From: Dendrobates tinctorius
Lineage: Eukaryota
Reading direction: 5' to 3'
Assembly (NCBI RefSeq): GCF_039654945.1
Contig: NW_027361798.1
Span: 3,906,001 to 3,970,000, forward strand
DNA: 64,000 nucleotides
Made by a program: the position numbers and the translations under genes. Positions within the stretch are counted from its first letter, which is position 1. The number at the start of each line of letters is the position of its first letter. Shown in pieces: positions 1 to 64,000 of the stretch. Under the pieces are notes generated by a model. That model was not told the origin of the DNA. It made no database searches and saw only the letters and a program-made list of their open reading frames with translations.

Positions 1-1641
1 ACCATGACTTTGGTGACAGACCACGTGATGAGCAGCAGAAAATTCGTAAGTGCAACCATAAAAATATAATTACCGTTAGCGCGCGCTATAAAATGACTCT
101 ACAATCAGCCCCCCCCCCTTCCTGGGCATGTACTTTTATTAGCCTCATGAGGCCGTTACATTAGGATGTGACACGTGGCTTCTCACAGCCATAATTAGGG
201 GTTAGGCCACAAGCTCCTCATCCTCCTAGCCAATAAAATTAGTTTCAGGGGAGCTAATGAGACCCTGGGTATCGGCCCAATTACATATGCCACCATGGGT
301 AGAACGCACACCCCAGAAGGCCCCATGCCTAGACTACTGGTAGAAAATGTGACCTCTCAAATATGTGATTTTGACAATCTTTCCTGTCACATTGCAGTGG
401 AAGATGTGATGAAACGGTGGAGAAGCATCCGGGACCAATACCGCCAGGAACGCCAGCAGCGGTCCAGGAGTGGGGATGCTGGCCATGTAAAGCGCAAATA
501 CATCTACTATGACCGGCTGAACTTCCTCGCCCCAATTCTGGATCTGAGACCGTAAGTACATACCTCACACCACATGACACAAAAACATTACACAAATACT
601 TTACAGGGATAAAAATATTGATGTATTTTTGCCTCTGTTCTATTTCATAACAGAACTCAATCCAACCTTACGGATCGAGGAACGGCCTCAGAGGCAGAGC
701 CCATTATAGATCCTGTAGGGGATGAGGTGGCTGGCCCATCTTCTCCCCCTACAAGAAGGATGGCTGAAGAGGAGGCATCACAAGACCACACAATGGCTGG
801 CTTACACACAACACCACCAGGACGGTCTGCTGCTGCCACCTCACCCATCCTGGAAGAGCCGGGCAACTTGAGCAGCAGCCCAACTGCCCAGATCAGGCCC
901 TCCCCACAGGCTGCTCTTACATCACGGCGAACAAGAAGAAGGCGCCAGGTCACTATTCAAGAGAGCAGGACCAATGTGGACACTGGGGTGCTGAATTACT
1001 TGTCCAGAGTCACTACAGATGATGGTGAGGAGGCCTATGCACGTAGCCTCACCCTTTATCTCCGTGCCCTTACCCGTGAGGTCAGGCTCCGTATTAGGGG
1101 GTGTATTCAGATCCTGCTTGATGCAAGCACCCCCCCCCCCAATACCCCATATGAGGTGTTTGAATTTCTGGAGAGGTGGCAGCTCTCACCAAGAAATTTA
1201 ATGCGCATGAGACCATCCACACAGATGCTTGCTCAAGCAGGGTCTGAACAGCCCCTAATACGTGGGCCAACACCTCAAGCCCTTCCTCCCCCTACCCATC
1301 CTTCTATTCCGCAGCCCCAAATGTCTTCATCAAGCCAACCCCACCAATATGGCCACTTGTACCCACCCAGTGTTGGAGGCTGGTCCCAACCTGGTTGGGG
1401 ATGATCTGGCTATCTTGGTGGGTATGAGCCACGGGCCTACCAGAGCCAACAAGAAGCCCCTCACCATCATCATCATTACTCTGGCCAGTATCCCCAACAG
1501 GCCCAGGAGGCTGGACAACAACAGCATCATGGGCAACAGTATGGCCCCACACAGGGCGATGTTGGCCACAATGTCCAGCAGCACCCACAGGCTGTTCCTC
1601 CACGTTCCCCTTCCCCTACATATGAGGATTTATTATTCTAA
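1..1641 (+). pseudogene. Harbinger MADF (Myb/SANT)-BESS DNA-binding protein; spliced, 5'-partial, with one in-frame TGA at 1402-1404
   Basis: GT-AG exons <1-45, 398-551 and 654-1641 join in frame: ...EQQKI-L-EDVMKRWRSIRDQY...YIYYDRLNFLAPILDLR-P-TQSNL. A BESS-like motif is present (DDGEEAYARSLTLYLRALTREVRLRIRGCIQILL). Beyond the TGA the frame stays open to TAA at 1639-1641. Confidence 0.8.
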
Positions 1642-2556
1642 TGTTTGGAGATGTCCAGTGACATGTAACTGGTGCTCCTAATCTAGACCAAAAAAACAGG
1701 TGTTCTCCTTCACCAACATTTAGAACATAATTTAACACTCACATTTTTAAACAATGTTTTCCAAACATATGAAACAATCCATCATGACAGGCAACGCTAC
1801 CTCACGCCTTTCACACAGATATTACATGTGTGTATAAAAGAGAATATTTAAATGCGCTATACTGTTACCTGAAAAGACGAAAATACACTACTCACTTGCT
1901 AATGCCTAGGAAAGGCGTGCTTGCCTTAGTGAAGTAGTCACCTTTGTTGTTAGCAATCTCTAGTAAAACAAATCAAGGCGACCAGCATTCACAATATCAC
2001 GCTCTCTCTATGTCTTAACAAGTGAGTTTTGTATTTTCATCCTTTCCAGTATAGCATGCTTAAATATTGTCTGTTCTACAGACAGGTAATATCTGTGTGA
2101 AAGATGTGAGGTAGCCTTGCCTGTCATGGTGGAATCTTTCTATGATTGGAAAACATTATGAGGAAATGTGAGTGTTATCTTGTTGCCTTTATTTAGGTGA
2201 TGGAGCTCACCCTTTGTTGCCAAATCTAGGTTAATGTAGTCATGCAGCAATGTTGTTATTGCATAATGTTTGTTGCAGTTTTTTTCTGTAATGTTAATTT
2301 TACACCAAGTTAAAGAAGGCACAAAGGGTCATTTTGGCCATTGCCAAATCTGTGTTATGGCAAAATTATGTTTGCCTTTAAGCAAAACAAAAAAACAAAA
2401 GGCAAATCTAAAAATTTGTCTACTCTAGTTAACGTCTCTGTGTGATTTCTCACAATCCCTCACAACATACTAACAGACACCAACCAATGCAATGAAACAG
2501 TCATAGAATCATTAAGGCTTGAGTAATATATATTTAGACACACTTAAAGCAACAAA

Positions 2557-4074
2557 TTATAACATAGACACAGCATGCTCTTGCCAAGAAGTTGCCCCCT
2601 CAGGTGAGATAAAGTAATTTGTGAAAATATTACGCACTTTGAGGCCAGAGAGCGGTCTACGTTGAGGGTTGATAGGTGGTCTCACCCTGCGCACATTGTC
2701 CGGCCTACGCACAACACCAGCAGAGGAGGAACTATCATGTATCCTGGTGAAGTTATGAAGAACCACACAGGCTTTCACAACTTCATTCACATTTTGCTCA
2801 CTCAACTGAATGGCAGACTGGAGGACCCGCCATTTGGCACAAAGAATGCCAAAGGAATACTCCACCAGTCGCCTAGCACGTGATAGGCGCAAGTTAAAAA
2901 TTCTGCGCCTGTGGTCAAGGTTGTGCCGGGGATATGGCCTCATGACATTGCGTGATAACTGAAAGGCCTCATCTGCCACAAGGACATAAGGGACTGATTG
3001 TTCGGGGGAGCCTGGTAGCTGGCGTGGTGGTGGTAGATCCAACTGGTTGGTGCGTAGCCGCCGACCCATTATGGAAGTATTGAAGACTCTAGAGTCTCCC
3101 GTCCTTCCATAGGCCCCAATGTCAACAACTATAAACTTGTATTGAGGGTCTACCAGAGCCAACAATACAACAGAAAAGTATTGTTTATAATTGAAGAATT
3201 GGGAGCCAGAGTTCGGCGGCTTGCGCACCCTGATATGTTTGCCATCCAGGGCCCCAATACAATTTGGAAACTCGCAGTCCTCCTCAAAGTCCCTTGAAAT
3301 CCTTAACCAGTCTTCCATCCTGGGCTCGGGCATGACCACCTGATGGAGTCTTGTCCAGATTTCTGCACATGTAGACCTCACTATGCCTGAAATGGTTGAC
3401 TTTCCAATGAGAAACTCATGGTGGAGGGCGACATAAGACAGGCCAGTGGACAGGAAGCTGAAGAACAACAGAAATAGTTTAGTTTAGAATGGCTAAAGTA
3501 AAAAAAAATCAGTTACATGCCGACCAAACTTGGTAGGAAATGAGAGAGAACAACACACACATATTTGGTGGCACAATGACTAAGTGATATGCAGGACATA
3601 TTAGATGTAACATTCTGGTGTGTCAGGTGAAACATATTTTGAGTAAGATGAGGGTATGAAACTTTGTCCAAGAAGGCCAAAAAACATAAATTAACACACA
3701 CACATTATGAACATAGAGAATGTGGTTGTGTAGCACATACCGTATTGTGAGTAGAAGTCGCTCCTCTGCAGATATGGCTTTGCGCATCCTTGTGTCCTGG
3801 TAGGTGATCCCAGGGCGCACTGTCTCCAAGAGTCGATCAAATGTAGAAATGCTCATTCGACAGTACTGGTAAAATTTCTCCGGATGCTCCCGCAGGGAAG
3901 AATAGAGGCGGTGAAAATGACCTCTTGTGAGTCGTTGCCTCAAAGTGGATGTACCCACATGAGTCTCCTCCTCCGCGGATCCACTATCACAGGATATGGT
4001 TGGCCAAAGCGCCGTGACAAAAGCCGGGTAAAGAGAACCTGCTCAGTTGTATTGAATGTCAGACCCTCTGCCAT
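2557..4074 (-). pseudogene. Harbinger DDE transposase (HARBI1-like), two exons, one frameshift
   Basis: Exons 4074-3741 and 3457-2557 join as LLLTIR/FLSTG. Motifs: GALDGKH, NYK, LVADEAF, LSRARRLVEYSFG. An apparent 1-bp loss near 3943 (WVHPL* then RQRL) breaks exon 1. Confidence 0.88.
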
Positions 4075-4400
4075 GCTGCACAAAGAACACCAACACACCT
4101 CGTGAAAGCAAGGTGACAAATGGACAGAATGTAGGCAGCCACCTGTTCCTGAGTGTCTAAATAGGGTGCAGGCTAATGATTTAAATTGTTTGCAGGCCTC
4201 AAAACCGCTAAATGTCCATTTTGCAAGGCTGCGAGAAAATCTCGCCATACGGATTGCATACGGAGACACACATGCGCAAAATACGCGACCTCACCTTGCT
4301 TACGGATGACCTACGGAGCACTATTTAGTGGTGATTCATCCGTATTACGCATGTAAAATACGGAGCGTATTTTGCGCAGGTTAGTGTGACTCCGGCCTTA

Positions 4401-4862
4401 TTATTATTCCCACTTTGCTAGAAGGCACTAAAAAAGGATTATACCCACAGTGCCAAGTACTAATAGCAGATTATACCCACTGTCTCAAGCACTGATCCCA
4501 GACGATTACATTCACTGTGCCAGACACTAACAGAGGATTATACCCTCTGTGCCAATCACTAATACCAGAGGATTATACTCACTATGCCAAGAACTAATAG
4601 GGGATTATACCCACTGTGCCAAGCACTAATAGAGGATTATACCCACTGTGCCAGGAACTAATAGTTGATTATACCCACTGTGCCAAGCACTAATACCAGA
4701 GGATTATACCCACTGTGCCAAGCACTAATACCAGAGGATTATACTCACTATGCCAAGAACTAATAGGGGATTATACCCACTGTGCCAAGCACTAATAGAG
4801 GATTATACCCACTGTGCCAGGCACTAATAGAGGATTATACCCACTATGCCAGGCACTAATAG
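4401..4862 (+). repeat. 32-bp satellite (GATTATACCCACTGTGCCAAGCACTAATAGAG)
   Basis: Direct tandem copies, degenerate at the left end. Confidence 0.95.
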
Positions 4863-5018
4863 CTCTCCGGTCAGGTGGAGGCGTCTGACTGATGATGATC
4901 TCCCAGAGATTGAATTATTTCCAGGCCGGAATCTCACATTGTCAGTAATTTCTCGTTCCTCCAGCGGCGCTGACAGGACGAGGTTTGCGGAATTTTCTTG
5001 TTAGCATAATACAGAGAA

Positions 5019-5168
5019 GCGGGAAATTCAAATCACCAACTGTCCTGTGCTCAGCCAATCAGCGAGAAAGGGGAGGGGCTGAAAATGCCAATTCAGGACA
5101 ACAAACATCTCCGGTACGCGTCATCACTGTGCAGTTCTCACTCCGGTCCGCCTAGCCTCCATATAAAG
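5019..5168 (+). promoter_or_regulatory. Histone H4 promoter
   Basis: GCGGGAAATTCAAA (E2F plus CHR-like) at 5019, CCAAT near 5056, H4-type TCTCACTCCGGTCCG element near 5136-5150, TATAAA at 5162. Confidence 0.8.
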
Positions 5169-5213
5169 CAGGACTCAGCGCTGACCCCGCACGGTCGTCT
5201 GAAGATTTCCTGA

Positions 5214-5528
<315 letters not shown>

Positions 5529-5560
5529 TTGTATTCTCGTCTCTGTCCTGACAACCCAAA

Positions 5561-5600
5561 GGCTCTTCTCAGAGCCGCCCACATCTCACGTGAGAGGCTG
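5561..5600 (+). terminator. Histone 3' stem-loop and HDE (H4)
   Basis: GGCTCTTCTCAGAGCC at 5561-5576; purine-rich GAGAGGCTG downstream. Confidence 0.93.
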
Positions 5601-6322
5601 CAATTCCCGCTGGGGTCTAGCGGTCGCTGCTGGTGTGATCGCCGGGACCGGCTTGTGACGTTGCGCATTGGGGGAGACGTTCTCTCTTCTGGAGCTGATC
5701 CAGTGAGTAGTCTCAGTGTGAGGTGGGGCACAGATGATCCGGGTGTATGGAGGAATCGATCGGCCGCACAGTCACCTCCTATGATGCTGCAGTTACTACA
5801 GAGCAGAAATCCGAGTGCTGGTAATAAATGTGGTTGTGCCACGTCTCCTGCTGCTGAGATCCTGTGGGTTGTAGGATGGCTGCGAGGAGTGGAATGCGGC
5901 TGCACTGATGAATGGACGCCGGTGTGAACGCTCCTGAGCAGCGGCTCAGGATTGGGGTATCAACAGGATACCTACATGCGATGAGAGGGGCTGTCTGTGT
6001 TTCTGCGCCACCACATGGGCAGGGAGGGACGGTGCAGGAATACAGGGTCGCTCTGCCTGTGATCAGGAGAACATCTGCCCACATCACACTTTGCGCCAAT
6101 CACCGGATCTAAATCCCGGAGCAAATTATCATATACAGGAATATACCCACTGTGCCAACTGCTAATAGCAGGAATTATATCCACTGAGTCACCCACTAGA
6201 GAGATATATAGAGGATTATACCCACTGCTCTGTCACCAGGTCCCAACTCTACAGTAACGTCATCCGAGATGTGTGGAAAGGAATCAATGACCCCCAACTA
6301 TGGAACCACAGCTCTGCCCCTA

Positions 6323-7182
6323 GTGCCGGCGCCTCCAACAGAGACCAGGAGGAGGTCGCTGCTCTCTATGGAGCTGCCCCGGGCTCAGTGGGTCCCTGTG
6401 ATCTCGGGACTCGATGTCGCAGCCCGGGCGGCTCTCTTCCTCCGGACACACTGCGGTCCTGGCTGCGGCCTCCTCTCTCGGTGCTGCCCCTGTCTTCAGC
6501 CCCTGGAGCTCGCACCGCTGTTTGCACTTTCTGATCTATTCTGGGGTTGAGCCTTGTAACAGGGTGTATGGGCGCTATATCCGGACACAGACCCCTCTGT
6601 GCACAGTACAGAGCTCGGAGTGCTGCTGTGAGATGAAGGGAAGGTAACGGCGGCGGCCGATCAGGGGAGCGATCAGCAGCTCCGGGGAGCAGGACTCTGT
6701 GCTCTGCGGGTGCAGCTGCCCCAGACCGGACGGCTCACGTCACAGCGATCTCCGCTACTAAGCAGAGGGGAATAATCCGAAGGACAGGAAAGGGATTGAG
6801 CGGGAAATTCAAAACCATCAACGGGTCTGTGATCAGCCAATGAGAGAAGTCCGCAGGCGCCGACCAATCCCAGAGCCGGGTATGGACTCCTCCGGTTAAC
6901 TCCTTAGTGACCGTGCGCTGCTCATTTCCCCCTTCTCTGCTCTCCCCTCGGATCCCGGGAGATGCTGCTCGCGCTTCCTGGTCTGTTCTGCGGCCGGTGC
7001 TGCACAGAACCCCAGGGTGAAGAGACGCAGACATCGCCTTGTAATGGCCGCGCCCTGTGCTTCTGGTAACCAAGCAAGGCCGGGATTACCGGCTCTGTAG
7101 TGGGATCGGCGCCAACAGAGGATCCGGCTCGGTGATTGTACAGAGACTGCAGGGAGGGAAGCAGGAACAGAACCGCTGGATC
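6323..7182 (+). repeat. Orphan copy of the CpG-rich H2B-H3 intergenic spacer
   Basis: Near-identical to about 34227-34838 and 34855-34880, but flanked by satellite rather than histone genes. Confidence 0.85.
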
Positions 7183-10100
7183 ATACCCACTGTGCCAAGC
7201 ACTAATAGGGAATTATACCCACTGTGCCAAGCACTAATAGGGAATTATACCCACTGTGCCTAGCACTAATAGGGAATTATACCCACTGTGCCAAGCACTA
7301 ATAGGGAATTATACCCACTGTGCCTAGCACTAATAGGGAATTATACCCACTGTGCCAAGCACTAATAGGGAATTATACCCACTGTGCCTAGCACTAATAG
7401 GGAATTATACCCACTGTGCCTAGCACTAATAGGGAATTATACCCACTGTGCCAAGCACTAATAGGGAATTATACCCACTGTGCCAAGCACTAATAGGGAA
7501 TTATACCCACTGTGCCAAGCACTAATAGGGAATTATACCCACTGTGCCAAGCACTAATAGGGAACTATACCCACTGTGCCTAGCACTAATAGGGAATTAT
7601 ACCCACTGTGCCAAGCACTAATAGGGAACTATACCCACTGTGCCTAGCACTAATAGGGGATTATACCCACTGTGCCAAGCACTAATAGGGGATTATACCC
7701 ACTGTGCCAAGCACTAATAGGGAATTATACCCACTGTGCCAAGCACTAATAGGGAATTATACCCACTGTGCCAAGCACTAATAGGGAATTATACCCACTG
7801 TGCCAAGCACTAATAGGGAACTATACCCACTGTGCCTAGCACTAATAGGGAATTATACCCACTGTGCCAAGCACTAATAGGGAATTATACCCACTGTGCC
7901 AAGCACTAATAGGGAATTATACCCACTGTGCCTAGCACTAATAGGGAATTATACCCACTGTGCCAAGCACTAATAGGGAATTATACCCACTGTGCCTAGC
8001 ACTAATAGGGAATTATACCCACTGTGCCTAGCACTAATAGGGAATTATACCCACTGTGCCAAGCACTAATAGGGAATTATACCCACTGTGCCAATCACTA
8101 ATAGAGGATTATACCCACTGTGCCAAGCACTAATAGGGAATTATACCCACTGTGCCAAGCACTAATAGAGGATTATACCCACTGTGCCAAGCACTAATAG
8201 AGGATTATACCCACTGTGCCAAGCACTAATAGAGGATCATACCCACTGTGCCAAGCACTAATAGAGGATCATACCCACTGTGCCAAGCACTAATAGGGAA
8301 TTATACCCACTGTGCCAAGCACTAATAGGGAATTATACCCACTGTGCCTAGCACTAATAGGGAATTATACCCACTGTGCCTAGCACTAATAGGGAATTAT
8401 ACCCACCGTGCCAAGCACTAATAGGGAATTATACCCACTGTGCCAAGCACTAATAGAGGATTATACCCACTGTGCCAAGCACTAATAGAGGATTATACCC
8501 ACTGTGCCAAGCACTAATAGAGGATCATACCCACTGTGCCAAGCACTAATAGGGAATTATACCCACTGTGCCAAGCACTAATAGGGGATTATACCCACTG
8601 TGCCTAGCACTAATAGGGAATTATACCCACTGTGCCAAGCACTAATAGGGAATTATACCCACTGTGCCTAGCACTAATAGGGAATTATACCCACTGTGCC
8701 TAGCACTAATAGGGAATTATACCCACTGTGCCAAGCACTAATAGGGAATTATACCCACTGTGCCAAGCACTAATAGAGGATTATACCCACTGTGCCAAGC
8801 ACTAATAGAGGATTATACCCACTGTGCCAAGCACTAATAGAGGATCATACCCACTGTGCCAAGCACTAATAGGGAATTATACCCACTGTGCCAAGCACTA
8901 ATAGGGGATTATACCCACTGTGCCTAGCACTAATAGGGGATTATACCCACTGTGCCAAGCACTAATAGGGGATTATACCCACTGTGCCAAGCACTAATAG
9001 AGGATTATACCCACTGTGCCAAGCACTAATAGGGGATTATACCCACTGTGCCAAGCACTAATAGAGGATTATACCCACTGTGCCAAGCACTAATAGGGAA
9101 TTATACCCACTGTGCCTAGCACTAATAGGGAATTATACCCACTGTGCCTAGCACTAATAGGGAATTATACCCACTGTGCCAAGCACTAATAGGGAATTAT
9201 ACCCACTGTGCCAAGCACTAATAGAGGATTATACCCACTGTGCCAAACACTAATAGAGGATTGTGCCAGGCACTAACAGAGGATTATACCCACTATATCA
9301 TGCACTAATAGAGGATTTTACCCACTGTGCCAATCACTAATACCAGAGGATTAATTTCACTGTGCCAAGCACTAATACCAGAGGATTTTACTCACTGTTC
9401 AAAGCAGTAATAGAGGATTATACCCACTATGCCAATTACTAATAGAGCATTATATTCACTGTGCCAGGCAATAATAGGGGAATATACCCACTGTGCCAAG
9501 GACTAATACCAGAGGATAGTACCCACTGTGAAAAAGCACTAATACAGGATTATACCCACTGTGCCAAGTACTAATAGCAGATTATACCCACTGTCTCAAG
9601 CACTGATTCCAGACGATTACATTCACTGTTCCAAGCACTACCAGAGGATTATACCCTCTGTGCCAAGCACTAATAGAGGATTTTACCCACTGTGTCAGGT
9701 ACTAATAGAGACTTATACCCATTGTGCCAAGCACTAACAGCAGATGATTTTCCCACTGTGCCAAGCACTAGTAGAGGATTTTACCCACTATGCCATGCAC
9801 TAATAGAGCATTATATTCACTATTCCAGGCACCAATAGAGGATTATATACACTGTCTCAAGCACTAATACAGGATTCTGCCCACTGTGCCTAGCACTAAA
9901 AGAGGATTATACCCATTGTGTCATGCACTAAAAGAGGATTATACCCACTGTGCCAAGCACTAATAGAGGATTATACCCACTGTACAAAGCACTAATAGAG
10001 GATTATATCCATTGATCGAAGCAGTAATAGAGGATTTTTACCCACTGTGCCAAGCACTAACAGGGAATTATACCCACTGTGCCAAGCACTAATAGAGGAT

Positions 10101-13026
10101 TATATTCACTGTGCCAGGCACTAACAGAGGATTATACCCCCTGTGCCAAGCACTATTACCAGAGGATTTTACTCACTGTGACGAACAATAATAGAGGATT
10201 ATACCCCCTGTGCCAAGCACTAACAGCAGATTATTTTACCCACTGTTCCAGGCACTAATACCAGAGGATTATATTCACTGTGCCAAGCACTAATTCCAGA
10301 GGATTTTACCCACTGTGCAAAGTACTAATGGCAGATTATAACCACTGTCTCAAGCACTAATACCAGAGGATTTTATTCACTGTTCCAAGCACTAATAGAT
10401 GATTATACCCACTATGCCAAGAACTAATAGAGCAATATATTCACTGTGCCAGGCAATAATAGGGGATTACACCCACTGTGTCAAGCACTAATTCCAGAGG
10501 ATTATATTCACTGTGCCAAGGACTAATACCAGAGGATAGTACCCACTGTGCCAAGCACTAATTCAGGGTTATATTCACTGTGCCAAGAAATAATAGAGTA
10601 TTTTACCCACTGTGCTAGGAGGCACCAATAGAGGATTATACCTACTGTGAAAAGTACTAATAGCAGATTATACCCACTGTCTCAAGCATTAATAGAAGAT
10701 TATACCCACTGTGCCAAGCACTAATACCAGAGGATTATGCCCATTGTGCGAGGCACTAATAGAGGATTATACCCACTGTGCCAAGTACTAACAGCAGATT
10801 ATACCCACTGTCTCCAGATGCAGGATTATACCCACTGTGCCAATCACTGATAGAGGATTATACCCACTGTGCCATGCACTAATAGAGATATATGCCCACT
10901 GTGTCAAGCACTAATAGAGGATTATACCCATTGAGCCAAGCAGTAATAGCAGAGGATTTTTACCCACTGTGCCAAACACTAATAGAGGATTTTATGCCCA
11001 CTTTGCCAAGCACTAAAAGAGGATTATACCCATTGTGCCAAGAACTAACAGAAGATGATTTTACACACTGTGCCAAGCAAGGAGATAGCAGAAGAAATTT
11101 TTGAACCCCTCTCCATAATCTTTGAAAATTCTTGGAGAACAGGAGAAGTGCCAGAAGACTGGAGAAGAGCAAATGTTGTTCCTATCTTCAAAAAGGGGAA
11201 GAAGGTGGACCCAGGCAACTATAGGCCGGTGAGTCTGACTTCTATACCAGGAAAGATCTTTGAACAAATTATTAAACAACATGTATGTCAATACCTGGAT
11301 AAGAATGAAGTGATTAAACAGAGTCAGCATGGGTTTGTAACTAATAAGTCATGTCAGACTAACTTAATTTCCTTCTATGACGGTATCACTGATTGGGTGG
11401 ATCAAGGAAATGCTGTAGATATAGTATATCTTGACTTCAGCAAAGCATTTGACAAAGTCTCTCATACAATCCTTATTGAAAAAATGACTAAGTATGGAAT
11501 GGACAAGGCAACTGTTAGGTGGATTCATAACTGGCTTAGTGATCGGACCCAAAGAGTGGTCGTAAATGGCTGCACATCCAGTTGGAAGAATGTCTCAAGT
11601 GGGGTACCACAGGGCTCTGTCCTGGGCCCTGTATTGTTCAACATCTTTATCAACGATTTAGATGAAGGAATTGAGGGTAAACTGATTAAATTTGCTGATG
11701 ACACAAAGCTAGGAGGGATAGCTAATACTAGAGAAGAGAGAGAGAGGATTCAAAAAGATATAAATAAACTGGAGCAGTGGGCAGCAACTAACAGAATGGT
11801 TTTTAACAGGGAGAAATGCAAAGTACTACATCTGGGCAATAAAAACGAAAAAAGCATATATAGAATGGGAGGAATAGGGCTAAGTGACAGCACATGTGAA
11901 AAAGACTTGGGTATACTAATAGATCACAGACTGAATATGAGTCAACAGTGTGATGCAGCAGCAAAAAAGGCAAATGCAATTCTAGGATGTATTAACAGAA
12001 GCATACAGTCTAGATCACGTGAAGTCATTATTTCCCTCTACTCCTCTTTGGTCAGACCTCATCTGGAATATTGTGTCCAGTTTTGGGCACCACATTTCAA
12101 AAAAGACATCAACAAACTGGAGCAAATTCAGAAAAGAGCGACCAGAATGGTGACCGGTCTGCAAACCCTGTCTTATGAGGAAAGGTTGCAGGATTTGGGA
12201 ATGTTTAGTTTGCAAAAGAGAAGACTGAGAGGAGACTTAATAGCTGTCTACAAATATCTAAAGGGCTGTCACATTGTAGAAGGATCAACTTTATTCTCAT
12301 TTGCACAAGGAAAGACTAGAAGCAATGGGATGAAACTGAATGGGAGGAGACACAGATTAGATATTAGAAAAAACTTTTTGACAGTTAGAGTGATCAATGA
12401 GTGGAACAGGCTGCCACGAGAAGTGGTGAGTTCTCCTTCAATGGAAGTCTTCAAACAGAGGCTGGACAGACATCTGACTGGGATGATTTAGCGAATCCTG
12501 CTTTGAGCAGGGGGTTGGACCAGATGGCCCAGGAGGTCCCTTCCAACTCTACGATTCTATGATTCTATGATTCTAATACCAGAGGATTTTACCCACTGTG
12601 CAAAGTACTAATGGCAGATTATAACCACTGTCTCAAGCACTAATACCAGAGGATTTTACTCACTATTCCAAGCACTAATAGATGATTATACCCACTATGC
12701 TAAGAGCTAATAGAGCATTATATTCACTGTGCCAGGCACTAATAGGGGATTATACCCACTGTCTCAAGCCTTAATAGAAGATTATACCCACTGTGCCTAG
12801 CACTAATACCAGGGGATTATGCCCATTGTGCCAAGCACTAAAAGAGGATTATACCCACTGTGTCAAGTACTAATAGCAGATTATACCCACTGTCTCAAGT
12901 ACTAATACAGGATTATACCCACTGTGCCAAACACTAATAGAGGATCTTACCCACTGTGCCAAGCACTAATAGAGGATTATACCCCCTGTGCCAAACTAAC
13001 AGGAGAGGATTTTACCCACTGTGCCC
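7183..13026 (+). repeat. 32-bp satellite array interrupted by a CR1
   Basis: Period 32. Highly homogeneous over about 7183-9240, degenerate beyond. Confidence 0.97.
11080..12575 (+). mobile_element. 5'-truncated CR1 LINE (RT domain, 3' UTR, (GATTCTAT)n tail)
   Basis: ORF to 12491 with YLDFSKAFD, GVPQGSVLGP, FADD and CR1 C-terminal motifs. Inserted into satellite at AAGCA|CTAATACC with no TSD. Confidence 0.96.
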
Positions 13027-14382
13027 ATAATGCTTCAGGTAACCAAGCAAGGCTGGGATTATCGGCTCTGTGGTTGGATCGTCGCCCACACAGAGGATCC
13101 GGCCCGGTGATTGTACAGAGACTAATGTTGAGCATTCCGATACCGCAAGTATCGGGTATCGGCCGATATTCGCGGTATCGTAATTCCGATACTGAGTACC
13201 GATACTTTTAGCATATCGAATACCGGAATCGGAAGTTCCCATAATGCTATCAGCCCGCTCGCTTTGATTCAGCCAATGGGAATCCTCAGAAGTGTGGGCA
13301 CATCCTGTTAGGCATGTAGGCATGTTAACTAATGGCATGGCTGTGATTGGCTGTTGAAATGGTGTCATGATGCACTATAAAAGCCGCCCCCATTCTGGGT
13401 TCACTCTGCTGTGAATTCAGTTAGGGACAGGCTGCTGATCAAGACTGTGAGGGACAGTTAGAGATAGCGATTTGCTATATTGTGCTTTACCCAGGCTACT
13501 TTTGCAATCACCTGAGCTTTCTTTTGCCTTGCAGCGCTGTTCACAGCTGTCTGCAAGGTCTGCAGCTCACGGTGTAGTGTGTTCTGCAGCCACCTCTGGT
13601 TGTAGGCCGCTCAGCGTGCGTCACTGCCTCATACTGTATATGTTTTTTTTTTTTTATTGCTGCTCATTTTTCCTGATTTCTCCTATTAGTGTGCATCCAT
13701 CCGTATCCATATACATTGGTTGCAAACACTATAGGAGTAGACAGCGGAGCCTTTCTGCAGCCTGTCAGTGCTAGTGCCCAGTTCTCTGCACTGTTCACGG
13801 CTGTCTGTGAGGTCTCTGTGTGAGTGCAGCTCACGTTGTAGTGTGTTCTGCAGCCACCTCTGGTTGTAGTCCGCTCAGCGTGTGTCATTGCCTCATACAT
13901 AGTCCTTTCTTTGTTTTATTGCAGCTCATTTTTCCTGATTTTTTTCTCCTATTAGTGTGCTTCCATCCGTATCCATGTACATTGGTTGGTTGCAAACACT
14001 ATATAGGAGTAGATAGAGGAGCCTTTCTGTTGGCTTGTGCCCTGCAGCCGCAGCCAGATTAGTATTAGCCTATTTTTTGGAGCCTCATCTATTGCATTGT
14101 AGGTTACCTTCCTGCATTGTAATAGCTCCAAAAAGTTAGAGATACTATCACTTTCAAATCTTTGGTCACATCCTTTTTGTTTTTTTAAAAAAAAAAAACA
14201 CGTAAATAAAGTTCACCCAACACTCCACTTGACAGTTGTGTAGGCCACATTAGCTCCCATTAAAGTGTAGTCCACACACTTTATAAAATTAGTGTTTCTT
14301 ATACCTGTAACCAGCTGTTCAGGAATAAGCACACTAAGCCCCCCCTTTGTACTTTTCTGCCTGTCTTTATCAGTCTATCAAG

Positions 14383-17300
14383 ATGAAGAAGGCAGGGAGT
14401 AAGGCACGTGGTCGTGGGCGTGGAGTTTCAGCAGGGAGAGGACGTGGGGATTCTGCAGGGAGAGGACGTAGGGATTCTGTGCCTGCTGTTGGCACCAGTG
14501 AGTCAGCATCCCCCAGTTTTAGCAGTCAACAGTCCTTTATGCGCAGCTTTGTAGGACCTCGCCGTGCCCCACTGCTGCGGGAGGAACAAATTGAAGCAGT
14601 TGTTGGATGGATGGCAACTAACGCATCGAATTCAATGACTTCCACATCCTCTCAGGGCCAGAGCACCGAAGAGCAACCATCTGTCTCTTCACCACCTGCC
14701 AAAGTGCCCAGGCAGTCAGAGAGCCCTGGACAGGAGCCATCTCAATCTTTACTTCTGTTCTCAGAATCTGTTGGCTTGGAAAGAGGGGGCCAGCCAAGCA
14801 GCATTCAAGAATGTGAAGAAGAGGGAGTATGCAGTGATGCGCAACTGCTTTGTCCCTCAGAATCTGAAGAGGCGGGTGGGCCAGTGCCTATGGTCAGCAC
14901 ACCTCTGTACGCCTCACATGATGAGACTCAGGTGCCACTTTCTGTTGCGTACGGTGCTGGCGAGACTACCCAGGAGAAGCAGGTGTTTGAAAAGGGGAGT
15001 GTAGATAATGAGGTCCTTGACCCATCATGGCGTGAGGAACAGGAAGGTGGTGGGAGCAGCTCTGAGGAAGAGATTCCCCGAACGGCCAAGACAGGAGGGC
15101 AGGGGCAGACTTGGTTGCCTGTAGCCTCCACTTCGGCACCCGTTAGGAGCATTCCTCTTCCAAAACCCAAAACGTGCACTCCCAGGAATTGCAGTGCGTG
15201 GTCCTTTTTTGACACAGTTGTAGATGACATTTGCTTTGTCAAATGCAAGCTGTGTCATCAGAAAGTCAAAAGAGGGAAAAGTGTCAGCAATCTCAATACC
15301 ACAAAAATGTGGAAACATGTGCGGACCAAGCACGAGGTGGAGTTACACAGACACACTGAAGACGTAGGCCAACGTACAGCACCACCTACCACCTCTTCAG
15401 CTCGTGTTGGGGCCTCTTCCTCCAGCTCACACACAGCTGGTTCAGCTTCCTCACAGGATCGCCAAGGAAGAACCTCTGGCACTGTTGTCCGGAGACCCTG
15501 TGACATTCCATCCACAGCACCACGTTCCCTGTCATCCTCACTCCCAGGCCACTCTACAGCCATCGGTCGCACAAGCATGGGAGAAAAGGTGGCCATACTC
15601 GGCAAACCATCCCCGAGCACAGGCTCTGAATGCTGGCATTGCCAAACTACTGGCCCTTGAAATGCTCTCATTCAGGCTAGTGGAGACTGACACCTTCCGG
15701 GACTTCATGGCATTGGCAGTCCCACAATACACCGTGCCCAGCCGCTTTTATTTCAGCAGGCGAGCCGTCCCTGCCCTGCAAAAGCATGTGGAGGCAAACA
15801 TAAAACATGCGATACTAAACGCCGTCAGTAGCAAGGTCCACCTGACCACCGATGCGTGGACCAGTAGCCATGGACAGGGACGATACCTTTCCCTCACTGC
15901 CCATTGGGTCAATGTTGTGGAGCCAGGTACAGATCTGGAGAGTGGCGCTCTACGTATTTTGCCAACTCCACGGATTGCAGGACTCCAGTCTGTACACATT
16001 GACTCCTACTCCTACTCAAGTTCCTCTGAAACAGCGCAGCAGGAGCCTGTTACGACCGATATGAGAACAGCCGTGGCCAAACGTCAACAGGCCGTACTGA
16101 AATTAATCTCTTTGGGGAATCGAAGCCACACAGCGCAGGAGCTCTGGAATGCCATCAAGCAGGAGAGCGACGTGTGGTTTGTGCCAGCGAATCTCCAGCC
16201 AGACTTGGTAGTGTGTGACAATGGCCGAAATCTGGTGGCAGCTCTGGGCCTAGGCAACCTCACTCACATCCCATGTCTGGCACATGTGCTGAACTTGGTC
16301 GTGCAGAGCTTTCTGAGGGACTATCCGGATCTTGATGCACTGCTGCACTAGGTCCGCAAAGAGTGCAGTGCGCTCACTTGCGTCGTTCCAGCATGGCAAG
16401 ATCGCGCCTTGCTGCTCTGCAGCGACGATTACGCCTTCCGGAACATCGCATCATATGTGACCTACCCACCAGGTGGAATTCAACGTTACATATGTTGGAG
16501 CGGTTGTGTGAGCAGCAGGCAGCAGTCATGGAGTACCAGCTGCATCAGCCGCAAACAAGTCGCACTGTGCGCCGGTCACACTTCAGCACCACTGAGTGGG
16601 CCTCTATGAAGGACATCTGCCCCATTTTGCGTGCCTTCGCTGACTCCACGCGGATGGCCAGTGCAGATGATGCACTAATCAGCATGACTGTCCCCCTTAT
16701 CTGCATGCTTCAAAAAACACCGCAAGCACTAAGGGAGGAGGTTTTGGAAGAGGTGGAGGATGAGGAGTCCCAAATGCCATCTGCTTCTGGACAGTCTGCA
16801 CTACGTGCTTCCTCACAAAGGCCTAGGCAGGGGACACAGTGTGAGGAGGATGAGGAGGAGTCGATGGAGGAGGAAGACATCTCTCCACAGGAGGGAGGTA
16901 CACAAAGCTCTAGTCAGTATGTACAGCGAGGGTGGGGTGATGCAGAGCAGGCACAGATGACGACTCAAGCAGGGGACAGAGGTTCTTGGGCAGTTGGGAG
17001 TCTGCAGCACATGGTTGATTTCATGCTGCAATGCCTGAGAAACGACCGCCGCATCGCCCACATTCTCTACTCGGCTGATTATTGGGTGTACACCCTCCTA
17101 GATCCTCGCTACCGGGACAACTTACAAAGCCTCATAGCACCGTTGAACCGGGAGCGTAAAATGCGGGCGTACCAAGACACACTGGTGCAGTCCATCGTGT
17201 TCTCCATTCCACCCGACAGCAGTGGTGCTAGTGCTTTACAAAGCAGCTCTGTGCGTCGAGGCAGTGGAGGAAGCTCTACACAGAGGGAGCAGAGGCAGCG

Positions 17301-17707
17301 CCTCAGCACAAGGCAAGACCAGTATGGCCCAAATGTGGCAAAGTTTTGAGTGCCCGCCACAAATGTCTACACCATCACAGACGGCTCCAGTCAGCAGGAG
17401 GCAACGTTTTCGTCAGATGGTGACAGACTACATGTCTTGCCCTGTCAGTGTACTCCCAGACGGCTCTTCCCCCGTCAATTTTTGGGTCTCTAAGCTGGAT
17501 ACATGGCCAGAGCTTAGCCAGTATGCATTGGAGGTGCTGGCTTGCCCTGCTGCTAGAGTATTATCGAAACGCGTCTTTAGTGCAGCAGGTGGTGTACTAA
17601 CAGATCGTCGCACGTGACTATCCTTCGATAACGTTGGCCGGCTTACTTTTCTGAAAATGAACAAGGCCTGGATCTCACCGGAATTTGCCAGTCCTCTTCC
17701 AGAATAA
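14383..17707 (+). pseudogene. hAT transposase (BED zinc finger, DDE, dimerisation domain), disrupted
   Basis: Motifs: WSFF...CKLC...WKHVRTKH, TTDAWT, VCDNGRN, CLAHVLNL, PTRWNST, PAARVLSKRVFS. Several frameshifts and stops. Confidence 0.92.
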
Positions 17708-17905
17708 ATAATTAGTTGGCAACAGTATCCGGGTCTCCTGTTGTGTTCATGTTTCTACCACCTGAACTGTAATCCCTGGGCTCCAACGCAGCCAGTTGTT
17801 GCTCAGAAGTGCCGTCTGCACAGAGAAAAACACTAGCTCCTGTGTTATTGGGGTTCAGTAACGCCAGCTGCTCCCCTGCTGTGTATCCGGCAATATCTCA
17901 TGCTC

Positions 17906-18256
17906 TGTTGTGAGCTCATTATCTTGTTCGCCTGTGTCTCAGCGCCGACGTCTACGGCTTTACCTGCCGCTGCGCTGCACTAACCGCAGCTACTCTTGGT
18001 CGCTGTCGCGACGCCACACGCAGGCCTCTGTGACATTAACTGAGCCGAGTCTCGGCATCACATTGTTCCTTGCGACTCTGTGCCAGAACAGAGCCGTCCT
18101 TAGCGTTCGGGTGACGTTAACCCGAGCGCAGCACCTCATTGATTAAGTGCATCTGCCATTGTTCAGCAGCGGTCTTCTCACCTACCGCACGGTGGACTCC
18201 GGGCGGCGAACGCACCTCCTGTTATTTTATATTTGGTGCGTTCCGCCGTCCTAACA
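17906..18256 (+). mobile_element. Chimeric LTR fragment: ~27 bp of the family-A LTR start fused to the U5 end of a family-C LTR
   Basis: TGTTGTGAGCTCATT matches 18439. About 17931-18256 is the reverse complement of about 52510-52835 and ends ...CTAACA. Confidence 0.8.
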
Positions 18257-19407
18257 ATCAGATTTTACACTTGCTCCAAGTAGGCCTCAGCCTACTCCAT
18301 GATTGACCCTGGGCTCCAACACTGCCAGTTGCTGCTCAGAAGTGCCATCTGCACAGAGAAAAACACTAGCTCCTGTGTTAGTGGGGTTCAATAACGCCAG
18401 CTGCTCCCCTGCTGTGTGTCCGGCAACATCTCCTGCTCTGTTGTGAGCTCATTTTCTCGTTCACCTTTGATGTCCGATGAACTCCCTCTGCTGGTGAAAG
18501 GAGGTGGTGAAACTGATTTGGATGGGAGAAACCTGTCACCTGAACAGGTGGATTGCGATTGGACATCCGGAATCTCTGAGTGGATATAAGGCAGCCGACA
18601 CCCTGTAGGGTTGCTGGTGATTTCTCTGCTCTGAGCTCTGGCCTCCAGTTCAGTTCCTGTCTTCTAAAGCTAAGTTTTGCTCTGTTATCGTTCCATGAGA
18701 TTTTGTCTGATTTGCTTAGTTTTTTGTTCTGACAGCCCCAGCTGGGGCTCTGCTGAATTTCCATTTTTGTCCCTGATCGGTTAAATCTCTTTTGCTCTGT
18801 CTTCAGAATATATCGGAGTGCTGATATAGGGATTTTGAAGTCTAGTGACTTCAGGGCCGTTTTTCCTATCAGACGTGTTGGGAAATTTTTGGTAGGGTTT
18901 TTGCAGATTGCAGCCAGCATCTTTTCTGTCCTTTCCTATCTAGTTAGTTGGACCCCATCGTTTGCTCTGTCTGTCTTTCTGTCTGTGTTAGTGTTTTCAT
19001 CTGTTTTCACCGACAATACATGATGGGGGCTGTCTATTGCTTTGGGGTCTGCTCTGGGGCAGTTTAGATTTCCCTTTTCTTTCTTTAGGCTTATTTAGCT
19101 CTCTGGCTGTGACGAGGTGTCTAGGATCACCGTAGGAACCCCCTACGGCTACTGTTGTGTGAATAGGATCAGGGGTCTGCAATCCGTTAGCTACCAACCT
19201 CTCCGGTTTTATGGACTTGACTTGCATTTTTGTTTTTTCCTCCTCCGGTGATTCATTCATAACAGAATCACCAGCCATACCGCAGATTCTAGGGTACTCA
19301 ATAGCAGAAAGGAATTGTAAAAAAAAAACAAAAAGTGTCAGAATTTTTTTTTTTTCTTTTGTATATTTTTTCCTCTTTTTCTCTGGGGCCGTAGGAGGAA
19401 TTTTTTC

Positions 19408-20187
19408 TTGATGGAGATTAAGCAATTGTCTGATTGTATGGAGCAGTTCGCTGCTGAAGTGCGGGGAATTTCCTCCAATCTCGCTCATTCACACGCTGCT
19501 GAACCAAAGATCCCTACTCCTGATGTGTTTTTTGGGGATCGGTCTAAATTTTTGAATTTTAAGAATAATTGTAAATTATTTCTTGCCTTGCAGCCTAACT
19601 CATCGGGGAGCTCTGCACAGCAGGTTAAAATTGTCATCTCTTTGCTGCGCGGCGATCCCCAGGATTGGGCGTTTTCTTTGACACCTGATGATTCTATTCT
19701 AACTAATGTGGACGCATTTTTTCAAGCCTTGGGGTTGTTGTATGATGAACCTAATGCTATTGATCAAGCTGAAAAAGCCCTGTTGGCATTGAGCCAGGGT
19801 CAGGATTCTGCAGAGTTGTACTGTCAAAAATTCCGAAAGTGGGCGGTCCTTACTACCTGGAATGATAATGCATTGGCAGCTCTCTTTCAGAAGGGTTTGT
19901 CAGAAACCATAAAAGATACTATGGTGGGATTTCCTGTTCCCTCTGGTCTTGACGATTCTATGTCATTAGCCATTCAGGTGGATCGGCGTTTATGTGAACG
20001 TAAAATTACACGAGAAATGTTGCCACCTGTTGAACAAATGTCTGAACCTATGCAATGTGATAGAGTTTTGCCTGGGGCGCAGCGTCAGGAGTTCAGAAGG
20101 CGTAATAAGCTGTGTTTTTTCTGTGGAGACGCCTCTCATAATATTTCTGTCTGCCATAAACGAGAGAAACGCTTTGCACACACATTT
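19408..20187 (+). pseudogene. Gypsy gag (capsid plus CCHC knuckle), interrupted by element B
   Basis: PKIPTPDVFFGDRSKF, LSQGQDSAELYCQKF, CFFCGDASHNISVC. Confidence 0.88.
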
Positions 20188-22167
20188 TGTTATGGTCGGC
20201 GGAACGCAACAGATATAAAATAATAAGAGGTGCGTTCGCCGCCCGGGGTCCACCGTGCGGTAGTTGATAAGACCGCTGCTGGGCAATGGCAGATGCACCA
20301 GAAGGTGAAGTAGTGCGCACGGGTTAACGTCACCTGAACGCTAGGAGCGGCTCTGTTCAGACACAGAGTCGCTTGCCAGAAATATATACAAAGGTGCTTG
20401 CCCTGTTATCGTCACAGGAGTCAGCGTGTGGCGTCGCAGCCGCGAACACCAATAGCTGCTGTTAATGCAGCGCAGCGGCAACTATAGCCGCAAGCGTCGG
20501 CGCCGAGGACCGGGCACCGACGGACGCTAGTGTAGGCGAAGCAGCACTGTGGCGTAGCTTGCCTCTACCTGGTGCTGACCTAAGAACACTCTCTGTCACC
20601 AATCGTATTATCCAAGGGAAGGGGTTTCATAATGAGTCAGCCACCAGTCCATGCATCCATCACCATTCACACACATAGCAAGATAAGTCTACACTAGCGC
20701 ATCGTCGAGCCGCCCTGCGGGCTTTTTATAGCGATGCGCTTCCGGAACCTTCCATTAGCTTGGGAAGGACCAATCAGATCCGACGCAGGACCTGAGCATG
20801 TGACCCCTGCTCTCCAGTGAGAGGTCAAGTTGCGGGCATGCCCAGTAGCACGGCATGAGGACTTAGCCTCAGGAGCGGTTCCCTGCAAAGCAGGTTGCGC
20901 TGTTATTACTGCACCAGAGGTGGCAGCAACGTCCAGGCTGCCAGAGCGAGTCTGAGCAGTAAGCCTGGCTCGCTGTGTTTGCTGAGCAACACCCGGAGCG
21001 GTTGAAGAAGAATGGGAGACCGCAGCATGTCTGGCTCTGGATTCCTGCTGTGCAGTGCCAGGAATCCGACGCCCAACATTACCCCCCGCCCCCCGCCCCA
21101 CCGCGCTCAAAAGCAGCGATCAGGAGCGGTGCATGAATGTTCTCCACCGGCTCCCAGGTCCGAGCCTCAGGACCTTGACCCTTCCAGTCCACCAAATAAA
21201 ACTATTTGCCACGGACAAGCCTGCGCCCCACGATGGCATTAACCTCAAACCCGTCAGACGATAAGTCTGATGACCCGGTGGATGGTTCAGAAAACCGGAC
21301 TATGTGAACTGGTTTGAGGAGGGACACATGAAACATGTCCGATATGGCCAAATGTGGAGGAAGAGCCAGGCGGTAGACCACTGAGCTAAGTCGCTCGAGG
21401 ACCTTGAACAGTCCAATGTAACGTGGTGCGAATTTGGGAGACTCGACCCGCAGTTTGATATTCCGGGTGGAGAGCCACACCATGTCACCAGGGGAGAAGC
21501 TTGGTGCGTGTCGGCGGACGCCCTCATCCTTTCTTTAGATGCCCGGATAGCATCCTGCGTGCGATCCCAAATGTCCCGGCCCTCCACTGCCCAGTCTGCC
21601 ACCCTGGAGTCAGCGGAGGACACCGGCATTGGGACAGGGACGCGAGGGTGTTGACCATAATTTAGGAGAAAAGGCGTCTGACCAGTGGAATCGGCCACCG
21701 CATTGTTTAGGGCAAACTCAGCCCAAGGCAGCAAGGATGCCCAGTCATCCTGCCTGGCAGAGACAAAATGTCGTAGATAGGTGACCAAGGTCTGATTGGC
21801 CCTTTCGACAAAGCCATTCGTCTCGGGATGGTAGGCGGAAGACAGATTTAGCTCGATGCTGAGTAAGCTGCAGAGCTCCCTCCAAAACCGAGACGCAAAC
21901 TGCGGACCTCGGTCACTTACGATTTTGTCCGGCATACCATGTAAACGGAATACATGCTTAATGAACAGGACGGCCAGACCTCGGGCGGAGGGTAGGCGTG
22001 CGAGTGGCACCAGATGTGCCATTTTGGAAAAATGGTCGGTAACCACCCAGATGACCGTACTGCCACTGGACTTGGGCAGGCCAACTATAAAGTCAATGCC
22101 CACCATTTCCCATGGTCTATCCGCTACTGGCAGGGGAAACAAGAGCCCCGCCGGCCTCTGTCTAGAG

Positions 22168-24270
22168 CAGTGGTCCCCAACCCTTTTTGCACCAGGGACC
22201 GGCTTGAACCAAGACCATTCTTCCATGGCCCGGCAGGGCGGGGATGGAGGTGTGACAGGGGCGGGGCTTTGGTCATAAGGGGGCGGGGCTATGGACGCGG
22301 TTGTAGTTTAGCCGTGCATATTTATCATTTAATTATAACATTTTTAATGTGACTCAACTCACCATAGGTTTTGAATGAGTGGGAGCACCTGACTTGTTTC
22401 TGTTTCAGTGGGAGCACCGGGCTACTTCTACTGATGACCGTCACTGCTAATGATGATTGGAACCTACAAGGAAATGGAGCATTGAGCACTTAAGAACAAT
22501 TGTACTGGAGTACTGTACATGCTGATTATTTTCTAATCATCAGAAAATGTATGTGTGGTCCCCCCCGTCCAGCTCTGTGTGGCTCCCCTGTCCCATCCTG
22601 TATACATGGCTCTGCTCCCACTCTCCCATCCTGTATACATGGCTCCGCTCCCATCCTCCCATCCTGTATGCATGGCTCTGCTCCCACTCTTCTATCCTGT
22701 ATACATGGCTCCCCTGTCCCATCCTGTATGCATGGCTCCGCTCCCACTCTCCCGGCCTCCCTTGTATATATGGCTCAGCTCCCAGTCTCCCTCCCTCGTA
22801 TATATGGCTCTGCTCCCATTCTCCCTCCCCTGTGTATATGGCTCCGCTCCCACTCTCCCTCCCTTGTATATATGGCTCCGTTCCCAGTCTCCCTCGCTTG
22901 TATATATGGCTCTGCTCCCACTCTCCCTCCCCTGTGTATATGGCTCCGCTCTCATTCTCCCTCCCCTGTGTATATGGCTCCGCTCCCATTCTCCCTCCCC
23001 TGTGTATATGGCTCCGCTCCCAGTCTCCCTCCTGTGTATATGGCTCCGCTCCCATTCTCCCTCCCCTGTATATATGGCTCCGCTCCCAGTCTCCCTCCCC
23101 TGTGTATATGGCCCGCTCCCAGTCTCCCTCCCTTGTATATGGCTCCGCTCCCACCCTCCCTCCCTTGTATATATGGCTCCGCTCCCACTCTCCCTCCCCT
23201 GTGTATATGGCTCCGCTCCCAGTCTCCCTCCCCTGTGTATATGGCTCCGCTCCCAGTCTCCCTCCCCTGTGTATATGGCTCCACTCCCAGTCTCCCTCCC
23301 CTGTGTATATGGCTCCGCTCCCAGTCTCCCTCCCCTGTGTATATGGCTCCGCTCTCATTCTCCCTCCCCTGTGTATACGGCTCCACTCCCATTCTCCCTC
23401 CCTTGTATATATGGCTCCGCTCCCATTCTCCCTCCCCTGTGTATATGGCTCCGCTCCCAGTCTCCCTCCCCTGTGTATATGGCTCTGCTCCCATTCTCCC
23501 TCCCTTGTATATATGGCTCCGCTCCCAGTCTCCCTCCCCTGTATATATGGCTCCGCTCCCAGTCTCCCTCCCCTGTGTATATGGCTCTGCTCCCAGTCTC
23601 CCTCCCCTGTGTATATGGCTCCGCTCCCATTCTCCCTCCCCTGTGTATATGGCTCCGCTCCCATTCTCCCTCCCCTGTGTATACGGCTCCGCTCCCATTC
23701 TCCCTCCCCTGTGTATATGGCTCCGCTCCCATTCTCCCTCCCCTGTGTATATGGCTCCGCTCCCACTCTCCCTCCCCTGTGTATATGGCTCCGCTCCCAC
23801 TCTCCCTCCCCTGTGTATATGGCTCCGCTCCCACTCTCCCTCCCCTGTGTATATGGCTCCGCTCCCACTCTCTCTCCCTTATATTTATGGCTCCGCTTGG
23901 CTCCCCCATCCTCCCCATCATACTTACCCTCACGTCGCTGAACTTCCTTCCCGTCGCTGCACGTCCCTGCATCTCGCGACGCTTCAGCTTCTTCCTGTGC
24001 GGAGCGGTCACGTGCTACCGCTCATTAAGGTCCATGAATATGGACGCCACGCCTATGGGAGATGAGTGGCGTCCATATTCATGACCTTAAATGAGCGGTA
24101 GCACGTGACCGCTCAGCGCTGGATGAAGCCGCCGCTGGATGAAGCCGCCGCGGGATGCAGGGTGAGTATCAGCTGCTGCACCGCCCCCCGGCTCCCCTTG
24201 TGTCCGCGGACCGGCAAGGGCACTGCAACGGCCCGGTGCTGGGCCGCGGACCGGCGGTTGGGGACCCCTG
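22168..24270. mobile_element. Non-autonomous hAT (Charlie-like) element
   Basis: TIRs CAGTGGTCCCCAACC and GGTTGGGGACCCCTG; 8-bp TSD GTCTAGAG at 22160 and 24271; the empty site is visible in element C near 49454. Confidence 0.95.
22580..23900 (+). repeat. 34-bp minisatellite (TATATGGCTCCGCTCCCATTCTCCCTCCCCTGTG) inside the hAT
   Basis: Tandem copies with period 34. Confidence 0.95.
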
Positions 24271-27200
24271 GTCTAGAGGGCCTGTTCCGGGCACACGAGA
24301 CACATGCTTTCACGTATGCCTTGACGTCTCGAGCCATATGCGGCCATCAATATGACCTTGCCAGGAGTTCGGTGGTCCGTTTATTACCAAAATGGCCACC
24401 TAGCCTGGAGGCATGTGCCCAGGCAAGAACCTCTGGCCGTAGCCGAGGGGGCACTAAGGTCTTGCCTGGCGGTACCGACTCGAGATCGATAGGAGCCACG
24501 GTCGTAAAACTCTCTGGAGGGAGAATTAACCGAGGCTACGCTTCTCCCTCCTCCGCTGAGACCACCGAGCGTGAGAGGGCATCTGCTCGGACGTTCTTCT
24601 CCCAGGAGAGGTAGTGTAGGGTAAAGCGGAAGCGAGAAAAGAAGAGCGACCACCTGGCCTGACGGGAATTCAGGCGTTGGGCCGTCTGAAGATAGACCAG
24701 GTTTTTATGGTCCGTGAAGACCTGAAAGGGGAACCGGGCTCCCTCCAGGAGATGTCTCCACTCGGAAAAAGCCAATTTCATGGCCAGCAGCTCCCTGTCG
24801 CCGATGGAGTAATTTTGCTCCGCCGGTGAGAAGGTCTTAGAAGAAGCAGGGATGCTTCCGACCTTGAACATCCTTTTGGTAAAGGACTGCTCCTGCACAG
24901 ACGGAAGAAGCGTCTACCTCAAGGATAAACGGCTTATCCACATCGGGACGGTGTAAAATGGGAGCGCCTGCAAAGTGGGACTTTACGGAGGAAAAGGCCT
25001 TAGAAACCTGTTCGGTCCACGCCTTAGGATTAGCTCCTTTTTTCGTGAGAGCAACCAAAGGAGCTACCAGGGTGGAAAAGTGGGGTATAAACTGGCGATA
25101 ATAGTTAACGAACCCTAAAAAGCGCTACACCGCTTTAAGAGAATGGGGTTCCTGCCAGTCCATAACCGCTTGCAGTTTGGCCAGATCCATAGTCAACCCC
25201 TGGGCCGAGATGACGTAGCCCAGAAATGGCAAGGACTCCTGCTCGAACAGACACTTCTCCAGCTTGGCGAACAGGAAATTCGCCCGTAGGCGGTCAAATA
25301 CCCTGCAGACATCTTTCCGGTGGGTGGGCAAATCTGGCGAAAAGATGAGGATGTCATCCAGATAGACTACCACCGAGGTAGAAAGCATGTCACGGAAGAC
25401 GTCGTTGACGAAATCCTGGAAGACAGTGGGCGCATTACAAAGGCCAAAGGGCATGACCAGATATTCATAATGGCCATCCCGAGTATTAAAAGCTGTCTTG
25501 CACTCGTCTCCCTCACGAATACGGATCAGGTTGTATGCCCCTCGTAGATCTAGCTTAGTAAAGAGTCGCGCCCCACGCAACCTGTCGAACAACTCGGAGA
25601 TCAACGGGAGAGGGTACTTATTCTTGACCGTGATGGCATTGAGACCCCGGTAGTCGATGCAAGGGCGTAACTCTCTGCTCTTCTTCTGAACGAAGAAGCC
25701 TGCCCCGGCCGGTGACACCGACTTCCTGATAAAGCCCCGTGCCAGGTTCTCCCTGATGTATTGGGACATTGCCTCCGTCTCCGGGAGAGATAATGGGTAA
25801 ACACAACCTCGAGGAGGTTCTGTGCCTGGCAGGAGGTCAATCGGGCAGTCATAGGGACGGTGCGGTGGGAGTGTCTCCGCGGACTTCTTAGAGAAGACGT
25901 CCGCATATTGATGGTAAGGTTCAGGGAGCGTGGAGAGGTTTGTAGGCAGCTCCGTAGACGCTCCCTGAAGACTGTCCCTGAGACACCTACCCTCGCAGTC
26001 CTTGCTCCAGCCCAATATTCTCCCCGAAGCCCAATCAATGTGAGGGGAGTGACATCGAAGCCAGGGAACCCCAAGGAGTACCTGATCGATGCCATGAGGC
26101 ATAATAAGCAAGGACAGGGTCTCCGGATGTGAGGGGGACATGGCGAGACCGAGTGGGACCGTCTGATGGGTCACTCGAGACGGCAATGGTGCCCCATCCA
26201 CCACCCTGATGGTCAGAGGTTGTGGGAGTAATACCAGAGGGATAGTGTGACTCTGGGCAAAACTCGAGGACATAAAGTTCCCCTCGGCCCCGGAATCCAG
26301 AGTGACCTCTGCCTCCCAGGTGGAGGAAACATTATCTAGGGTACCCCGGAATACCGGCTTAGGCGAAAAGGACTCCATCTGGGACTGGCCACCACCTACA
26401 ACCATGGAACGGGGTCGTCCCTTCGGCCGCTGAGGACATGTGCCAGCCGTGTGGCCAAAGTGTTGGCAGTGGTAACAGCGCACGGAGCCCCGCACCTGAC
26501 GTGGCTTAGTACCGGTGCGAGATACCTCCATGGGCTCGGTGGAGGGAGACTCCTGTGCGAAATGGCTCAGCGGTTCGGTAAAGGTGGGAGCCAGGTTAAT
26601 TTTACGCCGGGATTGAGTCCTCTCCAACCCGCGCTCCTTGAACCGGAGATCAATACGGGTGGAGACGGTGATCAATTCCTCCAGAGTTGTGGGAATATCT
26701 CGGGTAGCTAGAGCATCCTTGACGTGCTCAGCTAGGCTTCTCCAGAACACTGGGACTAATACTTTGTCCGGCCACTCCAGTTCGGAAGCCAATGTCCGAA
26801 ACCGGACAGCATAATGGCTAACCGAGAGTGACCCTTGCGTTAAGGACAACAGGTCGAGAGCCGTATCGTGCGTGACCTGTGGTCCTAAGAAGACCTGCTT
26901 CAGAGCCGCGAGGAACTGAGCAGGCCCCTGAACCAGAGGATCATCACGTTCCCACAATGGCGTGGCCCACTGCAATGCCCGGCCAGACAATAAGGAGACA
27001 ATGAAGCCCACCTTAGCCCGCTCTGTAGGAAACCGTGCAGCCAGCAACTCCAGGTGAATGGAGCACTGACTGACGAATCCCCTACAGGTGGCGCTTTCAC
27101 CCGAAAACTTATCGGGGAGCGGGAGGGAAGAGATTGTCGGCGAGGGCAAGAGTGTGGGTACACGTGAGACGGCCTCAGCGACCGTCTGGGCGGCAGCTAG

Positions 27201-28212
27201 AGCAGCATTCGCAGCTGAGTTGGTGCTCTCGATAGCCGCCAACCTGCTCTCCAGCTGCCGAATGTAGCGCTGCAGCTGCTGCACGTCTGCCATTGTCAGC
27301 CAGACCCTGGCGCTAGTGTAATGTTATGGTCGGCGGAACGCACCAGATATAAAATAATAAGAGGTGCGTTCGCCGCCCGGGGTCCACCGTGCGGTAGTTG
27401 GTAGGACCGCTGCTGGGCAATGGCAGATGCACCAGAAGGTGAAGTAGTGCGCACGGGTTAATGTCACCCGAACGCTAGGAGCGGCTCTGTTCAGACACAG
27501 AGTCGCTTGCCAGAAATAAATACAAAGGTGCTGGCCCTGTTATCGTCACAGGAGTCAGCGTGTGGCGTCGCAGCCGCGAACACCAATAGCTGCTGTTAAT
27601 GCAGCGCAGCGGCAACTATAGCCGCAAGCGTCGGCGCCGAGGACCGGGCACCGACGGACGCTAGTGTAGGCGAAGCAGCACTGTGGCGTAGCTTGCCTCT
27701 AATTGGTGCTGACCTAAGAACACTCTCTGTCACCAATCGTATTATCCGAGGGAAGGGGTTTCATAATGAGTCAGCCAACAGTCCATGCATCCGTCACCAT
27801 TCACACACATAGCAAGATAAGTCTACACTAGCGCATCGCCGAGCCGCCCTGCGGGCTTTTTATAGCGATGCACTTCCGGAACCTTCCATTAGCTTGGGAA
27901 GGACCAATCAGATCCGACGCAGGACCTGAGCATGTGACCCCTGCTCTCCAGTGAGAGGTCAAGTTGCGGGCATGCCCAGTAGCACGGCATGAGGACTTAG
28001 CCTCAGGAGCGGTTCCCTGCAAAGCAGGTTGCGCTGCCATTGCTGCACCAGAGGTGGCAGCAACATCCAGGCTGCCAGAGCGAGTCTGAGCAGCAGGCCT
28101 GGCTCGCCGTGTTTGCTGAGCAACACCCGGAGCGGTTGAGGAAGAATGGGAGACCGCAGGATGTCTGGCTCTGGATTCCTGCTGTGCAGTGCCAGGAATC
28201 CGACGCTTAACA

Positions 28213-31200
28213 CATTTGCTGTGGATGGTGTACAACTTAAATTTCTTCTGGCAATTACTCTGATCTGCTCCCTGTCCACATTTTCCGCTAAGGCTTTTGT
28301 GGATTCAGGAGCGGCTCTGGACCTGATGGACTTGGATTTTGCTAAACGTTGTGGGTTTCCTATGACACCTCTGCGGACGCCTATCCCTTTGAGGGGGATT
28401 GATGCTACTCCTTTGGCGAAGAATAAACCTCAGTTTTGGACCCAGGTGGTAATGCGGGTCGCCCCAGACCATCAAGAAAATTGCAGATTTTTGGTGTTGC
28501 ATAATTTGCATGATACCATTGTTCTGGGATTTCCCTGGTTGCAAATCCATAATCCAGTTTTGGATTGGAAATCTGTGTCTGTGGTGAGTTGGGGTTGTCG
28601 GTGTGCTCTTGGTGACGCTCCTGTTTTCTCCACCTCTCCCCAGTTGCATGATGTTCCTGACTATTTGGCTGATTATTATGATGTATTTAGTGAGAATGAG
28701 TCTGCGTCTTTGCCTCCTCATAGGAGTTATGACAATGTGCAATTGAGCTGAGCCCTGGGTGTAAATTTCCCAAGGGTCGACTTTTCATTTTATCCGTACC
28801 AGAGCACGAGGCTATGCGATCTTATATTAAGGAGTCGTTGGGGAAGGGTCATATCAGACCATCCTCTTCACCCTTGGGTGCTGGATTTTTTTCATGGCCA
28901 AGAAAGATGGTTCATTAAGGCCTTGTATTGATTATCGTGCCCTCAACAAAATTACTATTAAATATCAGTATCCGTTACCCCTGATTTCTGATCTATTCTC
29001 CAAAGTTAAAGGTGCTTGCTGGTTTACCAAGCTTGACCTCAGGGGGGTGTATAATCTTATTCGCATTAAGCAGGGGGATGAATGGAAGACGGCGTTTAAC
29101 ACTCCGGAGGGACATTTTGAGTACCTGGTGATGCCTTTTGGGCTCATTAATGCCCCTTCTGTCTTCCAGTGCTTCATGAACGATATATTCCGAGACTTTG
29201 TGGATAAATTTTTGATCATCTATCTGGATGATATTTTGATCTTTTCCAAGGATTGGGATTCTCATGTGGAACATGTTCGGACTGTGTTCCAGATTTTGAG
29301 GGAGAATTCCCTGTATGTTAAGGGATCGAAATGCCTTTTTGGTGTACAGAGGATTTCATTTTTGGGATTTATTTTGTCTCTGTCAACTATTGAAATGGAC
29401 CCAGCCAAGGTACAGGCCATTTATGATTGGGTTCAGCCCACTTCTTTGAAGGCCCTCCAGAAGTTTTTGGGTTTTGCTAATTTTTATCTTAAATTCATAG
29501 CTAATTTTTCTGGTATTGCCAAACCATTGACTGATTTGACTAAGAAGGGCGCTGATGTGCTGAATTGGTCTCCAGAGGCTGTTTCTGTTAGGCGTCGGAT
29601 TCCCGGCGCTGCACAGCGGGAATCCCGAGCCTTGCCTCCGAGGGTCTCCCATTCCTCCCCAGCCGCAGAGGAGCTTGCTCAGCAAACTCGTCGGTCCCGG
29701 CGCCCTGTCCAGACCAGCTCCGTGGGTTTGCTTGCTGCTGCCACCCCTGGTTCAGCTTTGGTAATGCATGCTGCTCAGCAGCAAGATCCTCCAGGGACTA
29801 AGTCCTCATGTCGGGCCACTGAGCATGCCTGTGGAGTGATCTCCCATTGGAGATCAAAGGTCATGTGCTCAGGTCCTGCTCGTTTTCGGATTGGCCCATC
29901 CGAGAAGCAAGGAGGATCACGGACGCCTGCGGCTATAAAAGGTTCGCATGGCCGCTCGGCCATGCGCTAAGATAGACTCAAATAGTTTGGTGTGTATGAT
30001 GATGGATGCATGCATGGTGTCTGACTCATTATGAAACCCCTACCCTTTGATACGTCTGTTGTTAGGGTTTAGAGTCTGAGTCAGCGCCTGCTAGTGGCTA
30101 GCCTGTAGGCCACAGTGCATACCGGCCGTCTGCACACTTGCACACGCCATTTATTTGATCCCTGTTGGTATCGCAGTCGCGGTGCCGGGCGCTAGCGGTC
30201 TAGAGGGACTTCAGTCCTGCTCTCTAAGGGCTGAGTCCTGTGACGTTACGCTAGCACTTACTCTGCCGAGCTCTGTGAGCGAAAACAGGCTACGGCGTCT
30301 ATTATTTGCGGTGGTGCGGCTCTAAGTCATAAGAGTTCGCCTCGGTACACCTTGGGTGAGGTTAACCCCGTGTGTGCCGTTATTGCACCAGCAGTTAACA
30401 CCTCTGCACGGTGGACCTCGGGCTGCGAACGCACCTAAACACCATCTTATTATTTGGTGTGTTCCGCCAGCCCTTAACAGTTTCTTCCTTTCAGGAGCTG
30501 AAGCAGAGGTTCACTTCTGCTCCGGTTTTACGGAAACCTGATGTCTCACTCCCGTTTCAGGTAGAGGTGGACGCTTCTGAGATTGGTGCAGGAGCTGTGT
30601 TGTCCCAAAAAGATCCGGTAACATCTAAAATGTGCTTTCTTTTCCCGAAAGTTCTCCCCATCTGAACGCAACTATGATGTGGGGAATCGGGAACTGTTAG
30701 CCATGAAATGGGCATTTGAGGAGTGGAGACATTGGTTGGAGGGAGCTAGACATCAAGTCGTGGTCCTCACTGACCACAAGAATTTGTTTTTCCTTGAGTC
30801 GGCCAAACGCTTGAATCCTAGACAGGCTAGATGGGCCTTGTTTTTCACACGTTTTGATTTTGTGGTCTCTTTTCTTCCGGGCACTAAGAATGTCAAGGCA
30901 GACGCCCTCTCTAGGAGTTTCTTTGCTGATTCTCCTATTGTGACCAAGCCTGTTACCATCTTAGGCGAGGGGGTAGTTCTTTCTGCCATCTCGCCCGATT
31001 TGAGACGTGCTCTGGAAGAGTTTCAGGAGGACAAACCTGAGGGTTGTCCCATTGGAAAATTGTATGTTTCTGACCAGTGCAGGAAGAGAGTGATGTCTGA
31101 AGTTCAATGCTCCGCATTGGCTGGTCATCCAGGTATTTTTGGTACTAGAGATTTGGTGAGTCGGTCATTTTGGAGGCCCACCTTATCTCGTGATGTCAGG

Positions 31201-31998
31201 AATTTTGTGCAGTCCTGTGGGACTTGCTCCCGGTCTAAACCTTGTTCTCGCTCTAGTGGGTTGTAGATGCCTTTGCCGATGCCCAGGAGGCCATGGACCC
31301 ATATTTCAATGGATTTTATCTCGGATATGCCTGTCTGTCAGAGAATGACTGTTATTTGGGTGATTTGTGATAGATTCTCTAAGATGGTCCATCTTGTACC
31401 ACTCCCTAAGTTGCCATCTTCCTCAGAGTTGGTGCCCTTTTTTTTGCAACAGGTGGTTCGCTTGCATGGGATTCCTGAGAACATTGTATCTGACAGGAGT
31501 TCAGTTTGTCTCTAGATTTTGGAGGACTTTTTGTTCCAAGCTGGGAATTCAGTTGTCCTTCTCCTCTGCGTTTCACCTTCAGACCAATGGGTAGACGGAG
31601 AGAACAAACCAGACTTTGGAGTCGTATTTGAGATGTTTTATATCTGCCGATCAGGATGATTGGGTCTCATTTTTGCCCTTGGCCGAATTTGCTTTAAATA
31701 ATAGAGCTAGTTCTGCCACTTTGATGTCACCTTTTTTTTTTGTAACTTTGGGTTTCATCCTCGATTCTCTTCAGGGCAGGTGGAGCCTTCTGCCTGCCCA
31801 GGTGATGACACTGTGGTGGAGAGAATGCACCAGATCTGGGACCAAGTGGTGGATAAGTTGTCTCTCTCCCAGGAAAAGGCCCAGCGGTTTTCCAACCGGC
31901 ATAGGACCATTGGTCCCCGGTTTAAGGTGGGTGATATGGTTTGGTTGTCATGAAAGAATACCTCTATGAAGGTGGCTTCTCCAGTTTAAACCTAGATA
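28213..31998 (+). pseudogene. pol of element A (protease FVDSGA, RT YLDD, RNase H, integrase), disrupted
   Basis: Fragmented ORFs at 28146, 28894, 30679, 31267 and 31616, with stops and frameshifts. Confidence 0.9.
29586..30479 (+). mobile_element. Solo LTR (family D, related to B and C)
   Basis: TGTTA...TAACA, 894 bp, TSD GTTTC, TATAAAA near 29934, U3 similar to the B and C LTRs. Confidence 0.93.
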
Positions 31999-32078
31999 AC
32001 CCGATATGAGCACAGCCGTGGCCAAACGTCAACAGGCAGTACTCAAACTAATTTCTTTATAATAATTTGTAATAATTT

Positions 32079-32204
32079 ACTAATAGAGGATTATACCCAC
32101 TGTGACGAACAATAATAGAGGATTATACCCATTGTGCCAAGCACTAATAGCAGAGGATTTTTACCCACTGTGCCAGGCACTAATAGAGGATTATATTCAC
32201 TGTG
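32079..32204 (+). repeat. 32-bp satellite remnant
   Basis: About four degenerate monomers. Confidence 0.85.
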
Positions 32205-32696
32205 CGTCGCGGTCATTGGCGGTCTGTGAGAAGCGCGATCTTCCTGTCGGACTCACCACAGATCCATCAGGACGTGTCGCCCTTCCTGGGACTGTCAGGA
32301 CAGAGGTCGTCAGTAGCCGCAGTGTTTTATGGTGAAGCGGCTTCTCACTGATGCGGGGGACAGCTCGGCGCCTCCTCCGCTCCCGGGAGAAAGTTTCCCG
32401 TCACCTCCTGTATTCGCTGCACACTCTGCGGCCCATACAGACACTGCGGCAAGAGCTGCTGCGGTATCATCAGGAGCAGACTGCAGTCTCTGGTGCCCGC
32501 AGCACAAGAGCCAAGATCGTGGGTACAGAGCTCTCTATACCGCCCCCGGCGCAGACACCAGTGGGGACCACCGGCCGAGATCAGCTCTGATGAGAAAATG
32601 TGGGGGATCTTAGAAGAGCCTGGATCCTACAGAATGATCTCTATATACCGCCCGGTGCAGACCCCAGTGTGACCCATCCTCCGAGATCAGCGGCGT

Positions 32697-32737
32697 CAGC
32701 TCTGGTGGTGAAAGGGTGGGTGGCTCTCAGAAGAGCC
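32697..32737 (-). terminator. Histone stem-loop and HDE (H2A)
   Basis: Minus strand GGCTCTTCTGAGAGCC (32737-32722), followed by CAGAGCTG. Confidence 0.9.
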
Positions 32738-32769
32738 TTTGGTTGTGTAGATGGGATCGGCGGTAGCGC

Positions 32770-33846
<1,077 letters not shown>

Positions 33847-33870
33847 GATCTGCTCCGCCATCACCACAAA

Positions 33871-33910
33871 GGCTCTTCTAAGAGCCGCCCACCCACTCAC
33901 TATAGAGCTG
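33871..33910 (+). terminator. Histone stem-loop and HDE (H2B)
   Basis: GGCTCTTCTAAGAGCC at 33871-33886; TAGAGCTG at 33903-33910. Confidence 0.93.
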
Positions 33911-34980
33911 CTCCTCCGTGTAGGGCCGTGTCCTCCTCACAGCTGCTCCTGTGTCCTCTCCTTCCTGAGGTGTCCGACACCGCCCGGGTCTCTGGTCACA
34001 GGATGAATAGATGCTGAGGGCGATGGGCAGAGATTCGGGGCTGGTTTCTGATCTCATTTCTGAGGTTGCTTTGTGTTCCGTGAATGACAATTGTGACTCC
34101 ATAATAATCCGACGCCATTAGCCTAAAGCAGAGGGCGATGAGATCAGTGGGGAAGCGCCGACCGCTGCGGTCACATCTGCCGGAGACGGGGAGAGATTCG
34201 CGGCTGCGATCAGTCAGGGACACAGAGTGTCGGCGCCTCCAACAACAGAGACCAGGAGGAGGTCGCTGCTCTCTATGGAGCTGCCCCGGGCTCAGTGGGT
34301 CCCTGTGATCTCGGGACTCGATGTCGCAGCCCCGGGCGGCTCTCTTCCTCCGGACACACTGCGGTCCCGGCTGCGGCCTCCTCTCTCGGTGCTGCCCCTG
34401 TCTTCAGCCCCTGGAGCTCGCACCGCTGTTTGCACTTTCCGATCTATTCTGGGGTTGAGCCTTGTAACAGGGTGTATGGGCGCTATATCCGGACACAGAC
34501 CCCTCTGTGCACAGTACAGAGCTCGGAGTGCTGCTGTGAGATGAAGGGAAGGTAACGGCGGCGGCCGATCAGGGGAGCGATCAGCAGCTCCGGGGAGCAG
34601 GACTCTGAGCTCTGCGGGTGCAGCTGCCCCAGACCGGACGGCTCACGTCACAGCGATCTCCGCTACTAAGAGGGGAATAATCCGAAGGACAGGAAAGGGA
34701 TTGAGCGGGGAATTCAAAACTATCAACGGGTCTGATCAGCCAATGAGAGAAGTACGCAGGCGCGACTAATCCCAGAGCCAGGTATGGACTCCTCCGGTTA
34801 ACTCCTTAGTGACCGTGCGCTGCTCATTTCCCCCTTCTGTATATAAAGCTGCATGGAAGCAGGAACAGAACCGCTGGATCTACCGATAACGGAACCGGCC
34901 AGAATAACGGCCCTCAGACAACTGTGGACTAAGCAGCCTAGATATTACCGAACCGAGGAGGAAGGAGAAATGGCAGGAAG

Positions 34981-35021
34981 GAGCTCATCTGTGGGAGAAT
35001 TTGGTGGCTCTGAGAAGAGCC
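34981..35021 (-). terminator. Histone stem-loop and HDE (H3)
   Basis: Minus strand GGCTCTTCTCAGAGCC (35021-35006), followed by AGATGAGCTC. Confidence 0.92.
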
Positions 35022-35050
35022 TTTGTGTTGTGGTTGGTGCTCGGAAAGAT

Positions 35051-35515
<465 letters not shown>

Positions 35516-35880
35516 TTATCCCCTAGTGCGCGTCCTCATTGGTCTATAGGAAACACGCCCCCTGCACGCCATTGGTGATTACATTAAATAGAAGCCAATA
35601 AAAACCTGATTTGTTTGACCAATTATCGTGAAGCAAACCGCGGCCTCCCGCCCTGTAACCCCGCCTCCTCCATGATGCGGCTCTCAGCAGATCGCGCTCA
35701 TCTCCCGCTGTACAGAATAGAGAAATCCGGTGACGTCATCTCCAGCACAGGAGGAGACCTGGAGCAGCCGCCACCGCACTGCCATGACCCCGTGTACACA
35801 GCGCTGTACAGTGCAGCTCCCCATTATCACCAGATCACACCCATCCTGACACTGCGCCCGGATTATCAGCAGCTCATAAA

Positions 35881-37590
35881 CTGCAGAGGAGGCACTGATC
35901 ATACAGCTCTGCAGGGAGGAGGTGGTGGCACTGATCATACAGCTATGCAGGAAGGAGGTGGCACTGATCATACAGCTCTGCAGGGAGGAGGTGGTGGCAC
36001 TGATCATACAGCTATGCAGGGAGGAGGTGGTGGCACTGATCATACAGCTCTGCAGGGAGGAGGTGGCACTGATCATACAGCTCTGCAGTGAGGAGGTGGT
36101 ACTGATCATACAGCTCTGCAGGGAGGAGGTGGCACTGATCATACAGCTCTGCAGGGAGGAGGTGGCACTGATCATACAGCTCTGCAGGGAGGAGGTGGCA
36201 CTGATCATACAGCTCTGCAGGGAGGAGGTAGCAGTGATCATACAGTTCTGCAGGGAGGAGGTGGCACTGATCATACAGCTCTGCAGGGAGGAGGTGGCAC
36301 TGATCATACAGCTCTGCAGGGAGGAGGTGGCACTGATCATACAGCTCTGCAGGGAGGAGGTGGCACTGATCACACAGCTCTGCAGGGAGGAGGTGGCACT
36401 GATCATACAGCTCTGCAGGAAGGAGGTGGTGGCACTGATCATACAGCTCTGCAGGGAGGAGGAGGAGGCACTGATCACACAGCTCTGCAGGAAGGAGGTG
36501 GTGGCACTGATCATACAGCTCTGCAGGGAGGAGGTGGTGGCACTGATCACACAGCTCTGCAGGGAGGAGGTGGCACTGATCATACAGCTCTGCAGGGAGG
36601 TGGTGGCACTGATCATACAGCTCTGCAGGGAGGAGGTGGTGGCACTGATCATACAGCTCTGCAGGGAGGAGGTGGTGGCACTGATCATACAGCTCTGCAG
36701 GGAGGGGGTGGTGGCACTGATCATACAGCTCTGCAGGGAGGAGGAGGCACTGATCACACAGCTCTGCAGGGAGGAGGTGGCACTGATCATACAGCTCTGC
36801 AGGGAGGAGGTTGTGGCACTGATCATACAGCTCTGCAGGGAGGAGGAGGCACTGATCACACAGCTCTGCAGGGAGGAGGAGGAGGCACTGATCACACAGC
36901 TCTGCAGGGAGGAGGTGGCACTGATCATACAGCTCTGCAGAGAGGAGGTGGTGGCACTGATCATACAGCTCTGCAGGGAGGAGGTTGTGGCACTGATCAT
37001 ACAGCTCTGCAGGGAGGAGGTGGTGGCACTGATCATACAGCTCTGCAGGGAGGAGGTGGCACTGATCATACAGCTCTGCAGGGAGGAGGTGGTGGCATTG
37101 ATCATACAGCTCTGCAGGGAGGAGGTGGTGGCACTGATCATACAGCTCTGCAGGGAGGTGGTGGCACTGATCATACAGCACTGCAGTGAGGAGGTGGTGG
37201 CACTGATCATACAGCTCTGCAGGGAGGAGGTGGTGGCACTGATCATACAGCTCTGCAGGGAGGAGGTGGCACTGATCATACAGCTCTGCAGGGAGGAGGT
37301 GGTGGCATTGATCATACAGCTCTGCAGGGAGGAGGTGGTGGCACTGATCATACAGCTCTGCAGGGAGGTGGTGGCACTGATCATACAGCACTGCAGTGAG
37401 GAGTTGGTGGCACTGATCATACAGCTCTGCAGGGAGGAGGTGGTGGCACTGATCATACAGCTCTGCAGGGAGGAGGTGGTGCCACTGATCATACAGCTTT
37501 GCAGGGAGGAGGTGGTGCCACTGATCATACAGCTCTGCAGGGAGGAGGTGGTGCCACTGATCATACAGCTCTGCAGGGAGGAGGTGGTGG
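35881..37590 (-). repeat. 33/36-bp minisatellite, about 49 units, derived from the H1 3'-processing signal
   Basis: Minus-strand unit ATCAGTGCC(ACC)ACCTCCTCCCTGCAGAGCTGTATG, contiguous with the H1 stem-loop. Confidence 0.95.
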
Positions 37591-37604
37591 CTCTGATAAG
37601 AGCC
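37565..37604 (-). terminator. Histone stem-loop and first HDE (H1)
   Basis: Minus strand GGCTCTTATCAGAGCC (37604-37589), then ACCAC, then AGAGCTGTA. Confidence 0.9.
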
Positions 37605-37633
37605 TTTGTGGGATGAGGACAGGGCGGCTCCGC

Positions 37634-38269
37634 TTATTTCTTGGCCACGGGCTTCTTGGATTTAGCCGCCTTCTTAGCCGGAGTCCTGGCAGCTTTGGGT
37701 TTTGCCGCCTTCTTAGCGGGGCTCTTTGTCACCTTCTTGGGCTTCGGAGCGGCCTTCGGCTTCTTAGGGCTCTTGGCTGCTTTTTTGGCTGCAGCGGGCT
37801 TCTTGGCCTTTTTCGGGCTCTTCTTGGCCGCGGTCGGAGCCTTCTTGGGCTTCTTCGGGGATTTGGCCGCTTTCTTGGCTGCGGGTTTCTTGGCCGCAGC
37901 CGCCGGCTTTTTCTTGTCCTTGGTCTCCTGCTTCTTGTTCAGCTTGAATGACCCGGAGGCGCCGCTGCCCTTTATCTGGAGCAGGGCGCCCTTGGTGACC
38001 AGACCCCTGACGGCCAGCTTCAGGCGGCTGTTATTCTTCTCCACATCGTACCCTCCGGCAGCCAGAGCCTTCTTCAGGGAGGCCAGAGACACCCCGCTGC
38101 GCTCCTTGGAGGCGGACACGGCTTTGACTATCAGCTCGGACACGCTGGGGCCGGAGGGCTTCTTGCTCTTCTTGGCGCTCCCTGCAGCGGGTTTCTTTAC
38201 CTGCTTCTTGGACTTGGCAGCCGGTTCGGCGGGAGGAGGAGGAGCGGCGGCTGGCGCGGTCTCTGCCAT
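37634..38269 (-). CDS. H1: Somatic linker histone H1 (211 aa)
   Basis: [10 protein letters not shown]; globular domain [23 protein letters not shown]...GASGSFKL; K/A/P-rich tail. TATA near 38342 and CCAAT near 38366 and 38399 on the - strand. Confidence 0.98.
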
Positions 38270-39524
38270 TGTGTAACGAGGAACTGCCAGAATAATCTTC
38301 TGCAAGGAAAACACTGAGGACTGAGCGGGAGCAGCCTCATATATACAGTCACACTGCGCACTGATTGGCTGCCGAGCTGCGTCCTCCTGAGCTTCTATTG
38401 GCTGACACTGGACACAGGCCCCGCACCTCCTGTCTGAGACGGGTGAAGCTCCGCTCTCCCCTTGTGCTTCCTTGCCCGGGATAAGCGTCCATTACCGGCC
38501 AGGACCGGGCAGCAGAGCCGCTGTCTCCGTGTCCTCCTCCTCCCTGACATCTCCCCCACATGTCTATAGAGGTCACTGGCGGAGGAGGCAGGAAGGAGCC
38601 GGGAGGAGCCCCGGGATCTGCCCGTAGTCCTGGAGCTGCTGAGAGGCCAGAAGGAGACACAGGCGCCCATCAATCCCAGTGTGTCCAGATCTCTGTATCC
38701 AGCGCCATCGGGAGCATTGCAGAGTGATCAGCGCTATATGGCAGAAGACCGCACTATATGGAGGTCGGGTTTGCTGCAAGATCCGGAGTGTATTCCGCCT
38801 TGTTCGATGCTAACAGCACCATCTGGACGGAGACAGCACTGTATGGGGGTATATGCAGCAGTCTATCCAGGAATAGAGACTATATGGAGGGCTATTAGCG
38901 CTATATGGAGGTATACAGTACTTCTTGAAGGGTATATACCAAAACATGTGTATGGATCGGTAATTGGCTGTATACAGCACGGTGTTACAGAAGTATATGG
39001 AGATCTCCAGCATTTACAGCCAGATAGGGCGGTATACTGCATGATATTGATTTTACAGCACTATATGGAGGTATGCAGTCCCGTATGGTGATATATAGCA
39101 GTGTATGATGTGTAAACAGCAGTATATACAGCCCTATATGGAGGTGTCAGCACTATGTTGGATTCTTCACTATTCGGGGCTGTATAGCAGTATAGAGGGC
39201 GCTTACGGCACTTTATGGAGATATACATGACTATATGGAGGTAATCGGCATTATAGTGAGGGTATTCAACCTTATCTATAGATTAGACAGATTTTTCTGG
39301 AATCCTTGCTGCAGTATATGAGTATTCAGCACTAGATGGCAGTATACAGCATATGTGGCCTCTGTAGTGCTGTATACCGCCCAGTATGGAGTCAGCTGAG
39401 GATAAACGGGAATTCCACACTCCCTGGTGCTGCGGCCACTGGAGACAATCAGCGCTGGGATCTCCCAATATGTACGCCGCCTGGAGTCACTGAGAATACA
39501 TCCAGTAACACCGACCATGAACCT

Positions 39525-40752
39525 GCACTAATAGAGGATTATACCCACTGTGCCAGGCACTAATAGACGGTTATACCCACTGTGCCAGGCACTAATAGAG
39601 GATTATACCCACTGTGCCAAGCACTAATAGATGGTTATACCCACTGTGCCAAGCACTAATAGAGGATTATACCCACTGTGCCAAGCACTAATAGAGGATT
39701 ATACCCACTGTGCCAAGCACTAATAGAGGATTATACCCACTGTGCCTCCAAGCACTAATAGAGGATTATACCCACTGTGTCAAGCACTAATAGGGGATTA
39801 TACCCACTGTGACAGGCACTAATAGAGGATTATACCCGCTGTGCCAAGCACTAATAGGGGATTATACCCACTGTGCCAGGCACTAATAGAGGATTATACC
39901 CACTGTGCCAAGCACTAATAGGGGATTATACCCACTGTGCCAGGCACTAATAGGGGATTATACCCACTGTGCCAAGCACTAATAGAGGATTATATCCACT
40001 GTGCCAAGCACTAATAGATGATTATACTCACTGTGACAAGCACTAATAGAGGATTATACCCACTGTGCCAAGCACTAATAGGGGATTATACCCACTGTGC
40101 CAAGCAATAATAGGGGATTATACCGACTGTGCCAAGCACTAATAGAGGATTATACCCGCTGTGCCAAGCACTAATAGAGGATTATACCCACTGTGCCAGG
40201 CACTAATAGAGGATTATACCCGCTGTGCCAAGCACTAATAGGGGATTATACCCACTGTGCCAGGCACTAATAGAGGATTATACCCACTGTGCCAAGCACT
40301 AATAGGGGATTATACCCACTGTGCCAGGCACTAATAGAGGGTTATACCCACTGTGCCAGGCACTAATAGAGGATTATACCCACTGTGCCAGGCACTAATA
40401 GAGGATTATATCCACTGTGCCAAGCACTAATAGATGATTATACTCACTGTGACAAGCACAAATAGAGGATTATACCCACTGTGCCAAGCACTAATAGGGG
40501 ATTATACCCACTGTGCCAAGCACTAATAGAGGATTATACCCGCTGTGCCAAGCACTAATAGGGGATTATACCGACTGTGCCAAGCACTAATAGAGGATTA
40601 TATCCACTGTGCCAAGCACTAATAGATGATTATACTCACTGTGACAAGCACTAATAGAGGATTATACCCACTGTGCCAAGCACTAATGGGGGATTATACC
40701 CACTGTGCCAAGCACTAATAGAGGATTATACCCACTGTGCCAGGCACTCATA
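39525..40752 (+). repeat. 32-bp satellite array
   Basis: Same monomer, fairly homogeneous. Confidence 0.97.
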
Positions 40753-41104
40753 GCTCTCCGGTCAGGTGGAGGCGTCTGACTGATGATGATCTCCCAGAGA
40801 TTGAATTATTTCCAGGCCGGAATCTCACATTGTCAGTAATTTCTCGTTCCTCCAGCGGCGCTGACAGGACGAGGTTTGCGGAATTTTCTTGTTAGCATAA
40901 TACAGAGAAGCGGGAAATTCACATCACCAACTGTCCTGTGCTCAGCCAATCAGCGAGAAAGGGGAGGGGCTGAAAATGCCAATTCAGGAAAACAAACATC
41001 TCCGTTACGCGTCATCACTGTGCAGTTTTCACTCCGGTCCGCCTAGCCTCCATATAAAGCAGGACTCAGCGCTGACCCCTTACAGTCGTCTGAAGATTTC
41101 CTGA

Positions 41105-41419
<315 letters not shown>

Positions 41420-41451
41420 TTGTATCCTCGTCTCTGTCCTGACAACCCAAA

Positions 41452-41491
41452 GGCTCTTCTCAGAGCCGCCCACATCTCACGTGAGAGGCTG
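41452..41491 (+). terminator. Histone stem-loop and HDE (H4 copy 2)
   Basis: GGCTCTTCTCAGAGCC at 41452-41467. Confidence 0.93.
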
Positions 41492-42027
41492 CAATTCCCG
41501 CTGGGGTCTAGCGGTCGCTGCTGGTGTGATCGCCGGGACCGGCTTGTGACGTTGCGCATTGGGGGAGACGTTCTCTCTTCTGGAGCTGATCCAGTGAGTA
41601 GTCTCAGTGTGAGGTGGGGCACAGATGATCCGGGTGTATGGGGGAATCGATCGGCCGCACAGTCACCTCCTATGATGCTGCAGTTACTACAGAGCAGAAA
41701 TCCGAGTGCTGGTAATAAATGTGGTTGTGCCACGTCTCCTGCTGCTGAGATCCTGTGGGTTGTAGGATGGCTGCGAAGAGTGGAATGCGGCTGCACTGAT
41801 GAATGGACGCCGGTGTGAACGCTACTGAGCAGCGGCTCAGGATTGGGGTATCAACAGGATACCTACATGCGATGAGAGGGGCTGTTTCTGCGCCACCACA
41901 TGGGCAGGGAGGGACGGTGCAGGAATACAGGGTCGCTCTGCCTGTGATCAGGAGAACATCTGCCCACATCACACTTTGCGCCAATCACCGGATCTAAATC
42001 CCGGAGCAAATTATCAAATACAGGAAT

Positions 42028-42613
42028 ATACCCACTGTGCCAACTGCTAATAGCAGGAATTATATCCACTGAGTCACCCACTAGAAAGATATATAGAGGA
42101 TTATATTCACTGTGCCAGACACTAATAGAGGATTATAATAATGCAAAGCACTAATTGAGGATTATACCCACTGTGCCGAGCACTAATAGCGTATTTTAAC
42201 CACTGTGCCAGGCACTAATAGAGGGTTATACCCACTGTGCCAAGTACTAATAGCAGATTGTACCCACTGTCTCAAGCACTAATACCAGAGGATTATACCC
42301 ATTGAACCAAGCACTAATAGCAGAGGATTTTTACCTACTGTGCCAAGCACTAATAGAGGATTATACTCACTCTGCCAGGTACTAATAGAGGATTTTACTT
42401 ACTGTGCCAAGCACTAATAGATGATTATACCCACTGTGCCAAGCACTAATAGATTATTATATTCACAATGCCAGGCACTAATAGAGGATTATACCCACTG
42501 TGCCAAGCACTAATAGAGGATTATGCCAATCAATACAATCACTAATAGAGGATTTTTACCCACTGTCTCAAGCACTAATACCAGAGGATTTTACCCACTG
42601 TGCCAAGCACTAA
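42028..42613 (+). repeat. Degenerate 32-bp satellite
   Basis: Same monomer family. Confidence 0.9.
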
Positions 42614-45004
42614 CCCTAACCCCGGCACAAGGCGCATAATGCTTCAAGTGACCAAGCAAGGCTGGGATTATCGGCTCTGTGGTGGGATCGGCGCCCACAC
42701 AGAGGATCCGGCCCGGTGATTGTACAGAGACTAGTGTTTAGCATTCCGATACCGCAAGTATCGGGTATCGGCCGATATTCGCAGTATCGTAATTCCAATA
42801 CTGAGTACCGATACTTTTAGCATATCGAGTACTGGAATCGGAAGTTCCCATAATGCTATGAGCCAGTTTGATTTGATTCAGCCAATGAGGAATCCTCAGA
42901 AGTGTGGGCACATCCTGTTAGGCATGTAGGCATGTTAACTAATGGCATGGCTGTGATTGGCTGCTGAAATGATGTCATGATGCACTATAAAAGCCGCCCC
43001 CATTTAGGGTTCACTCTGCTGTGAATTCAGTTAGGGACAGGCTGCTGATCAAGACTCTGAGGGACAGTTAGAGATAGCGATTTGCTATATTGTGCTTTAC
43101 CCAGGCTACATTATCAATCACTGTAGCTTTCTTTTGCCTTGCAGCGCTGTTCACAGCTGTCTGCAAGGTCTGTGTGAGTGCAGCTCACGGTGTAGTGTGT
43201 TCTGCACCCACCTCTGGTTGTAGGCCGCTCAGTGTGCGTCACTGCCTCATACTGTATATGTTTTGTTTTTTTTTATTGCTGCTCATTTTTCCTGATTTCT
43301 CCTATTAGTGTGCATCCATCCGTATCCATCTACATTGGTTGCAAACACTATAGGAGTAGACAGCGGAGCCTTTCTGCAGCCTGTCAGTGCTAGTGCCCAG
43401 TTCTCTGCACTGTTCACGGCTGTCTGTGAGGTCTCTGTGTGTGAGTGCAGCTCACGTTGTAGTGTGTTCTGCAGCCACCTCTGGTTGTAGTCCGCTCAGC
43501 GTGCGTCACTGCCTCATACATAGTCCTTTTTTTGTTTTATTGCAGCTCATTTTTCCTGATTTTTTTTCTCCTATTAGTGTGCTTCCATCCGTATCCATCT
43601 ACATTGGTTGGTTGCAAACACTATATAGAAGTAGATAGAGGAGCCTTTTTTCTGGCTTGTGCCCTGCAGCTGCAGCCAGATTAGTATTAGCCTATTTTTT
43701 GGAGCCTCATCTATTGCATTGTAGGTTACCTTCCTGCATTGTAATAGCTCCAAAAAGTTAGAGATACTATCACTTTCAAATCTTTGGTCACATCCTTTTT
43801 GGGTTTTTTTTAAAAAAACACGTAAATAAAGTTCACCAAACACTCCACTTGACACTTGTGTAGGCCACATTAGCTCATATTAAAGTGTAGTCCACACACT
43901 TCATAAAATTAGTGTTTCTTATACCTGTTAGCAGCAGTTCAGGAATAAGCACACAAAGGCCCCCCTTTGTCCTTTTCTGCCTATCTTTATCAGTCTACCA
44001 AGATGAAGAAGGCAGGGAGTAAGGCACGTGGTCATGGCCGTGGAGTTTCAGCAGGGAGAGGACGTGGGGATTCTGTGCCTGCTGCGGGCACCAGTGACCC
44101 GGCATCCCCCACTTTTACCAGGCAACAGTCCTTCATGCGCAGCTTTGTAGGACCTCGCCGTACCCCACTGCTGCGTGACGAACAAATTGAAGCCGTTGTC
44201 GGATGGATGGCAGCTAACGCATCCACTTCAATGACTTCCACATCCTCTCAGGGCCAGAGCACCGAAGAGCAACCATCTGTCTCTTCACCACCTGCCAAAT
44301 TGCCCAGGCAGTCAGAGAGCCCTGGACAGGAGCCATCTCAATCTTTACTTCTGTTCTCAGAATCTGTTGGCTTGGAAAGAGGGGGCCAGCCAAGCAGCAT
44401 TCTAGAATGTGAAGAAGAGGGAGTATGCAGTGATGCGCAACTTCTTTGTCCCTCTGAATCTGAAGAGGCGGGTGGGCCAGTGCCTATGATCAGCACACCT
44501 CTGTATGCCTCACATGATGAGACTCAGATGCCACTTTCTGGTGCGTACGGTGCTGCCGAGACTACCCAGGAGAAGCAGGTGTTTGAAGAGGGGAGTGTAG
44601 ATGATGAGGTCCTTGACCCATCATGGTGTGAGGAACAGGAAGGTGGTGGGAGCAGCTCTGAGGAAGAGATTCCCCGAACGGCCAAGACAGGAGGGAGAGG
44701 GCGGGGGCAGACTTGGTTGCCTGTAGCCTCCACTTCGGCACCCGTTAGGAGCATTCCTCTTCCAAAACCCAAAACGGGCGCTCCCAGGACTTGCAGTGCG
44801 TGGTCCTTTTTTGACACAGTTGCAGATGACATTTGCTTTGTCAAATGCAAGCTGTGTCATCAGAAAGTCAAAAGAGGGAAAAGTGTCAGCAACCTCAATA
44901 CCACTAATATGTGGAAACATGTGCGGACCAAGCACGAGGTGGAGTTACACAGACACACTGAAGACGTAGGTCAACGTACAGCACCACCTACCACCTCTTC
45001 AGCT

Positions 45005-46310
45005 TAGAATCATAGAATCGTAGAGTTGGAAGGGACCTCCTGGGCCATCTGGTCCAACCCCCTGCTCAAAGCAGGATTCGCTAAATCATCCCAGTCAGAT
45101 GCCTGTCCAGCCTCTGTTTGAAGACTTCCATTGAAGGAGAACTCACCACTTCTCGTGGCAGCCTGTTCCACTCATTGATCACTCTAACTGTCAAAAAGTT
45201 TTTTCTAATATCTAATCTATGTCTTCTCCCATTCAGTTTCATCCCATTGCTTCTAGTCTTTCCTTGTGCAAATGAGAATAAAGTTGATCCTTCTACAATG
45301 TGACAGCCCTTTAGATATTTGAAGACAGCTATTAAGTCTCCTCTCAGTCTTCTCTTTTGCAAACTAAACATTCCCAAATCCTGCAACCTTTCCTCATAAG
45401 ACAGGGTTTGCAGATCGGTCACCATTCTGGTCGCTCTTTTCTGAACTTGCTCCAGTTTGTTGATGTCTTTTTTAAAATGTGGTGCCCAAAACTGGACACA
45501 ATATTCCAGATGAGGTCTGACCAAAGAGGAGTAGAGGGAAATAATGACTTCACGTGATCTAGACTGTATGCTTCTGTTAATACATCCTAGAATTGCATTT
45601 GCCTTTTTTGCTGCTGCACCACACTGTTGACTCATATTCAGTCTGTAATCTATTAGTATACCCAAATCTTTTTCACATGTGCTGTTGCTTAGGCCTATTC
45701 CTCCCATTCTATATATGCTTTTTTCATTTTTATTGCCCAGATGTAGTACTTTGCATTTCTCCCTGTTAAAAACCATTCTGTTAGTTGCTGCCCACTTCTC
45801 CAGTTTATTTAAATCTTTTTGAATCCTCTCTCTCTCTTCTCTAGTATTAGCTATCCCTCCTAGCTTTGTGTCATCAGCAAATTTAATCAGTTTACCCTCA
45901 ATTCCTTCATCTAAATCGTTGATAAAGATGTTGAACAATACAGGGCCCAGGACAGAGCCCTGTGGTACCCCACTTGAGACATTCTTCCAACTGGATGTGC
46001 AGCCATTTACGACCACTCTTTGGGTCCGATCAGTAAGCCAGTTATGAATCCACCTAACAGTTGCCTTGTCCATTCCATACTTAGTCATTTTTTCAATAAG
46101 GATTGTATGAGAGACTTTGTCAAATGCTTTGCTGAAGTCAAGATATACTATATCTACAGCATTTCCTTGATCCACGCAATCAGTGATTCCGTCATAGAAG
46201 GAAATTAAGTTAGTCTGACATGACTTATTAGTTACAAACCCATGCTGACTCTGTTTAATCACTTCATTCTTATCCAGGTACTGACATACATGTTGTTTAA
46301 TAATTTGTTA
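45005..46310 (-). mobile_element. 5'-truncated CR1 LINE
   Basis: RT ORF 46262-45081; tail TAGAATCATAGAATC at 45005; flanked by an AGCT duplication. Confidence 0.96.
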
Positions 46311-47465
46311 AGCTTGTGTTGGGGCCTCTTCCTCCAGCTCACACACAGCTGGTTCGGCTTCCTCACAGGATCGCCATGGAAGAACCTCTGGCACTGTTGT
46401 CCGGAGACCCTGTGACATTCCACCCACAGCACCACGTTCCCTGTCATCCTCACACTCCCATGCCACTCTACAGCCATCGGTCGCACAGGCATGGGAGAAA
46501 AGGCGGCCATACTCGGCAAACCATCCCCGACCACAGGCTCTGAATGCTAGCATTGCCAAACTACTGGCCCTTGAAATGCTCTCATTCAGGCTGGTGGAGA
46601 CTGACACCTTCCGGAACTTCATGGCATTGGCAGTCCCACAATACACCGTGCCCAGCCGCTTTTATTTCAGCAGGCGAGCCGTCCCTGCCCTGCAAAAACA
46701 TGTGGAGGGAAAAATAAAACATGCGCTACTAAACGCCGTCAGTAGCAAGGTCCACCTGACCACTGATGCGTGGACCAATAACCATGGACAGGGACGATAC
46801 CTTTCCCTCACTGCCCATTGGGTCAATGTTGTGGAGCCGGGTACAGATCTGGAGAGTGGCTCTGTACGTGTTCTGCCAACTCCACGGATTGCAGGAATCC
46901 AGTCTGTACACATAGACTCCTCCTCCTACTCCAGTTCCTCTGAAACAGCGCAGCAGGAGCCTGTTACGACCGATATGAGCACAGCCGTGGCCAAACGTCA
47001 ACACGCCGTACTGAAATTAATTTCTTTGGGGAATCGAAGCCACACAGCGCAGGAGCTCTGGAATGCCATCAAGCAGGAGAGCGACGTGTGGTTTGTGCCA
47101 GCGAATCTCCAGCCAGGCTTGGTAGTGTGTGACAATGGCCGAAATCTGGTGGCAGCTCTGGGCCTAGACAACCTCACTCACATCCCATGTCTGGCACATG
47201 TGCTCAACTTGGTCATGCAGAGCTTTCTGAGGGACTATCCGGATCTTGATGCACTGCTGCACAAGGTCCGCATAGAGTGCGCTCACTTTCAGCGTTCCAG
47301 CATGGCAAGATCGCGCCTTGCTGCTCTGCAGTGCCGATTATGCCTTCCAGAACATCGCATCATATGTGACCTCCCCACCAGGTGGAATTCAACGTTACAT
47401 ATGTTGGAGCGATTGTGTGAGCAGCAGGCAGCAGTCATGGAGTACCAGCTGCATCAGGCGCAAAC

Positions 47466-50400
47466 TGTTAGGACGGCGGAACGCACCAAATATAAAATAA
47501 CAGGAGGTGCGTTCGACGCCCGGAGTCCACCGTGCGGTAGGTGACAAGACCGCTGCTGAACAATGGCAGATGCACCTAATCTATGAGGTACTGCGCTCGG
47601 GTTAACGTCACCCGAACGCTAAGGACGGCTCTGTTCTGGCACAGAGTCGCAAGGAACAATGTGATGCCGAGACGCGGCTCTGTTAATGTCACAGAGGCCT
47701 GCGTGTGGCGTCGCGACAGCGACCAAGAGTAGCTGCGGTTAGTGCGGCGCAGCGGCAGGTAAAGCCGCAGACGTCGGCGCTGAGACATAAGCGCCGACGG
47801 ACGCTAGTGTAGGCGAGGATCACGTGGCGTGTAGCTTGACACAGGCTGAGACTGACTATCCAACTCTCTGTCACCATTCGTAATATCCGAGGGAAGGGGT
47901 TTCATAATGCGTCAGTCACCAGTCCACACATCCATCACCATACACACACAGCATAATATGCTACACTAGCGCATCGCCGAGCCGCTATGCGGGCTTTTTA
48001 TAGCGATGCGCTTCCAGGACCTTCCATTAGCTTGGGAAGGACCAATCAGATCCGACGTAGGACCTGAGCATGTGACCCCTGCTCTCCAGTGAGAGGTCAA
48101 GTCTCGGGCATGCCCAGTAGCACGGCATGAGGACCTAGCCTCAGGAGCAGTTCCCTGCAGAGCAGGTTGCGCTGCTATTACTGCACCAGAGGTGGCAGCA
48201 ACATCCAGGCTGTCAGAGCGAGTCTGAGCAGCAAGTCTGGCTCGCCGTGTTTGCTGAGCAACACCTGGAGCGGTTGGGGAAGAATGGGAGACTGCAGGAT
48301 GTCTGGCTCTGGACTCCCGCTGTGCAGTGCCAGGAATCTGACGCCTAACATTACCCCCCCCCCCCCCCCAGGGTTGCCTCACTGCGCTCAAAAGCCACGA
48401 CCGGGAGCGGTGCATGAATGTTCTCCACCGGCTCCCATGTCCGAGCCTCGGGACCATTACCCTTCCAGTCCACCATATACAACTTTTTGCCACGGACAAA
48501 CCTACGCCCCACTATGGCGTTAACCTCATACTCGTCAGACGATAAGTCTGATGAACTGGTGGATGGCTCAGAAAACCGGACCATGTGAACTGGTTTGAGG
48601 AGGGACACATGAAACACGTCCGATATGGCCAAATGTGGAGGAAGAGCCAGGCGGTAGACCACTGAGCTGAGTCGCTCGAGGACTTTGAACGGTCCAATGT
48701 ATCGTGGTGCGAATTTGGGAGACTCGACCCGCAATTTAATGTTCCGGGTGGAGAGCCACACCATGTCGCAAGGGGAGAAGCTTGGCGCGAGTCGCCGGTG
48801 CGTGTCGGCGGACGCCCTCATCCTTTCTTTAGATGCCCGGATAGCATCCTGCGTGTGATCCCAAATGTCCCGGGCCTCCACTGCCCAGTCTGCCACCCTG
48901 GAGTCAGTGGAGGACACCGGCATTGGGACAGGAATGCGTGGGTGTTAACCATAACTTAGGAGAAAAGGCGTCTGACCAGTGGAATCGGCCGCCGCATTGT
49001 TTAGGGCAAACTCAGCCCAAGGTAGCAAGGATGCCCAGTCATCCTGCCTGGCAGAGACAAAATGTCGTAGATAGGTGACCATGGTCTGATTGGCCCTTTC
49101 GACCAAGCCATTCGTCTCGGGATGGTAGGCGGAAGACAGATTTAGCTCGATGCTGAGTAAGCTGCAGAGCTCCCTCCAAAAACGAGACGCAAACTGGGGG
49201 CCTTGGTCACTTACGATTTTGTCCGGCATACCATGTAGACGGAACACATGCTTAATGAACAGGATGGCCAGACCTCGGGCGGAGGGTAGGCGTGCGAGTG
49301 GCACCAGATATACCATTTTGGAAAAATGGTCGGTAACCACCCAGATGACCGTACTGCCACTGGACTTGGGCAGGCCAACTATAAAGTCCATGCCCACCTT
49401 TTCCCATGGTCTATCCGCTACTGGCAGGGGAAACAAGAGCCCCGCCGGCCTCTGTCTAGAGGGCCTGTTCCGGGCACACGAGACGCATGCTTTCACGTAT
49501 GCCTTGACGTCTCGAGCCATATGTGGCCACCAATATGACCTTGCCAGGAGTTCGGTGGTCCGTTTATTACCAAAATGGCCACCTAGCCTGGAGGCATGTG
49601 CCCAGGCAAGAACCTCCGGCCGTAGCTGGGGGGGCACCAAGGTCTTGCCTGGCGGTACCGACTCGAAAGCGATAGGAGCCACGGTCGTAAAACTCTCCGG
49701 AAGGAGAATTAACCGAGGCTCAGCTTCTCCTTCTTCCGCTGAGACCACCGAGCACGAGAGGGCATCTGTTCGGATGTTCTTCTCCCCGGAGAGGTAGTGC
49801 AGGGTAAAGCGGAAGCGAGAGAAGAAGAGCGACCACCTGGCCTGACGGGAATTCAGGCGTTGAGCCGTCTGAAGATTGACCAGGTTTTTGTGGTCCGTGA
49901 ACACCTGAAAGGGGAACCGGGCTCCCTCCAGGAGATGTCTCCACTCGGAGAAAGACAATTTTATGGCCAGCAGCTCCCTGTCGCCGATGGAGTAATTTTT
50001 CTCCGCCGGTGAGAAGGTCTTAGAATAGAAGAAGCAGGGATGCTTCCGACCTTGAGCATCCTTTTGGTAAAGGACTGCTCCTGCACCGACAGAAGAAGCG
50101 TCTACCTAAAGGATAAACGGCTTATCCACATCGGGACGGTGTAAAATGGGAGCGCCTGCAAAGTGGGACTTTATGGAGGAAAAAGCCTTAGAAACCTGTT
50201 CGGTCCACGCCTTAGGATTAGCTCCTTTTTTCGTGAGAGCAACCAAAGGAGCTACCAGAGTGGAGAAGTGGGGTATAAACTGACGGTAATAATTGACGAA
50301 CCCCAAAAAGCGCTGCACCGCTTTAAGAGAATGGGGTTCCTGCTAGTCCATAACCGCTTGCAGTTTGGCCGGATCCATAGCCAACCACTGGGCCGAGATG

Positions 50401-53394
50401 ACGTAACCCAGAAATGGCAAGGACTCCTGCTCAAACTGACAATTCTCCAGCTTGGCGAACAGGGAATTCGCCCTCAGGCGGTCGAATACCCTGCGGACAT
50501 CTTTCTGGTGGGTGGGCAAATCTGGCGAAAAGATGAGGATGTCATCCAGATAGACCACCACCGAGGTAGAAAGCATGTCACGGAAGACGTCGTTGACGAA
50601 GTCCCTGAAGACAGCGGGTGCATTACAAAGGCCGAAGGGCATGACCAGATATTCATAATGGCCATCCCGAGTGTTAAAAGCTGTCTTCCATTCGTCTCCC
50701 TCGCGAATACGGATCAGGTTGTATGCCCCTCGTAGGTCTAGCTTTGTGAAGAGTCGCGCCCCACGCAACCTGTCGAACAACTCGGAGATCAACGGGAGAG
50801 GGTACTTATTCTTTACCGTGATGACATTGAGACCCCGGTAGTTGATGCAGGGGCGTAACTCTCCGCTCTTCTTCTGAACGAAGAAGCCTGCCCCAGCCGG
50901 TGACACCGACTTCCTGATAAAGCCCCGCGCCAGGTTCTCCCGGATATATTGGGACATTGCCTCTGTCTCCGGGAGAGACAATGGGTAGACACAACCTCGA
51001 GGAGGTTCTGTGCCCGGGAGGAGGTCAATCGGGCAATCATAGGGACGGTGCAGCGAGAGTGTCTCCGCAGACTTCTTAGAGAAGACGTCCGCATACTGAT
51101 GGTAGGGTTCAGGAAGCGTGGGGAGATCTGTAGGCAGCTCTGTAGACGCTACCTGGAGACTGTCCCTTAGACACCTTCCCTCGCAGTCCTTGCTCCAGCC
51201 CAGAATTCTCCCCGACGCCCAATCAATGTGAGGGGAGTGACAACGAAGCCAGGGAACCCCGAGGAGTACCTGATCGATGCCATGAGGCATAATAAGCAAG
51301 GACAGGGTCTCCCGATGTGAGGGGGACATGGCGAGACCGAGTGGGACCGTCTGATGGGTCACTTGAGACGGCAATGGTGCCCCATCCACCACCCTGATGG
51401 TCAGAGGTTGTGGGAGTAATACCAGAGGGATAGTGTGACTCTGGGCAAAACTCGAGGACCTAAAGTTCCCCTCGGCCCCGGAGTCCAGAGTAACCTCTGC
51501 CTCCCAGGTGGAGGAACCATTATCCAGAGTACCCCGGAATACTGGCTTAGGCGAAAAGGGTTCCATCTGGGACTGGCCACCACCTACAACCATGGAACGG
51601 GGTCGTCCCTTCGGCCGCTGAGGACATGTGTCAGCCGAGTGGCCAAAGTGTCGGCAGTGATAACAGCGCACACAGCCCCGCACCTGATGTGGCTTAGTAC
51701 CGGTGCGAGATACCTCCATGGGCTCGATGGAGGGAGGCTCCTGTGCGGAATGGCTCAGCGGTTCGGTAAAGGTGGGAGCCAGGTTAATCTTACGTCTGGA
51801 TTGAGTCCTCTCCAGCCCGCGCTCCGTGAACCGGAGATCAATACGGGTGGAGACGGAGATCAATTTCTCCAGAGTTGTGGGAATATCTCGGGTGGCTAGA
51901 GCATCCTTGACATGCTCAGCTAGGCTTCTCCAGAACACTGGGACTAACACTTTGTCCGGCCACTCCAGTTCGGAAGCCAATGTCCGAAACCGGACAGCAT
52001 AATGGCTAACCGAGAGTGACCCTTGTGTTAACGCCAACAGTTGGAGAGCCGTATCGTGCGTGACCCGTGGTCCCAAGAAGACCTGCTTCAGAGCTGCGAG
52101 GAACTGAGCAGGCCCCTGAACCACGGGATCATCACGTTCCCACAATGGTGTGGCCCACTGCAATGCCCGACCAGCTAACAAGGAGACAATAAAGCCCACC
52201 TTAGCCCGCTCTGTAGGAAACCATGCAGCCAGCTGCTCCAGGTGAATGGAGCACTGACTGACGAATCCCCTACAGGTGGCACTTTCACCCGAAAACTTAT
52301 CGGGGAGCGGGAGGGAAGGGATTGTTGGCGAGGGCAAAAGTGTGGGCACACGTGAGACGGCCTCAGCGACCGTCTGGGCGGCAGCTAGCGCAGCATTCGC
52401 AGCGGAGTTGGTGCTCTCAATAGCCGCCAATCTGCTCTCCAGCTGCCAAATGTAGCGCTGCAGCTGCTGCACGTCTGCCATTGTCAGCCAGACCCTGGCG
52501 CTAGTGTAATGTTAGGACGGCGGAACGCACCAAATATAAAATAACAGGAGGTGCGTTCGCCGCCCGGAGTCCACCGTGCGGTAGGTGACAAGACCGCTGC
52601 TGAACAATGGCAGATGCACCTAATCACTGAGGTACTGCGCTCAGGTTAACGTCACCCAAACGCTAAGGACGGGTCTGTTCTGGCACAGAGTCGCAAGGAA
52701 CAATGTGATGCCGAGACGCGGCTCTGTTAATGTCACAGAGGCCTGCGTGTGGCGTCGCGACAGCGACCAAGAGTAGCTGTGGTTAGTGCAGCGCAGCGGC
52801 AGGTAAAACTGCAGACGTCGGCGCTGAGACACAGGCGCCGACGGACGCTAGTGTAGGCGCGGATCACGTGGCGTGTAGCTTGCCACAGACTGAGACTGAC
52901 TATCCAACTCTCTGTCACCATTCGTAATATCCGAGGGAAGGGGTTTCATAATGCGTCAGTCGCTAGTCCACACATCCATCATCATACACACACAGAATAA
53001 TATGCTACACTAGCGCATCGCCGAGCCGCCATGCGGGCTTTTTATAGCGATGCGCTTCCGGGACCTTCCATTAGCTTGGGAAGGGCCAATCAGATCCGAC
53101 GAAGGACCTGAGCATGTGACCCCTGCTCTCCAGTGAGAGGTCATGTTGCGGGCATGCCCAGTAGCACGGCACGAGGACTTAGCCTCAGGAGCAGTTCCCT
53201 GCAGAGCAGGTTGCACTGCTATTACTGCACCAGAGGTGGCAGCAACATCCAGGCTGTCAGAGCGAGTCTGAGCAGCAATCCTGGCTCGCCGAGTTTGCTG
53301 TGCAACACCTGGAGCGGTCGGGGAAGAATGGGAGACTGCAGGATGTCTGGCTCTGGATTCCTGCTGTGCAGTGCCTGGAATCCGATGCCTAACA
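47466..53394 (-). mobile_element. Full-length Gypsy chromovirus family C
   Basis: LTRs 47466-48350 and 52510-53394 (885 bp each), TSD CAAAC, G-rich polypurine tract near 48353-48369. Confidence 0.96.
48351..52481 (-). pseudogene. gag-pol of element C with integrase chromodomain, interrupted by stop codons
   Basis: 712-aa ORF, then 337-aa and 190-aa fragments. Chromodomain [11 protein letters not shown]...[17 protein letters not shown]. Confidence 0.92.
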
Positions 53395-54622
53395 CAAACA
53401 AGTTGCAGTGTGCGCCGGTCACACTTCAGCACCACTGAGTGGGCTCTATGAAGGACATCTGCTTCGTTTTGCGTGCCTTCGATGATTCCACTCGGATGGC
53501 GAGTGCAGATGATGCACTAGTCAGCATGACTGTCCCCCTTATCTGCCTGCTTCAAAAAACACCGCAAGCACTAAGGGAGGAGGTTTCGGAAGAGGTGGAG
53601 GATGATTAGTCCCAAATGCCATCTGCTTCTGGACAGTCTGCACTACATGCTTCCTCACAAAGGCCTAGGCAGGGGACACAGTGTGAGGAGGATGACGAGG
53701 AGTCGATGGAGGAGGAAGACATCTCTCCACAGGAGGGAGGTACACAAAGCTCTAGTCAGTATGTACAGCGAGGGTGGGGTGATGCAGAGCAGGCACAGAT
53801 GACGACTCAAGCAGGGGACAGAGGTTCTTGGGCAGTTGGGAGTCTGCAGCACATGGTTGATTTCATGCTGCAGTGCCTGAGAAACGACCGCCGCATCGCC
53901 CACATTCACAACACGGCTGATTATTGGGTGTACACCCTGCTAGATCCTCACTACCGGGACAACTTACAAAGCCTCATAGCACCGCTGAATCGGGAGCGTA
54001 AAGTGCGGGAGTACCAAGACACACTGGTGCAGTCCATCATGTTCTCCATTCCAACCAACAGCAGTGGTGCTAGTGCTTTACAAAGCAGCTCTGTGCGTCG
54101 AGGCAGTGGAGGAAGCTCTACACAGAGGGAGCAGAGGCAGCGCCTCAGCACAAGGCAAGACCACTATGGCCCAAATGTGGCAAAGTTTTGTGTGCCCGCC
54201 ACAAATGTCTACACCATCACAGATGGCTCCAGTCAGCAGGAGGCAACGTTTCCGTCAGATGGTGACAGACTACATGTCTTGCCCTCTCGATGTACTCCCA
54301 GACGGCTCTTCCCCCGTCAATTTTTGGGTCTCTAAGCTGGATACATGGCCAGAGCTTAGCCAGTATGCATTGGAGGTGCTGGCTTGCCCTGCTGCTAGAG
54401 TATTATCGAAACGCGTCTTTAGTGCCGCAGGTGGTGTACTAACAGACCGTCGCACGCGACTATCCTCCAATAACGTTGACCGGCTTACTTTTCTGAAAAT
54501 GAACAAGGCCTTGATCTCACCGGAATTTGCCAGTCCTCTTCCAGAATAAATAATTAGTTGGCAACAGTATCCAGGTCTCCTGTTGTGTTCATGTTTCTAC
54601 CACCTGAACTGTAATCCCTGGG

Positions 54623-54960
54623 CTCCAACACCGCCAGTTGTTGCTCAGAAGTGCCGTCTGCACAGAGAAAAACACTAGCTCCTGTGTTAGTGGGGTTCAG
54701 TAATGCCAGCTGCTCCCCTGCTGTGTGTCCGGCAAAGTCTCCTGCTGCCTCCACATTCAAACTACATCAGATATAAAACTTGCTCCAAGTAGGCCTTAGC
54801 CTAAACCCTGATTGAACCTAGGCTCCAACAACATCAGTTGTTGCTCAGAAGTGCCGTCTGCACAGAGAAAAACTCTAGCTCCTCTGTTAGTGCGGTTCAG
54901 TAACGCCAGCTGCTCCCCTGCTGTGTGTCCGGCAATATCTCCTGCTCCCTCCACATTCAA
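54623..54960 (+). repeat. ~200-bp tandem repeat of the hAT 3' region (left of the CR1)
   Basis: The unit also occurs at about 17780-18438 and 63143-64000. Confidence 0.88.
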
Positions 54961-57168
54961 AAAACCGAATTTTGGCTCATCTTTCATCGTTTTTAAGAAA
55001 TCTCAAGATGGAAGAGGCCAGGAGCCATTTGGTGAGCTGCATTTCTTGCTACATGTTCACAGATTTACCAGTGGAAAAGCCAAACTTCACATGCCACAAA
55101 TGCAAGCTTGTGTCCCTTTTGGAGGAAAAGTTGCAAAATCTTGAAGAGAGGTTAGCTATGTTGAAGATCATTAAGGAAGGTGAAGAGTAGTGTTGAGCGA
55201 TACCGTCCGATACTTAAAAGTATCGGATCGGAATGGATCGGCCGATCTAAAAAAAATATCGGGTATCGCCGATTCCGATACCGGAAGTCCCATTCAACTC
55301 TATGGGACTTCCGGTATCGGAATAAGAAAAAACCTATTTTTGCCTTGTACAGCCTCTCTGGGGTCTGTACGGGCCTTTCGGGGGGCTGTGTCGGCCTGCC
55401 GGGGGGGTCTGTGCAGGCCTGCCGGGGGGCTGTGCCGGCCTGCCGGGGGGTCTGTGCAGGCTCCGGTGGTCTGTGCCGGCCTGCCGGGGGGTCTGTGCAG
55501 GCTCCGGTAGTCTGTGCAGGCATCGTCCGATGGGACTACAAGTCCCATCGGGCGATGCCTGCTACCATGACAGTGATTGACACATTAGCCAATGATGGGA
55601 CAGTAGTAGTCCCACCATCCGGCTAATGTGTTGAATGTAAAAAAAAAAAAAAAATTTACATGCTACATACATGCTACATACATACAACATGCATACTACA
55701 TATATACTACATGCAACATACATACTACATACATGCTACATACATACAACATGCATACTACATATATACTACATGTAACATACATACTACATACATGCTG
55801 CATACTACATGCATGCTACATACTATACATGCTACATACATAATACATATATACTACATGCATGCAACATACATACAACATATATACTACATGCATACTA
55901 CATACATGCTACATACATACTACATACATAATACATATATACTACATGCATGCAACATACATACAACATATATACTACATGCATGCAACATGCATACTAC
56001 ATATATACTATATATACTACATGTAACATACATACTACATGCATACTACATACATACTACATACATGCTACATACATAATACATATATACTACATGCATG
56101 CAACATGCATACTACATATATACTATATATACTACATGTAACATGCATACTACATATATACTACATGCATACTACATACATGCTACATACATGCTACATA
56201 CATGCTACATACATACACTACATGCATGCAACATACATACTACATATATACCACATGCATGCAACATGCATACTACATATATACTGCATATATACTACAT
56301 GCATGCAACATACATATATATTACATACAATACATACATATAGACATACAGTACATATAACATAGAGTACATACTCACCGTCACTTGTCACTTTGATCCC
56401 CGAAGCCATTGTCGCCTGAGGAATAAATATCAAAATAAAAAAAACACCAATATACTTACCCCGATCCGCAGAAGTCCACGAGGGTCCCACGTCCATCTTG
56501 CGTGGAGAACAGCAGCATCAGCTGATGCTACCGTTCTCTACCAGCTCCAGGAATACAATGACGGAAGGTAGGTATCCTTCCGCACTGTATTCCTCCACCA
56601 CTTTAAAAAAAAAAAAGTCCCTAGTCTCACTTTATGCCATTGCTGCGTGGGAAATTCCCACGCAGCAATGGCATAAAGTGAGACTATGGACTTTTTTTTT
56701 ACAGTGGCGGAGGAATACAGTGCGGAAGGATACCTACCTTCCGTCATTGTATTCCTGGAGCTGGTAGAGAACGGTAGCATCAGCTGATGCTGCTGTTCTC
56801 CACGCAAGATGGATGTGGGACCCTCGTGGACTTCTGCGGATCGGGGTAAGTATATTGGTGTTTTTTTATTTTGATATTTATTCCTCAGGCGACAATGGCT
56901 TCGGGGATCAAAGTGACAAGTGATGGTGAGTATGTACTCTATGTTATATGTACTGTATGTCTATATGTATGTATTGTATGTAGTATATATGTATGTTGCA
57001 TGCATGTAGTATATATGCAGTATATATGTAGTATGCATGTTGCATGCATGTGGTATATATGTAGTATGTATGTTGCATGCATGTAGTATGTATGTAGTAT
57101 GCATGTAGTATGTTGCATGTATGTAGCATGTAGTGTGTATGTTGCATGTATGTAGCATGTAGTATATA

Positions 57169-58389
57169 CACTCACTGGCCACTTTATTAGGTACACCATG
57201 CTAGTAAGGGGTTGGACCCCCTTTTGCCTTCAGAACTGCCTCAATTCTTCGTGGCAGAGATTCAACAAGGTGCTGGAAGCATTCCTTAGAGATTTTGGAC
57301 CATATTGACATGATGGCATCACACAGTTGGCGCAGATTTGTCGGCTGCACATCCCTGATGCGAATCTCCCGTTCCACCACATCCCAAAGATGCTCTATTG
57401 GATTGAGATCTGGTGACTGAGGAGGCCATTTGAGTACAGTGAACTCATTGTCATGTTCAAGAAACCAATCTGAGATGATTCGAGCTTTATGACATGGCGC
57501 ATTATCCTGCTGAAAGTAGCCATCAGATGTTGGGTACATTGTGGTCATAAAGGGATGGACATGGTCAGCAACAATACTCAGGTAGGCTGTGGCGTTGCAA
57601 CGATGCTCAATTGGTACCAAGGGGCCCAAAGAGTGCCAAGAAAAAATTCCCCACACCATGACACCACCACCACCAGCCTGAACCGTTGATACAAGGCAGG
57701 ATGGATCCATGCTTTCATGTTGTTTACGCCAAATTCTGACCCTACCATCCGAATGTCGCAGCAGAAATCGAGACTCATCAGACCAGGCAACGTTTTTCCA
57801 ATCTTCTACTGTCCAATTTCGATGAGTTTGTGCAAATTGTAGCCTCAGTTTCCTGTTCTTAGCTGAGAGGAGTGGTACCCGGTGTGGTCTTCTGCTGCTG
57901 TAGCCCATCTGCCTCAAAGTTCGACGCACTGTGCGTTCAGAGATGCTCTTCTGCCTACCTTGGTTGTAACGGGTGGCAATTTGAGTCACTGTTGCCTTTC
58001 TATCAGCTCGAACCAGTCTGCCCATTCTCCTCTGACCTCTGGCATCAACAAGGCATTTCCGGCCACAGAACTGCCGCTCACTGGATTTTTTTTCTTTTTC
58101 GGACCATTCTCTGTAAACCCTAGAGATGGTTGTGCGTGAAAATCCCAGTAGATCAGCAGTTTCTGAAATACTCAGACCAGCCCTTCTGGCACCAACAATC
58201 ATGCCACGTTCAAAGGCACTCAAATCACCTTTCTTCCCCATACTGATGCTCGGTTTGAACTGCAGGAGATTGTCTTGACCATGTCTACATGCCTAAATGC
58301 ACTGAGTTGCCGCCATGTGATTGGCTGATTAGAAATTAAGTCTTAACACACAGTTGGACAGGTGTACCTAATAAAGTGGCCAGTGAGTG
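57169..58389 (-). mobile_element. Tc1-superfamily transposon, DD36E (Incomer-type), 1221 bp
   Basis: Perfect 29-bp TIRs CACTCACTGGCCACTTTATTAGGTACACC; TA duplication. Confidence 0.96.
57201..58241 (-). CDS. Intact Tc1 transposase, 346 aa, DD36E
   Basis: N-terminal HTH domains, [25 protein letters not shown]; 36 residues between the second D and the E. Confidence 0.95.
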
Positions 58390-60309
58390 TATGTAGTATG
58401 TATGTTACATGTAGTATATATAGTATATATGTAGTATGCATGTTGCATGCATTTAGTATATATGTTGTATGTATTTAGTATGTATGTAGCATGTATGTAG
58501 TATGTATGTTACATGTAGTATATATGTATTATGTATGTAGTATGTATGTAGCATGTATGTAGTATGTATGTTACATGTAGTATATATGTATTATGTATGT
58601 AGTATGTATGTAGCATGTATGTAGTATGTATGTTACATGTAGTATATATGTAGTATATATGTAGTATGCATGTTGTATGTATGTAGCATGTATGTAGCAT
58701 GTATGTTGCATGTAAATTTTTTTTTTTTTTTACATTTAACACATTAGCCGGATGATGGGACTACTACTGTCCCATCATTGGCTAATGTGTCAATCACTGT
58801 CATGGTAGCAGGCATCGCCCGATGGGACTTGTAGTCCCATCGGACGATGCCTGCACAGACCCCCGGAGCCTGCACAGACCACTGGCAGGCCGGCACAGCC
58901 CCCCGGCAGGCCGGCACAGACCACCGGAGCCTGCACAGACCACCGGCAGGCCGGCACAGGCCCCCGGAGCCTGCACAGACCACCGGCAGGCCGACACAGC
59001 CCCCGGGCAGGCCGGCACAGACCACCGGAGCCTGCACAGACCACCGGCAGGCCGGCACAGCCCCCCGGCAGGCCGGCACAGACCACCGGAGCCTGCACAG
59101 ACCACCGGCAGGCCGGCACAGCCCCCCGGAGAGTCGGCACAGCCCCCCCCGAAGGCCCGAACTGACGGCGCATCATGATGCGCACAGACAGCGCATCATG
59201 ATGACGTCATTTTGGCAGCCAATCAGAGCCACAAAAGTGGCTCCTTGCATTTTGGACTTCCGATTCCGGTATCCGATAAGAAAAAAGTATCGGTACTCGG
59301 TATCGGAATTCCGATACGGCAAATATCGGCCGATACCCGATACTTGCGGTTTCGGAAAGCTCAACACTAGTGAAGAGTTCTTGGACAGAGCAGAATTATC
59401 TCTTCATGTTACAGAAAGAGAAGAAATTCGAAGTGCACCTGAAGAAACAGAGGAATGGAGACATGTGACCCAGAGAAGCAGGAGGATCAGGAGGCAGTCA
59501 GCACCCATACTGCTCAGAAACCAGTACCAGGCTCTCACGCTGGAAAACGATGAAGAAATACATCAGGATAAGACTTTGCCAACAAACAGCAACTTTGTAC
59601 GCCTTCAGAGTCCTCCTGGATGGAGAAAGAAAAATGTTGTGAAGAAGAAACGGAGAGTGGTGGTCATGGGGGATTCCCTGTTGAGAGGAACAGAGGCCGC
59701 TATCTGCAGACCGGATATAACCTCAAGAGAAATGTGCTGTCTTCCAGGTGCAAAAATTAAAGATGTGTCTGACAGGATATCAGGACTCTTCAGACCTACA
59801 GATGACTACCCATTCCTGCTACTACATGTGGGGACAAATGACACCGCAAGAAACGACCTGGAAACCATCTGCAGAGACTTTGAAGACTTAGGCAAGAAAG
59901 TGAAAGAACTGGGAGCGCAGGTGGTCTTCTCTTCCATCCTCCCAGTGGATGGCCATGGAACAAGGAGGTGGAATAAGATTCTGCAGGTGAACAACTGGCT
60001 ACGTCAATGGTGCCGTCAGCAACGATTTGGATTTCTGGATCACGGAGTGAATTACTTATACGATGGACTACTTGCTAGAGATGGGGTGCACCTTACGAAG
60101 ACTGGAAAGCATGTATTTGGAAGTCGCCTTGCTACACTCATCAGGAGAGCTTTAAACTAGAACAACGTGGGAAGGGAAGCAAAAGAGCAGAAAAAGCCAT
60201 ACACCTGACAAATGCTATTGAGAACTCTGCTATTAGAAGTGGAAAGGAAGAACAAAGACAAAAGAATCTAATTAATAAAAATATTGGAGAAAGAGAAACC
60301 AATCACAAA

Positions 60310-63068
60310 CTAAAGTGTTTCTATACTAATGCACAAAGCATGGGCAACAAACAAGGAGAATTGGAACTACTAACACAGGAACAGAAATATGATGTAATTG
60401 GAATCACTGAAACTTGGTGGGACGATACACATGATTGGAATACAAGACTAGAATGATACAACTTATTTGCAAGAAACAGACTTGATAAACGAGGAGGGGG
60501 TGTCACATTGTATGTTAGAAACGCGTATATCTGCACAGAGATTGAAGCTTCAGAGACTGGGAGTTCTGTGGAAACTGTTTGGGTAAGAATACAAGGACAG
60601 AACAATGGAAAGGACACCATTGTAGGCATTTACTACAGGCCGCCTGTGCAAGCTGAAGATATGGATGAACTCTTTATGCATCAAATGGCCAAGTTCTCCA
60701 AAAAATATGACATAGTTATCATGGGAGATTTCAACTATCCAGACATTTGTTGGGAATCTCTCTCAGGCAAAACTAACAGGTCAAGGAAATTCTTAACCTC
60801 TCTAGCTGACAACTTTATCTTCCAAAAGGTAGGGGAGAAAACAAGGGGAACTGCTACCTTGGATCTAATCCTTATAAACAGGGAGGAAATGGTTGAGGAG
60901 GTAAAAGTGGCTGGGACCCTCGGAGGTAGCGACCATGCTATTTTAGAATTTTGGATAACTAGAGGCGGAAGACCTGTGAAGACTCAGACGTCAAGGTTAG
61001 ATTTCAGAAAGGCAGATTTTAAGGGATTCAGAAAGAGAATTGGAGGGATCCAATGGCTGGATATCCTTAAAGACAAAAATGTCCAGGAAGGATGGGAAAT
61101 CTTGAAAAATGAAATTCTCAAAGCACAGTTGTTAACAATTCCAAAAAGAGGGAAGAATAGGAAGCATTTAAGGAAGCCAGGATGGATGAACACAGAACTT
61201 AAGCACATGCTAAAAAGGAAGAAAAAAATGTTTATAAAATGGAAAGAGGGAGGCATATCTAAAGAAGAATATAATGCTGTCTGCAGAATCTGCAGGGCAC
61301 AAATCAGATTAGCTAAAGCTGAAAATGAATTGAGGCTTGCAAGAGATGTCAAAAGCAATAATAAAGGATTTTGGGGATATGTCAAAAGTAAAAGAAAAGT
61401 CAAAGATGCTATAGGATTTTTACAGGATGAAAATGATGAAATGGTAAGACAGGATGTTGAGAAGGCTGAACTTTTAAATTCCTATTTTGCATCTGTTTTC
61501 TCTCAGAAAGGAAATGTAACATCAACTGTTATTCACTGTCCTATTAAGGGAATAGAAGAATCCAGGATATCTATAAACAGATAGTGAGGAAACACTTAGC
61601 TAACCTAAATGAATTCAAGTCTCCAGGTCCAGATGAATTACACCCCAGAGTACTGAAGGAGATAGCAGAAGAAATTTTTGAACCCCTCTCCATAATCTTT
61701 GAAAATTCTTGGAGAACAGGAGAAGTCCCAGAAGACTGGAGAAGAGCAAATGTTGTTCCTATCTTCAAAAAGGGGAAGAAGGTGGACCCAGGCAACTATA
61801 GGCCGGTGAGTCTGACTTCTATACCAGGAAAGATCTTTGAACAAATTATTAAACAACATGTATGTCAATACCTGGATAAGAATGAAGTGATTAAACAGAG
61901 TCAGCATGGGTTTGTAACTAATAAGTCATGTCAGACTAACTTAATTTCCTTCTATGACGGTATCACTGATTGGGTGGATCAAGGAAATGCTGTAGATATA
62001 GAATATCTTGACTTCAGCAAAGCATTTGACAAAGTCTCTCATACAATCCTTATTGAAAAAATGACTAACTATGGAATGGACAAGGCAACTATTAGGTGGA
62101 TTCATAACTGGCTTAGTAATCGGACCCAAAGAGTGGTCGTAAATGGCTGCACATCCAGTTGGAAGAATGTCTCAAGTGGGGTACCACAGGGCTCTGTCCC
62201 GGGCTCGGTATTGTTCAACATCTTTATCAACGATTTAGATGAAGGAATTGAGGGTAAACTGATTACATTTGCTGATGACACAAAGCTAGGAGGGATAGCT
62301 AATACTAGAGAAGAGAGAGAGAGGATTCAAAAAGATTTAAATAAACTGGAGAAGTGGGCAGCAACTAACAGAATGGTTTTTAACAGGGAGAAATGCAAAG
62401 TACTACATCTGGGCAATAAAAATGAAAAAAGCATATATAGAATGGGAGGAATAGGGCTAAGCAACAGCACATGTGAAAAAGACTTGGGTATACTAATAGA
62501 TCACAGACTGAATATGAGTCAGCAGTGTGATGCAGCAGCAAAAAAGGCAAATGCAATTCTAGGATGTATTAACAGAAGCATACAGTCTAGATCACGTGAA
62601 GTCATTATTTCCCTCTACTCCTCTTTGGTCAGACCTCATCTGGAATATTGTGTCCAGTTTTGGGCACCACATTTCAAAAAAGACATCAACAAACTGGAGC
62701 AAATTCAGAAAAGAGCGACCAGAATGGTGACCGGTCTGCAAACCCTGTCTTATGAGGAAAGGTTGCAGGATTTGGGAATGTTTAGTTTGCAAAAGAGAAG
62801 ACTGAGAGGAGACTTAATAGCTGTCTACAAATATCTAAAGGGCTGTCACATTGTAGAAGGATCAACTTTATTCTCATTTGCACAAGGAAAGACTAGAAGC
62901 AATGGGATGAAACTGAATGGGAGGAGACAAAGATTAGATATTAGAAAAAACTTTTTGACAGTTAGAGTGATCAATGAGTGGAACAGGCTGCCACGAGAAG
63001 TGGTGAGTTCTCCTTCAATGGAAGTCTTCAAACAGAGGCTGGACAGACACCTGACTGGGATGATTTAG
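60310..63068 (+). pseudogene. CR1 ORF2 (APE endonuclease plus RT) with one stop (~60454) and one frameshift (~61580)
   Basis: YTNAQS, GITETWW, GDFN, LDL and SDH endonuclease motifs, followed by the RT ORF 61584-63068. Confidence 0.93.
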
Positions 63069-63142
63069 CGAATCCTGCTTTGAGCAGGGGGTTGGACCAG
63101 ATGGCCCAGGAGGTCCCTTCCAACTCTACGATTCTATGATTC

Positions 63143-64000
63143 AAACTACATCAGATTTTACACTTGCTCCAAGTAGGCCTCAGCCTACTCCATGATTGAC
63201 CCTGTGCTCCAACACTGCCAGTTGCTGCTCAGAAGTGCCGTCTGCACAGAGAAAAACACTAGCTCCTGTGTTAGTGGGGTTCAGTAACGCCAGCTGCTCC
63301 CCTGCTGTGTGTCCGGCAAAGTCTCCTGCTGCCTCCACATTCAAACTACATCAGATAAAAAAAACTTGCTCCAAGTAGGCTTCAGCTTAAACCCTGATTA
63401 AACCTGGGCTCCAACACCGCCAGTTGTTGCTCAGAAGTGCCATCTGCACAGAGAAAAACACTACCTCCTGTGTTAGTGGGGTTCAGTAACGCCAGCTGCT
63501 CCCCTGCTGTGTGTCCGGCAAAGTCTCCTGCTGCCTCCACATTCAAACTACATCAGATATAAAACTTGCTCCAAGTAGGCCTGAGCCTAAACCCTGATTG
63601 AACCTGGGCTCCAACACCGCCAGTTGTTGCTCACAAGTGCCGGCTGCAGAGAATAACACTAGCTCCTGTGTTAGTGGGGTTCAGTAATGCCAGCTCCTCC
63701 CCTGCTGTGTGTCCGGCAAAGTCTCCTGCTGCCTCCACATTCAAACTACATCAGATATAAAACTTGCTCCAAGTAGGCCTCAGCCTAAACCCTGATTGAA
63801 CCTAGGCTCCAACACCACCAGCTGTTGCTCAGAAGTGCCATCTGCACAGAGAAAAACACTAGCTCCTGTGTTAGTGGGGTTCAGTAACGCCAGCTGCTCC
63901 CCTACTGTGTGTCCAGCAAAGTCTCCTGCTGCCTCCACATTCAAGCTACATCAGATAAAAAAAACTTGCTCCAAGTAGGCTTCAGCTTAAACCCTGATTA
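63143..64000 (+). repeat. ~200-bp tandem repeat in the hAT 3' region
   Basis: Units start near 63207, 63409, 63609 and 63807. Confidence 0.92.

What the first reader, a model, noticed from the sequence alone, without database searches (positions are those of the whole stretch)
35881..37604. About 49 tandem U7-binding sites: a minisatellite built from the H1 3'-processing signal
Seen: on the H1 sense strand the stem-loop GGCTCTTATCAGAGCC is followed by ACCAC-CTCCTCCCTGC-AGAGCTGTA-TG. The segment from the stem 3' half (ATCAGAGCC, changed to ATCAGTGCC) through the HDE then repeats about 49 times over 1.7 kb, ending just upstream of the co-oriented H3 promoter. Most units keep AGAGCTGTA, and length variation lies mostly in the ACC/TCC spacer. 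Known: the vertebrate U7 snRNA 5' end contains UACAGCUCU, a perfect 9-nt complement. U7 pairing to the HDE directs cleavage and is linked to termination. Amphibian oocyte histone loci show read-through transcription and carry U7-rich histone locus bodies. Inference: H1 read-through RNA could be a multivalent, SLBP-free U7 platform, acting as a fail-safe terminator protecting H3, a U7 sponge, or a histone-locus-body seed. A neutral slippage expansion is equally possible.
Basis: partly seen in the sequence, partly recalled or inferred. Interest (0 to 1): 0.88.

Follow-up and report, generated by a model that had tools for sequence, protein, structure and literature searches.

The report
Minisatellite copied from H1 processing signal
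Behind a frog histone H1 gene, the short signal that normally tells the cell where to cut the H1 message has been copied head-to-tail 48 more times; this is real and unusual in origin, but the tests possible here point to an ordinary fast-evolving DNA repeat, not to a proven new regulatory device.

Summary
Window 35891-37597 (sense on the minus strand) holds 49 head-to-tail units of 33/36 bp. The first unit is the genuine H1 3' signal: stem 3' half, ACC/TCC spacer and HDE. It matches the canonical unit at 35 of 36 positions.

Thirty-seven units keep AGAGCTGTA, the exact complement of UACAGCUCU in mouse and human U7. By predicted pairing, 43 units bind that U7 end as well as or better than the genuine HDEs of H4, H2B and H3 in this window. 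No unit has an SLBP stem-loop.

The functional reading is not supported by the tests I could run:
- The 9-mer is no better conserved than its flanks (12/441 vs 8/735 mismatches).
- Variants spread as blocks, including a 210-bp six-unit duplication.
- Two RNA libraries show H1 mRNA but almost no array words, and none of the distal spacer.

The array is not private. Unit words are very abundant in DNA-like runs of this species and of a relative. This scan's first readers also noted similar arrays behind other H1 copies of this genome, on other DNA (unchecked).

Best reading: a young, neutral or selfish minisatellite family seeded in the H1 3' flank (about 0.6). A U7 platform or fail-safe terminator remains possible (about 0.2). 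I found no paper describing such a repeat.

The parts
37634..38272 (-). Histone H1 coding sequence (212 aa from the ATG at 38272; stop at 37636-37634), apparently intact. TATA and CCAAT elements lie upstream at about 38340-38400.
   Evidence: ORF list; Pfam Linker_histone, E=4e-21; nearest relatives are H1 proteins of dendrobatid frogs at 86-92% identity.
37589..37604 (-). H1 3' stem-loop GGCTCTTATCAGAGCC (SLBP site). Its last 9 nt are also the start of unit 0 of the array.
   Evidence: Pattern scan of all six histone stem-loops in the window; Rfam Histone3 31.1 bits, E=3.3e-6, at 37563-37609.
37564..37572 (-). Genuine H1 HDE core AGAGCTGTA, 16 nt after the stem. This is the same position as the (A/G)AGCTG cores of H2A, H2B and H4 in this window.
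   Evidence: Predicted duplex with the mouse U7 5' end is -15.7 kcal/mol, the strongest of the six genes.
35891..37597 (-). The array: 49 units of 33/36 bp, written on the minus strand as [ATCAGTGCC][ACC/TCC spacer][CTGC][AGAGCTGTA][TG]. It comprises 1 genuine plus 48 copied HDE sites.
   Evidence: TRF; 49 pattern hits against 0 expected; unit list and variant map.
37013..37432 (-). Two adjacent copies of a six-unit (210-bp) higher-order block (37432-37223 and 37222-37013). They share the same order of variant units, including two units with a mutated HDE (AGTGCTGTA) and two with CAATG.
   Evidence: The unit-type string contains DECFGC followed by HECFGC; unit list.
35641..35890 (-). Non-repeated spacer between the distal end of the array and the H3 promoter. 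It holds a TGACGTCA site at about 35733-35740. There is no AATAAA or ATTAAA on the minus strand anywhere between the H1 stem-loop and the H3 ATG.
   Evidence: Sequence; poly(A)-signal scan. Word share is 0.00 in RNA runs X9, X11 and X27, and 0.27-0.39 in four runs of unknown kind.
35051..35640 (-). Co-oriented histone H3 gene with its promoter (CCAAT boxes at about 35537-35625, TATA-like element at about 35510; CDS 35461-35051).
   Evidence: ORF list; Pfam Histone, E=8e-49; sequence.
34981..35026 (-). H3 3' stem-loop and weak HDE. This is the next processing signal that an H1 read-through transcript would meet.
   Evidence: Rfam Histone3 34.6 bits; duplex -7.4 kcal/mol.

Best explanation
The array is a young, fast-turning-over minisatellite. 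It belongs to a repeat family that arose in the 3' flank of H1 genes of this dendrobatid-like frog lineage.

A 36-nt segment was duplicated in tandem. It runs from the loop and 3' half of the H1 stem, through the triplet-repeat spacer (ACC)2(TCC)2, to 3 nt past the HDE. It then expanded by replication slippage and unequal exchange or gene conversion. The strand-asymmetric spacer, C-rich on the sense strand and GGAGGAGGTGGTGG on the other, probably helped.

The U7-complementary 9-mer was carried along as a passenger. Selection is not detectably maintaining it inside the array. The genuine first unit still serves H1 mRNA 3' processing.

Shown: the anatomy of the array, its origin from the H1 signal, the block-wise spread of variants, the absence of HDE-specific conservation, and the abundance of the unit in DNA of this species and a relative.

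Inferred: the slippage and unequal-exchange mechanism, and neutrality.

If H1 transcription does run on, the RNA would carry about 43 pairing-competent, SLBP-free U7 sites. That would be a by-product which could have consequences, but none is demonstrated.
For: 1. Origin. Unit 0, which contains the real stem 3' half and HDE, matches the canonical unit at 35 of 36 positions. The HDE core sits at the same distance from the stem as in the other histone genes.

2. No HDE-specific constraint. Mismatched cells are 12/441 in the 9-mer against 8/735 in the other fixed positions. There are 5 distinct variant types in 9 positions against 5 in 15. Four of the five HDE variant types break a U7 pair, and two of those four were themselves copied (AGTGCTGTA x2, ATAGCTGTA x2).

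3. Signature of unequal exchange. Variant units are interspersed, there is a six-unit 210-bp duplication, and length changes come only in steps of 3 nt within the ACC/TCC tract.

4. Context. The same 64 kb holds other large minisatellites with similar unit sizes and no link to processing signals: a 32-bp family with up to 120 copies around both H4 genes, and a 34-bp array of 34 copies.

5. Family behaviour. Canonical-unit words have far higher depth than the H1 coding sequence in run X1 (same species) and in X16 (a relative whose H1 pieces are 86-95% alike). Many diverged unit variants were seen, some with a changed HDE core.
   - First-reader notes report arrays of 437, 1246, 1889 and 15982 letters behind other H1 copies, one behind a dead H1 (unchecked).
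   - An expressed H1 paralog appears to have only two HDE copies before unlike sequence (record 9).

6. RNA. Canonical-unit bins 37440-37499 have depth 0 in RNA runs X9 and X11, while the H1 coding sequence has depth 4-15. The distal spacer has a share of 0.00 in X9, X11 and X27.

7. In Drosophila, recruitment of FLASH and U7 snRNP to the histone locus body does not need the pre-mRNA cis elements (PMC4896052). A U7-recruiting array is therefore not needed in the one system where this was tested.
Against: - The array is so young (units 97-99% alike) that the conservation test has little power. The commonest HDE change (A>G, 6 units) keeps a G.U pair.
- The units are good U7 partners by energy: -14 kcal/mol, matched by only 0.8% of shuffles.
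- The unit consensus in the relative X16 differs at only one well-supported spacer position. This looks at least as conserved as the H1 coding pieces, although concerted evolution can do this.
- There is no poly(A) signal between H1 and H3, so run-on polymerases would need some other way to stop.
- One RNA contig of an H1 paralog does run at least 95 nt past the stem-loop and across two HDEs.
- Four runs of unknown kind, with contig totals typical of the RNA runs here, hold 27-39% of the distal spacer words.
- The RNA libraries examined are of unknown tissue and are probably not oocyte nuclear RNA.
Confidence: 0.6

Rival explanations
1. Fail-safe terminator or repeated processing signal. Polymerases that pass the normal H1 site transcribe the array. 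U7 snRNP pairs with downstream units and CPSF73 cuts at a fixed distance from each HDE. Degradation of the downstream RNA then dislodges Pol II before it reaches the H3 promoter. The upstream product still has the stem-loop and first HDE, so it can be processed normally.
For: - 43 of 49 units pair with the U7 5' end at -13.5 to -14 kcal/mol, as well as or better than the genuine HDEs of H4, H2B and H3 here.
- There is no poly(A) signal on the sense strand between H1 and H3.
- H1 and H3 are co-oriented, here and in Phyllobates terribilis and Ranitomeya imitator.
- An H1 paralog transcript reads across two HDEs.
Against: - The HDE shows no excess conservation.
- The units lack the SLBP site that normally stabilises U7 on a 9-bp duplex. 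In mouse extract an interrupted 8-bp duplex is not cleaved, and the well-cleaved H2a substrate forms 16 bp.
- Array words are nearly absent from two RNA libraries.
- Array length varies from 2 units to hundreds between H1 copies, which is not what a tuned device would show.
Confidence: 0.14
2. U7 sponge or histone-locus-body seed. In oocytes with lampbrush-type run-on transcription, long array RNAs tether many U7 snRNPs at the histone loci. This would help to build or anchor the U7-rich bodies attached there, or would buffer free U7.
For: - Amphibian oocyte 'spheres' (histone locus bodies) contain U7 snRNP and attach at the histone loci (PMC12046345).
- Newt satellites next to genes are transcribed by read-through on lampbrush loops (PMC5615363).
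- The unit family is abundant in DNA-like runs of two species.
- The units are multivalent and free of SLBP sites.
Against: - No oocyte RNA was examined.
- In Drosophila, U7 snRNP and FLASH reach the body without the pre-mRNA cis elements.
- The HDE is not specially conserved.
- The RNA libraries available show almost no array RNA.
Confidence: 0.07
3. DNA-level role. The array acts as a spacer or boundary between the H1 and H3 transcription units, or as a recombination-prone tract that drives homogenisation of the amplified histone clusters. This would be independent of any RNA.
For: - The array lies exactly between two co-oriented genes and makes up 1707 bp of the 2172 bp between them.
- It has a G-rich strand, with 103 overlapping matches to a two-tetrad G-quadruplex pattern on the plus strand.
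- It shows block-wise exchange.
- Similar minisatellites flank H4.
Against: - No protein-binding motif was tested or found.
- Variable length among copies argues against a fixed spacer.
- Recombination proneness is a property of minisatellites in general, not evidence of function.
Confidence: 0.07
4. Assembly artefact: a short duplication inflated by mis-assembly of repeat reads.
For: Tandem arrays are hard to assemble, and the exact copy number cannot be verified from k-mer contigs.
Against: - The units carry ordered, non-random variants and a clean 210-bp higher-order duplication.
- Independent runs hold multi-unit contigs, up to 853 nt, and very high unit-word depth.
- The variant private to the three proximal units is present in run X1 at a depth of the order of single-copy sequence.
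Confidence: 0.02

Closest known systems
Histone downstream element (HDE), the U7 snRNA pairing site of replication-dependent histone pre-mRNAs
   Same: - It has the same core sequence as the genuine H1 HDE.
- It has 9 contiguous Watson-Crick pairs with the UACAGCUCU of vertebrate U7.
- Its predicted pairing energy lies within or above the range of the real HDEs in this window.
   Different: - 48 of the 49 sites have no stem-loop upstream, hence no SLBP site and no defined cleavage context.
- They are arranged in tandem.
- There is no evidence that they are used.
Classical G-rich minisatellites evolving by slippage, unequal exchange and gene conversion (interspersed variant repeats, higher-order blocks)
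   Same: - The unit size is 33/36 bp.
- The strands are asymmetric, with a GGAGGAGGTGG-type motif.
- Variant units are interspersed and there is a 210-bp higher-order duplication.
- Length variation lies in a simple triplet tract.
- Neighbouring minisatellites of 32 and 34 bp occur in the same cluster.
   Different: The unit can be traced, base for base, to a defined RNA-processing signal of the adjacent gene. It is shared by many copies of a multigene family.
Satellites derived from multigene families, e.g. the 5S rDNA-derived PcP190 satellite of hyloid frogs (recalled from memory, not checked here)
   Same: A piece of a tandemly repeated gene family has become a repeat family of its own. It is present in more than one species.
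   Different: - The source here is a 36-nt non-coding 3' signal, not a gene body.
- The arrays stay attached to the parent gene.
- I found no paper describing an HDE-derived repeat.
Newt (Notophthalmus, Triturus) satellites beside histone clusters, transcribed by read-through on lampbrush loops
   Same: It is a tandem repeat lying directly downstream of histone genes in an amphibian. Failure of termination would put it into RNA (PMC5615363; PMC12046345).
   Different: - To my knowledge the newt satellites are not reported to derive from the processing signal or to carry U7 sites.
- Transcription of the present array is not shown.

Membership tests
Functional histone downstream element (U7 site used in 3' processing) | Purine-rich core complementary to the 5' end of U7 snRNA | tested here: met
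   AGAGCTGTA is the complement of UACAGCUCU in human and mouse U7. Duplex energy is -14.0 kcal/mol in 37 units and -13.5 in 6. This species' own U7 was not available. The shared (A/G)AGCTG core of the other histone genes in the window implies the same U7 sequence.
Functional histone downstream element (U7 site used in 3' processing) | Lies about 10-20 nt downstream of an SLBP-binding stem-loop and cleavage site | tested here: not met
   This is met only by the first unit, whose core lies 16 nt after the stem. The other 48 have no stem-loop: there is no Rfam Histone3 match inside the array at E<=10.
Functional histone downstream element (U7 site used in 3' processing) | U7-dependent cleavage or U7 binding of the RNA | not testable with these tools
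   This needs 3'-end mapping, pull-down or in vitro processing.
Functional histone downstream element (U7 site used in 3' processing) | Core more conserved than its surroundings | tested here: not met
   Mismatched cells are 12/441 in the core against 8/735 in the flanks, p=0.06 in the wrong direction. Power is low because the units are 97-99% alike.
Minisatellite evolving by slippage and unequal exchange | Head-to-tail units of 10-100 bp with interspersed variants and higher-order blocks | tested here: met
   TRF finds period 36 and 49.2 copies. The unit map shows a six-unit duplication.
Minisatellite evolving by slippage and unequal exchange | Copy number differs between loci, individuals or species | tested here: inconclusive
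   - An expressed paralog appears to have two HDE copies before unlike sequence (record 9).
- First-reader notes report arrays of 437 to 15982 letters elsewhere in the genome (unchecked).
- The H1-H3 distance is 2172 bp here, 1042 bp in P. terribilis and about 930 bp at most in R. imitator. No DNA was served for the latter two.
Gene-family-derived satellite | Unit homologous to part of a multigene-family member, with many copies in the genome and in related species | tested here: met
   Homology to the H1 3' end is 35/36. Unit-word depth far exceeds the depth of the H1 coding sequence in X1 (same species) and X16 (a relative). The tool warns that depth is not a copy number.
Read-through-transcribed histone-linked satellite (newt lampbrush type) | Array present in RNA contiguous with the upstream histone transcript | tested here: inconclusive
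   - One 486-nt RNA-library contig of a paralog runs from the coding sequence through the stem-loop and two HDEs.
- Canonical-unit bins have depth 0, and one 66-nt array contig has depth 2.2.
- DNA carry-over cannot be excluded.
- No oocyte library was examined.

The most novel reading that the evidence does not exclude
The H1-linked HDE arrays of this frog lineage are transcribed by run-on from H1, at least in oocytes or early embryos. They would then act as SLBP-free, multivalent docking sites for U7 snRNP. In that role they could give repeated chances for U7/CPSF73 cleavage that terminates Pol II before H3, and could concentrate U7 at the histone loci as a natural RNA scaffold for the histone locus body.
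Probability: 0.18. Interest if true: 0.85.

Novelty: new variant of a known kind. Interest (0 to 1): 0.5.

Why it matters
If the array is only a repeat, it is still a clean, datable example of how a minisatellite is born. The founder unit is still in place and still working as the H1 processing signal. The repeat has spread through an amplified gene family and into a related species.

If it is transcribed, it would be the first natural RNA with dozens of U7 sites. That would make three long-standing questions directly testable with a natural reagent:
- how histone transcription terminates;
- how tightly packed co-oriented histone genes avoid interference;
- what anchors U7-rich bodies to amphibian histone loci.

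The sequence alone cannot decide between these readings. The tests available here lean to the plain one.

Tried and rejected
- **Coding reading.** The array gives ORFs of 626, 459 and 564 aa. This follows from units that are multiples of 3 and have four stop-free frames. Pfam finds nothing in the longest ORF, and a protein search with a 150-aa piece found nothing. Rejected.
- **Rfam matches to bacterial ar14** inside the array score 17-27 bits against a gathering score of 58.8. These are chance matches to a repeat. Rejected.
- **Array in other public DNA.**
  - An exact-pattern scan of metagenome contigs found nothing.
  - Exact-protein look-ups of this H1, at 212 and 226 aa, were not on record.
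  - Look-ups of the nearest dendrobatid H1 proteins returned gene layouts but no DNA, because the assemblies are too large to serve. The cross-species sequence comparison therefore could not be made directly.
- **Literature.** Searches for an HDE-derived repeat, by term and by the unit sequence, found none. A frog tandem-repeat survey (PMC12054243) mentions histones only as CENP-A.
- **This species' U7.** The U7 survey (PMC5054213) prints no sequences in its text, and the Wu and Gall paper is not held. Mouse and human U7 from PMC7026596 were used as a proxy.
- **Findings index by sequence.** A look-up with array sequence returned nothing.
Full report
**1. What is there**

The region holds two co-oriented histone genes on the minus strand.
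- H1: coding sequence 38272-37634, Pfam Linker_histone E=4e-21.
- H3: coding sequence 35461-35051, Pfam Histone E=8e-49.

Between them Tandem Repeats Finder reports one array at 35891-37597, with period 36, 49.2 copies and 91% matches. A 24-nt unit core with up to 3 mismatches is found 49 times. All hits are on the minus strand and inside the array, against none in 100 shuffles. The window has six histone 3' stem-loops: two H4, H2B, H2A, H3 and H1. The H1 stem-loop is at 37604-37589 and scores 31.1 bits against Rfam Histone3.

**2. Anatomy and origin**

Read on the H1 sense strand, the stem-loop is followed by ACCACCTCCTCC, CTGC, AGAGCTGTA and TG. The 36 nt starting inside the loop at 37597 match the canonical repeat unit at 35 of 36 positions. 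The genuine processing signal is therefore unit 0 of the array, and 48 further units follow.

The GAGCTG/GAGGCT part of the core lies 17-19 nt after the stem in H1, H2A, H2B and both H4 genes. This shows that the first AGAGCTGTA is the true HDE and that the repeat was made from it, not the reverse.

Units are 36 nt (27), 33 nt (21) or truncated (1). All length change lies in the ACC/TCC triplet tract. H1 is the only one of the six genes whose spacer between stem and HDE is itself a small triplet repeat. I take this as the likely reason the expansion started here; that is an inference.

**3. U7 complementarity**

The human and mouse U7 sequences printed in PMC7026596 contain UACAGCUCU, the exact complement of the 9-mer. 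I used the first 20 nt of mouse U7 to predict duplex energies:

| Site | Predicted duplex (kcal/mol) |
|---|---|
| Genuine H1 HDE | -15.7 |
| 37 array units | -14.0 |
| 6 units with A>G, which keeps a G.U pair | -13.5 |
| 6 units with other changes | about -9.5 |
| H2A HDE | -14.1 |
| H2B HDE | -12.1 |
| H4 HDE | -11.8 |
| H3 HDE | -7.4 |

Only 0.8% of shuffled units reach -14. The units are therefore pairing-competent on paper.

They carry no SLBP site, as there is no Histone3 match inside the array even at E<=10. For scale, the well-processed mouse H2a substrate forms 16 bp with U7, and an interrupted 8-bp duplex is not cleaved in extract (PMC7026596). A bare 9-bp site without SLBP is thus at the weak end. 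This species' own U7 could not be read.

**4. Is the HDE protected inside the array?**

It is not detectably protected. Across the 49 units the 9-mer has 12 mismatched cells out of 441, and the other 15 fixed positions have 8 out of 735 (Fisher p=0.06, in the direction opposite to constraint). There are 5 distinct variant types in 9 positions against 5 in 15. Four of the five HDE variant types break a pair, and two of those were themselves duplicated. Power is low, however, because the units are 97-99% alike.

**5. Mode of growth**

The unit-type map is AABCDECFGCHECFGCIJGKLIGLMCCNGOPKPGQGGGRGGGSGCTUTV. It shows interspersed variants and a six-unit, 210-bp block present twice (37432-37223 and 37222-37013). 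This is the pattern left by unequal exchange or conversion.

The sense strand is C-rich (624 C against 344 G). The other strand carries GGAGGAGGTGGTGG in every unit. From memory, this resembles the G-rich cores of classical minisatellites.

The same window holds other big minisatellites of similar unit size that have nothing to do with processing signals. These are a 32-bp family around both H4 genes, with 120 copies at 7178-11079, and a 34-bp array at 22732-23897.

**6. Is it private to this copy?**

It is not private. I laid four public runs on 37440-38330.
- In X1 (same species label), canonical-unit bins have summed word depth up to about 215,000, against 12,000-76,000 on the H1 coding sequence. 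This run behaves like DNA: mean contig length is about 45 nt, and depth is about 19 on the little-shared stretch upstream of the H1 coding sequence (38310-38330).
- In X16 (a different species label, with H1 pieces 86-95% alike), the array bins have depth 6,000-25,000 against 100-750 on the coding sequence. Its best-supported difference from this array is a single spacer position.
- The tool warns that these depths are not copy numbers, so I use them only to say that the unit is abundant in both species.
- Loose ends and inserts show diverged unit variants elsewhere, some with a changed core.
- The GTGGC variant of the three proximal units is almost private to this copy.

Separately, first readers of this scan noted similar arrays of 437, 1246, 1889 and 15982 letters behind other H1 copies of this genome. 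One lies 294 kb upstream of this window and one lies behind a dead H1. These are unchecked AI notes, and I could test them only indirectly through the depth data.

The nearest H1 proteins are from dendrobatid frogs: Ranitomeya variabilis, Phyllobates terribilis, R. imitator and Anomaloglossus, at 86-92% identity. H1 followed by a co-oriented H3 is also seen in P. terribilis, with 1042 bp between them, and in R. imitator. The distance here is 2172 bp, of which 1707 are array. No DNA was served for those assemblies.

**7. Is it transcribed?**

The evidence is weak and mixed.
- In RNA-labelled runs X9 and X11 the H1 coding sequence has depth 4-15. The canonical-unit bins 37440-37499 have depth 0. 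X9 has one 66-nt two-unit contig at depth 2.2, which could be DNA carry-over from a high-copy repeat.
- X11 has a 486-nt contig of an H1 paralog, about 93% alike. It runs from the coding sequence through the stem-loop and two HDE copies and then into unlike sequence. That RNA library therefore holds a molecule reading at least 95 nt past the normal cleavage site. Poly(A)-selected libraries would preferentially capture such unprocessed forms.
- The non-repeated spacer beyond the array (35610-35900) has a word share of 0.00 in RNA runs X9, X11 and X27. Its share is 0.27-0.39 in four runs of unknown kind whose contig totals resemble the RNA runs.
- There is no AATAAA or ATTAAA on the sense strand between the H1 stem-loop and the H3 ATG.

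**8. Interpretation**

The anatomy, the block-wise spread of variants, the lack of HDE-specific constraint, the variable length between copies and the minisatellite-rich setting all favour one reading. This is a young neutral or selfish minisatellite family, seeded in the H1 3' flank, with the U7 site as a passenger (about 0.6).

The functional readings remain open:
- fail-safe terminator or repeated processing signal, about 0.14;
- U7 sponge or histone-locus-body scaffold in oocytes, about 0.07;
- a DNA-level spacer or recombination role, about 0.07.

Known biology makes the functional readings plausible. [quoted passage not shown] Amphibian oocyte bodies rich in U7 sit on the histone loci. 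Newt satellites are transcribed by read-through. Against necessity, in Drosophila U7 snRNP and FLASH reach the body without the pre-mRNA cis elements.

**9. Novelty**

I found no paper on a repeat built from a histone downstream element, either by terms or by the unit sequence. As an object it is a new variant of a known kind: a minisatellite or satellite derived from a multigene family. It would be categorically new only if the RNA-level function were shown.

The masked N run in H2B (33567-33703) was left alone.

Noticed in passing
window 4425-4862, 7178-11079, 12581-13025, 32085-32205, 39525-40753, 42093-42613: A 32-bp minisatellite family (unit GGATTATACCCACTGTGCCAAGCACTAATAGG) occurs six times in the window. 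It has up to 120 copies and flanks both H4 genes. It shows no resemblance to a processing signal. A first-reader note (s1-364486) calls it an H4-linked landing pad for Harbinger elements.
   Followed up: partly
window 22732-23897: A 34-bp minisatellite of 34 copies (92% matches) produces several spurious ORFs of 280-520 aa on both strands.
   Followed up: no
window 5175-6099 and 41066-41984: Two H4 genes have identical protein sequences and near-identical 3' flanks, including stem-loops at 5561 and 41452 with the same 54 nt downstream. This points to recent duplication or conversion of the cluster unit.
   Followed up: no
window 5561, 32737(-), 33871, 37604(-), 41452: Only one of the six histone stem-loops (H3) reaches Rfam's gathering score for Histone3. 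H1 scores 31.1 against a gathering score of 34. A threshold scan would therefore miss most histone 3' ends here.
   Followed up: partly
window 37482, 37518, 37554 (three units nearest H1): These units read CAGTGGC where all other units, and nearly all depth in runs X1 and X16, read CAGTGCC. A private variant has been copied three times at the proximal edge of the array.
   Followed up: partly
window 35733-35740: There is a perfect TGACGTCA (CRE/ATF-type palindrome) in the unique spacer between the array and the H3 promoter. It lies upstream of four CCAAT-type boxes.
   Followed up: no
window 11055-12491, 45081-46262, 61584-63068; 25125-27293, 50343-52481; 57201-58241; 14347-17617, 43967-47544: The histone cluster is heavily invaded by mobile elements. 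Judged from the ORF translations only, these include three near-identical LINE-type reverse-transcriptase ORFs, two near-identical LTR-retroelement gag-pol ORFs of 712-722 aa, a Tc1/mariner-like transposase of 346 aa, and two copies of a large hAT-like ORF set.
   Followed up: no
window 33567-33703: A 137-nt run of N lies inside the H2B coding sequence.
   Followed up: no
window 55360-55521 and 58849-59148; 55657-56373, 56930-57165 and 58388-58714: Inverted pairs of GC-rich 20/40-bp repeats and of TACATAC-type 11-bp microsatellite tracts flank the Tc1-like ORF at 57201-58241. This suggests a large composite element or a palindromic arrangement.
   Followed up: no
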